NCBI GenBank assembly: GCA_000091205.1
Contig: AP006498.2
Direction: 5' to 3' (one strand)
DNA length: 64,000 nucleotides
Origin: Cyanidioschyzon merolae
Lineage: Eukaryota
The position numbers were made by a program, and so were the translations under genes. Shown here piece by piece: positions 1 through 64,000 of the stretch; position 1 is the stretch's first letter, and every line of letters starts with the position of its first letter. The notes beneath the pieces were generated by a model, which saw only the letters and a list, made by a program, of their open reading frames with translations, did not search any database and had not been told where the DNA came from.

Positions 1-379
1 TGCCAGTATCGCCAGCCAGATCAAACTCGTCATTTTCGAAAACCAAAAGAGCAGTTTTCTCGCTCTCTTTCTTGATGCGGTCAATCCGGAGCTGGAGCCA
101 CAGGACGTCGCCAGAGGGCTCGCTCGACTCGTCCGCTCTCGCCGCGTTTCGCAAGGGCGGGGTCTCGGCACTCATACCAGAGGGCACGTCCAATTCCGTT
201 GCCGCATCAGGTACCCCTGCAGGAACCGTGTCGACCTGGGCGTGCTCCTCGGAAGAGGAGGGCGCAGGCTCGTCTGGAGCTTCTCGTTTTCGGCGGTTGC
301 GCTCTTGGCGCGCCTTCTTGGGTCCCTTTGACTCATCCTTGGATGCCTGGCTTAAATAGCTTTCGATTGCAGTCTGCAT
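1..379 (-). CDS. Hypothetical protein. This is a partial CDS whose 3' part runs off the left edge of the window.
   Basis: The minus-strand reading frame is open from an ATG at about 379 down to position 1 with no stop (more than 126 codons, beginning MQTAIESYLSQASKDESKGPKKARQ...). Its codon composition resembles the neighbouring genes. No recognisable domain was found. Confidence 0.3.
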   Translation of the reverse strand, partial: MQTAIESYLSQASKDESKGPKKARQERNRRKREAPDEPAPSSSEEHAQVDTVPAGVPDAATELDVPSGMSAETPPLRNAARADESSEPSGDVLWLQLRIDRIKKESEKTALLVFENDEFDLAGDTG

Positions 380-569
380 ATGTGAAACAGAGGAAGCAAG
401 TTGCCCATCAGTTGGCGGTTAACTGAGTAGGCGTGCTCAGAAGCAACACAACGCTTGCATATCCGCTCGAACGCACGCAGGTCGATCGGCACGCTCTGGG
501 TTTTGGCATGGCGCACTTCCCGCCAAAGTGCGATAACAAGTTCCTCATTTTTGTTTGTTTGATGAAACG

Positions 570-1250
570 TTTACATTGTCCTCGGATCCCAGGTTGCACG
601 ATGAATTGTGGCTATCGTGAAAGGGTTCATCATGTTGCACCCAAATTTTAAGTACCATGACGCATGCGTCCTCTCGGATGTCCAGGTCGTTCTGTGCGTT
701 CGATCGTGCATCGAATGCCTGCGCTGAGCACCTGCAATAGCGCCTATGCTGCTGGTGCGGATGCAACACGGAGACAGAGCGGCATTGCCGTACCAATGAG
801 GTCGTCGGCTCGAGGCGTGGTTCAACGCATTCGGTACTGGGACTCATCATACTTCTAGGAGCCTGAAAGGCTGTGCAGACAGACGTCCCCCCAGCGACCA
901 CGCGAAGTGACATACTAGGAATCAACAGCGACCGGTGCGTCGCCGAGAAGCAGCCTATCCGCTGCGATTCCCAGACTAGACTGCGTTATGGACAAACTGC
1001 TCAGGTCTCGGCACTGCACCCGTCGCTGCAGAGGCACATGCAGCGGATGCCCGGTTGACTCGAGCGGCCGCAGGACCTTCCGCCTAGATGGTAAACTTTC
1101 GGACATAGGGAAAACTTTCCCCCTGCCAACGCTTACCGTAGAGGAAGAACGAAATCGTTATCGAGTTGCTAGTACGTTTTCCGTTTCTGATCTGTTGTCA
1201 ATGTTTACTCGATCGGATGCACGCTGAGGCTAGCAGCGCACCGCCGCGCC
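570..1250 (+). repeat. Solo copy of dispersed repeat family R3, about 700 bp. Other copies lie next to Fanzor 5' ends.
   Basis: It aligns by eye over most of its length with 59395-60100, which lies upstream of Fanzor copy C. Its reverse complement aligns with about 19250-19880 beside copy A. Shared blocks include gatgaaacgtttacattg, ctgtgcagacagacgt, actgcgtt.tggac.a.ctgctcaggtc and ggtaaactttcg.aca. Small ORFs in the track from both regions are mutually similar (571..825- versus 59418..59666-). Confidence 0.5.
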
Positions 1251-1999
1251 GTCCTAAAGCGATCAAAAAAGGCACAGTGTCGGAGGCGTTGCCGGACCGA
1301 TCAATTCGCTTTATGCAGCGGGAATACTGGAATGGAGGTCGTACAACGTGGAAACGTATGCACGGTACGAGCTGTCGCTTGGATGGGCATCGCCAGCATG
1401 AACGCAAGCAGGCAAGCTCGTCCCGTGTCACTGTTGGTGATTCCGCTCCCGAGTTGTTCACCTAGACTTGTCTTTTCAAATTTGCACAGGATACATGGGT
1501 ACCCGGCTAGAACCATTGCTTCTACATCAAAAGAAGCGCTGCGGCGTTGAAGCACGATCGGGCTGATGCCACAGACACTCCAACAGACATTGAGCGAAAA
1601 CCATGGTACACAAAATTAGGCAATGATTTGTGCGATCTTTCCATAACCTGCGAGCCATTGGAGACGAAAGAAGCAATTGAACCTCCGCAGGCAAAGGTTG
1701 AAGGGCCCTCATTTCACGCGCTCTACAGAATTCGAGCGGTTTCTGCGAACAACAGCTAAGAAATCGTTTCAATGATGCGACGCATATCAAAGTCTGGGTA
1801 TAGCATGGACCCTTTTTGCCCAAGTTTCCTCGCGACATGGAAAAAGCACAATGGGCGCAATAGACTGCACCTGAACACTCCAGACACATGAGCGCGAAAA
1901 ATAGCATCCTCGCGCTCGGCTACGTTTCTCCTGGACCTCTTGTAGATTAGAGTGGAACGCTGAACTGTGCGCGTTGTTCCAGTATTTCGATTTTTTTCG

Positions 2000-2245
2000 A
2001 ACCTTCTTTTGTCTACAGCTGCGACATTTGAACTTTGTCAATAAGAGCTCACGGATGAATACGTAGTTTTGGGATTCTCTGTCGTTGATTCGGTGTGACC
2101 TCGTCGCTGCTTCGTCGCTGGATTTCGTTGAATCAACGGGGTTACGATATATCTCGATGCCCTCGAACATGCTTTCGTAAACGAATCGATATCATTTTGC
2201 CATTTCATGCATAGAAGCCTCCGATCCTCTCCTTCCCTTCCATGA
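2000..2245. repeat. Dispersed short repeat family R4, copy 1 of 3 (about 250-300 bp).
   Basis: It shares ggcaataag.g..tacgga..catacg.agtt.t.ggatt.tc.gtcg, a middle block ccctcgaaca.g.tttgtaaa, and a ctcttc...ccc end with 12905-13200 and 54120-54420. Confidence 0.45.
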
Positions 2246-3894
2246 CGCATGCTCAATTCAGACATTTTTCAAGTTCTCGATCTTTCTCTTCCGAGGCAAC
2301 TCCTGGGTGCAGCGGTTCGCGTCACCGGATTGGCAAGGGAAAATTCTCGAAGTCGCCCCTTGAAGCCTTGTTCAAAAGCGTATATGGAAAGCTCGCTGAA
2401 CTCTATGCGCAAAAGAATAGATACCGTTTGATAGACAAATCAGCAGCCGTTCATGGGCATCGACGAAACGGCAGGCAACAGCAGCTGGTACCACCCGCGG
2501 GATACGCTCCCAGGCGCTTCGGCCTCTTCGGTTTCCATGAAAGAGCGCCCCGGACTCAGCACTGATTTATCGCAGCAAACCGCATCCACTTTCGAATGCG
2601 TTACAGCTTTGCACAAAGAGAGCATTGACGAATCGGAATTTCTGGATCTCTTCTGCAAGCTGCATATTCCTTCTTGTACTTGTTCCAGCATGGCCGAATC
2701 TGAGTTCCACATATTTTTGTCTATCGAATGGAACTGCGTGCACTTGCGTCTGTAGCAGACAGAGTATTCACCGAATGGATCATCCAAAAGTGCCCCACGA
2801 CCGTAGAGTACAGCACTGAACACGGGAACAGTGAAGGGCACCCAGCGGAGTCTTCGATACTCGCCAGGGCATGTATCGAACGTTAAAGCAAGCGTTCACG
2901 TGCCACTGGATAGCCCACAGAGGAATACGCATGGAGGACGTATAGGAACACTTGATCATCGTCAAGTGTCACTTTTGCAACGGGCGATCCGAGGCTGTGT
3001 ACAACGAAGATGAAAATGGCACGCAAAGCGCAGATCGCGACTCTTTCCATGTGCGTACCATGCGCAGACAGCAGCCGGAAGCAATGGAATCGGGGCTTGA
3101 ATGCTGCCATCAGCATCCTTCCGCTGCCGCCAATGATGCTTGACGGAAAAGAGAGACTCTTGTATTCAAAGCCGGTGTAAATAGAGTGGAAATGCAGTAG
3201 TTCTAAAGAAAACGAAAGTCCGCCAAATCTGGTATTGTTGACTCTAGGAGGAAACAAGAACTTTAGCGTGTACTCCCGAGTGAGATAAGAGGACTCATGT
3301 CACTTTCTCCTGGAATGGATGCATTCTTACGTTGCATATCAGCCGTTATTCGAAACGGTCTTTCTAACCGAGCGCTTGCGGCTTGCGTTTACGCGCCCTG
3401 GTTGGAACGGCCGGACGCAAGCATCATGCCTGAGAGCCAGCTATCGGTGTGCTCACACGGCAAAGAAAGAGCCCTGAAACCCACAGCCTGAACACGAGTA
3501 AGGTGCGACTGCTTGTACAGAAAGCAGCTGCGCCTGGATGGATGCTTCGCCTTGGTGGCACGTCAAATACGGAAGCCGCTTCCCGCGGATTTTCTGGCGG
3601 TTATTATTACAACGCGACCTCATCCCGTGAAGCAGAAACCGCGCCGCGATAAAACGTTGCAACTTGCATCCAGAGCTGAACTTCGCACCCAATGTGCCTC
3701 GGTTCGGCACACCGACACCACACGCTCTTTACTCCAAGACGCTGCACAACAGAGCATCTCAGTTGTCTGGGGTGAAGCACTCTCGTAGCTAAGCAGACTG
3801 CCCTGGGTACGAGAACGCTGCCGGTTCGCGGAGCTTCAGCGGCACCGCAAACGCGGCAAACTTGCAGTAACTATAATCCTGTCCTATTTCCGTA

Positions 3895-4480
3895 TAGAAA
3901 GAACCGAGTGAGTCCTATAAGCCTTGCGTTCCAGTGGCAAACCTGCTATCTCCAGTCACGAACGCTCTCTATCGACCAGAGCATGACTCCAACTTGCCTC
4001 GCGCTACAGTTGCAAAACTGCTTTCTCCAATTTTAAACGCTTTCTACACTGAAAGGACCGAGTGAGTCCTATAAGCCTTGCGTTCCAGTGGCAAACCTGC
4101 TATCTCCAGTCACGAACGCTCTCTATCGACCAGAGCATGACTCTAACTTGCCTCGCGTTTCAGTGGCAAACCTGCTATCTCCAGTCACGAACGCTCTCTA
4201 TCGACCAGAGCATGACTCCAACTTGCCTCGCGCTACAGTTGCAAAACTGCTTTCTCCAATTTTAAACGCTTTCTACACTGAAAGGACCGAGTGAGTCCTA
4301 TAAGCCTTGCGTTCCAGTGGCAAACCTGCTATCTCCAGTCACGAACGCTCTCTATCGACCACAGCATGTCTCCAACTTGCCTCGCGTTTCAGTGGCAAAC
4401 CTGCTATCTCCAGTCACGAACGCTCTCTATCGACCAGAGCATGACTCCAACTTGCCTCGCGTTTCAGTTGCAACAAGGCT
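3895..4480. repeat. Tandem satellite array of about 7.5 units of 76-78 bp, with two alternating unit variants giving a higher-order period of about 229 bp.
   Basis: Unit U1 is ttccagtggcaaacctgctatctccagtcacgaacgctctctatcgaccagagcatgactccaacttgcctcgcg. It alternates with a diverged unit U2 (ctacagttgcaaaactgctttctccaattttaaacgctttctacactgaaaggaccgagtgagtcctataagccttgcg). The array ends about 115 bp upstream of the SUV3-like gene. Confidence 0.9.
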
Positions 4481-4633
4481 GGTGGCGCGCTTTCCCCGGT
4501 AGCAACGGTGCATCCCGTTCGATCAAAACAACTGTGCTAGTCGGCGCTTTCGCGCTCGTGCAGTGGGCTCGTCTACGCACTGGACACTTCTCTGGTGCCA
4601 AATTTAGAATGCTCGACTAGTACCGGTCGGCTC

Positions 4634-7165
4634 ATGTCCGTGATCACGAGGCGCCCTTGCTTCATGCCTGCGGCTGCGTTGCGCAGTCAGCAACAGACGT
4701 TCGCGCTCGTCCAGAGTGGCTTCACCTGCCGACTTCAACTCCGGTACAGCTCGCAGGGGGCGTTTTTGCCGAGTGAGCGACCTTGGCGTCGAAGGCAGGT
4801 TCTAGAACTTATTCGTCAAGTGCAGCAGGGCGAGCGCTACCGGGAGCGCCTTCGTCGAGAGTGCCAACTGCCGCTCGGACTCTGGGACCTGGTGGCACAG
4901 CGCATCAGCGGCTGGAAGCTCAAACGCTTGCGTCGTTGGCTTCGTGGCGCCGAAAACCTTCTTTTGACGCACAAGCAGCTGCCTCTAAAGGGACAGGAAA
5001 CTCTCTCCGAAGGTGCCGAGCTCAGCTGTGCTGCCCATGCACCCCAAGAGCTAGTATTTCGTGCAATGCTAGCCTATTGTCGGCAGCGCTATGGTGAAGA
5101 ACTGGGTTCGCTCGCTCGGCTTGCAGTGTGTGCAGACTTAAGCTTGCCAGCGACTTGGTTTCCCCTCGCCCGCGCCCGCAAGAGAAAGGTGATTTATCAT
5201 GCAGGGAAAACCAACAGCGGGAAGACTCATCAGGCATTGCAGCGCTTTCTGAACGCCGAGTCGGGTGTGTACTGCGGACCTCTTCGGCTGCTCGCCTGGG
5301 AAGTCTACGATCGACTGAACAAGCAGGGCATTGCCTGCATCCTGCGAACTGGTCAGGAGTTCGCCATGCCGCCAGGCTCGCCTTCAACAGCAAATGTGAA
5401 AGATGCAGCGATGATGCCTGGGTCAGTGTCGGGCGCCCTGAATCATGCCTTGAGCCCGAAAACCGATGATCACGAAGAGGAAGACGAGGATGAAGACGAA
5501 GAGGAATCGAACGCGTCTGCCGCTTTCGATGATGAGCGCATTCATCTAGGACGCCATGCGCACAGCGGCCTAGCCAGAGGCGTTGCGCTCGATCAGTCAG
5601 TGACTGATCCACTTGACTTTCCAAAACAGGTACGTTTCGTGTCCTGTACTGTAGAGATGGCTGATCTCTATCGTCCCGTGCAAGTCGCCATAGTTGATGA
5701 AGTGCAGATGATTGCTGAGCGGGAGCGTGGTGGTGCATGGACGCGAGCGATCCTCGGTTTGCCGGCGGATGAGCTCCACCTCTGCGGATGTCCCAGTGCA
5801 GTTGACGTCGTACGCGCTATGATCGAGGAAGACTGCCACGAGCAACTAGAGGTGCGCACCTACGAGCGTCTAGGTCCGTTACGTGTCTCAGAGAAGGCAC
5901 TGGGCGAGACCCAGCGCCAGTGGAGCCGTGGCGTGCGTGCCGGGGACTGTTTCGTTACGTTTTCCAGACGCGAACTCTTCCGCATCAAACACCAGTTGGA
6001 ACGAAATGCTATCAAACCTCTACAGTGCGCTGTCATCTACGGCTCACTGCCACCGGAAACACGTCGTGAACAGGCGCAGCTCTTTAATGAGGCGGATACC
6101 CACTCGATTCTGGTGGCGACGGACGCAGTCGGCATGGGCCTGAACCTCAATATTCGGCGCATGATCTTCTCCGCTTTGGACAAGTTCGACGGGACTCAGC
6201 GTCGACCGCTAACGACCGCAGAAATTCTTCAAATTGCGGGCCGAGCCGGCCGCTATGCCGGGCCTGACCGGCGGCCCCAGTGCGGTGAGGTCACCGCGTT
6301 TCGCCAGGACGACCTCAGACGTCTTCGAAGCATTCTGCATGGTGCCGGTATCGATACGCACGGCTGGCCTGCCTCGATTGTACCGGAAAAAGTCACAAAA
6401 GCGGGCCTCAGTCCGACTCGAGAGATGATGGAGGCGTTTGCCGCTCGCTGTACTGCAGAGCTTGCTTCGCGCTCGGCGTCTGGCGATGACCTGATGCGGC
6501 GAGCTGCCACGAAGCGACCGCCACTCAGTGAGCTCTACGAAAAATTTGAAAACCTGGCCCAAGTGGACGCTTCCGGGCGATACTTCGTGTGCGACCTCAC
6601 CGACGTCAAGCGAATCTGCCGTCTCCTGGAGCGTGCCCGGGTTGACGAATGGATGACCTTTGATCTACTGTACAGTGCGTCTATGGCTCCGCTCAAGCTC
6701 GACGATGCTGCGGCCTGCGAGGCCATGGTCCAGTTTATGCGAGCATTCACCACAAGCGGCGTGGTGCGTCTCACTCTCCAGCAGTGCGGCTCCAGGATGG
6801 CGTTGCGTTGGTTGAGTGGGGCGCCCCAGTGGAGCTCCGGGCCTCGCACGGTTTCTGAACTCAGGGAGCTCGAGTCGCTCTACCACGTCCTCGATCTATA
6901 TAATTGGTTTGCGAATCGATACACTGACGCATTCGTGGACCGAGATCGTGCCTCTGAATTGCGCCAGCGATGTGCAGAGGCAGTTGCTCGTGGTCTCGCG
7001 AACCTCTCCCAAAGTGCCATCGAAGACGAGCATGACGACATGCAGGCCGACACCCTCTCACAGAGACGTCCGCGGCGAACTCGCTACCGTCTTCGTCTGG
7101 ATGAAAATGAACGTCTGCAGTATGTATCCTATCTGCGGAAGCACCAACCGCTATATCTGCGATGA
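4634..7165 (+). CDS. SUV3: ATP-dependent RNA helicase SUV3-like, the helicase of the mitochondrial degradosome.
   Basis: It is collinear with the SUV3/SUPV3L1 core: KVIYHAGKTNSGKTHQALQRF...GVYCGPLRLLAWEV (Walker A), VAIVDEVQMIAERERGGAWTRAILGL (DExQ), AVIYGSLPPETRREQAQLFN, VATDAVGMGLNLNIRRMIFS and QIAGRAGRY. The track ORF begins at a GTG at 4595, so the start was moved to the first in-frame ATG (MSVITRRPCFMPAAALRS, which resembles a presequence). There is an acidic insertion (HEEEDEDEDEEE). Confidence 0.85.
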   Translation: MSVITRRPCFMPAAALRSQQQTFALVQSGFTCRLQLRYSSQGAFLPSERPWRRRQVLELIRQVQQGERYRERLRRECQLPLGLWDLVAQRISGWKLKRLRRWLRGAENLLLTHKQLPLKGQETLSEGAELSCAAHAPQELVFRAMLAYCRQRYGEELGSLARLAVCADLSLPATWFPLARARKRKVIYHAGKTNSGKTHQALQRFLNAESGVYCGPLRLLAWEVYDRLNKQGIACILRTGQEFAMPPGSPSTANVKDAAMMPGSVSGALNHALSPKTDDHEEEDEDEDEEESNASAAFDDERIHLGRHAHSGLARGVALDQSVTDPLDFPKQVRFVSCTVEMADLYRPVQVAIVDEVQMIAERERGGAWTRAILGLPADELHLCGCPSAVDVVRAMIEEDCHEQLEVRTYERLGPLRVSEKALGETQRQWSRGVRAGDCFVTFSRRELFRIKHQLERNAIKPLQCAVIYGSLPPETRREQAQLFNEADTHSILVATDAVGMGLNLNIRRMIFSALDKFDGTQRRPLTTAEILQIAGRAGRYAGPDRRPQCGEVTAFRQDDLRRLRSILHGAGIDTHGWPASIVPEKVTKAGLSPTREMMEAFAARCTAELASRSASGDDLMRRAATKRPPLSELYEKFENLAQVDASGRYFVCDLTDVKRICRLLERARVDEWMTFDLLYSASMAPLKLDDAAACEAMVQFMRAFTTSGVVRLTLQQCGSRMALRWLSGAPQWSSGPRTVSELRELESLYHVLDLYNWFANRYTDAFVDRDRASELRQRCAEAVARGLANLSQSAIEDEHDDMQADTLSQRRPRRTRYRLRLDENERLQYVSYLRKHQPLYLR

Positions 7166-8361
7166 ACGATACGCAGCACGTGCGTTGTAAAGTGGACACG
7201 CCAAGCGCAAACTTATCTTTATAGCCGCTCTCCATGGATCAGAGACAAGAACACCGCCACTTGTGCAGTTATCGCAGTGCATACGACGCTACCGTTCAGT
7301 TTGTTGTACGAGCGCGCTGCGAGGTTGCCAGCGAATGCCGTGAAAGAACTCCTGTCTTCTTTCACTGGCGTCAAGGGTCGAGATCCCCCTGACGCATGAA
7401 CGCGACTCGCTCCGCTTCAGCAGATTTTCGCGTCATCTCTGCGACGAATACGCTGTCGGAGGTATCGGAGACGTCGACAGCATGCCACCCATGGACACCA
7501 CCAGCATCTACGTAAACAAAAGGAGTGCATCTCTGTCATGCAGATGCTCGCCTCGATGCCAGACAAAGTGCACACGCTAGCAGCGCGTACGCAACAATTC
7601 CTCGGGAGAGTCTCTCAGACTCGAACCAAGTTTGACCTGGACGTGTTTACTCGACCCAGTCAAAGCATCTGGAACGACAGAAAGACACAAGATCGACGGG
7701 TTTGTTGCCTCCGATACAACAGCGTCCACTGCTGCATCGTGCGACTCTGCTACCTGCGCTTCTACGAAACGATGTTCATTGAAATTGACGAATAAGCACG
7801 CTTCATGAATCCTAAGCGTAACGTGCATGCTTGCATGTCATGATGACACGATGAAGATCAAGATCATGAGCATCGTGATCCTTGTGATCATCATTGTTAG
7901 CAATTCTTTGGTCGTGTAGGGTGATGCTCTAGCCGCGCTCGGTTCGCTGGCGTGTCTTGACTACACATCCGAGGCACGTCTCAAGAGAATCTTCCTGCAA
8001 GCAGGGCCAGGGAGCCATTGAAAGTAGACAACGACCAGTGTAGAGGCCAACGCAAGCAGAACCTGAAGCACTCGTCTTGCCATGTGCAACGCAAGTGGAT
8101 ACATCACAATCTCCGACTGCATCCAGCCACGCTTTCTAATTTTGGACGCCTTGGTGCGACACGTGTACGCCCCGTTTCGTTACGGTGACCTGGTGTGGCA
8201 GCGAAACTATGCGATCACATCCAAGCAGAAGCAGCAGAAGCAGTAGCAAAAGCGCTGCTGGCGACACCCAAGCTCGTGAAAGCAGTACCACGACAGACGC
8301 TTCGCCTGGTCCATCGATGCGAGTCGCCGTGGTAACGACAGCTACGCTCGCCCGAAGGGTC

Positions 8362-8364
<3 letters not shown>

Positions 8365-8393
<29 letters not shown>
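8365..8393. repeat. Compound microsatellite (CA)n(GA)n.
   Basis: The sequence reads cacacacacacacacagagagagagagaga. Confidence 0.8.
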
Positions 8394-8879
8394 CGCGTTC
8401 CAGACGTTTCAGACTCCCCTTCCAGATTTGTACCAACTTGAGCTACTGCAGAACGACTGCAGAAGCCTTTTCCATTCGATATGACAGCATCAGTTGCCAA
8501 CCAAAGGCATAGCCTCTGTCAGTGTGTGGATTTCGACTCCCCCCGGACGCGGTAGCGCCACCGATACCGTCGGTATAACCGAACAACAGCAACAACAGCA
8601 CAAGAAGTGCGAGTTGTTATAGAAGCAGCGGTATCGTTTTGGTGCGCATCCCTCGCAGCAGCATTCGCCGCTGGTGATACCTTGCGTTCCGGCGACTCGG
8701 GTCCTCTGTAGACGACGAGAAGGGTCACTCTAGTCAAGTGTGTGTAATTTGCACCATATTGTCGACGACCTTTCGATCTGTCTGGGATATCGAAAGGCAA
8801 CGAGCAATTGAGTCCTTTGTTGCAAGCATCGGCATGTGTTGGCCTGAACAGACAGGAGATCCTGTCGAGTCTCTGCACT

Positions 8880-10220
8880 ATGATTCATGGTAACGAGTCG
8901 CAGCAGCGTCGTTGTGCGAGTCCGCTCTGGAGCTGGATGCGAGGGTCTTTGCGGAGCCATTTGCAAGCCGGTCGCCAGCACCTGTGCTCAGCACCGGGTG
9001 ACGCACAGGCCGCAGGATCTGAGGTCACAAGCGACAACCACGGAGCAGTCCAAACGAGCGCACGAGTACAACGCGGTGCCCGGGATACCCCGAGGAACCT
9101 GTGGAGCGTGCTTCTAGGACGTGATCGAACGCATACAAGCGCGTTGGCAGCTGCAGAGCCACCAGCCGTTATCGCGTTACTGCCTTCTCCTGTTGGGGTT
9201 GTAGCAGTTGCGCCCAAAGAGCCTGAGCTCTTGACCTGGAACCGTGATCGTTTCGACGGCAGCCGTACTGACGCGGAGATTACCGCTGAATCCGCGTCCC
9301 GAGAGCCGCTTGAAAGACAATGTGCGGTAGCGAGCCGCCAGGCAGCCCCAGTGCCGGACAGTTACCAGATGCTGGACGTAGGCTCCGGTCGTTCGTTTCT
9401 CAACGCTCTAACCATTGCGGGCGTTGGTATCCCGAGCAAACTTCTCATGGGCAGTCTCGAGCGCATTCATGCGTATCACCTGGATCGCTTGCACGAAGCG
9501 GTGATGTCGCGCCCGCGAAATACACCGCTTTTGACGGTCAGCAACCACAAGTCTGTCATGGACGATCCGTTCCTGTTGGCGTGGATGCTTCCGACTCGTA
9601 CGCTGCTCCATCCAGAGACTATGCGTTACGGCTTATGCGCTGTAGACATTTGCTTCCGAAGCAAGTGGTTGAATCATTTCTTCACGGCAGGCAAGGTGCT
9701 CCCCATTCGCCGTGGCGGCGGACTCAATCAACCCGAACTCTACCGAGCCGCGGAGAAGCTCGCTGCCGGCGCCTGGCTCCACGTCTATCCCGAGGGTCGC
9801 GTCAGTCAGCGCTGCCTGGGTCTTATTCGACGCGGCGTCGGAAAACTTCTCGCCCTTGCCCACGAAAAGCGCAATGCAAACGACCCCGAAATTCTTATTC
9901 TTCCCATTTACCACGAGGGCATGCAGACGGTCATGCCTCAAGACGAAGAAACAAATGAGTTGGTATCTATGGTACCGAGGATCGGACGCGAAATCTTTGT
10001 ATGGGTCGGGGAGCCCTTCACGGTGTCGGACATACTCCACAAATGGCAAGATTTAGGTACGATATCGCTTGCCGAAGATGGACCTCAGCAACTCTCCATG
10101 TATGAGGAGATTTGTGATCGCATTGCTGGCGTTCTCGTCGAGCTCCGAGCCGAGCTCCGTCGACGTGTACTCGAAGACCACGGTATCGATCTGCGCGAGA
10201 GGCTCCAGAGCTACGACTGA
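8880..10220 (+). CDS. Tafazzin-like phospholipid/lysophospholipid acyltransferase.
   Basis: It has an HxxxxD acyltransferase motif in a tafazzin-type context (PLLTVSNHKSVMDDPFLLAWM, compare human LITVSNHQSCMDDPHLWG), together with a downstream HVYPEGRV motif. The track ORF starts at a TTG at 8808, and 8880 is the first in-frame ATG. The conserved domain aligns best if translation starts at the ATG near 9372 (MLDVGSGRSFLNALTIAGVG...), so the true start is uncertain. Confidence 0.65.
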   Translation: MIHGNESQQRRCASPLWSWMRGSLRSHLQAGRQHLCSAPGDAQAAGSEVTSDNHGAVQTSARVQRGARDTPRNLWSVLLGRDRTHTSALAAAEPPAVIALLPSPVGVVAVAPKEPELLTWNRDRFDGSRTDAEITAESASREPLERQCAVASRQAAPVPDSYQMLDVGSGRSFLNALTIAGVGIPSKLLMGSLERIHAYHLDRLHEAVMSRPRNTPLLTVSNHKSVMDDPFLLAWMLPTRTLLHPETMRYGLCAVDICFRSKWLNHFFTAGKVLPIRRGGGLNQPELYRAAEKLAAGAWLHVYPEGRVSQRCLGLIRRGVGKLLALAHEKRNANDPEILILPIYHEGMQTVMPQDEETNELVSMVPRIGREIFVWVGEPFTVSDILHKWQDLGTISLAEDGPQQLSMYEEICDRIAGVLVELRAELRRRVLEDHGIDLRERLQSYD

Positions 10221-10597
10221 ACCCTCGGATGAAACGAACGCTCTGGCCGGAACGGGGTCCCATAGTTCGCTCTACCAGGAGCGGATGCCCGGGCGATCAG
10301 GCAGGGAGCAGGCACTGCGCTGCTGGTGTTGGACGCGCCTCACACGTACGCTGTGCAGCGAGACACTAGCGTGCTGGACGTCGCTTCCAAGGAGCCTTTG
10401 CGTTCACCAGGTTGGTAACGAAGTTTTCTGGGGTGTTTACGACCAGACTTGGGGCGGACAAGTGCCTGTAGGTGTACGCAAATGTGCGTGTGTTTGTGAT
10501 TATGCTCTCCGCCCGCGAGGCAATGAAGTGATGCTGCTTTCCGACTCTGGAATGCGAATGAGCAGGCGCTACGACCGGTTGGCGTCAAAAGCAGCGT

Positions 10598-12067
10598 TCA
10601 ATCACCATCGAATGTGGTCACATGACTCGCGGTCGGTGCTCGACGCGCTGTACTGGAAAATATGCCACCAAATGTTCTCTTTTCCTGCTTACGATGAACT
10701 TCGATCAGTCGCTGTAATTGCTCGAGCTCTTTCTTTGCGATTGTATGTTTCGGTTCAAGACGCAATACCTGTAGTAGGTCACGTTTGGCGTCCTCGTAAT
10801 TCCCTAGCTCGCGCTGAGCCTGGCCACGTGTAAACAGCGCTTTGCCCACGAGCGAACAGTGCGCGCTCTCGCCGGCTGCAGCTGCCCCTTCAGCTGCTGG
10901 GGCAACTCTGTCTTCTTCTCGTTTGTCGGACTTGCCGTGTTGCGCGGACTCGAGCACCAGGTCTGCTAGGCGTATCGCATCGTGGTACGCGCCCAGCCGA
11001 TAATGCGTCCGAGCCAAGTTACTCAACAGCGTGCGCGTCAGTTGTTCCCGTTGCGTCTGAATGGACAGGTCTCCAGTATCATCAGCCTCATTCGTCTTTG
11101 AGGAACCGCTCTGATTCGATGGCGCTTTCCCCCAGAGCTGCAAAGTCTGAAGCGCTACCTCATACTCTTGTACGGCTGCCTCCAGCTGGCCTCCTTTGAA
11201 ATAGTAGTTCCCGAGCTCCTTTGCCTCCAGGGCGTACGCCAGCCGATCCGCATCCGTCTCAAGGTCTGCAAAAGCACGCGTCTTCCGGAATCGTAACAGT
11301 GGAGGTGCGGTGACGCTCTGTGTGCCTGCTGTGCTGCCTGTCGGAGGGCTTGTCGTGCCGTCTCCGCAGCTTGCACTGCTTCCATTGGCCTCGGTCTCTA
11401 GTGCGCCCGATGACAATGATTGGGGTGCATTGGGGGCATCGCCGCCTTGGCATGCGCCGTCGAGGGCTTTCGCCTCAGGTCGCCAGGGCAAAGACGTAAC
11501 CCCGTTGAGCGCAAGGAGCTGCGGCCGGCCGTCAACGATTCGCACCGTGCCCAAGAAGTGAATCTCTAACTCAATGCTCGCACAGTTCGGTTTCACCACC
11601 CAGCGTCCACCACGGCCTTTGCGACCGCGATCGCCGTAGGCATATTTTGGCGCACGGCAGCATACAAGAGCTTTTTCTCCGACCCGCATCGTAAATAACG
11701 CCAGCTCTACCACCGGGATCACCTGGTGTCGGCCGAGCACGAACGTGAACGGTGCAACTGCGTCAGCTACGTCGCTGTCGCAAACGTCGAAAAGTATACG
11801 ACCCTGCGAGTCGGGCTCTCCTTTCAGGTCGGTATCACTTGCTGCAACATAGGCGCGGTAGTGAATAGCGACACGTTCGCCAATGGCTGGCGGCGGAAGC
11901 AGTGCAACAGGTGCTGCAGGTTCCTCGGGGGCCGCGTCGCAGCCGCTGCCTGTTTGGCTCGGTGCCGTCGTCGCGGGCTCGAGAACAACTTTATAGACTT
12001 GTCCGTATACTGCATGACCAGGAGGCAGCAACTCAACTTTCGTGCCTTTCGAGGCCACGGAACTCAT
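10598..12067 (-). CDS. FKBP-type peptidyl-prolyl cis-trans isomerase with C-terminal TPR repeats.
   Basis: It has an FKBP domain (RVAIHYRAYVAASDT...FTFVLGRHQVIPVVELALFTMRVGEKALVCCRAPKYAYGDRG...IELEIHFLG) and TPR-like repeats (AYALEAKELGNYYFKGGQLEAAVQEYEVALQ, LFTRGQAQRELGNYEDAKRDLLQVLRLEP). The track start at 12097 is a GTG, so the start was moved to the first ATG. Confidence 0.75.
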   Translation of the reverse strand: MSSVASKGTKVELLPPGHAVYGQVYKVVLEPATTAPSQTGSGCDAAPEEPAAPVALLPPPAIGERVAIHYRAYVAASDTDLKGEPDSQGRILFDVCDSDVADAVAPFTFVLGRHQVIPVVELALFTMRVGEKALVCCRAPKYAYGDRGRKGRGGRWVVKPNCASIELEIHFLGTVRIVDGRPQLLALNGVTSLPWRPEAKALDGACQGGDAPNAPQSLSSGALETEANGSSASCGDGTTSPPTGSTAGTQSVTAPPLLRFRKTRAFADLETDADRLAYALEAKELGNYYFKGGQLEAAVQEYEVALQTLQLWGKAPSNQSGSSKTNEADDTGDLSIQTQREQLTRTLLSNLARTHYRLGAYHDAIRLADLVLESAQHGKSDKREEDRVAPAAEGAAAAGESAHCSLVGKALFTRGQAQRELGNYEDAKRDLLQVLRLEPKHTIAKKELEQLQRLIEVHRKQEKRTFGGIFSSTARRAPTASHVTTFDGD

Positions 12068-12369
12068 ATCGAGCACGCCGTCAAACTGATCGCTCACGCA
12101 ACGTCACCTAGAGGCTTGTGGTCGTTACCGAAGTGGCCGTGTGTCCGTCGGAGTCCACTGCGTACAGTCTCGAACGCGCGGAGATCTCTGAACGCACTGG
12201 CCTACTGCACCGAGAGACACGACACCAACACGAACACGAACACCAAAACCAACACCTCCCTCTGGCCGCTTCCACAGTCCTTTGTGCAAGTCCGCAGAAG
12301 CACGCGAACGCGGTCTGCGGGTCTGCCACGCCAAAGAGCGCAGGCGCTGCAATCTGTAGTATTCTGAGC

Positions 12370-12795
12370 CGCCGCGCAGAGGTGCACCTATGCCCTGGCA
12401 AGGCGTGGGAATGTCTGTACTAGCATGTCGCTAAATTTTGTGCCGCGCAGAGGTGCTCCTATGCCCTGGCAAGGCGTGGGAATGTATGTACAAGCATGTC
12501 GCTAAATTTTGTGCCGCGCAGAGGTGCTCCTATGCCCTGGCAAAGCGTGGGAATGTCTGTACAAGCATGTCGCTAAATTTTGTGCCGCGCAGAGGTGCTC
12601 CTATGCCCTGGCAAGGCGTGGGAATGTCTGTACAAGCATGTCGCTAAATTTTGTGCCGCGCAGAGGTGCTCCTATGCCCTGGCAAGGCGTGGGAAGTCTG
12701 TACAAGCATGTCGCTAAATTTTGTGCCGCGCAGAGGTGCTCCTATGCCCTGGCAAGGCGTGGGAATGTCTGTACAAGCATGTCGCTAAATTTTGT
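12370..12795. repeat. Tandem array of six 71-bp units.
   Basis: The unit is tgccgcgcagaggtgctcctatgccctggcaaggcgtgggaatgtctgtacaagcatgtcgctaaattttg. The array lies about 270 bp upstream of the FKBP-TPR gene, and each unit contains an AAAUUUUG tract. Confidence 0.9.
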
Positions 12796-12904
12796 TGTTG
12801 CTCGTTAGACAACTTGTACGCTTCAGTCGTGCGTCTGTTGTCGTTTCGTGGCGCTACACCGGTGTCAGACGATAAGGCAACACCGTACTAGTCGCTCTTT
12901 TCCT

Positions 12905-13200
12905 GCTTTCCGACTTTTGTCTGAAGTTTTCTTAGATCCATAGCCTTGATCTTCTAAGTGCGGCAATAAGGGGATAACGGAAACATACGTAGTTCTAGGA
13001 TTCTCGGTCGCATTTTCAGATAGATCCTACGACGCTTTGTCGGTACAGTTCGTCACGTTTCCGAAATCACGATGATTGCCGACACTCTCAGTCAAGATTT
13101 TAGAAAATAACCTATAAGATTATCCATTTCTTATGAACAAGCTTCCACGCTTCTGATTCCCGTGCTTGGAGCAAGCTCAAATCATATCTTTCCAGGGTTT
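12905..13200. repeat. Dispersed short repeat family R4, copy 2.
   Basis: See the R4 copy at 2000-2245. The shared core is cggcaataaggggataacggaaacatacgtagttctaggattctcggtcg... Confidence 0.45.
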
Positions 13201-14426
13201 GCCATCTTTGGTTTCACCTGGCAAGTCGCATGCGCCGCCATTCGCAACGCTCCGTTGACGAGGACAGTAACGCAACCAAGTGCCTTGTGGACTTGATCTC
13301 CAGCCGGGTTTTCCCTTTCCAGGCATGTTCCATTATGGACAGTGTCGCGTTCCGCGATCCCGCTATCGAATGGGACAGCGCACGCCTGCTTGTACAGCGA
13401 ACAGCGTACTTGTCGAGTAGCTCGACCAGCAGAAACCGCACGTTGTAGCGTACAGCAACTGGATTAACAACGGAGGAGGGCATCGTGCGGAGCCTTGTGT
13501 ACTTTTCAAGGGATGCACGCGGCGATGAAGCAAGCGTTTCTCGCGACTCAGACAGGTCCGCGATCCGAAGTGGAAGCATCCGTGAACACGCGAGGATACC
13601 TGGCCTCAGTCCATAATCACCGGTGCGAAGCGCGTACCGAATGCATTCTGCAAAGAAGATAGCAATCGCGCTTCACGCGTAGATCGTCACTACCGCGCAT
13701 GCATGAGATGCTTCGACGAGAGCAGCACGTCACAAACTCGGGACGCGAACGTCGCCGTGAACATTTTTACAGCTGGCAGCGGAGCTGAAAAGAACCGTTT
13801 AACCGGATGTTTGAAAGCCCATGATAAGAGAGCGAGAGAACGGAAGCAGACGCGGAAACATCCGCAAACCCCGGTGTTGATGATACTGGGAAACCCTCAA
13901 ACCTCACATTGTACGCCCACTTGATAGGACCTGGTCCATTGAACCCTGGCACGGGTGTAGACAGGGAGCGCAGAGCGACCTTGCGTCGCGAGTATAAAAC
14001 AAAACAATACTGGGGGTGGTATGATCAACAGCAGGCAACCGAGCATTCAGCGCCTCGTTGACGCTACGTCAGGGCATAGACTAGCAAGCACGCTTACCGC
14101 TGCTGCTGCTGCCCTCAAGACGTCATACAGCGCGCTACACCATTGATTGATCACTAGACAAGAAGGCTGGCGTTCTCAGGCAATGGGACTTGAATCATGT
14201 ACACACTTTACTTGGCCGTCCATGATGCTGCCCCTCGAGAGGCTTCCATGTATTGCTTTCCTGAGAGAAGACAGCACAGCAGAAACACGCCTCATTCAAA
14301 GTCGCATCCAGTCAAGGAGCGGACGCTACTCCTGACGATGACGCTTCATTGGCTGAGCGCCGTGGTTTGAGTGCGTGCGTTCAACAGAATGCTCGAACAG
14401 CAGACGTTTTTCCGCACTGCTCGCTC

Positions 14427-16412
14427 CTAGTCGACTTCTTCGACAGTTGGGCCGCTGCCAGTGCCAGCGCCGCCAGCACCAGGCATGCCGCCAGCTCCAG
14501 GCATGCCGCCAGCTCCAGGCATACCACCGGCACCTGGCATGCCATCTGCAGCGCCGCCAGCTTGCTGGTACATGCGAGTGAAGATGGGCATGGTAACGCT
14601 TTCCAGCTCTTTCTGCATGTTCTTGATCTGATCGAGCGAAGCAGTGGCGCCGTTTTCTTCGAGCCATTCCAGCACTTCTTTGGTCTTGTCAAGAATCTTC
14701 TGCTTGTCGCCGGCGCTGAGGCTCTGAGCTACCTGTTCCTCTTCCACGGTGCGCTTCGCCGAATAGGCCAGCTGCTCGAGCGAGTTGCGCGCCTCGACCG
14801 TGCGTCGGACTTCTTCATCCTTCGCCTTCATGGCCTCTGCCTCCTTCACCATGCGCTCAACCTCCGCCTCGCTCAGCCGACCCTTTTCATTCTTAATCGC
14901 AATCCGTTCACTCTTACCGGTAGTCTTGTCAACTGCTGTAACATTCAGGATGCCGTTCGCATCGAGGTCAAATGTGACCTCAATCTGAGGCACACCCCGT
15001 GGTGCCGGCGGAATACCTGTCAAGGTGAACTGTCCCAACAGGTGGTTGTCCTTGGTCATAGCGCGCTCGCCTTCATAAACTTGAATCGTGACAGCAGGCT
15101 GATTGTCGGCATAGGTTGTGAAGATCTGGCTCTTCTTTGTCGGGATTGTGCTGTTCCGCGGAATCAAAACAGTCATGACACCTCCGGCGGTCTCAATACC
15201 GAGCGAGAGAGGCGTCACGTCGAGCAACAGAATGTCCTTGGTCGTTTCAGACTCATGGCCCGACAAGATTGCAGCCTGGACGGCTGCTCCGTACGCCACC
15301 GCCTCATCCGGATTGATTGACTTGCAGAGCTCCTTGCCATTGAAGAACTGGCTAAGAAGTTGCTGAATCTTTGGAATGCGTGTCGAGCCGCCGACGAGAA
15401 CGACGTCGTCAACTTGGCTCTTCGACAAATTCGCGTCCTTCAGGACCCTCTCAACAGGATCGAGGGTGCTGCGGAACAAATCTCCGCAGAGCTCCTCGAA
15501 CTTGGCTCGAGTGATTGAGCTGTAAAAGTCAATGCCGTTGTAAAGGGAATCTATCTCAATCGTCGCTTGCGTCGCCGACGACAGCGTCCGTTTCGCCCGT
15601 TCGCACGCCGTCCGCAATCGCCGCATGGCTCGATTGTTCCCAGTAATGTCTTCCTTGTACTTGCGCTTGAACTCCTTCACGAAATAATCCACCATTCGCG
15701 AATCAAAGTCCTCGCCACCCAGATGAGAATTGCCAGAGACTGCGCGCACCTCGAAGATGCCCGAATCGACGCTCAGCAAGCTCACATCGAATGTTCCACC
15801 ACCAAGGTCGTAAATCAGCACATTGCGCTCCTTGTTATCACTCGTCTTCTTATCAATACCATACGCGATTGCGGCTGCCGTCGGCTCGTTGATGATGCGA
15901 AGGACGTTCAGACCGGCGATCGTACCAGCATCCTTTGTCGCCTGGCGCTGGGAATCATTGAAATATGCCGGCACTGTGATAACAGCATCAGTAACCTTCG
16001 TTCCCAGGTATGACTCCGCAATATCCTTCATTTTCGTCAACACCATGGCACTGATCTCCTCCGGGGAGAACCGTTTCACGTCGCCATGTGCGACAACCTG
16101 GATGAGCGGCTTGTCACCCGGGCCTTGAACGACCTTGAATGGCCAGTGCTTCATATCCTCCTGCACGGTAGGATCAGAGAACTTACGTCCAATGAGACGT
16201 TTCGCGTCAAAGACAGTATTCTCGGGGTTCAGCGCTACCTGGTTCTTCGCGGCGTCTCCGATGAGGCGCTCCGTCTCCGTGAAGGCAACATATGACGGGG
16301 TCGTCCGGTTGCCCTGCTCGTTCGCAATAATCTCAACCTTGTTGCCTTCCATAACGGCAACGCACGAGTAGGTCGTGCCAAGGTCAATTCCGATCGCCTT
16401 TGCCTTTGACAT
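14427..16412 (-). CDS. HSP70: Cytosolic heat-shock protein 70 (HSP70/DnaK family).
   Basis: It contains [22 protein letters not shown] and [14 protein letters not shown] signatures, four C-terminal GMPGAG repeats and a terminal EEVD. The start is an ATG and the gene is a single 661-aa exon. Confidence 0.95.
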
Positions 16413-16675
16413 TGTTCAAAGCTCGTTAACAGGAACTATTCCACGAACACGAGTTAAACGTCCAGTCTGAACACTCTGTCTCACTTGCTCCGCAACAAGA
16501 ACAATATGCTCCCGTACCGGAACTCGCTCCTCTGACACACGTGTTCTAGCGAACGGCGCGTGTTTGACTATGAACACCAATGACTCTTAAGTAGACGCCC
16601 ATTGTATGAATGGGGCCGCGACACGATCGCTAGCGACGCGTCGATCGGCGCGCCGCAGCGATCGTGCGCCGACGG

Positions 16676-16696
16676 TTCGCGAAGGATTCGGAAGCT
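16676..16696. promoter_or_regulatory. Candidate heat-shock-element-like sequence upstream of HSP70.
   Basis: The sequence ttcgcGAAggaTTCggAAGc has alternating GAA/TTC units about 265-285 bp upstream of the HSP70 ATG. One spacer is 3 nt rather than the canonical 2 nt, so the match is imperfect. It coincides with the terminus of Fanzor copy A. Confidence 0.2.
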
Positions 16697-16699
16697 TTG

Positions 16700-16940
16700 C
16701 CGCGAAAAACGCCAGCGGCGTACAGTAGTGGCAGCGACCGCGCCTTAGACAAATCGTTCTCAGCTGACGTGCAGACGCCTCCCAGCCTTTCTCGACCGGC
16801 CACCTACTACTGCTTCCAACTTCTTCTCATATAGTTCGACTTTGAGGGGTTGTCCAACAAAGTTCTCTCTTGTCTATTCTGGAGATCTGTTCTCCAGCAC
16901 CGCACATCTCCGTATATTGCTAGGGGCATGAAAGTCACGA
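16700..16940 (-). ncRNA. Candidate guide-RNA (fRNA/omega-RNA) scaffold at the 3' end of Fanzor copy A.
   Basis: A roughly 230-nt stretch runs from the RuvC-III codons through the stop codon to the element terminus. It is conserved at nucleotide level in copies A, B, C and D, including past the stop where nothing is coding. It contains complementary segments (cagtagtaggtggc ... gccactactg). This placement matches where TnpB and Fanzor guide RNAs are encoded. No RNA evidence is available from sequence alone. Confidence 0.35.
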
Positions 16941-18274
16941 TTCACACACTCCATACGGTTCTTGCCATCATTGGTTGTACTTACTAACGCAGGCAATCCT
17001 CGAACGTTCGCCCTCCTTTCCATTTGCTCCTCTGTTAGCGGTCCGTACTTTGCGATTTCCTCAGGGCACCGCTGGCACTTGTCTATCTCGACCGTCTGAA
17101 GTGTACAACCCAGCTCGTGGTGTGTATAGGACGTTCGGAACTCATCTACAGGTATCGTGACGAGACGCCTTCCACACTCCTTGTACGTTCTTGTTGTTGG
17201 AGCTGGTATGCACCCCTTTTGGGTCTTCCATCGCCCTGCTCCATACGCTACGACGAGCCTTTGACTCTGGTCCCCGTTGAGCGCACGCAACTGATTGAAA
17301 AAGTTGGCAAACGCCCGCTGCCTCCCACAGTGTAGATTCATACGCAGACGGGCCCACCGAGGCTTTGTATATTCCTTCCACAGCGCATCCCAATGGGCAA
17401 CACGAACTTCCATGAATTTCCGAAAAGCTCGAAAGTCCGCTCCTCGGCTCGTCACCTCGCTCATAGCTTCCAGGTGCTCTTTCATTCCTGAATTCCACGT
17501 TTCGATTTTCTTCGTCGCATTTATGACACCGGATTCTCGATAGAATCTCGCTCTCGAGAACGTCAACAGACGGATGTCTTTCTGACGTAAGTTGCCGTAA
17601 GTACCATCTTCCGCCCGCTTCGGTGCTGCGATGGTTATGGTATTTGTGCTTCCGGGGTCCGTGCCAACGACAAAGTCGATATCCTGCACTTTCTGCTTCT
17701 CAGAACCCGCCTTCTTGTTCTCTTCATTCTTTACCGCGCCAACGACAAGGTCGTTATGCTCCACCTCCTGCATCGCAGGATCCGCCGTCTTCTTATCTTC
17801 ATCCTTCGTCACGTCAACGACAAGGTCGTTATCCTCCACCTCCTGAATCGCACGTTCCTCCTCTTTGTTTTCTTCATCCCTCGTCACGGGCGAAGTCAAA
17901 GGCGGAACTGGCCGATCTGTCTTCAACCGCCGATCGTGTACACAAAAGGCTACCCCATCGGTTTCGATCTTCCCAGTGAATACATTTTGCTTGCTCACTT
18001 TGGGACGCTTGGAATCGGAGATACGCTTCCAGTGGGTCTCCCGGTTTTCGCCGGTGAAATCCTTCCTGCTAACACTGAACTTCGGTCCGATCTCCCTCAT
18101 GATGCCGTAAAGGACGCCGGAGTCGATACTCACGAAGTATGACTTGATATTGGACAATGGAACCACGCCGGAGCGCTTCCCCACTAGGACAGCCTTCCGT
18201 CTCTCCCACTCTTCATTTGTCTCTTCACTCAGCTTCATCTCCGCCTTGCGTTCGAGCTCTCGGTCCAGAAACAC
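16874..18274 (-). CDS. Fanzor/TnpB-like RuvC nuclease, RuvC-containing C-terminal portion of copy A.
   Basis: Motifs: RuvC-I-like [17 protein letters not shown]; RuvC-II-like [22 protein letters not shown]; a zinc-finger remnant KCQRCPEE; RuvC-III-like [16 protein letters not shown] (canonical NRDFNAAINIRR in sister copies). Upstream of RuvC-I there are about 25-aa acidic repeats ([25 protein letters not shown]). Confidence 0.8.
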
Positions 18275-18308
18275 AAAGTACCGTAGGACGAGGCGATAGT
18301 ATCGTTCC

Positions 18309-18947
18309 TTATCTTTTTTTCAACTCTGATATCTTTTCTGTTTGATTCGCCAACCCCAGTACCGCACGGTGCTCTTGTACAGTCGCCCGGATCACAGAAG
18401 CTTCATTCGCGCTCTCGTTTGACGCCTTCTTCTCGACAAATTCGACCTCATCTTCATGCTGTCGATCTTTCGTGATGCCATTGATAGTCGCCCATTTTCC
18501 TTTGCGAGAGATGCCCGGGCGGAGTGCAACCGCGGCGCGGATCACGAAACGTTCGAGGTTCGTTGTCAAACGGCTCGTCAGGTTCGTGAGGTACTTCATC
18601 GCCCCGTGGTCGTAAATATCCGCGCCACCCCTGTATCGGGTACGCTCGAAGCGGAATGCCGCGAAGTTTTCGTGGAGGGCATGCACTAGCACATTTTCCC
18701 TCCACGTTCCTGCTGTACAAAGCATCAGGTAGAGAAAAATCGTCTTGTCGAAAACCTCGTCCGGAATCTCGACCGATTCCATGTGCGTCACGTCGAGATA
18801 CATCTCCCTCGCCAGATGCATCAGTCCTGACGAAGCCTTTATAATACTCATGGAGTACGACTCAACACGGTTTCTAGTTGCCTCCCGTAACTTCTCCACC
18901 CACGCATTCTTGATATGTTTAAGAAGACAGGCTTTCACCACCGTCAC
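18309..18947 (-). CDS. N-terminal portion of the same Fanzor gene (copy A). It is out of frame with the downstream part because of a +1 shift in an A7 tract.
   Basis: In copy C the homologous sequence is one continuous frame (ORF 60843..61577 spans both parts), so the break in A and B is a +1 indel in a poly-A tract. The listed start is a GTG and there is no in-frame ATG. An NLS-like basic segment (RKKNKKQ...RKRQRRRRGR) lies in another frame further upstream. The true N-terminus is unresolved and could reflect an intron, a frameshift or a sequencing error. Confidence 0.55.
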   Translation of the reverse strand: MTVVKACLLKHIKNAWVEKLREATRNRVESYSMSIIKASSGLMHLAREMYLDVTHMESVEIPDEVFDKTIFLYLMLCTAGTWRENVLVHALHENFAAFRFERTRYRGGADIYDHGAMKYLTNLTSRLTTNLERFVIRAAVALRPGISRKGKWATINGITKDRQHEDEVEFVEKKASNESANEASVIRATVQEHRAVLGLANQTEKISELKKR

Positions 18948-19266
18948 GTAGGACTCTTGTTTTTCGTGCAGCTTCTGACGTGGGCTCTCCCTCTTCTGCG
19001 TCTTTGTCTTTTCCTGTTACTCTCCGCCGGGCACTGTTTTTTGTTTTTTTTTCTGGCAGCCGGCGACACCTGCCTTCCAGGATCCTCCACTTGCTTTTCC
19101 AGAAATTTCCTTTTTTTCGAAAAAGAACGCGCTTTGAACGCTTCTGTTATAAACTGCGAAGAATCAACCGAATACACTCATTTGAGCGTTGAAACACGAC
19201 TGAGATGAAGTAATATATTTCGCTACGATTCCAATGCAAATACATGTTTTACGTTAAAACAACAAG

Positions 19267-19955
19267 TCAACGAATGGTCAGGATCGCGTTTCCCTTCAAC
19301 GGCGAGATGCGCGTCGTACCTCATGCCTGCCGGTTATGGAGGTGCGCATCTCGACCGCACTATATGCAGCAAAGAACAGGACTAGCTACTGACTAGCAAT
19401 GAGATGACCATTTCTTTCCCACTCTACAGTAAACGTTAAAAGGGCAAATGTTGCCATATCGTCGGAAGCTTACCTTCCAGGCGAAAGGTCCAGCGAGCCG
19501 GACGAGTCTCCGGGGGTTCGTGCTTCATGGCTTCCCCTTCGCCACCCCAGTGCCAGGTGCTTTAGTGATATCTGACCAACTCATCCCCGAAGCGGTTTAT
19601 TCCGGCATTAAGGGTGCTCAGGCAGCGTCTGGGCGTCGCCCTGGTCGCAGCGCATTCGGTGGTACGCCTACGCTGTTCTGTCCCTGTGCAGCATCCGCTC
19701 CAGCGGTACAAGCGCTGCGGCGGGTGCTCACCGCAGGCTCGGCGCACGAAAGAACGCACAAATCGACCAATCTAGCGGAAAGGGAGTCTAAGTAATGGAA
19801 CCTGGAGGCAGGGTGCACCATGATGGGCGCTTTCCCGAAAGCCGATATCCATCCCGCAATCCGTGATCCACGGTCAACGAATAGGTTTTCTCAGACCAGA
19901 AAAAGAACAAGACACGACGCACATCTCGCCGTTGAAGGGAAACGCGATCCTGATC
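19267..19955. repeat. MITE-like segment bounded by a 41-bp inverted-repeat pair. It encloses an R3 copy.
   Basis: ggtcaggatcgcgtttcccttcaacggcgagatgcgcgtcg at 19267-19307 is reverse-complemented at 19915-19955. The same pair occurs in the duplicate at 32415 and 33060. A single arm is present at 60089-60131 beside copy C. Confidence 0.45.
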
Positions 19956-20079
19956 ATGAACGTGTCGCTCTAACGGACAAGACGTGTTAGGGTTGAAGGG
20001 GCAGCAAGGTCTAGTCTTTCAATGCATTCGTGTTCCACTAGCCTCGTAGAGTATTCAAGTGGTTTTTCGCGGTTAACAG

Positions 20080-20583
20080 CAGATGCGTTCCAAGTGCGTT
20101 CGTTCTCAAAAAAAATAGAATGCAATGGTATGGACGTGAAAGTCGAGGATACCGGAGGACCGTCATTGCCGAGTTCGACAAGCAAAATGAGGAAATCCTC
20201 TTCCCGCCGACCACCTATCCAAGAAGAACAACGGGTGACGACAACGAAGACGATGACGATGACGACGATGCGATATAGGCGAGAAAAGGTGTTTGCTCAC
20301 CGGTACGTTTACGAAACTGTGGTGGCACAGAGAGCACGAGTTCGAGGCGTCTTCGCAAAGCGAGGTTCCACCATCGGCCATAAATGCAAGGAGTTCGTCG
20401 ACCGAGACCCCAACGTCGCCATCATGATCAGATAATATGCAGAGCGAAAGACTTTACCCGAGGAACTGACGCGATCTGACTTGCGGGGCAGTCTCTCAGG
20501 GTCTCCGTACACAACCAGAAGCTGAAGCCGACAGCAGGGCCCGGTCCAGCACGGCAGGGAGGCGTCTGCGGGTAGATATCCAT
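20080..20583 (+). mobile_element. Short non-autonomous Fanzor-derived element (family 2, F2a, about 500 bp).
   Basis: It has a Fanzor-type 5' terminus (gcgttccaagtgcgttcgttctcaaaaaaaata...gtcgaggataccggaggacc) joined to the 3' region, which encodes a RuvC-III remnant (KEFVDRDPNVAIMI) and a conserved tail ending gggtagatatccatg. The internal coding region is deleted. Confidence 0.6.
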
Positions 20584-22577
20584 GTATACGACATGGTCGT
20601 GGGACGTTTTTGTTCCACTGACAGGTGCGTTCGAGTTACATAGAACTGAACAGATCCACGGACAAAGACGTATGCACTAATATTTCGGCTTCTTTAAACG
20701 ACGCTGGTCTCTCCTTTCTCTCCGGCGCTGTTCATAGCAGTCGCACGATATTGGCGGTGGTGGTGTTCAGGCCCCGATTCCATAGCTGCCGACTCTTGTC
20801 TAGGCATTCCATGCACTGCCAAAAGTTGCCATCTTCGCTTCGCTTGCCATGTGCACCTTCTCTCCACTCTGTTGCGGTGCGCCCGTCGCAGCGTTGCCGC
20901 TTGGCTGTGGTCTGGCGGTCACATGCCACCAGCATACTTCGTCATCTGACGGCTAGTCGCTGACACGTGAACGCTCGCGTCGACGCTCCGTAACTGTGTG
21001 TGGCGGGTCCAGAAGCCTCACCTCAGTGCCCTGCTCCGTTCTCGCACCAGCTGCCGTAACCTACGCTCACGGGCTTCTGCTGGGCGATCGCCTCGGCGAG
21101 AGCGCTCCCCGCAGCACACGCCTGCGCATGCTGCTCCCTTCTCTAGACGACTCGTCGAAGGCGATGCTCTCCAGACAGGAACAGGTACCGCAACGAACCT
21201 CCCAGGCCGGCGTGCACGTCGTGAACTCTCGATCTGTCTTCGCTCGCTTCGCGCAAAGCAGTGACGCACACTCTACTCAAAGTCATCGCAGCGATGAGTA
21301 AAGCCCGGGTCCAAGACCCCTTTCCATGCGCAGAAAAGAGACGGGCGCCTCTGAGCGCATGTTCCGGGAACTGCACCATACTGCCAATGAGTGCCGCTCC
21401 GTCGATAGCCCCACATAGAGGTGGCATTGCCTCTCAAGCGAAACTGCCTGTTTGCAGTGATAAGCTGCGTGACGTTTCAGCGAGAGTCTGTGAACGAGTC
21501 GTCACGGCCTCAACCCAGGTATTTTTCGTCGTTCATCCAGCGACGTGAAGTGCTGCACCCGAGTGTCGCCTTGAAACAGAGGCATCGAACCTTGGCGCAT
21601 GCGAGTGATTCGTGCACGCTACACTTAGGAATATGAGAAGCGCAGAGGCTTGTACACATGTCGTGGAAGAAGATGCCTTTTATGTGATGAATCCTTGCTC
21701 GTGGGTGCCGCGCATCATTCAAATGACGGTGACGTGACGAATGCGAGCGGCAGAGGGTCTACAAAGCAACTCCGGATGTGCGACCCTGATTCCTACAGCT
21801 ACTTCCCAGTCCATGAGCCCGCACTGTTGCACTTTGCATCTACAGGCTGGAGATCTAAAACAATTGCGGAAAAATCTCAAGCCAGGAACTGCGCGAGCAG
21901 CTCAGTTCTCCACTTTAATCTGACTTAAGAATAGGATGCCATGGGTGCCTACAACTGGGACTCCGCGCGAACACGCTGCAGAAGCGTTGTTGCAGCCTCT
22001 GGACTGCAGGGAGCGCCACGCGGCGAACCAGGCCCTTTCCGCATACGACAACCCGACTCGCCAGGCTGTGACCTGGCCATACCTCAGATGGTGCTTCAGC
22101 GAACCTTGGTTCCGGACGGCCGACTTCATACGCTGGACATAGGAGCATTGCGTACTCTTTTGATCCTTCGAGAAAACATGTAATCGTTATGTGGGAACGA
22201 GCAACGCCCCTCACGGAGCATGCCACATTCGTTCTCCTGTTGCTCAACTGCCCCCCAGCCGCGGTGTCTGACGAGACGTTTGCTCTCGGGGACACCCGAC
22301 AAGTTAAATACGAACGGATTCGGGCATCCCAGGCCCGCTGATGCTATTCGAGAAGGCATACGCCTGTCGTAAATGAAACGCAATGTGTACCTCTATGGCG
22401 CACCCTCTGACGAGCAGATGCCAACACACGCGCGCTCGAAGACTGCTCCCGAAAGAAGGCCTTCCAGGACACGTAAGAGCTCTTCAATAGCATAGTGCTT
22501 GCAGCTGGTTCTGCTCAGTCCGCTCAGAGCGACGCTAGACCTCACACTGATTCCGTAGGAGCTTGCAACACAGTGCA

Positions 22578-24170
22578 CTACAGGCTTCCGAGTATGATTG
22601 AGCCCACAAGACAAAGAGCAAGCACACCGCCAATGTCTGTAAGCGTGCTGAGCAGTGGGCTCGCGCAGTGGCATGGATCCAATCCCATCTGAGCCAGGAT
22701 GAGCGGAGCAATTGTTCCGATTAGAACTGCAGTGAAAACGGTTATCCAAAGAGAGGTTGAGACAGTTACACAGGCCAAAAAGTCACCGCCCCCGATATAT
22801 ACACGCGTAAAGCCAACTGCTGAAAGGATCGTGGCTATAGCGCACCCGACGAGGAGTTCCCTCCGGATGACACGACCCGCATTTGCAGGGCTGATCTCTC
22901 CGGTGGCGAGCCCTCGTATCACCAGGGCACTGGATTGGTTACCGGCGTTACCACCGGCACCAACCATCATCGTTAGAAAGAGTGCGAGCACGACGTGACG
23001 TTCAATGAGGGCCGAATACTGGCCCAATACAATCGAGCTCAATGACTGGAGAAGCAGAAGAGCAACCAACCATGCAGATCGACCAATTACGAAGGATCGT
23101 GTGCTCGTCTGAAAGTACGACTCTATGTCATCTCTCTGTAAAGGTGATTCGACACCACCAAAGCGAAGGATGTCGTCAGTTGCTTCAAGTTCCATCTCCC
23201 GAATGATATCCGCTGCGGTAACGAGCCCTACGAGACGCATCTCACGATCCACAACAGGGGCAGTCAGTGCTCCAACGTTCCGCAGGCGCCGAACTGCTGC
23301 CTCAAACTCCTCGTCAACCGAAAGCACAACAGAGCATTGTCGCACAAACTGATCAATTTTCTGTTCATCATCCGCGGCAAGCAAGAGATCCTCCAAAGAG
23401 AGAAATCCCACAAGCCCCGACGTGCACGGGTCCAGTACGTAGAGTGCATCCAAAACAGGGGCACTCTGATTCCTTACCTGCATTGCGGCAGTTATCGGGA
23501 GCTGTAGGGAGCCTGGTGCTTGCGAGTTGCTGTCCCGGACGGTGCCATTCACTGTCGCAGGATCGGGTACTGGGGCGGTATCATGGACACGATGGAGCTG
23601 CCAGAGGAGGCCCTTGCACTCACGCACCGTGTAGCCCAGGGGAACCGTTACAGCCTCGCGTCGCGAGGTTGTATCGGTCCAGACCCCACCGGCCGGGACG
23701 CAACCGGGGCCCATGATAGTAGCGACACAGGCCTCGCGGTCTGCAACCCGGGCTTTGAGAAGCGAATCACCAGTTTCAGCGGTCGGAGACCTCGAGTCCT
23801 GCCAAAGTCCATCAGGAAGCGGCCTCAGAGTATCGTTCGAGTGCTCCGCGCGTGGCCCGGTGCTGGCTGTTGCACTCAGAACGCGGCGCCGGAGACGTAC
23901 CCTCGACCTCCCCATAGAGGCCGGTCGCGTGCCGGCTACACCACGAGCAGCGGTCGCGCCGTAGCTAAGGCCACCAGCCACGCGTGTCCGCCACGCGCAT
24001 GCGTTTCGGTGTGCAGTTCCCGAGTGAACCGCGACCTGGCCGGTCCACCGAACTGAGCTCGTCACAAAACTCAGAAAGGAGGCCCCGAAGCGCTCAGAGC
24101 TCGTCATAGCCGCATTCGACGTACTTCGGAGCCTCTTTGGCGTCCCTTGGGTACCTAAGACAACACTCAT
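22578..24170 (-). CDS. MgtE-family (SLC41-like) magnesium transporter with a cytosolic CBS pair.
   Basis: It has CBS-like segments (SVDEEFEAAVRRLRNVGALTAPVVD...LVGLVTAADIIREM) and an MgtE membrane domain containing the MMVGAGGNAGNQSSAL motif. The start is an ATG. Confidence 0.85.
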   Translation of the reverse strand: MSVVLGTQGTPKRLRSTSNAAMTSSERFGASFLSFVTSSVRWTGQVAVHSGTAHRNACAWRTRVAGGLSYGATAARGVAGTRPASMGRSRVRLRRRVLSATASTGPRAEHSNDTLRPLPDGLWQDSRSPTAETGDSLLKARVADREACVATIMGPGCVPAGGVWTDTTSRREAVTVPLGYTVRECKGLLWQLHRVHDTAPVPDPATVNGTVRDSNSQAPGSLQLPITAAMQVRNQSAPVLDALYVLDPCTSGLVGFLSLEDLLLAADDEQKIDQFVRQCSVVLSVDEEFEAAVRRLRNVGALTAPVVDREMRLVGLVTAADIIREMELEATDDILRFGGVESPLQRDDIESYFQTSTRSFVIGRSAWLVALLLLQSLSSIVLGQYSALIERHVVLALFLTMMVGAGGNAGNQSSALVIRGLATGEISPANAGRVIRRELLVGCAIATILSAVGFTRVYIGGGDFLACVTVSTSLWITVFTAVLIGTIAPLILAQMGLDPCHCASPLLSTLTDIGGVLALCLVGSIILGSL

Positions 24171-24386
24171 TCAATAGGCTCCCGAGAGAAGCCTGGGGAG
24201 CTGCAAAAGATATCTGCAGTGGACCGTCGTGCGCTTCCAGGTTGCCCGACTTGGGCGAGTGCTCCACTGGAACGAACAGCAGCGAGAGCGCTCGATGACG
24301 CCCGGCGGCAGCGCAGCTGCAGATCGCACACTCGTCCATTTGCGGGTGTAGCTGCAATCGCTAAATTGTCAAGTGCAAGCGGCACC

Positions 24387-24975
24387 AGCAACTCGAGAAC
24401 GATGGGTTTCTCTCTCTACGGTAAGTGCTGAAAGGGGGAAGAGGTTTTCCGTATTTTCGAAACTTTATCCTATAGATGGAAAAGCAGCAACTCGAGAACG
24501 ATGGGTTTCCATCTCCACGGTAAGCGCTGAAAGGGGAAGAGGTATTCCGTATTTTCGAAACTCTACCCCATAGATGGAAAAGCAGCAACTCGAGAGCGTT
24601 TGCTTTCCCTCTCTACGGTAAGTGCTGAAAGGGGGAAGAGGTTTTCCGTATTTTCGAAACTTTATCCTATAGATGGAAAAGCAGCAACTCGAGAACGATG
24701 GGTTTCCATCTCCACGGTAAGCGCTGAAAGGGGGAAGAGGTATTCCGTATTTTCGAAACTCTACCCCATAGATGGAAAAGCAGCAACTCGAGAGCGTTTG
24801 CTTTCCCTCTCTACGGTAAGCGCTGAAAGGGGGAAGAGGTATTCCGTATTTTCGAAACTCTACCCCATAGATGGAAAACCAGCAACTCGAGAACGATGGG
24901 TTTCCATCTCCACGGTAAGCGCTGAAAGGGGGAAGAGGTTTTCCGTATTTTCGAAACTTTACCCTATAGATGGCA
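24387..24975. repeat. Tandem array of six 98-99-bp units, with two alternating variants giving a period of about 197 bp.
   Basis: The unit is agcaactcgagaacgatgggtttccatctccacggtaagcgctgaaagggggaagaggtattccgtattttcgaaactctaccccatagatggaaa. Each unit carries a GGTAAG splice-donor-like site and a downstream GUAUUUUCG tract. Confidence 0.9.
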
Positions 24976-26442
24976 GATCTCGCGTGCTCGACGTGTCTAC
25001 CGGGCTTGTGCTCCGTGCGACTCTGCAGTGGCGGGTGCTCTTGCGCGACCTGAGTAGCATACCCGCTCCTAGGCCCAGAATAAAGTGCGTTGGGGACGAG
25101 TGGCTGTGCTGTTGCCACTGCACTCGCCAGGGCAGAGACGCGCGGACCTACAACACCGGAGCATTGTCGGCCTTGCGGGACCTTTCGTACAGAAGCTAGG
25201 TTTGCGACTGTAAGGAAACCTTCACCACTTTTCAGCTCTTACGGTGGAGTGGGAACGAAGTCATGCAAAGTAGTTTGTTCGTGTTTCATTTCTGTTCTAT
25301 TACCCTAATAGTTGATGTCCAGTGAAACGGAACGCATGCCCGGGTTGCGCTGCCGGCGCGGCAATTGTTGATACAATAACATCGATGAATCGAACCAGAA
25401 CGCTTGGGATGCGTACGTTCGTGCTGTACGCAATCAGGAAAGTGACCAGCATTCCCTAGAGACGTCCATGCGCCCCGGAAGCTGCAGCCCGTTTCCCAGC
25501 CTGCACCGGGAGTTTGACTGAGCGAACGACCCTGCAATTGCCGAGCCTACCGCAAGCGCTTGCTGTGGCGTTGCAGGCGCCCAACTAGTCGCCTTGTGGA
25601 GACAAAAAGCGTCTGCGTCGTATCCCAGCGGGAATCTCATCGAGGCTCAGGGCCATGCCCGCCTGGCACACGCCCCTTCGTTGTCCGTGCGAATTTCGGG
25701 CCGCATGGAGGTCGTGCTGCGGCGCGAACTCGCGGCATCGTCGTATCTGCTCGCTGAAGAGCGACCGCCTGCGGTCGCTGCTTCCTCCGCATACCGTGCA
25801 ACTGCATTCTTTCTGCCAACGGGGGTGACGTGCGCCAGTTCGGCATCGCCCGCGTGCTGCAAATTTGAAACCGTCACCGGCAAAGGATTTCTGTCCGCCT
25901 AAGTAGCTTCTCTAGGCACAGGCGTCTCCATCGGGAGCTGGGTACACGTGCTGGGTTCCGGATGAGGGTGCATACCCAGTCTCGCCACAATGCCCGCTCG
26001 CTGGACGTATCCGCGTGACGCTGTGTGCCTCGTTTGCCTCCAGGCCGGGTTTCTGGTAGTTGAGGACACCGCGCAGCCTGCTCATATGCAAGCCAGCCGA
26101 TCCTGCGTGCATTTTCGTGATCGAGTGCTCGCGTGCGTGCTATCAGTAGCCCGTCTGCGTGCCATCCGATTCCACGAGGAATCTTCAGAACAAATGCGCG
26201 CACCTACAGCATCAGTGGCAACGAGTAAGCACGAGTACCGCAGACCTCGAGTGCAGACTGCTGTATGCCTTGCATGCAGCGCGTCGCGCTGTCGACGCTG
26301 CGGCAGGGCGCCTTGTGCGCAAATCGGCTGCGACGTCTGTACTCGCGTCGAGACGCCTTTCCAGTAGGCAGCGTTCGGGAAAACTGCAGCCTTGCCAATA
26401 GAACTGAACGTTGTTGCACGGAATAGGAGCTGTGGAACATGC

Positions 26443-28353
26443 ATGTCCAGGGAAAACGGGAACAACGGCCAGAATGGGAATACGACGGACGAAGAGGCTT
26501 TCCTTGTCGACGAGAGAACAATGACGGTAGATGGGCTTCCCCTGCACATCTGGTGTCGCACGCCCGGGAACCTAGCAAAAGTACGGGCCCTGGTGGAGCG
26601 AGGCGCAGACGTCAACGCGGTTGACGAACACGATGCGACACCGGTCTACTACTGCGCCTTGACGGGGAACGCTCCAGTGCTCCGTTTCCTGCTAGAAGCG
26701 GGAGCCGTGCTCGACCCGAAAACGTTTGTTGGCGAGCGTGTTCTATACGCCGCTCTAACTCCAGAAATTAAACGCTTGCTGCTTCAGTATCGGGAGCAAA
26801 CGCTCCCTAGCTATACGGATGCACTGACGGAGCACCTGCGCGCTGTCCTGGAGGGTAACGAGAACGTCGGCGGACACGTCGATGATGATGCCGACGTCGG
26901 CTTCAGACTTGAGGGGAATCGCTGCATCTGGGCCCATCGGGTGGTGCTCGCTGCCCGCAGCCCGGTTTTCGAGAAAATCCTCGAGAAACGAACATCACCG
27001 GGCAAAGTCCTGCGGCTGAAACACGTCTCCACGGATGCATTCGAGGCGTTTCTGCGCTACCTGTACACCTCAACCGTTTCCGTGCGGGTACGGCATGCGG
27101 AAGAATTCATGACCATAGCGCAGCGGTTCCATCTCGATGAGCTCGCCCAGGAAGTCGATAGGCAAAGGCAATGGCTCTTGCGAAAGCGCGAGCACAAATA
27201 CGAAGTTGTAACGCATCAGCGCCTCGAAGATCTACACATCAATCTTTTCGGCGCGTCGCGAGTCCACCGTCTGGAACAGGACTTGGAGCACCTTCTGTCG
27301 CGTACCGATAACATGCCGTTCGTGGACGTGTACGTACAGGTAACGTGCCCAGGCCCCACATACGAGGAATGTTCGTTGTTGGTGTACCCCGCGCACTGGC
27401 TTTTTCTTCGTCGTGCGGAGTACTTTCGGGCCTTGCGCGACTTTTATCGCGATCGTTCCAGTGCCTGTGCAATCGTGCGCATCCCGTCGAATATCTCTCC
27501 TTTTGCTTTCGAATGCGTGTTGCATCACATGTACCATTCGAGCCTTCCCCGGAACTGGCGCGAAAAGGCACTTGATTGTGCGCGCCTCCGACGCGAGCCG
27601 TGCAATCATCACGCAGTGGACGTCGACATGAACGAGTTTCTGGTGGAGATCATTGCCGCCGCCGACCTTCTGGGCTATCCGCATGTGAAGCAGTCAGCCG
27701 CCTCAGCGATGGAAATCAATCGCATCAATGTCTTCGGTCTCATCTACGCGGCGGCATGTTATCAGTCGCGGGCGTTGCGAGCAGCTTGTGTGCGAATCCT
27801 TGCGGAGATGCTGTTGGATGCGGTGCAGCCTCTGCTTGTGCCGAGCGTCACGGCGATTTCTTGTTCGGCAACCCGAGTTCCAGAGCCCGGCAGTATTGCA
27901 GAGGCCTTGGTGCCGCACGTGGATTCGCAGTTGAGGCTTCCGCCCGCCGATTCTCGCACACGAGACTCGTCGATTGCCACCTCACAGGAATCGAACCACG
28001 CTAGCCAATGCTCGTCGATTGCTGCAGTGTCCGCAACGGACACTTGCACAATGCCGTCGTGGCAGGTTCTGAACCAGTGTCCGACGCATGTCGTTCAGGT
28101 CGACCGGCACGCAACCGTTTTCCAGCGTGCGCGCGATTTCATCGCCCTCAGACAAGTGCTCAGTGCGGTTGAATTCTCGGAAATCATGGAGGATGTTCGC
28201 GAGGAAGCCCTGCGTCTGGGCCTCGTGCATAAATTTAGTTCGGCAGTCAGGGACGCACTCGGCGAGACGCTGGATTGTATCGTTTTCGAAATCACGGACG
28301 GGCTGGTGTTGGCCGAGGGCAGCGCAGAGCGCACCACGAGACACCATGCGTAG
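26443..28353 (+). CDS. Ankyrin-repeat and BTB/POZ-domain protein.
   Basis: It has N-terminal ankyrin-like repeats (GADVNAVDEHDATPVYYCALTGNAPVLRFLLEAGA) and a BTB-like domain (GNRCIWAHRVVLAARSPVFEKILE...LKHVSTDAFEAFLRYLYT). The track start at 26392 is a TTG, so the start was moved to the first ATG. Confidence 0.7.
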   Translation: MSRENGNNGQNGNTTDEEAFLVDERTMTVDGLPLHIWCRTPGNLAKVRALVERGADVNAVDEHDATPVYYCALTGNAPVLRFLLEAGAVLDPKTFVGERVLYAALTPEIKRLLLQYREQTLPSYTDALTEHLRAVLEGNENVGGHVDDDADVGFRLEGNRCIWAHRVVLAARSPVFEKILEKRTSPGKVLRLKHVSTDAFEAFLRYLYTSTVSVRVRHAEEFMTIAQRFHLDELAQEVDRQRQWLLRKREHKYEVVTHQRLEDLHINLFGASRVHRLEQDLEHLLSRTDNMPFVDVYVQVTCPGPTYEECSLLVYPAHWLFLRRAEYFRALRDFYRDRSSACAIVRIPSNISPFAFECVLHHMYHSSLPRNWREKALDCARLRREPCNHHAVDVDMNEFLVEIIAAADLLGYPHVKQSAASAMEINRINVFGLIYAAACYQSRALRAACVRILAEMLLDAVQPLLVPSVTAISCSATRVPEPGSIAEALVPHVDSQLRLPPADSRTRDSSIATSQESNHASQCSSIAAVSATDTCTMPSWQVLNQCPTHVVQVDRHATVFQRARDFIALRQVLSAVEFSEIMEDVREEALRLGLVHKFSSAVRDALGETLDCIVFEITDGLVLAEGSAERTTRHHA

Positions 28354-28393
28354 CACATGCACTGGACTAGCGTGCAGAACGCCGTTTCCAACT

Positions 28394-29212
28394 TTACATA
28401 TCGCGAAACTCTATTCGACGCGATTTTAGAAGCGCCCACTTGAATCGTTTCATGTAAAGCATCAGACCTGCCAGAATGCCCAGAGAAACCATGGTTTCAA
28501 CACCCATGAGCTTGCGCTGATCGTGCTCCGGCTCTGCTGCCCAGCTCAGAAACGTAGCCACATCTTTCGCCATCTGACTTGTTGTGGCCGGAGTTCCGTC
28601 GTCGTACTCGACACCGTCATCGTAGAGCGCTCGGGCCATTGCAATCTGCTGGCCAGGGAAGTATGGATTGTAGTAGAGGCCTTCGCGAACGTGCACACCG
28701 GCCGGTGGATCACGGTAACCAGTCAGGAGTGCGAAGATGTAGTCGGCACCACCATGACGTGCCTTGGTGATCAAAGATAGGTCCGGCGGAAGCGCTCCGT
28801 TGTTGGCGTAGCGCGCGGCCTCTGCATTTGGATATGGCGCTGGGAAATAGTCCGAGAGTCGGCCAGGACGAGTAAACATCTCGCCTTCGTCGTTAGGCCC
28901 ATCCTCAACCTCAACCTCCTCCGCTAGCTGTTTCGCCTCCTCCTCAGTGAAGGCAACACCCACCAGGTTGCGAAAAGCGACTCGGTTCATCGAGTGGCAC
29001 GAAGAGCAAACATTCTTGTAAACTTGGTAGCCACGACGTATGGAAGCTGCGTCAAACGCTGACAAGGGACCGCGGTGAGACCAGGGGTATTTTGGTGGTG
29101 GCAAGTGGTCCTCTTCGGCGAGCGCGGGCTGTGCGCTCATCAGAAGATACCCGGCACCCGAGACGCCCGCCGCGAAAGCCGCGCCGTTCAGCAGTCGCGT
29201 TAGGACCTGCAT
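28394..29212 (-). CDS. CYC1: Cytochrome c1 of the bc1 complex.
   Basis: It has a heme-binding CSSCHS motif ([21 protein letters not shown]), followed by [25 protein letters not shown] and a C-terminal membrane anchor. The track ORF starts at a GTG at 29314, so the start was moved to the first in-frame ATG ([16 protein letters not shown]...). Confidence 0.85.
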
Positions 29213-29793
29213 TCCTTTGACGCGATTCTTCTCGATATAATTGAAGCGTTGTCCAGTAACCTGAAAGATCGGGCGCTGCCAGAAAACTCGTCCGCAACAA
29301 GGCACGAAATGCACGCCCTGTCGAAGCGCAACAGCACACCGGTACAGTGTTAGCGGCCTTTCACCGCAGAAACTCGCACTGATGGTGCTTTACGGAAGCT
29401 TCTCTTCGTCGCGCCTTGAGCTCTGTTCCCGGTCGAAGCGAGGCTCCCCGGGTCTGCAAAGCTCTAATAAAGCCACGTGGGCAAAGAGTCGTGCACTGCA
29501 GCAGCTGCAGCACGAACCAGATATGCTGCACCCGTTCAGAGCAAGTGCAGTGCCTCGTCTCTACTGCCGATAACGGATCCGGAGACCGACGACGGTAGAG
29601 AAACCAAACGCCTTCACAGAGTCGAACGATGCCGACTGTGTACAGTAGTGGCGGTGAACGCGCCCTAGACTTAAAGTCGCCAATTGACGTGCAGACGCCT
29701 CCCAGCCTTTCTCGACCGGCCACCTACTACTGCTTCCAACTTCTTCTCATATAGTTCGACTTTGAGAGGTTGTCCAACAAAGTTCTCTCTTGT

Positions 29794-31419
29794 CTATTCT
29801 GGAGATCTGTTCTCCAGCACCGCACATCTCCGTATATTGCTAGGGGCATGAAAGTCACGATTCACAAACTCCATACGGTTCTTGCCATCATTGGTTGTAC
29901 TTACTAACGCAGGCAATCCTCGAACGTTCGCCCTCCTTTCCATTTGCTCCTCTGTTAGCGGTCCGTACTTTGCGATTTCCTCAGGGCACCGCTGGCACTT
30001 TTCCATCTCGACCGTCTGAAGTGTACAACCCAGCTCGTGGTGTGTATAGGACGTTCGGAACTCATCTACAGATATCGTGACGAGACGCCTTCCACACTCC
30101 TTGTACGTTCGTGTTGTTGGAGCTGGTATGCACCCCTTTTGGGTCTTCCATCGCCCTGCTCCATACGCTACGACGAGCCTTTGAGTCTGGTCCCCGTTGA
30201 GCGCACGCAACTGATTGAAAAAGTTGGCAAACGCCCGCTGCCTCCCACAGTGTAGATTCATACGCAGACGGGCCCACCGAGGCTTTGTATATTCCTTCCA
30301 CAGCGCATCCCAATGGGCAACACGAACTTCCATGAATTTCCGAAAAGCTCGAAAGTCCGCTCCTCGGCTCGTCACCTCGCTCATAGCTTCCAGGTGCTCT
30401 TTCATTCCTGAATTCCACGTTTCGATTTTCTTCGTCGCATTTATGACACCGGATTCTCGATAGAATCTCGCTCTCGAGAACGTCAACAGACGGATGTCTT
30501 TCTGACGTAAGTTGCCGTAAGTACCATCTTCCGCCCGCTTCGGTGCTGCGATGGTTATGGTATTTGTGCTTCCGGGGTCCGTGCCAACGACAAAGTCGAT
30601 ATCCTGCACTTTCTGCTTCTCAGAACCCGCCTTCTTGTTCTCTTCATTCTTTACCGCGCCAACGACAAGGTCGTTATGCTCCACCTCCTGCATCGCAGGA
30701 TCCGCCGCCTTCTTATCTTCATCCTTCGTCACGTCAACGACAAGGTCGTTATGCTCCACCTCCTGCATCGCAGGATCCGCCTTCTTCTCATTTTCATCCT
30801 TCGTTACGCCAACGACAAGGTCGTTATGCTCCACCTCCTGCATCGCAGGATCCGCCGCCTTCTTATCTTCATCCTTCGTTACGCCAACGACAAGGTCGTT
30901 ATGCTCCACCTCCTGCATCGCAGGATCCGCCGTCTTCTTATCTTCATCCTTCGTCACGTCAACGACAAGGTCGTTATCCTCCACCTCCTGAATCGCACGT
31001 TCCTCCTCTTTGTTTTCTTCATCCCTCGTCACGGGCGAAGTCAAAGGCGGAACTGGCCGATCTGTCTTCAACCGCCGATCGTGTACACAAAAGGCTACCC
31101 CATCGGTTTCGATCTTCCCAGTGAATACATTTTGCTTGCTCACTTTGGGACGCTTGGAATCGGAGATACGCTTCCAGTGGGTCTCCCGGTTTTCGCCGGT
31201 GAAATCCTTCCTGCTAACACTGAACTTCGGTCCGATCTCCCTCATGATGCCGTAAAGGACGCCGGAGTCGATACTCACGAAGTATGACTTGATATTGGAC
31301 AATGGAACCACGCCGGAGCGCTTCCCCACTAGGACAGCCTTCCGTCTCTCCCACTCTTCATTTGTCTCTTCACTCAGCTTCATCTCCGCCTTGCGTTCGA
31401 GCTCTCGGTCCAGAAACAC
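29794..31419 (-). CDS. Fanzor/TnpB-like RuvC nuclease, C-terminal portion of copy B (541 aa with the expanded acidic repeat).
   Basis: It has the same RuvC-I, RuvC-II, zinc-finger and RuvC-III motifs as copy A, and five to six copies of [25 protein letters not shown]. Confidence 0.8.
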
Positions 31420-31453
31420 AAAGTACCGTAGGACGAGGCGATAGTATCGTTCC

Positions 31454-32092
31454 TTATCTTTTTTTCAACTCTGATATCTTTTCTGTTTGATTCGCCAACC
31501 CCAGTACCGCACGGTACTCTTGTACAGCCGCACGGATCACAGAAGCTTCATTCGCGCTCTCGTTTGACGCCTTCTTCTCGACAAATTCGGCCTCATCTTC
31601 ATGCTGTCGATCTTTCGTGATGCCATTGATAGTCGCCCATTTTCCTTTGCGAGAGATGCCCGGGCGGAGTGCAACCGCGGCGCGGATCACGAAACGTTCG
31701 AGGTTCGTTGTCAAACGGCTCGTCAGGTTCGTGAGGTACTTCATCGCCCCATAGTCGTAAATATCCGCGCCACCCCTGTATCGGGTACCCTCGAAGCGGA
31801 ATGCCGCGAAGTTTTCGTGGAGGGCATGCACTAGCACATTTTCCCTCCACGTTCCTGCTGTACAAAGCATCAGGTAGAGAAAAATCGTCTTGTCGAAAAC
31901 CTCGTCCGGAATCTCGACCGATTCCATGTGCGTCACGTCGAGATACATCTCCCTCGCCAGATGCATCAGTCCTGACGATGCCTTTATAATACTCATGGAG
32001 TACGACTCAACACGGTTTCTAGTTGCCTCCCGTAACTTCTCCACCCACGCATTCTTGATATGTTTAAGAAGACAGGCTTTCACCACCGTCAC
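31454..32092 (-). CDS. N-terminal portion of the Fanzor gene in copy B, with the same A7-tract +1 frameshift as copy A.
   Basis: It is near-identical to 18309..18947. Confidence 0.55.
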   Translation of the reverse strand: MTVVKACLLKHIKNAWVEKLREATRNRVESYSMSIIKASSGLMHLAREMYLDVTHMESVEIPDEVFDKTIFLYLMLCTAGTWRENVLVHALHENFAAFRFEGTRYRGGADIYDYGAMKYLTNLTSRLTTNLERFVIRAAVALRPGISRKGKWATINGITKDRQHEDEAEFVEKKASNESANEASVIRAAVQEYRAVLGLANQTEKISELKKR

Positions 32093-33224
32093 GTAGGACT
32101 CTTGTTTTTCGTGCAGCTTCTGACGTGGGCTCTCCCTCTTCTGCGTCTTTGTCTTTTCCTGTTACTCTCCGCCGGGCACTGTTTTTTGTTTTTTTTTCTG
32201 GCAGCCGGCGACACCTGCCTTCCAGGATCCTCCGCTTGCTTTTCCAGAAATTTCCTTTTTTCGAAAAAGAACACGCTTTGAACGCTTCTGTTATAAACTG
32301 CGAAAAATCAACCGAATACACTCATTTGAGCGTTGAAACACGACTGAGATGAAATAATATATTTCGCTACGATTCCAATGCAAATACACGTTTTACGTTA
32401 AAACAACAAGTCAACGAATGGTCAGGATTGCGTTTCCCTTCAACGGCGAGATGCGCGTCGTACCTCATGCCTGCCGGTAATGGAGGTGTGCATCTCGACC
32501 GCACTATATGCAGCAAAGAACAGGACTAGCTACTGACTAGCAATGAGATGACCATTTCTTTCCCACTCTACAGTAAACGTTAAAAGGGCAAATGTTGCCA
32601 GATCGTCGAAAGCTTACCTTCCAGGCGAAAGGTCCAGCGAGCCGGACGAGTCTCCGGGGGTTCGTGCTTCATGGCTTCCCCTTCGCCACCCCAGTGCCAG
32701 GTGCTCTAGTGATATCTGACCAACTCATCCCCGAAGCGGTTTATTCCGGCATTAAGGGTGCTCAGGCAGCGTCTGGGCGTCGCCCTGGTCGCAGCGCATT
32801 CGGTGGTACGCCTACGCTGTCCTGTCCCTGTGCAGCATCCGCTCCAGCGGTACAAGCGCTGCGGCGGGTGCTCACCGCAGGCTCGGCGCACGAAAGAACG
32901 CACAAATCGACCAGTCTAGCGGAAAGGGAGTCTAAGTAATGGAACCTGGAAGCAGGGTGCACCATGACGGGCGCTTTCCCGAAAGCCGATATCCATCCCG
33001 CAATCCGTGATCCACGGTCGATGGATAGGTTTTCTCAGACCAGAAAAAGAACAAGACACGACGCACATCTCGCCGTTGAAGGGAAACGCGATCCTGATCA
33101 TGAACGTGTCGCTCTAACGGACAAGACGTGTTAGGGTTGAAGTGGCAGCAAGGTCTAGTCTTTCAATGCATTCGTGTTCCACTAGCCTCGTAGAGTATTC
33201 AAGTGGTTTTTCGCGGTTAACAGC

Positions 33225-33728
33225 AGATGCGTTCCAAGTGCGTTCGTTCTCAAAAAAAATAGAATGCAATGGTATGGACGTGAAAGTCGAGGATACCGGA
33301 GGACCGTCATTGCCGAGTTCGACAAGCAAAATGAGGAAATCCTCTTCCCGCCGACCACCTATCCAAGAAGAACAACGGGTGACGACAACGAAGACGATGA
33401 CGATGACGACGATGCGATATAGGCGAGAAAAGGTGTTTGCGCAACCGGTACGTTTACGAAACTGTGGTGGCACAGAGAGCACGAGTTCGAGGCGTCTTCG
33501 CAAAGCGAGGTTCCACCATCGGCCATAAATGCAAGGAGTTCGTCGACCGAGACCCCAACGTCGCCATCATGATCAGATAATATGCAGAGCGAAAGACTTT
33601 ACCCGAGGAACTGACGCGATCTGACTTGCGGGGCAGTCTCTCAGGGTCTCCGTACACAACCAGAAGCTGAAGCCGACAGCAGGGCCCGGTCCAGCACGGC
33701 AGGGAGGCGTCTGCGGGTAGATATCCAT
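33225..33728 (+). mobile_element. Short non-autonomous Fanzor-derived element (F2b). It is the duplicate of F2a.
   Basis: It has the same sequence as 20080-20583 within the duplicated block. Confidence 0.6.
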
Positions 33729-35220
33729 GTATACGACATGGTCGTGGGACGTTTTTGTTCCACTGACAGGTGCGTTCGAGTTACATAGAACTGAACAGAT
33801 CCACGGACAAAGACGTATGCACTAATATTTCGGCTTCTTTAAACGACGCTGGTCTCTCCTTTCTCTCCGGCGCTGTTCATAGCAGTCGCACGATATTGGC
33901 GGTGGTGGTGTTCAGGCCCCGATTCCATAGCTGCCGACTCTTGTCTAGGCATTCCATGCACTGCCAAAAGTTGCCATCTTCGCTTCGCTTGCCATGTGCA
34001 CCTTCTCTCCACTCTGTTGCGGTGCGCCCGTCGCAGCGTTGCCGCTTGGCTGTGGTCTGGCGGTCACATGCCACCAGCATACTTCGTCATCTGACGGCTA
34101 GTCGCTGACACGTGAACGCTCGCGTCGACGCTCCGTAACTGTGTGTGGCGGGTCCAGAAGCCTCACCTCAGTGCCCTGCTCCGTTCTCGCACCAGCTGCC
34201 GTAACCTACGCTCACGGGCTTCTGCTGGGCGATCGCCTCGGCGAGAGCGCTCCCCGCAGCACACGCCTGCGCATGCTGCTCCCTTCTCTAGACGACTCGT
34301 CGAAGGCGATGCTCTCCAGACAGGAACAGGTACCGCAACGAACCTCCCAGGCCGGCGTGCACGTCGTGAACTCTCGATCTGTCTTCGCTCGCTTCGCGCA
34401 AAGCAGTGACGCACACTCTACTCAAAGTCATCGCAGCGATGAGTAAAGCCCGGGTCCAAGACCCCTTTCCATGCGCAGAGAAGAGACGGGCGCCTCTGAG
34501 CGCATGTTCCGGGAACTGCACCATACTGCCAATGAGTGCCGCTCCGTCGATAGCCCCACATAGAGGTGCCATTGCCTCTCAAGCGAAACTGCCTGTTCGC
34601 AGTGATAAGCTGCGTGACGTTTCAGCGAGAGTCTGTGAACGAGTCGTCACGGCCTCAACCCAGGTATTTTTCGTCGTTCATCCAGCGACGTGAAGTGCTG
34701 CACCCGAGTGTCGTCTTGAAGCAGAGGCATCGAACCTTGGCGCATGCGAGTGATTCGTGCACGCTACACTTAGGAATATGAGAAGCGCAGAGGCTTGTAC
34801 ACATGTCGTGGAAGAAGATGCCTTTTATGTGATGAATCCTTGCTCGTGGGTGCCGCGCATCATTCAAATGACGGTGACGTGACGAATGCGAGCGGCAGAG
34901 GGTCTACAAAGCAACTCCGGATGTGCGACCCTGATTCCTACAGCTACTTCCCAGTCCATGAGCCCGCACTGTTGCACTTTGCATCTACAGGCTGGAGATC
35001 TAAAACAATTGCGGAAAAATCTCAAGCCAGGAACTGCGCGAGCAGCTCTGTATTGCATTGATTCTAACACTGGCGCTGCATCAGGTGCCGCCGCTGTTTC
35101 TCTGCAAAGCTCTGCCGTGCGCTCTCTCTCGCTTTCTCTCTCTACAACCTCCTCTCCGCGCCCTTGGCCAAAACACGTGAACAGAGTGCTGGATGTCGAG
35201 CATAACGCCCCGTTGCGCAG

Positions 35221-35724
35221 CTATCCGCCAGTCTGCACCTGCTTCGAGTACTCTCTCACTAAATAGACCAGGACCGCTATGCATACAGGAACAAACAGTC
35301 GTTTCAAAAGCGTCCACGTGCTGGATCCACCAGAGAGCGGCTCAGCTCCGAACGCGCCCCCGGCAAAGAGTCGCTCTTTTCCCAGACCGTTGGCTCGAAC
35401 ACCATCGCCGTCACGCCTCTCGGCTGCTGCACTCGCTTGGACGGCTCGCTTTGCAGCGAGTTCCTCTGCAGTGGGCTCTCGTACGTCACCAATGTAAAAC
35501 TCTTTGAGCTGCTCCCGCGCAGACTTGGAGTGACCGACATCCTCGAACTCGCGCGTCGCGTCCCGACCTGCGGTCTCGAGGAGCACGTCTTCGCCTCCGG
35601 GGTGCTCGTTCAGAAACTTCTCAACGGCGTATACTTTACCATCGATGACTAGCCAGCATGAGTCCTTATCTGCGTGTTTAGCGACCTCGTCCAAAGTAAA
35701 CTGAGTCGTGCGACCCATCGCCAT
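35221..35724 (-). CDS. CYB5: Cytochrome b5, with a heme-binding domain and a C-terminal membrane anchor.
   Basis: It has an HPGGEDVLLETAGRDATREFEDVGHS heme-binding motif and a hydrophobic C-terminus (LFVPVCIAVLVYLV). The track ORF starts 33 codons upstream at an ATG at 35823, which lies inside the Fanzor copy D terminus. The conserved b5 domain begins at M-A-M, so that start was chosen. Confidence 0.8.
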   Translation of the reverse strand: MAMGRTTQFTLDEVAKHADKDSCWLVIDGKVYAVEKFLNEHPGGEDVLLETAGRDATREFEDVGHSKSAREQLKEFYIGDVREPTAEELAAKRAVQASAAAERRDGDGVRANGLGKERLFAGGAFGAEPLSGGSSTWTLLKRLFVPVCIAVLVYLVREYSKQVQTGG

Positions 35725-35726
35725 CA

Positions 35727-36500
35727 CCAACGCCGTTCGAAAGTCGAACGACGCCAACGGTGTACAATAGTGGCGAGTGACCCGCCCTAGAGGAGACGTC
35801 GCCAGTTGATGTGCGGACGCCATCCAATCTTTCTCGACCGGCCACGTACAACTGCTTCCAACTTTTTCTCATATAATTCCACGTTGGGAGGTTCTCCCAC
35901 AAAATTCTCTCTTGTCTACTTTGGAGGTCTATTCTCCAGCACCGCACATCTCCTTATATCGATAGCTGCGTTAAGGTCTCGGTTCACAAACTCGATACGT
36001 TTCTTGCCATCATTGGTTGTACTTACTAATGCAAGTAGCCGTCGAACTTTTGCCCTCCTTTCCATTTGCTCGTCTGTCAGCGGTCCGTACTTTTTTATAT
36101 CCTCAGGGCTCCACTGACACTTTTACATTTCCACTCTCTGAGGTGTGCATCCGAGTTCATGGTGTGTACACGATGTTCGGAACTCATCTACAGGTATCGT
36201 GACGAAACGCCTTGCGCACTCCTTTTACGTTCTTGTCGATGGAGCTGGTGTAGTCCCTTTTTGGGTCTTCCATCGGCCTGCTCCGTACGCTACTACGAGC
36301 CTCTGACTTTCATCCTCCTTCAGGGCACTCAGCTGATTGAAGAAGTTTGCGAACGCCCGCTGCCTCCCACCGTATAGATGCATACGCTGACGAGCCCACC
36401 GGGGCTTTGTATACCCTTTCTACAGCTCCTCGTTATGAGCAGCGCGAGTATTCATGAACTCCAGAAAAGCCTGAAAGTCCGCTCAACGGCTCGTCACGTT
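35727..36500 (-). mobile_element. Truncated family-1 Fanzor element (copy D), 3' part only. Its terminus abuts the cytochrome b5 start codon.
   Basis: It aligns with the 3' roughly 770 bp of copies A and B, covering the tail, the stop and the RuvC-III/zinc-finger region. It ends in gccactattgtaca followed by cgttggcgtcgttcgactttcgaacggcg. Similarity to A and B stops near 36500. Confidence 0.65.
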
Positions 36501-36539
36501 ACCGATAGATGAGTAACGAACGACTTTCGTCCACCATGA

Positions 36540-36900
36540 GTTGGGACGTACACTTCAGAAGGTAGAGATGGAAAAAGCCAGCGGGGCGCTCCGGAGATGA
36601 AAGAGTACGGAGAGCTGCCAGAGCAGGAAATTGCAGTGAGGGCACGAGGCCGTGGACTCCTTGCATTCATAAGTTCCACCAGCGGCGGAGCATGCAAGGA
36701 GTTCGTGAACCGAGACTTTAACGCAGCTATTAATATCAGAAGATGTGCAGTGCCGGAGACGAGACCCGAAGAGCTGACGCGATCTAATTTTGTGACACAG
36801 CCTCTCAGGCTCCAAGTGTACAGAGAGAAGCTGAAACCGATAGCCGAGGGCAGGTCGAAAAAGACTGGGAGATGTCTGCGCGATAGTAGATACACACAAA
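36540..36900 (+). mobile_element. 3' fragment of a plus-oriented Fanzor-derived element (E) with a degenerate zinc finger. It is joined tail-out to copy D.
   Basis: It encodes KSQRGAPEMKEYGELPEQ (compare [19 protein letters not shown]), then VNRDFNAAINIRRCAVPE, then an F2-type tail ending gatagtagatacac. Confidence 0.55.
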
Positions 36901-37372
36901 TACCGCCCATGGCCGCGAAACGTTCTTCATTTTGCTGAATGTATAGATCATCTTCCGCCGGATGCACCAGCGATGTCCCCGGCACAAACGCTCCAACAGA
37001 AGATGTATTTCTTTTGGCAAGCCGTCGCACGGAAGACTTGCTCGGATACCGATGTTGGACGTCTGGGTCTGCATAATATTCTCAAACGAATGCTGATCCA
37101 GATTCTACCGTGGCATCTCTCGCAACGCATGAACTTCGCGCGAACCCGTTTCATCGTGTGCGTACGGCTTCCGCAAACCCCCTACATTTCAAAATCCGCT
37201 CACTCGGTGGTTGCCAACGCGGGGGTGAGGCCAACCTCATGTCGCCCTCTTTGAAACGCGCCTCCGGGGCGGAGCGTTCGCCACTCGGGTGATCCCAAAG
37301 ATGGATACCCCCGCAGCGATGCATATCGGTGGAGCGCATCCCAAGGAAGCGCGCCCCTATGATTTTCCGTCA

Positions 37373-38524
37373 TTATTCCTCTTCGACTAGATTGCCATGA
37401 CGGTCAAAGAAACGATACCGACGCCCGGGCACGATCGCGTTCCAAGCGATGCTTGCAAACGCGCCCGGCAGTGTCTTGAACCTGATGTACGCCCCACGAA
37501 GTGGTGGCTGTGATCGCGCCACCTGGATGATTCGAGGCACCAGGAACGCTGCAACTGTTTCCGGTCGCTCCGCCAAAAGGTTAAAGAATAGGCGCATCTG
37601 CGCGGTGGAGTCACGGAGCAGAAGATCCGTTATCATCATACCCGGTGAAATGGTGTGGACGGACACATTGGTGCCAGCGAGCTCTCTGTTAAGGGAGCGC
37701 ATCAGCTGCGGCATGGCACGTTTGGTTGTACCATACGCAGCAAAGTACGGGGTTCCGTTGCCAAAGACACCCGCACCGTCGACATTGAAAATATGCCCAT
37801 GCTTGTTTTGCGCACGCGTCATGTGGAGCGCTGCGGTGCGGCAGCCGAGCATCGTTCCGAGAAGGTTCGTCTCGATGACTTCGCGGAGCGCAGCTGCTGG
37901 CACATCGACAGCGCTCCCGCGTCTGCCAACAGTACCTGCGTTGTTAATCCACACATCCATGGTCGATTCACCAAAGTACGAAAAAGCCGACTCCACAAAC
38001 GACTCCAACTCGTCTTCACTCGCTACGTTGCAACGTTGAGCGAATAGAAGCGTTGGCGGGAGTTCGCTGCGAATGTCCGCGAGGCGCGTCGTATCGCGTC
38101 CGCAAACGGCAACGCGGTGTCCGCCCTGTGCAAATGCCCTCGTCAGCGCCCAGCCGAGACCACGGGAGCCCCCAGTGATGAAGACTACGAGTGAATCAGC
38201 CGCCGGCTGGAGTGTGCTGTCGAGGGCGAGCCTCGACGGACGCCTTGTGCGCCTGCGTGTCCAGCGCCGAGGTTCGTGCGCAACGCTCCTGTTGACGCAA
38301 GTTCCGCAAGCAGAGCGTGTGCGTTTTAGCACGCGCGCCGAACGCTGTACCGGCCGCAGATGCACGCGTTCCGACTCTGCTGTAGTACGGAGCGAGAACG
38401 ACCGGCCGCTTGCTGCCCTGAAGGGCGAAATCAGGAAGCATTCGCTCGGGGTACGCGTCGCGCTACCTGTCAACAGGGACAACCGACAGTGGCGCTGTCC
38501 ACAAGCTCCCTGCTCGGGGATCAT
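37373..38524 (-). CDS. Short-chain dehydrogenase/reductase of the NOL/NYC1 (chlorophyll(ide) b reductase) type, with an N-terminal extension of about 100 aa.
   Basis: It has TGxxxGxG (VVFITGGSRGLG), WINNAGT, HIFNVDGAG, a YGTTK active site, and HTISPGMMITDLL, all collinear with plant NOL. It starts at an ATG, and the basic, S/R-rich N-terminus resembles a targeting peptide. Confidence 0.75.
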   Translation of the reverse strand: MIPEQGACGQRHCRLSLLTGSATRTPSECFLISPFRAASGRSFSLRTTAESERVHLRPVQRSARVLKRTRSACGTCVNRSVAHEPRRWTRRRTRRPSRLALDSTLQPAADSLVVFITGGSRGLGWALTRAFAQGGHRVAVCGRDTTRLADIRSELPPTLLFAQRCNVASEDELESFVESAFSYFGESTMDVWINNAGTVGRRGSAVDVPAAALREVIETNLLGTMLGCRTAALHMTRAQNKHGHIFNVDGAGVFGNGTPYFAAYGTTKRAMPQLMRSLNRELAGTNVSVHTISPGMMITDLLLRDSTAQMRLFFNLLAERPETVAAFLVPRIIQVARSQPPLRGAYIRFKTLPGAFASIAWNAIVPGRRYRFFDRHGNLVEEE

Positions 38525-38601
38525 GCCCGACCTACCCGAGCGGTCTTCAACAGCCTCCAGTTTGCAGTGTATTCCGAAAGACTTGCGAAAAAGGAGTTTC
38601 G

Positions 38602-38685
38602 TGACGGCGACGCGATTCGAACGCGCGTGAGCTGTCGCTCATTGGAACCTTACTCCAACGCCTTGGACCACTCGGCCACGCCGTC
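38602..38685 (-). tRNA. tRNA-Leu (anticodon AAG), a type II tRNA with a long variable arm.
   Basis: The minus-strand sequence is GACGGCGTGGCCGAGTGGTCCAAGGCGTTGGAGTAAGGTTCCAATGAGCGACAGCTCACGCGCGTTCGAATCGCGTCGCCGTCA. It folds with a 7-bp acceptor stem, a GCC/GGC D-stem, a 5-bp anticodon stem with loop GUAAGGU, a variable-arm hairpin TGAGC-GACA-GCTCA, a GTTCGAATC T-loop and discriminator A73. Confidence 0.8.
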
Positions 38686-39194
38686 GTGCCTCTCTCTGAA
38701 GCGTACTGGGTGCACAGCGTCCGCGATAGTCGCTGCGATTGCATCGGCACGTCCATCGCGTTAGACATTGACGCGAACGCGCTCACCTGAGCGGATCAAG
38801 CTGTGCCCCAGCATCTCCATGGATCTTGTGATGCAGAAAACCGTATATAAAGTGATCAGTGCTGTCCGCGCAACGGCTGTCGCTCCGGTGGCGATCGCTG
38901 CGTGCCGCGGGCACGGAAGCGCACGCGTGCGCCTTCACGCATGGCCGTGCCTGAAGGGTTATTGCGTGGCAACGCGAGAGGCGTCCGCACACCAGAATGC
39001 GCCTCCAGCACCGCTGGACTGGGATCAATCGCCCGCTGCATGCACCGATGCGTGCGAGTCACGCGATCCTCCCGGCATCAGCGCCAGCAGAGATTTGCCC
39101 ATGCTGGGTCTGCGTGCTGCTGCTGTGTACGCGTGTGTATAGAGAGGCTCCTGATATCGCGAAACGTACCTATTCTTGAACTGGGCGGGCAGCC

Positions 39195-41531
39195 ATGTTC
39201 GTGCAGAGAACGTTTATAGCTCAGCACGCGCGGGAAAAGAGCCGCCCATTCAACCCGAGTCGCTCAGGAAAAGTTGGTCGGCGGCAGCACCCGGTGGCTT
39301 GCTCGTACCTGCCCTTGTCGCCCACGTCGCCGGGGCCTGGGCCGTCGAGACCGGAGAAGGAACTTCAAAAGAAGATAGATAATTTTCTCAAGCAAGTTCG
39401 TACGAGCTTTGCACGGTTGACGCGTCGTGGACAGTCGCGCGAAGCAGAGCGCTCTGCTGGGCCGCTCCCGGCGCCGTTGTCAGAGGCCCTGGCGGCGTTG
39501 CGGAAGCGCTTCGGCGACGATTCAGCGCAACCCAGCAGTTCCAGTACGGAAGACGGGTCTATCAGCAGCATTTTGAAGAGCGCAAGCGAGTTTGTGGACA
39601 ACATAGTATCCTCTGGTACGGGTTCGATGCCAGATCTAGGAGCTGTCCTGTCCGATTTGGTTGAGGATGCGCAGTCGCGTCTCGGGCAGACACGCAAGGA
39701 AATCGAGCGCTGGAGTCGCGATACGAGCAGATACATCCAAGACCAGCTGCCGGATGATACGGCGCAGCGAATGCGCGACCTGAACGACGCCGTACGCTCG
39801 GTGGCGATGACGGGGCCGGGCGATATCGACATGCCAGCACGCCTGCGGTCCGCAGAGCAGACGTTGCAGAACCTACGCGGAGACTTTGAGAATCTCAAAC
39901 CGTACTTGTCGAATACGTTGTCGCCAGTGGTTTCGGAAGCACAACGGTTCCTGGAATCTATTCGTTCGCAGTACAATCGCTTTGTGGAGACCAAGCTCGC
40001 CGAAATGACGGCATCGATTGGTATAGCGGAGTCATCATACATTGCAGAACCTCTTCGCGGGCGCAGGGTCCCTTTTGATGCGCAGCTGGCTTTACTCATG
40101 GCGGGGTTCACTTTCGACGCTTATCGAGATCCAGAGCCACACGAGGGCAAACGATGCGCTCTCGGGGACCTTCAGACGGTTTATCTCTCCCTAGATTTTG
40201 TTCGGGAATGCTTCGAGGGCGTGCTCACGGGACAAACTGGACGCAATTGGGCGTTGGAGTATCCACCGGAGGACTCGGCTCGCGAGGATAGCAGCTACAG
40301 CTTCTACATCAGAGATTTCGAGAACGATGATGCCACCGTCATTGAAAACAAGCCCTTTTTCCGTACAGAACGCCGAAAAGTTAAGGTCAAACAAATTCCG
40401 GAATCGCGGTTTGTGCGTTTCAAATTGAATGGTAATGGAAATGAGGAACACGGGCTTAATTCTGAGCAAATGGTGACTTCATCAGAGTCTTCTCTGATAG
40501 GGTTCGCGAACCAAGCAACACGCCGCTGGACGGACGCCGCACAGTATGCGTTTCATCGAACAGTGCAACTCGCTCAGCGACAAGCGAATAGCACCGAGAT
40601 CGCAAGATCCGTGGAGCAACTGATTCGCGAGTCAAACGTTCCGCCAGGCGAACTGCGAGAATGGGATGAGTTGCAGCGACGGGTCTTGGATGAGATCAGC
40701 TGCTACAAGGACACAGAGAGGCTGATGTTCGTCAAACATGTTGGTACTGATACTGAGTTTTATATCTGGCGTTCGCCTCCGGGCGAGCCGAACCGACGCG
40801 TGGTCTTCGCGTTCCGTGGAACAGTCCAAATGTCCTGGCGCGATTTCCTGACCGATGCCAAGCTCAATCAGGTGGATTTTTCTGAAGAAACTCGCGTGGA
40901 AGGGGCTTGCGTACATGCTGGGTTCGCCGAGGCGTACCGCTCGATCCGGGAGACAGTTCGGCGCGTGGCGCTCTATTTCGTGGAAAAGAGCCGGCGAGAA
41001 GGCACCCTCTCCAGCGAAGGGCTTGAGTTCTTCTTCACCGGACATTCGCTGGGTGCCGCGTTGGCCACACTTGCGGCGCTCGATGTGACGCGCGTTCTCG
41101 AGGATCGTGGCATTCCGTTGAGCCAGCGTGCACGCAACGGTGTCCGCATTCGTATGTACAACTTTGGCTCGCCGCGGGTTGGCAACGGAGTGTTTGCGCG
41201 GACCTTCAATACGCTGGTACCTGACGCTTATCGTATCGTGAATGACGCGGATGTTGTCGCTCGAATGCCGCGTACATTAAGTTTCGACTATCATCACGTC
41301 GGATCAACGGTCCTTGTGAACGCTGACGGCAAACTCTGGATAGAGGGTCAGAGTCCGGGCAGGGATCCGCTCAAGGAGCGATGGAGCACCATCGAGGATT
41401 TGATCAAGCTGGAGCAACGCGCGTTCGAGAGCATTTTTAACAATGAAGCGCTTTTGCACCACCTAGAAGATGCCTATTTCGTCGCTTTAGCTCGAACCAT
41501 CGTGAGGATCTCCGAATCAGCCATTTTGTAA
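39195..41531 (+). CDS. Class 3 (fungal-type) lipase domain protein.
   Basis: Its C-terminal Lipase_3 domain has RVVFAFRGTVQMSWRDFLTD and the nucleophile elbow FFFTGHSLGAALATLAAL. The start is an ATG and the ORF is 778 aa. Confidence 0.8.
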   Translation: MFVQRTFIAQHAREKSRPFNPSRSGKVGRRQHPVACSYLPLSPTSPGPGPSRPEKELQKKIDNFLKQVRTSFARLTRRGQSREAERSAGPLPAPLSEALAALRKRFGDDSAQPSSSSTEDGSISSILKSASEFVDNIVSSGTGSMPDLGAVLSDLVEDAQSRLGQTRKEIERWSRDTSRYIQDQLPDDTAQRMRDLNDAVRSVAMTGPGDIDMPARLRSAEQTLQNLRGDFENLKPYLSNTLSPVVSEAQRFLESIRSQYNRFVETKLAEMTASIGIAESSYIAEPLRGRRVPFDAQLALLMAGFTFDAYRDPEPHEGKRCALGDLQTVYLSLDFVRECFEGVLTGQTGRNWALEYPPEDSAREDSSYSFYIRDFENDDATVIENKPFFRTERRKVKVKQIPESRFVRFKLNGNGNEEHGLNSEQMVTSSESSLIGFANQATRRWTDAAQYAFHRTVQLAQRQANSTEIARSVEQLIRESNVPPGELREWDELQRRVLDEISCYKDTERLMFVKHVGTDTEFYIWRSPPGEPNRRVVFAFRGTVQMSWRDFLTDAKLNQVDFSEETRVEGACVHAGFAEAYRSIRETVRRVALYFVEKSRREGTLSSEGLEFFFTGHSLGAALATLAALDVTRVLEDRGIPLSQRARNGVRIRMYNFGSPRVGNGVFARTFNTLVPDAYRIVNDADVVARMPRTLSFDYHHVGSTVLVNADGKLWIEGQSPGRDPLKERWSTIEDLIKLEQRAFESIFNNEALLHHLEDAYFVALARTIVRISESAIL

Positions 41532-41860
41532 AAACAAACACGACATGAACAGGAGTCTCGTTCCCGATCAACGCTGGTTGTGGTATAGGCTGCTATCCTG
41601 CCGTCACTGCAGCCTTCAGTGCACATGGGCTAGAATACGCTCCACCAGCACGATTTCCGGACCCGAGCACACAACTCTCGGCATCAGCGGTTAATCTCAG
41701 CCGCCGTCACCGCGATGTCAACCGCTCAGTGCATCACGCACTCAGGATCCCCGGTCAGATACAACAATCCTGCATTGCGACACACGAAACACACCCATTC
41801 AGTTGCGTACCCACAACCCGTGGTTAGACGCAGCGATTCTTCAGAGCATAGGAAATCCAC

Positions 41861-42910
41861 TCAGTGCTGAACAACCTGGGGTGAGCCTGTCTGCCATGAG
41901 CGAACGAGCGCCTCGGCGACGCGCGTAGCTGCGAGGCCATCCAGAGGCCCGGGTGCGCCTGCGGGTAGGGTTCCCTTTCGAACTGCTTCAGCGAAGACCT
42001 CCATCTCTCGTTGGAAGGCCTGTTCGAAACGCTCCCTGAAAACGGGTGCAATGCGCTCGGACAGGGCTCCGGCTGGATCTGCAACGCGAATGGCGTCTCC
42101 CGGTCGCTTGAGTTCTCCTAAATACACGGAACCGCGCTCACACACCAGTTCGCTCGTAACATTATATCCGTAGTTAAATGCGCGACAAAAGTGTGCCGAC
42201 ACCAGAGCGCCGCTATCCATCTCGAGCAGGGCCAAGGCGTTGTCTGCGTCGCCCAGCCCCGCCAGCTGCGGATACACGAGCGAACGACAAACGACGTGAA
42301 CCCGGTGGACCTCAGCACCGAGAAGCCAGCGGGCCAAATCGATATCATGCACAGCAAGGTCAAGCAGCATGGAATTGTAGCCAAGATCTCGTTGATATTT
42401 CGCGGGATACTCGGCGTCACCGGAGGTGCACTTGAGCACCGTCGGTTTCCCAAGCGCCCCCGACTGTACCAGTAGTTTTCCTCGCGCGTACGCCGGATCA
42501 AAGCGGCGCATAAACCCGACCATGAAAACTTTCTTTCCAAAGTCGCCGCGCTCAAGTCGAGCGTGCTCCACTTGTGCAAGCGCCTTTTCAACGCTCGCAG
42601 CTGAGAGGCCAAGCGGCTTCTCACAAAATATGTGCTTTCCAGCTTGGGCTGCTCGAACGATTCGTTCAGTATGATCCGCAGGAGCGGTAGCCACTACGAC
42701 GGCATCCACTCTCGGACTGGCTAGAGCATCCTCGTACGACTCGAAGCGCAACGCACACGGTACGTACAGGCGCTCCGCAAGCTCGTGGAGAACCTCGGAG
42801 CGTTTCGAGGCAAGAGCGAGCTCTACTCCGCCAAGTCTCCGCAGAGACTCAGCGTGTATGGTGCCCATCTCACCCAATCCCAGTACAGCTATACAAATAT
42901 TCCGGTCCAT
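41861..42910 (-). CDS. Gfo/Idh/MocA-family NAD(P)-dependent oxidoreductase.
   Basis: It has an N-terminal Rossmann fold (ICIAVLGLGEMGTIHAESLRRLGGVEL) and the family-typical VVVATAPADHTERIVRAAQAGKHIFCEKPLG. The track start is a TTG, so the start was moved to the first ATG. Confidence 0.75.
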   Translation of the reverse strand: MDRNICIAVLGLGEMGTIHAESLRRLGGVELALASKRSEVLHELAERLYVPCALRFESYEDALASPRVDAVVVATAPADHTERIVRAAQAGKHIFCEKPLGLSAASVEKALAQVEHARLERGDFGKKVFMVGFMRRFDPAYARGKLLVQSGALGKPTVLKCTSGDAEYPAKYQRDLGYNSMLLDLAVHDIDLARWLLGAEVHRVHVVCRSLVYPQLAGLGDADNALALLEMDSGALVSAHFCRAFNYGYNVTSELVCERGSVYLGELKRPGDAIRVADPAGALSERIAPVFRERFEQAFQREMEVFAEAVRKGTLPAGAPGPLDGLAATRVAEALVRSWQTGSPQVVQH

Positions 42911-43179
42911 TGTACCAAGAACAAAAAGCTGCGCTGCTTTGTAGTACAAGGCGAAATGCGGTCAAGAAGCCTGGAGACAATTCCGGGTGCGGGCTCTCCG
43001 CGAGCACAAGCCGACGTTCTGGCTCTCTGAATGGACAGGGTCCAGTACGGGATGGTGCCGGCTTCACTAGATGCCGATAACCATGATGCATTCGAGGAGC
43101 TCTGCTTCTAGTCTTCCAGGTAAATTATGCTGGATTCTGCAGGTTCGTATCATCAAAAGCTTTTTTACGGTTTATAGTG

Positions 43180-43669
43180 AATGCATTCGAAGTGCGTTCA
43201 TTCGAAGTGTAAAAAATCCATAGGAAATATATGGACATGGAGGTCGAGGATCCTGGTGGACCCCCATCGCCGTGCTCGACAAAGGAAACAAAAAAAGTCC
43301 TCTTCTCGCTGGCCATGGATCGAAGAAGAGCGCATGACGGAGAAGAACAGGGGGAATAGGCGAGAAAAGGTGTTTGCCGGACGGTACGTTTACAAAACTC
43401 TAGTGGTACAGGGGGCACGAGTTCCAGCTATCCTTGCGTTGATGAGTTCCACCATCGGCGGCAATAGAAGTATGGAGCTCGTGAACCGCGACTTCAAAGC
43501 TGCCATCAATATCAGACGATACGCGTTGCTAAAGACGAGACCCGCGGATCTGACGCGATCCAACTTTGCGGGACAGCCTCGCAGGGCCTAACTTTACAAG
43601 CAGACGCTAACGTCGATAGCATGAGGCCCGTCTAAAAAGGCCGGGTGGCGTCCGCAGGTGGATATTCGT
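43180..43669 (+). mobile_element. Short non-autonomous Fanzor-derived element (F2c).
   Basis: It has a 5' terminus gcattcgaagtgcgttcattcgaagtgtaaaaaat...gtcgaggatcctggtggacc, a 3' region encoding RSMELVNRDFKAAINIRRYALLK, and a tail ending ggtggatattcgt. Confidence 0.6.
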
Positions 43670-46600
43670 TTACCGACTTATGTGTATGCTTTGAAACAAC
43701 ATCCCCAGGATGCATGATGGAGATCGATAGCCAGCTGCAGGACCTCAGTTCCCTTTGAAATGCTAAAACATTTCGTTAACTCCATGTTCAACTAGCCGTC
43801 TGGGACAGAGTCTTGATCCGATGAGCCCCTCGTGTATCGAACCTACCATGAGCACCGGCTGTGAAGCTAGATGCTTCGCCAGCGCAATTGTTTCCTCGAG
43901 ACAGAACAGCTCGGCTATACCTTTGCGGGTGTCGGCTCCAGTGCGCTGCTGCTCCCGCTGACGTGATGCGCAGCTACGGAAAAGCGATGTAGAGGCAGCC
44001 CCGATGACCGGGAGCGTTTGCCCATATGCGGAAACCTGGCTCAATGCCATCATCCCGCCCGACACACAAGCGGTATTACGCTTCCTGCTGCGCAGAGCAG
44101 TTCCGATGCAGCCAGCTGCTGGGAGTCTCTCCACGAGCATATTCGAGAACAGTTACGGAAAATTCATGAAAGACGCTCGATGAAGTGGAATATGGCTGTG
44201 AGCATGGCAGCAGTCAAACGCCAGAAGGCAAACGTGCCAGAATCCAACATAGAGAAGCGCGCTCAACAGTCTTTGCGTACAGCCCCGCTCCCATCTCTTG
44301 TCGCTGCTCATGCATGGCGTACGACGGGGTTGCGACGGTGCGCACCGAACTCCATCCAGCATGGTGGAACTGAGCGAGACATTTGGCAGCAGATGCACCT
44401 TCAGTTAGGTAAGCAGAGAAACAGACAGAGCCCGCCATTGACCGCGCTAGAAGATTCAGAAGTAGCTTGAAGAAGCTGCTCCGTCATCCCAGTTGCTTCT
44501 GTTTCCAACACAACAGGTCATACGCTCGCTCAGTGGAATCGCCATGAGGCACCTGTCCGCAGTGATCATTCTCTCCAGCTGCAAAGGACTCGGAGCACGC
44601 CAATTCTGTGCTTTCCCGAGATGGCAGCACAGCGTTCGGGATCACCGTTATCTGGATGACCCAGATCGTACGAGCATTGATGCCAGAGGAGGTCGACGGG
44701 TGGACTGTGCGTTCACTGCAGCCTTCGATCCGTCTGTTGACGTTTAGAAACGGACGTCGTCTGCCCAAGCACTCACGGCGGAGCACCTGCACCGAAGCTA
44801 CGGCACCCAATAAGTTGCATGCTGCCCTTTCCCGCCCGTCCGTCCGCGAATGCACGCTGCCAATGTTTTTCGTTTCAAAGAACGTTTACACTAACCAGTG
44901 ATACCCGACTGCAAGCTCGATATCAGCGATCGGAGAAGCGTTTGTCGTCCCGCCGACCTTCAGGCTCCATGACTTGCACTTCACCTCCGAGATACTGGAC
45001 ATTTATCACGCTGCCGATACGCGCAGTCGAGCAGGTTGCCGCAACGCTGTGTATGTTGACTCGGCGAAGGGGGCGGACGGGCGGCTGTCTCACTCAGAGG
45101 CAGCGCCCCGGACTCTGCATCATAACCTCTTTCTGTGTTCCGAACAACCCGAGACCTGCATACTCCACCAAAGCTCGGTTCTCCCAAATAGAACCACTTT
45201 GCATCCATACACCTAGATCGGGATAGATGTTTCGTCTTGCACTCAATACGCTAGCACCTATGTCAGAATGAATACGAACTGGATTACGAACTCGGGCGTA
45301 CTCTATAAAGCTTAAACCTCTTCCCGTTACCGCCAGCATCAGCCTTTGCGAATTTTTCCTGCAATTGCTTTTTCCTTGCATGTTATCTTCAGCTTTCAGT
45401 AGCTACGCTCTCGTGCCCATCTAGCTCCATTGTCAGCGGTCGATGGATGCCCATTGCAACGTGAAACTCCCGATTCCGCCGCTTCTGGTTGTATGCTATT
45501 CATGTCATGGACTGGAAAAAGGTTGCGGTCTACGCTTCGCTTGCTATTTCCATCTTCATCGCAACCAGCTTCGGTGCGTCTTTTGCAGCCGTGATACTTG
45601 GCTGTGGTCAGGTGTTCGCATATATCCACGATTTTTCCTCCTCCGGGAGCTGCTTACTTGCACATGAACGTTTGCTTCATCGCTCGGTTCATGCACTTGA
45701 CGGGTACAGCAGCCTCAACACAAGGCCCTGGTCCTTTTGCGCACCAGTACCCATATCCACTTATCACGAGCTTCTTCTGGGCAAGCCTTTTGGTGAGGTC
45801 CATATCTGCTGCATGCGCAAGGGTACGCTGTTCCATTCGATACAGAATTTGTGGAACGCGATTTTGTTCATGATGAAAAGAAAACCAGAAGGGATATTCA
45901 GACAGGCGAACAAGTCTAGACACTTAGATACGCCCATGCTGCTTTGGAGCAAAGCAGTGACACGCTCTCCGCTGGAAACCATCACCGCGATGATGGAGGT
46001 CCGAGTCCGATACCCTTTTCCATGAACACAGAAACGAAGGCAGCCTCTGGGAATGTATCCCGTGATATGTATCACGCTGCAGTGGAATCATATTTCTTGG
46101 ACGGCGACGATGAGAGGAAGTTTCTCTTTCGAACGGAGTCGATGATTGCACATGAGAAAATCAGGGAACTTTCTGCATGAACTTGTGGAGAAGCCTTCAT
46201 GGGCTGATGTCGAGCTTTTTCCCTCGTCAATCCACCGGCGTGAATCACGGCGCCTGCGAGTCCCTCTGAGGCAAAAACATTGAGATTTTGAAGAATGCAC
46301 GATCCGGCCATGCATCAGGGAAGGAAAAACAATGCGGAGCTCCTTGTACGCATGTCCTGGATAATTATATTGGTTATTTTACGAACCCGGTGTTCGACGG
46401 CATCGCGAATTATCCTGATGAAGATGCCGTGACGAATTCTAGCGCCAACGGGCCGAGGTAGTTTCTCAGAAAACGCGACCACGCATCCTAAACCTACGGA
46501 TGAATCGGCAAGCCCCAAGTGCTGCACTTCGAGTCTCGAACCTGCAGATATAAAAAACAGTTCGGAAAAATCGAAAGACAGGAATAGAACGAAAAAACTG

Positions 46601-46686
46601 TGTTCTATTTTAATCTGAAATTGGTGCAGCTCTTTTGAACGCCTGGACGGTCCCGAATACCTGTAGCGTGCCCAAAAGAAGCACTT

Positions 46687-46995
46687 CTACGTCGTCGATG
46701 AAGGTACATAGGCACATCCGAGCTGCTGGGATCCATCCAGTGTCGGGGCTGCTGCCAGAACACAGATCTGGCTACCGTTCAAGAACATTTGAGCGATATG
46801 CTGCTTCTCGATACCCTCCTCACTGTACGTATACTCATCGACATCTTCCAAAAATAAGTTCACATATTCATCAAATCCCCGGAGAATACCACAGAACTCG
46901 CGTGCACCCCGTAGGATGATCCAGACGCGGGTTCCCACAGCTGCGTCCACAAGTTCCAGCGGATAAAGAGACGGCTGGTTCGCGTGTGCCGCCAT
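46687..46995 (-). CDS. LSM5: Sm-like protein LSm5.
   Basis: PLELVDAAVGTRVWIILRGAREFCGILRGFDEYVNLFLEDVDEY aligns with LSm5 ([44 protein letters not shown]). The start was set at the ATG of MAAHANQ within the longer track ORF. Confidence 0.75.
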   Translation of the reverse strand: MAAHANQPSLYPLELVDAAVGTRVWIILRGAREFCGILRGFDEYVNLFLEDVDEYTYSEEGIEKQHIAQMFLNGSQICVLAAAPTLDGSQQLGCAYVPSSTT

Positions 46996-47838
46996 TCTGA
47001 GCGACAACTCGCCGTTCGGTCCAGGAGCTTCGTGAGACACAAAAGCGATGAGCAACCTCTGAACCAGTAACTTGCCAGGACTCCAGCGGGCCTCGGCTGC
47101 ACAAACGTTGCGGCTGGAGGGTCTTGCGCTGCAGCCGAGAACTGCAACAGTTGACAAACCAATCGATCTTGTCCGGTGGCGAGCTCAGTTCAAGCGTGAA
47201 TTCCCAAAGCCTTCCAGCTTGAGTAAAGAGACGGCTCAAGCGAAAAGCTCCGTATGTGAACGAACGGATATAATGGCCTATTGGTCAGCGCTCCAAGTGT
47301 GTGGAAGCTTTCCCCAGTCTCAGACAGAGACTCTTCCCGAGGCCTCGGGTTGTAGCACTATCCTGGGGAGTTCTCGAGTTTCCCGGACGATTCGTACACC
47401 CAGGCTCTTTCTTAAACTCGAAATAATACCCGGACAACACAAGTTCAAGTCCTGATTGGTGCAACAGCACTCGAACAGCGTCCGCGGTTGGCCTGTTGCC
47501 CCGACGTCCCGAGTGCTGCACTTGCCAAGGAAGGCGCGCTCAGACAACAACGTCGCCGCGCTAGTTGTCGCGCTTTTTACCGACTGCTTTGGCTAAGCTG
47601 CTTGGACGCGGGCGAGGAACCCTCCTGGCTGGATTAGCGTGAGGTTCTTTCAATGGTGCTGCAGCGCACGAGCAAGGGTGGCTAGGTTCCTGGAACCGCA
47701 AGCGAGCTCCAAAGAGTTGTCCGCCGAGCGCAACGTTGGCAACTACGAGCCGTTTCGAGGAGTCCTGCAGCGTTTCTCGAAAACGATCAGGCCAGGGTTC
47801 CACTCGAGACGCCCTCAATTGTCTGACTTGATGCAAGT

Positions 47839-50316
47839 ATGTGGGTGCGGGGTCGTTGGTTGCTTCAACCGCTCCGCTCCAACAGAGCAACCTGCAGTTC
47901 GCTCTCGACGGGGCGCGCACAGTCCAGTCCCCAGGAAGACGGTGCTACAGCGAAAGCAGGTCGTTTCTGGGGCGGTGGTTGGGTTTCTCGGCTCTCGCGA
48001 ACACTCCGAAACACTCTGGCCCTTATCGGACTCTCAACTATCGCGCTCAGTGCTTTGACAGCAGCTCGTGCAGACCAGGCATATCGAGCAGCAGTTGGCG
48101 ACAGACCAGCGTCCGTCATTCTCGAGATCCCCCTTGATCGAATCGTCATCACAGAGGAGGAACCCATCGAGGATCTGGCGGTGTGGCGAAGGTTATGGCG
48201 TCGCCTCTCATCGGGCTCCATGTCGCCACCAGAGCCAGTCTCTCTGTTTCAGGTAACCCGCGCACTCGAGGATGCTGCCCGGGATCCCCGCATCGCTGGT
48301 ATCCTAACCACTTCTGGGAGTAACCAGGGGCGTGCTTTCCGCGCTTACACCAACCCGCTTGGCGTTCTGGAGGAGGTCACAGCGGCCCTGCGGTCATTCG
48401 CGCTAGCCGGGCAGCCGACCGCTTTCTACGCCCCGTCGTTCGAAAATACGGCTATGTACTACTTGGCTGCTGCTCACGAGAAAATCTTCATGCATCCAAC
48501 TGGCATTTGGAATGTCGTTGGATTATCGGCAGGTGGCCTCTTTCTTCGCGATCTCCTCGATGCGAAGGGTGTCCGGATCGATGTCATTCGTTGCGGGGAA
48601 TACAAAACGGCAGCGAACATCTTCACCCAGACCGCCTATACCCCAGAACATCGAGAAGCAGTGCAGGCGCTTTTGGACACGATGTACGTCACGATTGTGC
48701 AGGCGATTGCGGCGAACCGCCGAAAAGAGCCAGCTCGAGTGGAGGCGCTCATCAATACAGCCCCTCTGAGCGCGTCCGAAGCTTTCGAAGCGAACCTGGT
48801 GGATGCACTCGCCTATCCGGATGCAGTTCGATCACAGATGCAAGCGCTAGTGCTTGCTCGAATGCAGGAACGCGCAGCTGAACGCCAGGAGGCCAGGGAG
48901 CTTCTCGAGCAGGCGCTCCTGAACCCACAGGCACTCGAGGACCTCAGCGATAGTGTTGAAAGGTGGCTGCGCACCCGACCCTGGGAAGCGAACCCACCGA
49001 GCGTCGAGAGGGAACCTGCAGCCGAATGGTTCGCGGCCTATGAAGCGGTGCAACGCGCTCGAAGTACTGTTGCAAACTCGGACAGCGAAATACCCGCTGA
49101 GAACGCCACCGTCCTAGTTGAACGCATCCAGGCACTCCTGAAACTAAGCACAGCCCAGGAGACGCGACTTGGCGATGCGGTTCCGGATGCATCAATAGAC
49201 GCGAAACGGCCTGCGTCTCGTTCAGAGGGACACGCTCGCAGAGAAAGCACCGAGAGTTTGCGCTTCTGCCCGGTCACAGACTACATCGCGGAGCGATCCT
49301 TGTTCCGCAGTCGGCTGGAAAGGGCTCAACAGTCTGGTCTCGAATGGCTCAAACGTCGATTCTCGCGGACGGAGCCACTTGGCAACGCTGACCGACGAGC
49401 CAGCATTCCAGTCATTGCGATCGTTCCCGTAACAGGTGTGCTGACCGATGGCAGCGTGCGCTCGCCTTTGAGGGCACTGCGCAAAGCCTCCAAGGATCCA
49501 AAAGTATGCGCAGTAGTGCTACGAGTGGTATCGCCTGGTGGTACGGTAACCGCTTCGGAAAATCTTCGCCAAGCTGTGGAGCAGTGTGCACAGGCGAAAC
49601 CGGTGATCGCCTCCTTCGGCGAAGTCGCTGCCTCAGGGGCTTATTTGGCAGCGCTGGGAGCCAAGCACATCATCGCACCAACGTGTTGTATCACTGGCAG
49701 TATTGGCGTCATACTGCTCAGATTGAATCTGCTCGATGTGGCGAAACGCAATGGCATCCAGTTTGATCACGTCTCGATTGGCAAGAATGCACCCTCCTTT
49801 GCCGCAGTTTCCAGTCTCTTTCAACCGTTAGATGAAGAGCAGCAACAACGGTTACAGAGTCTAGTGCATTGGCAGTACAAACTCTTCTGCGAACGAGTCT
49901 CTCGAGCACGTCGGCTCAGCGAGGAGGCGGCGCAACGCGTTGCCAGGGGTCGCGTCTGGAGCGGCGCTGATGCGCTTCGCAACGGTGTGGTGGACCAGCA
50001 GGGTGGCCTGCAGGACGCCATTCGCTTGGCTCGTCGAGAGGCAGGCCTAGCCGCCTGGGACCCTGCGTCAGTCGATGCGCGTTACGGGCAGTATTCGGGC
50101 TCTGCTGTACAGACGCTTCGGCGTCTGACGAGTCGCGATCGAGATGACACAGAACAGGAACAGCTTGCTGAGCTTGTGTTGCGATCCCCAATGATCACTG
50201 TTCCGAGCGAGGTCCAGAGGTATCTGGGCCAGTGCCTGCAGCTCTTGGGGCATGCGTCGGTGCCAGAACCGATGGCGCTCTGGCTGGAAGGCATTGGATT
50301 CTGGATTCATTCGTGA
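47839..50316 (+). CDS. sppA: Signal peptide peptidase SppA (protease IV, family S49), two-domain 67K type.
   Basis: It has two tandem S49 domains. The second carries VVLRVVSPGGTVTASE and the catalytic-serine region ASFGEVAASGAYLAALGAKHIIAPTCCITGSIGV. The N-terminus is hydrophobic and targeting-like. Confidence 0.85.
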   Translation: MWVRGRWLLQPLRSNRATCSSLSTGRAQSSPQEDGATAKAGRFWGGGWVSRLSRTLRNTLALIGLSTIALSALTAARADQAYRAAVGDRPASVILEIPLDRIVITEEEPIEDLAVWRRLWRRLSSGSMSPPEPVSLFQVTRALEDAARDPRIAGILTTSGSNQGRAFRAYTNPLGVLEEVTAALRSFALAGQPTAFYAPSFENTAMYYLAAAHEKIFMHPTGIWNVVGLSAGGLFLRDLLDAKGVRIDVIRCGEYKTAANIFTQTAYTPEHREAVQALLDTMYVTIVQAIAANRRKEPARVEALINTAPLSASEAFEANLVDALAYPDAVRSQMQALVLARMQERAAERQEARELLEQALLNPQALEDLSDSVERWLRTRPWEANPPSVEREPAAEWFAAYEAVQRARSTVANSDSEIPAENATVLVERIQALLKLSTAQETRLGDAVPDASIDAKRPASRSEGHARRESTESLRFCPVTDYIAERSLFRSRLERAQQSGLEWLKRRFSRTEPLGNADRRASIPVIAIVPVTGVLTDGSVRSPLRALRKASKDPKVCAVVLRVVSPGGTVTASENLRQAVEQCAQAKPVIASFGEVAASGAYLAALGAKHIIAPTCCITGSIGVILLRLNLLDVAKRNGIQFDHVSIGKNAPSFAAVSSLFQPLDEEQQQRLQSLVHWQYKLFCERVSRARRLSEEAAQRVARGRVWSGADALRNGVVDQQGGLQDAIRLARREAGLAAWDPASVDARYGQYSGSAVQTLRRLTSRDRDDTEQEQLAELVLRSPMITVPSEVQRYLGQCLQLLGHASVPEPMALWLEGIGFWIHS

Positions 50317-50726
50317 GAGGCTGGTCAGCGGTCGGCGATCATTGCGGGCCTCTCTGGAGCGGCGTCTTGAGGGGCATTTTTTGTTGCTCGACTGCCTCTG
50401 GTATGCGCATCGATACTGGAGGCCATTTCAAAGACGTAAAGCACCCGCGGCTTCGACGTCACGACCGTGAATACGTCTGCAGGGCGCACCGAGCATCACG
50501 GAGCGTAGACAAGAGAACGAGGTTGTTTTGTCGGGCTGTAAGACGCGTGTATCGAACCAGAATTCGGCATATGCGTAGTCGCTGCTGGCATCCGAAGAAA
50601 CGACCGTCAATGCGCTCCTGGGAAGGAGCGGATATATCGCGAGACGGTTTTTCGAAAGACGCAAGAGCAATAATATGCGTATTAGCAGGGTTTCTTTCAT
50701 GCACTCCTACACAGGGAAACGTTCCG

Positions 50727-50870
50727 ATCGGCCTGAACGCATCATTGCAATGCGGAACCTGATGATATGCCTCGTAGAACCACTCGGTTATTGCCAAAGA
50801 TCGCCTGAACGCATCACTGCAATGCAAAACTTCAAGATGCGTCCCACGGGATCACTCGGTCATTGCTAGA
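50727..50870. repeat. Two tandem copies of a roughly 71-bp unit.
   Basis: cggcctgaacgcatcattgcaatgcggaacctgatgatatgcctcgtagaaccactcggttattgcc is followed directly by a diverged copy (...gaacgcatcactgcaatgcaaaac...cactcggtcattgc). Confidence 0.5.
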
Positions 50871-51368
50871 GTCGCTTGGCTGCCGTCCATGGCGCCATTG
50901 CAGCTCGAAAGTGCTCCATCTTGATCATCGGTTCAGAAAAGCTACCCATGTACTGTGCTTGCGCTTCGTTGCGGTGCCCGAATACCATATTCACCATCGC
51001 CAGCATAGCGTGTGCATTGATAGAACACCAGAAAAACTCATCTGACAAAGTTCATTGTCGTCACCTCAAAGTCAATCTATGGAATGTCTCGCGCTCCCTG
51101 TGGACTCACGACGTCAGCTCCTTTCAAATGCGACATAAATACCGATTTATGGAGATACCTCCCAAGCTGCGGTGCAGACATCACCACAACCATCTGTGCA
51201 GCTGCATCGCTTCACGTTGCCTTCAAGAAGCCTAACGGAAAATTCGATGCACACATGGAGTTTCCTGTACGGAACCTTTACAGGCATCGCAGCAGGGATC
51301 CGCACTGCTGGATCGATTCGTGCTGCATTTTCAGAGCGTTATGAAATCTGCTGCTTGACAGCGGAATT

Positions 51369-52274
51369 TTAAGCGCCGGGCTTCCATTGCCTACGCACAA
51401 TCACCACCTGCTTTTCTACAAGAAAGAGCGCATCCCTAAACGGCTCGAAACGAAACGCTCCCAGCTTTCGTGAACAACCAGGGCATCGGAGACGACCTCC
51501 TCCTGACTGGACGACTCCGCACGCTGCCCCGGGTACCTCGGTGCTCTGCTGCATCCATGAAATGGCGTATAGCTGAAACGTTCGCGCATCTTCCCGAACA
51601 ACATCCTCCGCGAGACGAAACAGCGGCACACGACACCAACGACAGCAAGCGCAGACAAATCCACAACGTGCCTCCTGTTCCACCGTTTTCCAATCCAAGG
51701 CATACTCTGAAGACCAGGCCCTGCATAAGCCCATATAGGTTAGCCCGTGCGACGCTTTCGCGATGGCGGTGCGACCTCCTTTCCATCTCTGCAGCTGCAG
51801 CACAAAGCCGGGGTTCATGTCGGGCTCGACGCCACTGCGTTTGAGGATGGCCTCGGCTTCAGCAAAGTCGTGCCCGTAACTGTGCATGAGATAGGCGCAT
51901 ACAACCGCTAGACATCGACTCCGGCCAGAGACGCAGTGGCAGAGCACGCCGTGTCGCTCGCGCTGCGCGCTCTGTATCAGGGGAACTGTTTCTCCCAAAA
52001 TAGGCCATAAATCCTGGTCTGGTGTGTCCTTCAAGTCAGGGGCCTCATACCAGAAGCGGCCTGGCGCTTGTCGAGTCCAGTCCTCCAGAGCGCGGACGGC
52101 ATCGCCACATCCAAGCGACACGATAACTTGGACCGGATAGAGTACACCGCGGCGCGCTACCTCCAGCGCCGTCTCTAGCGAACCGATGTAAAGAGCTGGT
52201 GGCACGACCAAAATAGGGGCGTGCGGCTCCCGGAGGTATCCACCAGCTGCTTGACGCGTCGATCCGGCAGTCAT
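51369..52274 (-). CDS. Dual-specificity protein phosphatase.
   Basis: It has a CX5R active site in a DUSP context (VLCHCVSGRSRCLAVVCAYLM). The track start is a GTG, so the start was moved to the first ATG. Confidence 0.7.
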   Translation of the reverse strand: MTAGSTRQAAGGYLREPHAPILVVPPALYIGSLETALEVARRGVLYPVQVIVSLGCGDAVRALEDWTRQAPGRFWYEAPDLKDTPDQDLWPILGETVPLIQSAQRERHGVLCHCVSGRSRCLAVVCAYLMHSYGHDFAEAEAILKRSGVEPDMNPGFVLQLQRWKGGRTAIAKASHGLTYMGLCRAWSSEYALDWKTVEQEARCGFVCACCRWCRVPLFRLAEDVVREDARTFQLYAISWMQQSTEVPGAACGVVQSGGGRLRCPGCSRKLGAFRFEPFRDALFLVEKQVVIVRRQWKPGA

Positions 52275-53489
52275 GTGGAGCGCCCGCACCGCCACACTTT
52301 AGAAACCGCTCTCCTTGGTCTGCTTGCCGCTCAACCGACGCCAACTGCGCCGTCCACACGCCTAGAGCGCTCTGTGAGAGGTTGCTCGTCTGCGAGATCT
52401 CAAATTTTTATGACTGCAATGTTCAAGACTCGTGGTGCAGCCCCCATGGCCCGAACGGAGATCGTGCAGCTCAGTCGTCCATCGTTGCTATAGCCCTTGA
52501 ACTCGATTTCGTTCCGTCCCTGCCGCGTGTCATCGAATGCTTGTTCGCAGTGTATTGCAGGAGATCGAAATCGCTAAGCAATATGCCGCATAGATCTCGG
52601 ACGAATTGAATGTAGTATATATTCTTTCACTGAAGAGTGCAAGGAGGACTGCATTCTTCTTTCAGGTCAGTCGTACCACAGTACTCCGATAACAGAGGAA
52701 CACTGAAACAAAGAACTACATGCGCTCCGCGCCTTACATCGATATTATCAATGTGTGTTTGCAGTCCGTCGAAGAAACGCGACCCGTTGGTCACATTTCG
52801 GAAAGCAAAAGCGACGATGGTAGTCACCACGGGCGTCTGTGTGGCTCAACAGCTTGCTCGTGTGGTCCTGAATGCATTGGGATGCAATCCAGTAAAAGAG
52901 ACCTAGTTCACGCACGGCGTTCTTCCACACAAATCGCAACGAAAAAAAGTTCCTGGAACGTCGCGATCAGTATGAAGTACCCGGCGGTCGGTTTGTTTGT
53001 TCAGTCGGTGACACTTGCTTCGGACGAGAAGGTCGGATCGTGTATGAGTATTCGTGGGGCAGGGCGCCCATTTTATGTACAATCGAACTCGAATAGAACG
53101 AGGAAATCATAATCTGTTCTAGCTTTAGTGTATTCAAGTGGTGGCTCCAATTTCGCTCATAGAGAGGGCTCATATTAGAGCGCTTACGTTGTCGAATCAT
53201 TGAAGACTTTTCCCTGACGCCCGGCGACGCCCTTCAATTGGAAGACATGGTACTTCGCAAGTCCCGTTGCGTTCGAGCTTTTGTCGAATCGATCGAGGAG
53301 TAGAGCTGCTTTTCATTTCTCCGTACGCTCCGTGATTTAACCCCATCGAGGGAGTGTTTCGTATTGTGATACGTAATGACAGCTCCACTGGGTGAATCGC
53401 TGAAGCGTGCAGCACACGGTGACACACCAGGCCACATGTCGTCGTCCTTATGCAAGTCCTTCTCTCTCTAGGAAGGTACTCGCCTAACG

Positions 53490-53980
53490 GCATAAACAAG
53501 TATGTTCTTTTGAAGAAACATGAAATTCAAGGGAAAGTTACGGACATGGATGTCGAGAATCCTGGAGGCCCGATGTCTCCGGATCCGAAAGAAAATATTC
53601 GCCTCCCCGACCATGGAGCGAAGAAGAGCAATTCATGACGACGACGACGATGATGACGACGATGCGATATAGGCGAGAAAAGTTGTTTGCTCGACGGTAC
53701 GTTTGCGAAACTGTAGTGGCACCGAGAGCACGAGTTCGAGGCATCTTCGCAAAGCTAAGTTCCACTATTTGCAGTAAATGAAAGGATTTCGTTTACCGAG
53801 ACCTCAACGCCGCGATCATTATCAGACAAATGTGCAGTGCGAAAGACGATACCCGAGGAACTGACGCGATCTAACTTCGCAGGGCACTCTCTCAGGCTCA
53901 AAGTGTGTCTAGATAAACTGAAACCGATAGCACGTGGCTGGTCAAAAAAGGCTGCGAGGCTTCTCAGGGTGGATATTCAT
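53490..53980 (+). mobile_element. Short non-autonomous Fanzor-derived element (F2d).
   Basis: It has a 5' terminus ...aaacatgaaattcaagggaaagttacggacatggatgtcgagaatcctggaggcc, the shared block ggcgagaaaagttgtttgctcgacggtacgtttgcgaaactgt, and a tail ending gggtggatattcat. Confidence 0.6.
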
Positions 53981-54119
53981 TTACTCTATGGTCCTGGGAT
54001 ATTTTCTGTTTCACGGATCACATGTATACAGCGACTAGTTCAGATGCCGATCGGCGTCCTGTCCAACGCTAACTACACCAGTTCCAGGATAAAATGTGAC
54101 ATGGAACTATTCGCTCTGT

Positions 54120-54420
54120 TTCTGTCTTGCGATTTCAACCGAACTATTTTAGATGTCCAGGCTCTGCGTTCGTAGTCTGGCAATAAGCGCTTACGGATTC
54201 ATACGCAGTTTTTGGGATTTTCGGTCGACCATCCGCAGTGGCTCCATCGATGTCGTGGCGCTGGAATTCGTTACGCCACAGGATTCAAGATCATTCGCTA
54301 CGCCCTCGAACAGGGATTTGTAAAATAACCTGTATTATAATCCAATGGATAAGCAGAAGCCTTGACTCTTCTCTCCCAGTTGCGTACAGCATGCTCAAAT
54401 CAAAAGACTTTAGCATTTTT
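54120..54420. repeat. Dispersed short repeat family R4, copy 3.
   Basis: See the copy at 2000-2245. Confidence 0.45.
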
Positions 54421-56109
54421 GGATCTTTCAGTGCCAATGGAACTCGTGAGTGCAGCAGTTCGCCCCACTGGATAAACGAGGAAAAGAGTGCAACGTTGTC
54501 GTCGACTATGGGCTTGTTCACAAACTCATATCAAATGCATACGGACATTTTCACGTCATAGATACGATTGCGTTCAAAAGAAATATCGTTTTCCCTTAAT
54601 GTCCATCGACGAGACGGGATTCGACAGCAGCATGAACGCGTTCAGAAAAAATCTGCCCCGAGAGCATCCGCCGCTTTTTATGTATGGGAAAGGACCAGGA
54701 ACCGGGACTTGAGTCGTCAAAGCGATTACATTCAGTGGATAGTTCGTCAGCGCTTTGCACGAAGGGCGCGAAGCCGGATCAAGATTTCACGATTACCTCT
54801 TTGACCTGAGTTTTAGTTTTTGGTACCGTTTTCGTCGTCGACGACAGCGCGTTCTAGTATCCCTCTATCAAATGGAGCAGCGTACGCTTATATATGCTGC
54901 GGAGAGAGTCCGCACCGAGGGGACCTCTTTGAGGAAAACGCGTGGTCATAGGATATCCGCTGGACGCATAAACGGGAACGAGCACCGTTCAGTGCCGTCT
55001 GTACCCGCCAAGGGCATGAACCGAGCGATAAAGCAAGCATTCATGCGCGACTGGGCGGCGCTTGGGGGAGAAGATCTAAAGGGTGCAGAGTTATACCTGA
55101 CCAGTATCTAGTGTAACCGCTGCGCGGGGCGCACAGAAACTGTATACAAAGAGAATGAAAATCACAAGCGAAGCGTAGATCGCAATGATCGTCTGTCAAA
55201 GAAGTACATCGACAGCATCCGAAAGCAGCGGAGTCAGATCCCTAAAGCTACCATCGACATCCTCCGACTGCTGGCAAGAGAACCGGAGGGAAAAAAGTGA
55301 CCAGCATATTCAAAGCCAGCACGTAAGGGAGAGGATAAGGAAGCAGATGCAGGAATTGCCGCCAGAGGCTGATTTTGGTGCTCATGGTAAGGGACGCAAG
55401 CTTTGCAGTGTACATACGTTTCAGGGGACACGCCCTGTTTTCTCTGACACTCTAGCGCACAACCTGAATATTGGGCGCGTACCGCCTGACGCCTATCGGT
55501 GGTTCACGCTTTCTCGAAGAGAGCAGCAGTGAGGCATGCAAGAAACCGCTCTAGCCTGATCTGCTCTGTACCCGTTCACGTTGATATTCGTAGAGTGCGG
55601 GCGTCAGCAGTGCAACACGACTCCACGAATGACTGGACTCGAAAGTATGCGCGGCAGCGATGGGGTTCATATCCCGATGATGCGCAGCGATGACTACTTC
55701 GGAAGTGTGTAGTTCCATCCATCGATCCGCTCGCTAGAAAATCCGATACTAGTTCAACTGCCGTGTGCGTAGCATTGCGAGCACCCTTGTGCCTGTCGAC
55801 AAAGTACTCTACTCTTCAGGACACTTTTCTTCATATTGAGGCCCGGAGCGCAAGCGTCCTCATCCTTCTCCTGTTTTACAGAAAAGCACCGCGCTTACTG
55901 CTTCGGCATGATCTCGAAATGGGTTCAGCAAAACGCCCCCTAGAGCGAAACATTTATCCGAGTACGCGTCTATGGAGACACGACGCCATCTGGGGTATCA
56001 CCGACGCGGTTTGGTAAACAAAAGCGTAGCCACTGCGGGCTACACGACCTGCACCTTGTTCTGAACGCGAACTCTTGGACGCGCATCAACTAACGCCGTA
56101 CATTGCCAG

Positions 56110-58737
56110 CTAGCATTCATCGCACCAGACGCTTGTCTCCTGGACAATGCGCTGGATCATGTCCAGCACGCTCCTATAGCGCACATCCTCCCGGCTTGGT
56201 GGCTTACAAACCTGCAAGTGATCGGCACGATCCACGCGGACCAGCTCGCCGACCCCTGCGTAAGCAGATTCCTCTGAAACGAATAGGAAGCGACTCCCGC
56301 CCCACGTTCGAGTTGTGGTGCCTTCATAGATGCTGAGCACTTGCACCGGCGGTAGTATGCAGCTTGGCTCTAGGGACAACTTCTTCGCTGGTGACGAAGG
56401 AACATCGCAGTCTGATGCTGCGGCTTCCTGCTCATCGTCGTCGGCAGCGCTGCGACGTTTGATTTCCTCACGTAAAAGGCCCTGCACATACTCAGTGCCG
56501 ACCGATACCGGTCCAAGCACGTCCAGAACTTGGTCGCCTCGCTCGCGAAAGACCTGTCGACGAGACGGCTCTCTGCTAGACTGTTGTCCACGATGCGCGT
56601 GCTGGTCTGCAACGGTGCTCTGGAGCTCGCTCCGGATGCCCGCTCCTCCTTCGGCAGGTCTTCGAGCATATTTTGTTGTCCCTGCATCCAGCGCTGAGCG
56701 CGACCCATCCCGCTGCTGCTGACCTGCACTTGCTGCCAACCAGAGACCCCAGAGCACCCCGGGAAGCCGAGTGCGCCCCTGGTCGTCGCGCAGTTCTCGA
56801 CAGGGGTGTCGAATGAGTGTCAGAAAGGCACGGTGTAACTTTTCGATGCTTTCATTGTAGGGGAGCAGCTCACGCACGGGCGCTGCAGGCCTGACGGCCT
56901 TGTCGAGGATGCCACCCAGAAACCGGCCAGCAACTGCAGATCCATGATGCGGTGTCGAATAGAACGCAATACCACGCAATGCCCTAGACAAGGTTCCCGC
57001 GCCCGGCGTATCAGCAGCCGAGGCAGCTGCGTCATCCACGAGGAGCTGTTTCGCAATGAGGCCTCCATATGAGTGCGCAACAAGCACCAGGGGCCGCTTG
57101 CCCACACCTGCTCGGAGGAGTTTCCGACGCAGATCAGCGGCTTGCTCGCTCAAGGAGAGCGTTGCACCGGATTCCTCAGAACTTCCCCAGGCGGTCAGGG
57201 CACTGGAGTAACCAACGGAGAGAATTCGTGCCGATGCACCAAGGTCTGGCGCGAGCCACTCCCGAGGCCACAGTCGCTCTTGCCAGGCTTTCATGCTCTT
57301 GCGCGCTGCGGTTGCCTGCACAGGCGCCTCAACGAGGTCCTCATCCGTCGGTTTGCGGACGTCGTAGGCGCCACATCGCCACGTCAGAAGCGGATCGCCT
57401 CGAAGTCCGTGGACAAATACCACATCCACCAGGGGTGCGCAGGCTCGCGCTAGGGTCGGCTCAGGAGATAGCAGGTACACCTCCAAATCGAGGCGGTTCG
57501 ATGAATATCCCAGGAGTTCCTCACACGCATTCTCGAGGGCTCGATCCGCGCACGCCTGCAGAAGCGTATGATCTGTTCTACACTTCCACTCGCAAAAGAT
57601 GCGAATCCATTCAGGATATTGCTGGGCAAGCGTAACACTAAACCGATCCGTGATCCGCTTTGCTATTTCCATGCGTAGAAGATCCGCTGCCTGCACGCCC
57701 GCAGTGCCGCTTCTATCCCGGCTGTTGGGAGACGACGGCCTTGGTGTCTCTGCAGCATTCATGTTCACGAGTCCTGCGCCCTGCTGCTGTCTCGAATCGG
57801 CAAGGAGCATCAGCGTGCGCATGCATTCATCTGCTTTGGGGTTTCCGTCAATCTGCTCAAACAAAAGTGTGACTGCTCTGGTATCCGCATGACGAACGCA
57901 GGCAGAGGCAAGCAGGCGAGCGTACTCCTGTTCAGGAGTCTCAGTTGGAAGTGCCAACAGGCCATCGGTGTCATCCGGGAAAAGTGGAAGACGTCGCAGC
58001 GGAGACGGGTCCGCTTCTAGAATCCGTTCAAGCGTTCCTCGCAATACAGCAAACATCTGGGTATCGTCGAGGCTGTGGTTCGCAGTACGCTCGTGTGCCA
58101 GTGTTGTGGCTGCTGGGTCCGGCAGCGCGGACTCGACGCTATGCCGTCCCACTGTTCTGCGCTCGCCAGCAACCGCTGGAGAAGCAGCCACCAGTTGGGA
58201 CCACGATTCTAACAGCACTGGGGCAACAGCTGCCTGCCTGGCAAACTCCAGCAAATGAGGTGTGCTTCCTCTCACACTGTATGGAGCACATCGCAGTAGC
58301 AAGCGAGAAGCCTCAGCGCTTGCGGAGACGCAGGCATCGCGCAGGGACTCCATGACAGCGCGACTGATCGGCCTTGAGGCGTGTTGCATAGCGTCTCCGG
58401 AGGCGTGCCCCTGCTCGCTCGAGAAACCTGTTCGAAAAAGTTTCTTGCTGGTCGCTTGGTTGCACGCGAGCCGCCAGATACGGGCGATCCAAGCAGTCAA
58501 GACCCAGCCTCCTTGCAGCGCCCATTCTTCGCACCACGCAGCATCTTCAACGGGTCTTAGACTCCGCATGGCGAGTGCTCGCTGTTCAGCGTCCCCAACG
58601 CGCAGACGCCATACCGTCTGCAACACTTGTCTGCGGATATATACCCGGTCCATCGTACCAAACCCACCTGCTGGGCGGCCTCGACTCCATTCCGTGCATG
58701 CTCGGTCGCTCTGTTGAACACTTGACGACTCTCCCAT
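56110..58737 (-). CDS. SERAC1-like alpha/beta-hydrolase protein (a GxSxG lipase-like domain with a long N-terminal region).
   Basis: DVVFVHGLRGDPLLTWR and the nucleophile elbow LVAHSYGGLIAKQLL match the SERAC1/DUF676-type fold. The start is an ATG and the ORF is 875 aa. Confidence 0.6.
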   Translation of the reverse strand: MGESSSVQQSDRACTEWSRGRPAGGFGTMDRVYIRRQVLQTVWRLRVGDAEQRALAMRSLRPVEDAAWCEEWALQGGWVLTAWIARIWRLACNQATSKKLFRTGFSSEQGHASGDAMQHASRPISRAVMESLRDACVSASAEASRLLLRCAPYSVRGSTPHLLEFARQAAVAPVLLESWSQLVAASPAVAGERRTVGRHSVESALPDPAATTLAHERTANHSLDDTQMFAVLRGTLERILEADPSPLRRLPLFPDDTDGLLALPTETPEQEYARLLASACVRHADTRAVTLLFEQIDGNPKADECMRTLMLLADSRQQQGAGLVNMNAAETPRPSSPNSRDRSGTAGVQAADLLRMEIAKRITDRFSVTLAQQYPEWIRIFCEWKCRTDHTLLQACADRALENACEELLGYSSNRLDLEVYLLSPEPTLARACAPLVDVVFVHGLRGDPLLTWRCGAYDVRKPTDEDLVEAPVQATAARKSMKAWQERLWPREWLAPDLGASARILSVGYSSALTAWGSSEESGATLSLSEQAADLRRKLLRAGVGKRPLVLVAHSYGGLIAKQLLVDDAAASAADTPGAGTLSRALRGIAFYSTPHHGSAVAGRFLGGILDKAVRPAAPVRELLPYNESIEKLHRAFLTLIRHPCRELRDDQGRTRLPGVLWGLWLAASAGQQQRDGSRSALDAGTTKYARRPAEGGAGIRSELQSTVADQHAHRGQQSSREPSRRQVFRERGDQVLDVLGPVSVGTEYVQGLLREEIKRRSAADDDEQEAAASDCDVPSSPAKKLSLEPSCILPPVQVLSIYEGTTTRTWGGSRFLFVSEESAYAGVGELVRVDRADHLQVCKPPSREDVRYRSVLDMIQRIVQETSVWCDEC

Positions 58738-59394
58738 CGTATCGCTTACGTTCTATATCATAACATGATCCGCTATGAGGACGTGCCAGGGCTGTGCTTG
58801 GTGCATACACGCTCGTTGTGCGCTTAGCGCTCGTTTCGCCTTGGCCCGTCGCTGACGAGCAGCGGTGTCGCAGCAGCGTCCAGCGTGCGCTGCTTGTGCC
58901 GCGTTTAAAGAGTCCTGCGGCACTACAGGGCCGTAGCGGCCGGCTCACACGAGCGCTGGCAGGGCACTGTCTCAAGCGTTTCCAGCGGGTGTACTGCAGG
59001 TACGGGAGGTACGACTCTGGACAGGTACCTGGCGCTGTTCAACGGTACTCCTCTCGCTAACTGAGCTTGAACTGTGGACAACTTGGAAACCGTCTCGTGT
59101 AGTTGTCCTGAACAGACGCAGGCAAGTGGCAACTGCCTCCCTTTGCGCTGCAACTAGGCTTGGTGGCTTTCCCGGTGACGCTGAAGCGACCTTGCAGACG
59201 TCTCGACTACGTACGGGCAGTTATGTGTTTGCAAGCAACGTGCTAGAGCGTGTTCAGTTGCGAGCAAGCGTCTATATAGAAGATGTAAACGTCCGTTTTT
59301 ATTCAAAACTAGCGTCAATCTAGGTACACAACGATTTCTTTGACGCACCAACCAGTGCTTCGCCCTATACGCGGGCTAGATGAAAATGGTACAC

Positions 59395-60240
59395 TGATTT
59401 TTTCGATGACAAAACGTTTACATTGACCTTGCATCCCGGATTGCAGGATAGATAATGGTAATCAAAGAAGTGTCCAACATGATGCACCTTACCTCCAAGT
59501 TCCATGACTTATTCTCGGATGTATTGGTCGTTTCGTATGTTCTATCGTGCGCCAGGTACCTGCTTTGAGCACCCGCCTTGGTACCTAAACTGCTGTTACG
59601 GATGCTGCACGTAAACAGAGCGGCTTTGCCATACCACTGAGCGCTTCGGCTGGAGGAATGCTTCACCTAACATGGAGTCGGGATCCATTATAATCCTGGG
59701 TGCCGGTAAGCTGTGCAGACAGACGTACTGTCTGCGGCAGCGCGAAGCGATGTACAAGGAGTCCACTGCGACCGGGGCGATCCCCAGACGCAGCGTACCC
59801 GCTCCTAGTCTTGGAATAAACTGCGTTTTGGACGAGCTGCTCAGGTCCATTCACAGCACTGGGCGCTGGAAAGAGCATGAATGACTGGTCTAGCAGACAC
59901 GTCCGGCTCGCGAGACCCTCCTCCTATAGGGTAAACTTTCGACAGTGTGGAAAGCGTGTCCGCCTTTTAACGTTTATCGTAGATGGGGAAAGTAATCATT
60001 TTATTGTCGCTACTTAGTGGCTTCTTTCTGTTCTTCGTTCTGAATAGAGCGCTCGATGCGCGAACCTCCATACCTGGCAGGAACTGAACATGTCGCGTAT
60101 CTCGCAGATGGAGGGAAACGCGATCCTGACCGCTCCTTGCCCTATTTCTCTAAAGGGCGAGTTGTATTCTCGTTAACTTCATAGCCAAGTATAGTTTTCA
60201 ATTCGATTGCTTTTCAACCCTCAAGTAAAAATATTCGATT
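59395..60240 (+). repeat. R3 repeat copy immediately upstream of Fanzor copy C.
   Basis: It aligns with 570-1250 and, in reverse complement, with 19250-19880. It contains one arm of the 41-bp inverted repeat at 60089-60131. Confidence 0.5.
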
Positions 60241-60249
60241 GACTTTTCG

Positions 60250-62690
60250 CAGTATATAACAGAAGCGTTCAAAGAGCGTTCTTTTTCAAAAAAAATAAAA
60301 ATGAAAAGTTATGAGAAAGCAAGTCGACGATCCTGGAGGCCCAGTGTCGCTGGGTGCCAGACAAAAAAACGAAAAACTGTGCCTAGTCCAGAGGAACAGG
60401 AAAAGGCAAAGAAGCAAGGGCAGGAAGACCGACGTCAGTGGCTGCAAGAAAGACGACAGTACGACGAGACGGTGGGGAAAGCCTGTTTTCTTAAACATAT
60501 CAAGGATCCGCATAGAGAAAAATCGCGAGAGGTCATTAGGAACCGTGTCGATTCGTACTCCAGGAGGAGTATAAAGTCGTCCTCAGGACTAATGCATCTG
60601 GTGAAGGGGATGTACGAAGACGTGATGGACATGGAAACAGTCGAGGTTCCGGAAGAATTCTTCGACAAGACCTATATTCGTCACCTGATGCTTGGTAGAG
60701 CGGAAGCGCAGAGGGAAAAAGAGCGGATACACGTCCTCACGAAAACCATCCTTTTTACAGCTTCGAGGGTGCTCGAAACAAGGGTGACCGGGATATTCAC
60801 GACAATGGGGCGATGAAGTAGATCACGAACCTGAAGAACCATTTGACAGTGAACCTCGAACGTTTCATGAAACGCACCGTGTTTGCACTCTACTCGGGCC
60901 TATCTCGCAATGGAAAATGGGCGATTATCAATGGCATCACGAAAGATCGCAAGCGTGAAGATGAAGTCGAATTCGTCGACAAGAAGGCATCAAACGAGAG
61001 CACGAATGAAGCTTCTGTAATCCGTGCGGCTATAGAAGAGCATCGTGCAGTCCTGGAGCTGGCGAATCCAACAGACAAGATATCAGAGTTGAAAGAAGCT
61101 AAGGAAAGATACTATCGCCTCGTCCTGCGCTATTTCGTGTTTCTGGACCAAGAACTCGAACGCAAGGCAGAGGTGAAGCAGCGTGAGGAAAGCAATGAAG
61201 AGTGGGAGAGACGGAAGGCTTTCCTACTGGGGAAGCGCCTCAACGTGGTTCCAATGTGCAACATCAAGTCACATTTTGTGACTATCCACTCCAGAATCCT
61301 TCACGGCATCATGGAGGAGATTAGTCCGGAGTTCGATGTTAGCAGGGAGGAATTCTCCGGTGAAAACCGGGAGACGTACTGGAAGAATATCTTCGATTTC
61401 AAACATCTCAAAGTGAGCAAGCAAAAGGTATTCAATGGGATGATCGAAACCGATGGGGTAGCCTTGTGTGTACACTATCGGCGGTTGAAAAGAGATCGTC
61501 CAGTTCCACCCTCGGCTTCGCCCGTGACGAAGGATGAAGAAAAGAAGGAGGCGGATCCTGCGACGCAGGAGGTATAGGATAAAGACCTTGTCGTTGACGT
61601 GACGAAGGATGAAGAAAGGGAGGAGGCGGATCCTGCGACACAGGAGGTGGAGGATAACGACCTTGTCGTTGACGCGGTGAAGCATGAAGATGAGAAGGAG
61701 GCGGATCCTGTGATGCAGGAGGTAGATGGGAACGACTTTGTCGTTCGTGCTGACCCCGGAAACACAAATATCGTAATCATCGCAGTATCCAAGCGTGCGG
61801 AAGACGGTACCGACGGTAATTTTCGTCAGAGACATGCGTCTTTTGAGGTTCTCGAAAATGATATATTATCGAGAATCCGGCACAATGAATGCAAGGAAGA
61901 AAATTGAGACATGGAATGCAGGAATGAAGGATCACCTGGAAACTTTGAGCGAGGTGACTAGCCGAGAGGCGGACTTTCAAACTTTTCTGAAATTCATGGA
62001 AGTTCGCGTTGCTCATTGGGATGCGCTGTGGAATGAGTATGCAAAGCCCCGGTGGGCTCGTCTGCGTATGAATTTGTATTTTGGGAAGCAGCGTGCATTC
62101 GCGAACTTTTTCAATGAGCTGAGCACCTTCAAAGAAGATGAAAGTCAGAGGCTCGTAGTGGCGTACGGAGCAGGGCGCTGCGCGCCCAAAAAAGTATATA
62201 CACCAGCTCCAACGACAAGAACGTACAAGGAGAGCGCAAAGCGTTTCTTTACGATACCAATAAGATGAGTTCCGAACATCGTATACACACCATGAACTGG
62301 GGTGTACATTTCAAAGGGTCGAGATGGAAAAGTGCCAGCGGAGCCCTGAGAATATAAAAAAGTACGGAGCGCTGACAGATGAGCAAATGGAAAGGAGAGC
62401 GGAAGTTCGGGACTACTTGCATTCGTAAGTACAATCAATGGCAAGAAACGTATGGAATTTTTGATCCGGGACTTTAACGCCACAATCAATATAACAACAT
62501 GTGCGGTGATGGAGAATAGACCACCAGAGCGAACACGAGAGAACTTTGTTGGACAACCTTTCAAAATGAAACTATATGAGAAAAAGTTGAAACCAGTAGT
62601 AGGTGGCCGGTCGAGAAAGACTCGATGGTGTTTGAACGTCAGTTGGAGACTTCTTGACTAGGGCGGGTTTCTCGCCACTACTGTACACCG
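60250..62690 (+). mobile_element. Fanzor/TnpB-like element, family-1 copy C. It is diverged and degenerate, and lies co-oriented with and immediately upstream of the RNase III-like gene.
   Basis: Its 5' terminus (cagtatataacagaagcgttcaaagagcgttctttttcaaaaaaaata) and 3' tail (...ctagggcgggtttctcgccactactgtaca) match copies A and B. It is about 70-75% similar to A and B by eye. Confidence 0.75.
60301..62661 (+). pseudogene. Fanzor/TnpB-like ORF of copy C, disrupted by in-frame stops and frameshifts.
   Basis: The ORF fragments 60301..60816, 60843..61577, 61599..61907, 61795..62268 and 62452..62661 are collinear with the A and B protein. In-frame stops are present, for example TAG where A has TAC-CTC and TAG where A has GAG. 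The RuvC-III region is kept (IRDFNATINITTCAV). The N-terminal segment and the RuvC-I segment are in one frame here, unlike in A and B. Confidence 0.75.
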
Positions 62691-62925
62691 CTGGCGTCGT
62701 TCGACTTTCGAACGGCGTTTTGCGATGGTTTGATCGTTGCAACGCTCCAGGAGCAAACAAGGCTTGGAAACGTGCACGCTTTTCATGGAAAGAGCGCAGC
62801 GCTGCTTGCAGAGAGAGCCTTTGATGCGGTAGAGGTGCTTGGTGCTCGTCGCTGAGAGTCCGCGAAGCAACTGCACCAAAACTGGCGACGGCAAGGTTTT
62901 ATCTATGTGCATGGTAGTCGCGAAA

Positions 62926-64000
62926 GGCGTAATAGCACGTTTCAGCGGTAGCGTGCACAACCTGGGCCGCTGGAGAAGCTGGCTTGTCTCGCGGACAGCT
63001 CTGTTTCGTCCGTTTTCACTTCGAGGCGAACGGGCGCTGCTAGCAGATCCCCGATGCCAAAACGACAACGTTGCAGCTCCTCTTCTACCTGTTCAACTGA
63101 GCAGCTCTCATCCAAGGGGCTTGCTTTCGGCAAACTTGGTGTATCGGACAGCGCGATTTATTTGCACGAAACAGTGTTTGCCAGCGACGGCAGCAGAACC
63201 GCCTGTACAGCAGCAGCACCAGCAGCAGCAAGACGGCAACGTTACCGATTCTGCGTGTCATAGGAAGTGCCTCAGTTTTCTGCAGGCCTGGAGCATTCCC
63301 GAGTTCCCGGTAGTGTCCGGGACGCAGCTCGGGGCCTTCCATGGATGGCCGTTGCTCCTGAGAGCCCTCACACATGCGTCTGCTCTGCCGCCACGTCTGT
63401 GTCCCCGCGAGTCCGGTGTGCTCACTGATGCACAGCGCTGGGAGCGCTACCAGCTCCATAATGCTGCCTTAGAGTTTGTCGGGGACCGCGTCCTCAACCT
63501 TTGTGTCGTGGACTGGCTCGTAAGGACACAGCCGTGGAAAACTCAAGGTGCAGACACTGCGCTGTATCGAGGCTCGAATATCAAAGAACGGTTGACGTTC
63601 TATGTACAGCAATATGTGTATAATGCGCATCTGACGGATGTTGCATATCGAATAGGACTTGATCGTATCGTCCGTCGAAGACTCCCTGCTGAAAAGGAGC
63701 ACCCCGGACGCGGCACCGAGCTGGTGCTCGCCAACGCTTTCGAAGCCCTTGTTTGCGCGATATTTCTGGAACACGGTTTTCTCCAAGCACAGAAATTTGT
63801 ACGCCAAACATTATTTGAGGGGCCGGGTTCCTCGCTGAAACAGCCCATGGGAGACTCGTGGCATGCAGACACACGATTTGCTGCGACGGACACAGCTCGG
63901 GTACGACAGGAGGCTGCTGCTCTGGACAGGATGCGGCAGCCAGTTCTGCGACCCCCGCATAATATACCGCTTTCTTCTCATCCCAAGGAGGCTTTGGAAA
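62926..64000 (+). CDS. RNase III-domain protein, partial. The frame is open to the window end and its start is uncertain.
   Basis: It has the RNase III signature NAALEFVGDRVLNL (consensus ERLEFLGD) and a downstream ELVLANAFEALVCAIFLEHGF (consensus ALADAFEALIGAIYLD). The frame is open from about 62926 but has no in-frame ATG before the domain, which begins at about 63410. This may indicate an intron or a non-ATG start. Confidence 0.55.

Follow-up and report, generated by a model that had tools for sequence, protein, structure and literature searches.

The window analyzed here, a 64,000-bp stretch of the nuclear genome of Cyanidioschyzon merolae 10D, carries full-length and fragmentary copies of a Fanzor1 element together with shorter elements derived from it. 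The published 3,169-bp consensus of that element, CMe-1A, was mapped onto the window, and the features are listed in Table 1. CMe-1A is listed as the C. merolae Fanzor1 family, with ~150 copies at ~80% identity to the consensus, no inverted repeats, and target-site duplications given as undetermined (Bao & Jurka 2013, Mob DNA 4:12). TE-N2_CMe (635 bp, ~70 copies) was described in the same study and corresponds to the 5' 635 bp of CMe-1A; solo copies of TE-N2 lie in the window at 565-1198 and ~44872-45500. The same 3.2-kb interspersed repeat was reported as 253 copies that make up ~5% of the genome and are transcribed (Nozaki et al. 2007). A 2024 paper on dispersed repeats (PMC11050394) was uninformative on this family. 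A 99-bp satellite at 24386-24973 was also observed, and this satellite is derived from TE-N2 positions ~519-615.

The large elements A, B, and C encode the peptides GADPGNTN, VDEFRTS, and NRDFNAAINI. The parent copies and the consensus carry a stretch ending in KC as well as FVNRDFNAAINI, and the motif set D...[TS][TS]-x-x-zinc finger...RD is present in the C-terminal half. From this Fanzor1/TnpB motif set, the short copies retain only the RD block. Homologues of the large elements numbered 153 in hot-spring metagenomes. The best PDB match of the family profile was SpuFz1, the Fanzor1 of Spizellomyces (8GKH), with an E value of only 0.14. Nothing significant was matched in Pfam, NCBIfam, or PDB when these were searched by sequence with the consensus protein, an ORF from the window, and a homologue from the metagenomes, and an AlphaFold model of the parent protein, built from a shallow alignment of 37 sequences, had a pLDDT of 38, too low to justify a fold search. 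Two window ORFs are identical to the C. merolae 10D proteins BAM81788.1 and BAM81784.1, and the remaining long ORFs are intronless eukaryotic housekeeping genes (e.g., Suv3, Hsp70, and MgtE).

Table 1. Full-length, fragmentary, and short Fanzor-derived elements and associated features in the 64-kb window
Feature	Coordinates	Strand	Remarks
Full-length Fanzor1 element A	16710..19896	-	CMe-1A 4-3145, with 240-366 deleted; family-1 type 3' end
Full-length element B	29638..33040	-	Duplicate of A except for the last ~65 bp and the number of 75-bp repeat units
Full-length element C	59404..62717	+	CMe-1A 1-3169, 84-87%; TTTTTT 5' flank, TTTT 3' flank
Fragment D	35731..36497	-	Family-1 element reduced to its 3' 770 bp (CMe-1A 2400-3169)
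Short copy S1	19906..20625	+	Longest 5' leader, from CMe-1A ~683; former ATG at 20130
S1 deletion junction zone	20299..20330	+	CMe-1A ~1046-1070 joined to ~2809-2835
S1 3'-terminal hairpin	20595..20622	+	GGTCGTGGGACG-TTTT-TGTTCCAC-TGAC
S2	33050..33770	+	Duplicate of S1 (99.7%); identity extends into both flanks
Short copy S3	43107..43705	+	Independent, 68% to S1; junction at 43380-43411; 3' end degenerate
S4, leader part 1	52489..52574	+	Cut off by a ~920-bp insertion at 52575-53497
Short copy S4	53498..54024	+	Independent, 75% to S1; leader part 2 and body
S5	36491..36935	+	5'-truncated tail of variant (S) type; aligns colinearly with full-length copies from CMe-1A 2692 onward
Segmental duplication, copy 1	16765..21904	.	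Partner at 29685-35049, 98.7%; includes element A and S1, with a further 1.28 kb downstream

Short elements and a duplicated segment in the window

The region 20000-20700 was compared with the window by BLAST. It matched 33144-33845 at 99.7% over 702 bp, 53523-54017 at 75%, 36673-36880 at 71%, and 43153-43665 at 68%, and it also matched 60232-60342, which is a 5' piece of a full-length element. A 21-nt tail motif occurred five times in the window, compared to no occurrence in 100 shuffles. The RuvC-III remnants described in the original prediction were found as quoted, with the peptide KEFVDRDPNVAIMI at 20388 and 33533 and the peptide LVNRDFKAAINIRRYALLK at 43478. The size of about 500 bp and the ends given with it were revised, as the similarity extents of S1, S3 (to ~43705), and S4 correspond to short elements of ~600 to 720 bp.

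The original prediction counted at least five short copies. Repeats are indeed present at all of those places, but only three of them are independent short copies, S2 being a duplicate and the element at 36540-36900 being the truncated tail of a full-length element. This last element (S5), which had been described as a fusion of terminus to tail, does not belong to the short family. Its sequence runs colinearly with that of full-length elements, and it has retained RuvC-II, still encoding RLVTLPIDE.RTTFVHHELG, which corresponds to the RuvC-II and zinc-finger stretch. S5 adjoins the inverted family-1 fragment D head-to-head at 36491-36497. S1 and element A are likewise arranged head-to-head, with the 5' end of A at 19896.

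Self-comparison of the window revealed that 17663-21906 matches 30808-35051 at 98.7% and that 16720-17888 matches 29640-30808 at 97%. The tract of high identity begins at ~16765/29685, in the tail at the 3' end of a full-length Fanzor element, and stops sharply at 21904/35049. Because the 99.7% match between S1 and S2 runs well past the element, the copies at 20080 and 33225 represent one insertion that was doubled together with 5.1 kb of its surroundings. Thus, S2 arose through segmental duplication rather than insertion.

Internal junction, spread, and decay of the short family

Next, the short copies were compared with CMe-1A. S1 matches CMe-1A 683-938 with 80% identity (at 19907-20162), S3 matches 832-937 and 2849-3088, and S4 matches 869-962; the tails match at 70 to 74%. 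The 5' part of the short copies corresponds to CMe-1A ~830-1070 and comprises the leader followed by the ATG (position 906) and 55 codons for the basic N terminus. The 3' part begins at CMe-1A ~2833, extends through the variant tail to its 3' end, and matches the last ~280 bp of the parent. The proposed fusion of the Fanzor 5' terminus to the last ~300 bp was therefore correct for the 3' part, but the 5' part consists of the first ~55 codons together with the leader that immediately precedes the ATG and is not the terminus of the 3.17-kb consensus. The short elements in the window are non-autonomous and derive from the Fanzor element by internal deletion.

One internal junction, which joins CMe-1A ~1046-1070 to ~2809-2835, is common to 12 distinct copies from the window and from metagenome contigs. 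The loss at this junction is ~1.76 kb, is in frame, and lies between two imperfect 25-bp direct repeats; the parental sites look alike (GACGACAGTACGACGAGATGGTGGTGAAAG and GTACGGAGCGCTGACGGAGGAGCAAATGGAAAGG), and one GAAAG is kept. The S1 ORF passes through the junction in frame (..YETVVAQRARVRG..), and in S4 the junction maps to 53693-53724 and the hairpin to 53990-54019. Splicing was considered and rejected as the origin of the deletion, since the boundaries are not GT-AG and one copy of the GAAAG microhomology is retained, which makes this a microhomology deletion rather than a splice.

Scanning of the metagenome contigs with the tail motif yielded 71 loci, 45 of which contained an element, although copy numbers and the apparent conservation of the motif are biased because these copies were fetched by the motif itself. 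Removal of allelic duplicates left ~16 distinct loci, none syntenic with the window. Several of the loci are 95 to 99% identical to the window and thus come from C. merolae-like strains. A profile search of the window and the metagenome contigs recovered 12 distinct short copies and several 5'-truncated tails, as well as full-length elements with the variant (S) tail type (L011, L019, and L066). Hyperconservation of ACCCGnnGAnCTGACGCGATC was rejected as evidence, as this is the fetching pattern and has two to three mismatches in copies found otherwise.

Imperfect direct repeats flanking a deletion could favor its recurrence, in which case the short copies would have arisen many times with breakpoints that are similar but not identical. 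However, all 12 short copies align end to end with the junction in the same register (profile position ~217), and the tails of full-length and truncated elements all begin to match the short-element profile at 214-222, which places the junction at the same position in all copies. In addition, the short copies share a TCCTCTTCTCGC block in the N-terminal region that is absent from full-length copies, and one sub-lineage has a further insertion in common: the ~920-bp sequence that splits the leader (52575-53497 in the window) is present at four loci (S4, L009, L019, and L062). Recurrent independent deletion is scarcely credible in light of these features. The same insertion at four loci also indicates that the family was still spreading after that event.

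Spread solely by duplication of host DNA, without transposition of the short form, is exactly what happened with the pair at 20080 and 33225. The other copies, however, have unrelated flanks on both sides, with similarity falling sharply at both element ends, so that this explanation is contradicted for 11 of the 12 lineages and is highly improbable for the family. The original prediction had set a propagated family with a shared internal junction against random deletions with different breakpoints, and the former was borne out by one junction in 12 copies with unrelated flanks. We conclude from these alignments that the short elements are a propagated family and not the product of repeated independent deletions. 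No clear target motif emerged for the short copies, whose 5' ends can be placed only to ~10 bp at this level of divergence.

Pairwise identity among the short copies ranges from 61 to 75%, with the star-like pattern of an old family lacking deep substructure, and conservation is flat along the short element (~0.78). At the first, second, and third codon positions, the mismatch to the consensus is 0.233, 0.212, and 0.243, respectively (about 23% overall). Such even distribution over codon positions indicates neutral decay and argues that no mini-protein has been maintained. A selected protein of ~147 residues (the basic N-terminal region, RuvC-III, and the tail), perhaps inhibiting Fanzor or serving as its RNA-binding partner, could be imagined as the product of the deletion, given that the deletion is in frame and that S1 retains a 137-codon ORF spanning the junction. 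Yet all copies other than S1 contain stops and frameshifts, and the consensus itself is broken in a poly-A stretch; together with the even substitutions, these defects make a mini-protein gene very improbable.

The tail and its terminal hairpin

Translation of the variant-tail consensus revealed that the tail is almost entirely Fanzor C-terminal coding sequence. The sequence ggatattcat, originally taken to be the terminus, is found in its exact form only at 53971, where it lies ~45 to 50 bp inside the element end and in the parent reading frame (VDIH). A hairpin forms the actual 3' end. The hairpin of the S-type consensus (GGTCGTGGAACG-TTTT-CGTTCCAC-TGAC) has a z score of -6.1, and 0 of 200 shuffles folded as well. 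Family-1 3' ends have different hairpins at the same place (z scores of -2.1 to -3.1), and near the TE-N2 3' end the z score is -3.5; no hairpin was found at 5' ends (z score of ~0). When a 40-nt window was moved along the tail, excess folding was seen only in the terminal ~40 nt (mean z score of -1.28, below -1.5 in 8 of 19 copies).

Over the ORF, full-length elements carrying the variant tail are ~20% diverged from the published consensus, but in the last 250 bp the divergence reaches 40 to 55%. This difference in divergence shows that the second terminus subfamily of the original prediction is real and is defined by its 3' module, the variant 3' end being present on the three full-length elements named above as well as on short copies. 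The tail is the most diverged part between the two subfamilies, synonymous sites included.

The guide RNA of TnpB and Fanzor systems is encoded in the last stretch of the element, overlapping the end of the ORF. The short elements could, by analogy, be guide-RNA modules, that is, units of a promoter and an omegaRNA whose retention and spread would be due to a Fanzor guide RNA encoded in the tail; a Fanzor protein supplied in trans would process the tail RNA and use the 3' flank as guide, so that each copy would be protected or re-homed. Such modules would represent a counterpart in eukaryotes to the elements derived from bacterial IS200/IS605 in which only the ends and the guide RNA persist. 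What the short copies retain is precisely the gene leader (a likely promoter) and the last ~300 bp, the tail is present in every copy (including those that are 5' truncated), the hairpin directly precedes the 3' boundary, and the parent elements are reported to be transcribed. Against this idea, RNAalifold found no conserved pairs in 18 tails, the consensus tails folded like shuffles (z scores of -1.3 and -1.6) with a local excess confined to the last 40 nt, and no Rfam match was present in 16000-21500. Moreover, decay is even, with no protected block besides the fetching motif, and the divergence between subfamilies is greatest in the tail. A weakly structured guide RNA in a once-active master copy may be compatible with these observations, and the terminal hairpin fits a cis-acting end signal as well as it fits the last stem of a guide RNA. 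Overall, we regard guide-RNA modules as an unlikely explanation, and retention of the tail as a guide-RNA region, as originally put forward, gained no computed support.

Mobilization of the short family and comparison with known systems

The elements are most probably fossils of a single CMe-1A subfamily that is internally deleted and non-autonomous. A single deletion of ~1.76 kb, between imperfect 25-bp repeats sharing GAAAG, arose in a parent that had the variant (S-type) 3' end. Codons ~56-643 were removed, and with them the REC/WED region, RuvC-I, RuvC-II, and the zinc finger, leaving a ~100- to 220-bp leader, 55 N-terminal codons, ~92 C-terminal codons (RuvC-III and the tail), and the 3' end. 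The deleted product was then copied to many unrelated sites, with the sub-lineage carrying the ~920-bp leader insertion copied again, and neutral decay of all copies followed. Movement was presumably provided in trans by the parent's own mobilizing machinery. The 3' ~300 bp is always kept, which suggests that the 3' end and its terminal hairpin serve as the essential cis signal, and the 5' end is likely to be dispensable or variable because many copies are 5' truncated. Under either of the mechanisms considered below, an indispensable 3' end would be the simplest reason for the short family to keep its tail. Some short copies adjoin other repeats or other copies head-to-head, and these are not accounted for by this model.

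The best candidate for the mobilizing machinery, which we suggest only tentatively, would be a single-strand or rolling-circle (Helitron-like) process that depends on the 3' hairpin and inserts into T-runs. Many 5'-truncated copies have intact 3' ends. A T-run precedes 5 of 5 complete 5' ends, all of them of CMe-1A or TE-N2 and none of a short copy, the 3' flanks of family 1 open with TT, and copy C lies within TTTTTT^TTTT. The short elements had been called MITE-like, and they are indeed internally deleted and non-autonomous, but they have neither terminal inverted repeats nor demonstrable target-site duplications. The best end-to-end inverted alignment did not exceed that of shuffles for S1, S3, S4, the consensus, CMe-1A, or copy C, and no target-site duplication was visible at the approximate element ends. 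Canonical Helitron ends (5'-TC...CTRR-3') are absent, CMe-1A starting with CGATGAC and ending with AAAGGCG. No RepHel gene is present within the 64-kb window, and no transposase of any kind was identified in this analysis.

Truncation at the 5' end with an intact 3' end is also compatible with LINE retrotransposition. The parent and short elements could, in this case, have been copied via RNA by the reverse transcriptase (RT) of a non-LTR retrotransposon, in a SINE-like manner, with the 3' hairpin as the recognition signal. The lack of inverted repeats, the 3' stem-loop, and the transcription of the elements would agree with this route, and the C. merolae genome contains 26 non-LTR elements, 3 of them with an intact RT ORF (Nozaki et al. 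2007). However, the 3' ends have no poly-A or simple-repeat tail, the full-length element has ~900 bp upstream of the ATG (including a 635-bp module that is separately mobile), the deletion junction is not a GT-AG splice, and elsewhere Fanzor1 genes are known to travel as passengers on DNA transposons. Retroposition is decidedly unlikely on this evidence and is a weaker alternative to a Helitron-like process.

The parent repeat accounts for ~5% of one of the simplest eukaryotic genomes, and a deletion derivative that has spread shows which parts suffice in cis: the leader, the first 55 codons, and the last ~300 bp with the hairpin. With so many copies truncated at the 5' side, the essential part can be confined to the 3' end. 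The short family thus offers a concrete minimal element for mobilization and guide-RNA experiments in a genetically tractable alga. A more far-reaching reading, and a quite unlikely one, is that the short elements are guide-only Fanzor parasites in a eukaryote; a related reading is that the CMe-1/TE-N2 system as a whole, so far unclassified and ~5% of the genome, is moved into T-runs by a single-strand mechanism dependent on the 3' hairpin. Under the first, the elements would consist of a leader/promoter and a 3' region out of which Fanzor cuts its guide RNA, each copy would direct a Fanzor protein in trans to its own empty site, and the two tail types would represent two guide/nuclease specificities. 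Under the second, Fanzor1 in this alga would be tied to an HUH-type partner, as TnpB is to TnpA.

The parent CMe-1A and a short derivative, TE-N2_CMe, have already been published, and the short family extends that work and overturns nothing; it is an ordinary non-autonomous transposon relic and not a new system. Like the short elements, CMe-1A has no inverted repeats and no determinable target-site duplication, and the two match at CMe-1A 683/830-1070 and 2833 to ~3090 with 70 to 80% identity. Unlike CMe-1A, the short elements lack ~1.76 kb of coding sequence and the 5' 635 to 830 bp, and their last ~60 to 250 bp are of the variant type, 40 to 55% diverged from the published consensus. TE-N2_CMe is likewise a short relative of CMe-1A in the same genome without inverted repeats, and it is non-coding. 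TE-N2_CMe is limited to the 5'-most 635 bp of CMe-1A; none of that sequence occurs in the short family, which begins after it and retains the 3' end.

Outside this genome, copies of the Fanzor1-carrying Helitron2 elements CRe-1, -2, and -3 of Chlamydomonas (Bao & Jurka 2013) resemble the short family in their internal deletions, frequent 5' truncation with intact 3' ends, and 3' hairpin. Their insertion at TTTT^T without duplication recalls the T-runs beside the complete 5' ends of CMe-1A and TE-N2. They differ in sharing their ends with verified RepHel-encoding Helitrons and in having a 5' hairpin and asymmetric inverted repeats. Miniature elements derived from bacterial IS200/IS605 (PATE type) have similarly lost the nuclease gene while retaining both ends along with the region encoding the guide RNA in the parent, and they, too, have a subterminal hairpin at the right end. 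In the bacterial miniatures, however, hairpins at both ends are recognized by a known TnpA and the omegaRNA fold is conserved, whereas the elements described here have the 3' hairpin only.

Duplication and repeat-number change in the full-length Fanzor copies

The left edge of the 5.1-kb duplication falls within Fanzor 3'-tail sequence. The final ∼65 bp of the two Fanzor copies involved are only ∼65 to 70% alike, and the outer flanks of the two halves are unrelated to each other. Together, these sequence features suggest recombination or conversion begun in Fanzor-tail homology. Directly upstream of RuvC-I, the Fanzor ORF carries a 75-bp in-frame tandem repeat that encodes an acidic unit resembling a 22-letter peptide (not shown). 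The repeat comprises 3 to 6 units depending on the copy, and the number differs even between the halves of this recent duplication.

Repeats and repeat arrays in the window and in metagenome loci (L)
Feature	Location	Details
Solo TE-N2_CMe (5' 635-bp module)	565-1198; ∼44872-45500	
99-bp tandem array	24386-24973, reaching ∼25259	5.9 copies, 90% matches
5.1-kb duplication	16765-21904; 29685-35049	98.7% identity
75-bp Fanzor ORF repeat	17663-17888; 30583-31033; 61523-61745	
Head-to-head pair A/S1	19896/19906	
Head-to-head pair D/S5	36491-36497	
Head-to-head pair, two short copies	L062, ∼2070-2140	
∼920-bp repeat interrupting S4 leader	52575-53497	Also L009, L019:10400-12200, L062
First low-copy dispersed repeat	20766-21353; 45506-46049; 2823-3101 (-); 54999-55185 (-)	
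Second low-copy dispersed repeat	2036-2330; 54178-54473	
Tandem array	3893-4473	Period 75/229 bp
Tandem array	12371-12795	Period 71 bp, 97% matches

TE-N2 modules, adjoining elements, and the S4 insert

TE-N2_CMe, the published element corresponding to the 5' end of CMe-1A, also occurs alone. Each solo copy has a T-run in front of it, and so do two full-length copies at their 5' ends (19896 and 59404). The 99-bp array derives from CMe-1A/TE-N2 consensus positions ∼519 to 615, a segment that contains the TE-N2 3' hairpin.

CMe-1-type elements of differing subfamilies were also seen to adjoin head-to-head, a few bases apart, as with full-length copy A and short copy S1 or the family-1 3' fragment D and the variant-type tail S5. 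Such pairs may arise because elements prefer to insert at the 5' ends of copies already in place, or they may result from template switching.

The leader of S4, a short internally deleted derivative, is interrupted by an insert that lacks a long ORF. The leader motif CGAAGTGCG lies on either side of it, an apparent duplication, and its ends are weakly inverted (..ATATGCCGCATAG / ..CTAACGGCATAA). The composite of S4 leader and insert is common to four loci, and the insert could represent a small DNA transposon in its own right.

Other repeats

Neither of the two tandem arrays at 3893-4473 and 12371-12795 is related to the Fanzor family, and neither low-copy dispersed repeat is related to the CMe-1A consensus. 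Copies of the dispersed repeats share 65 to 70% identity and were found a few hundred bases 3' of short or TE-N2 copies. Repeats seem to cluster in the C. merolae genome.
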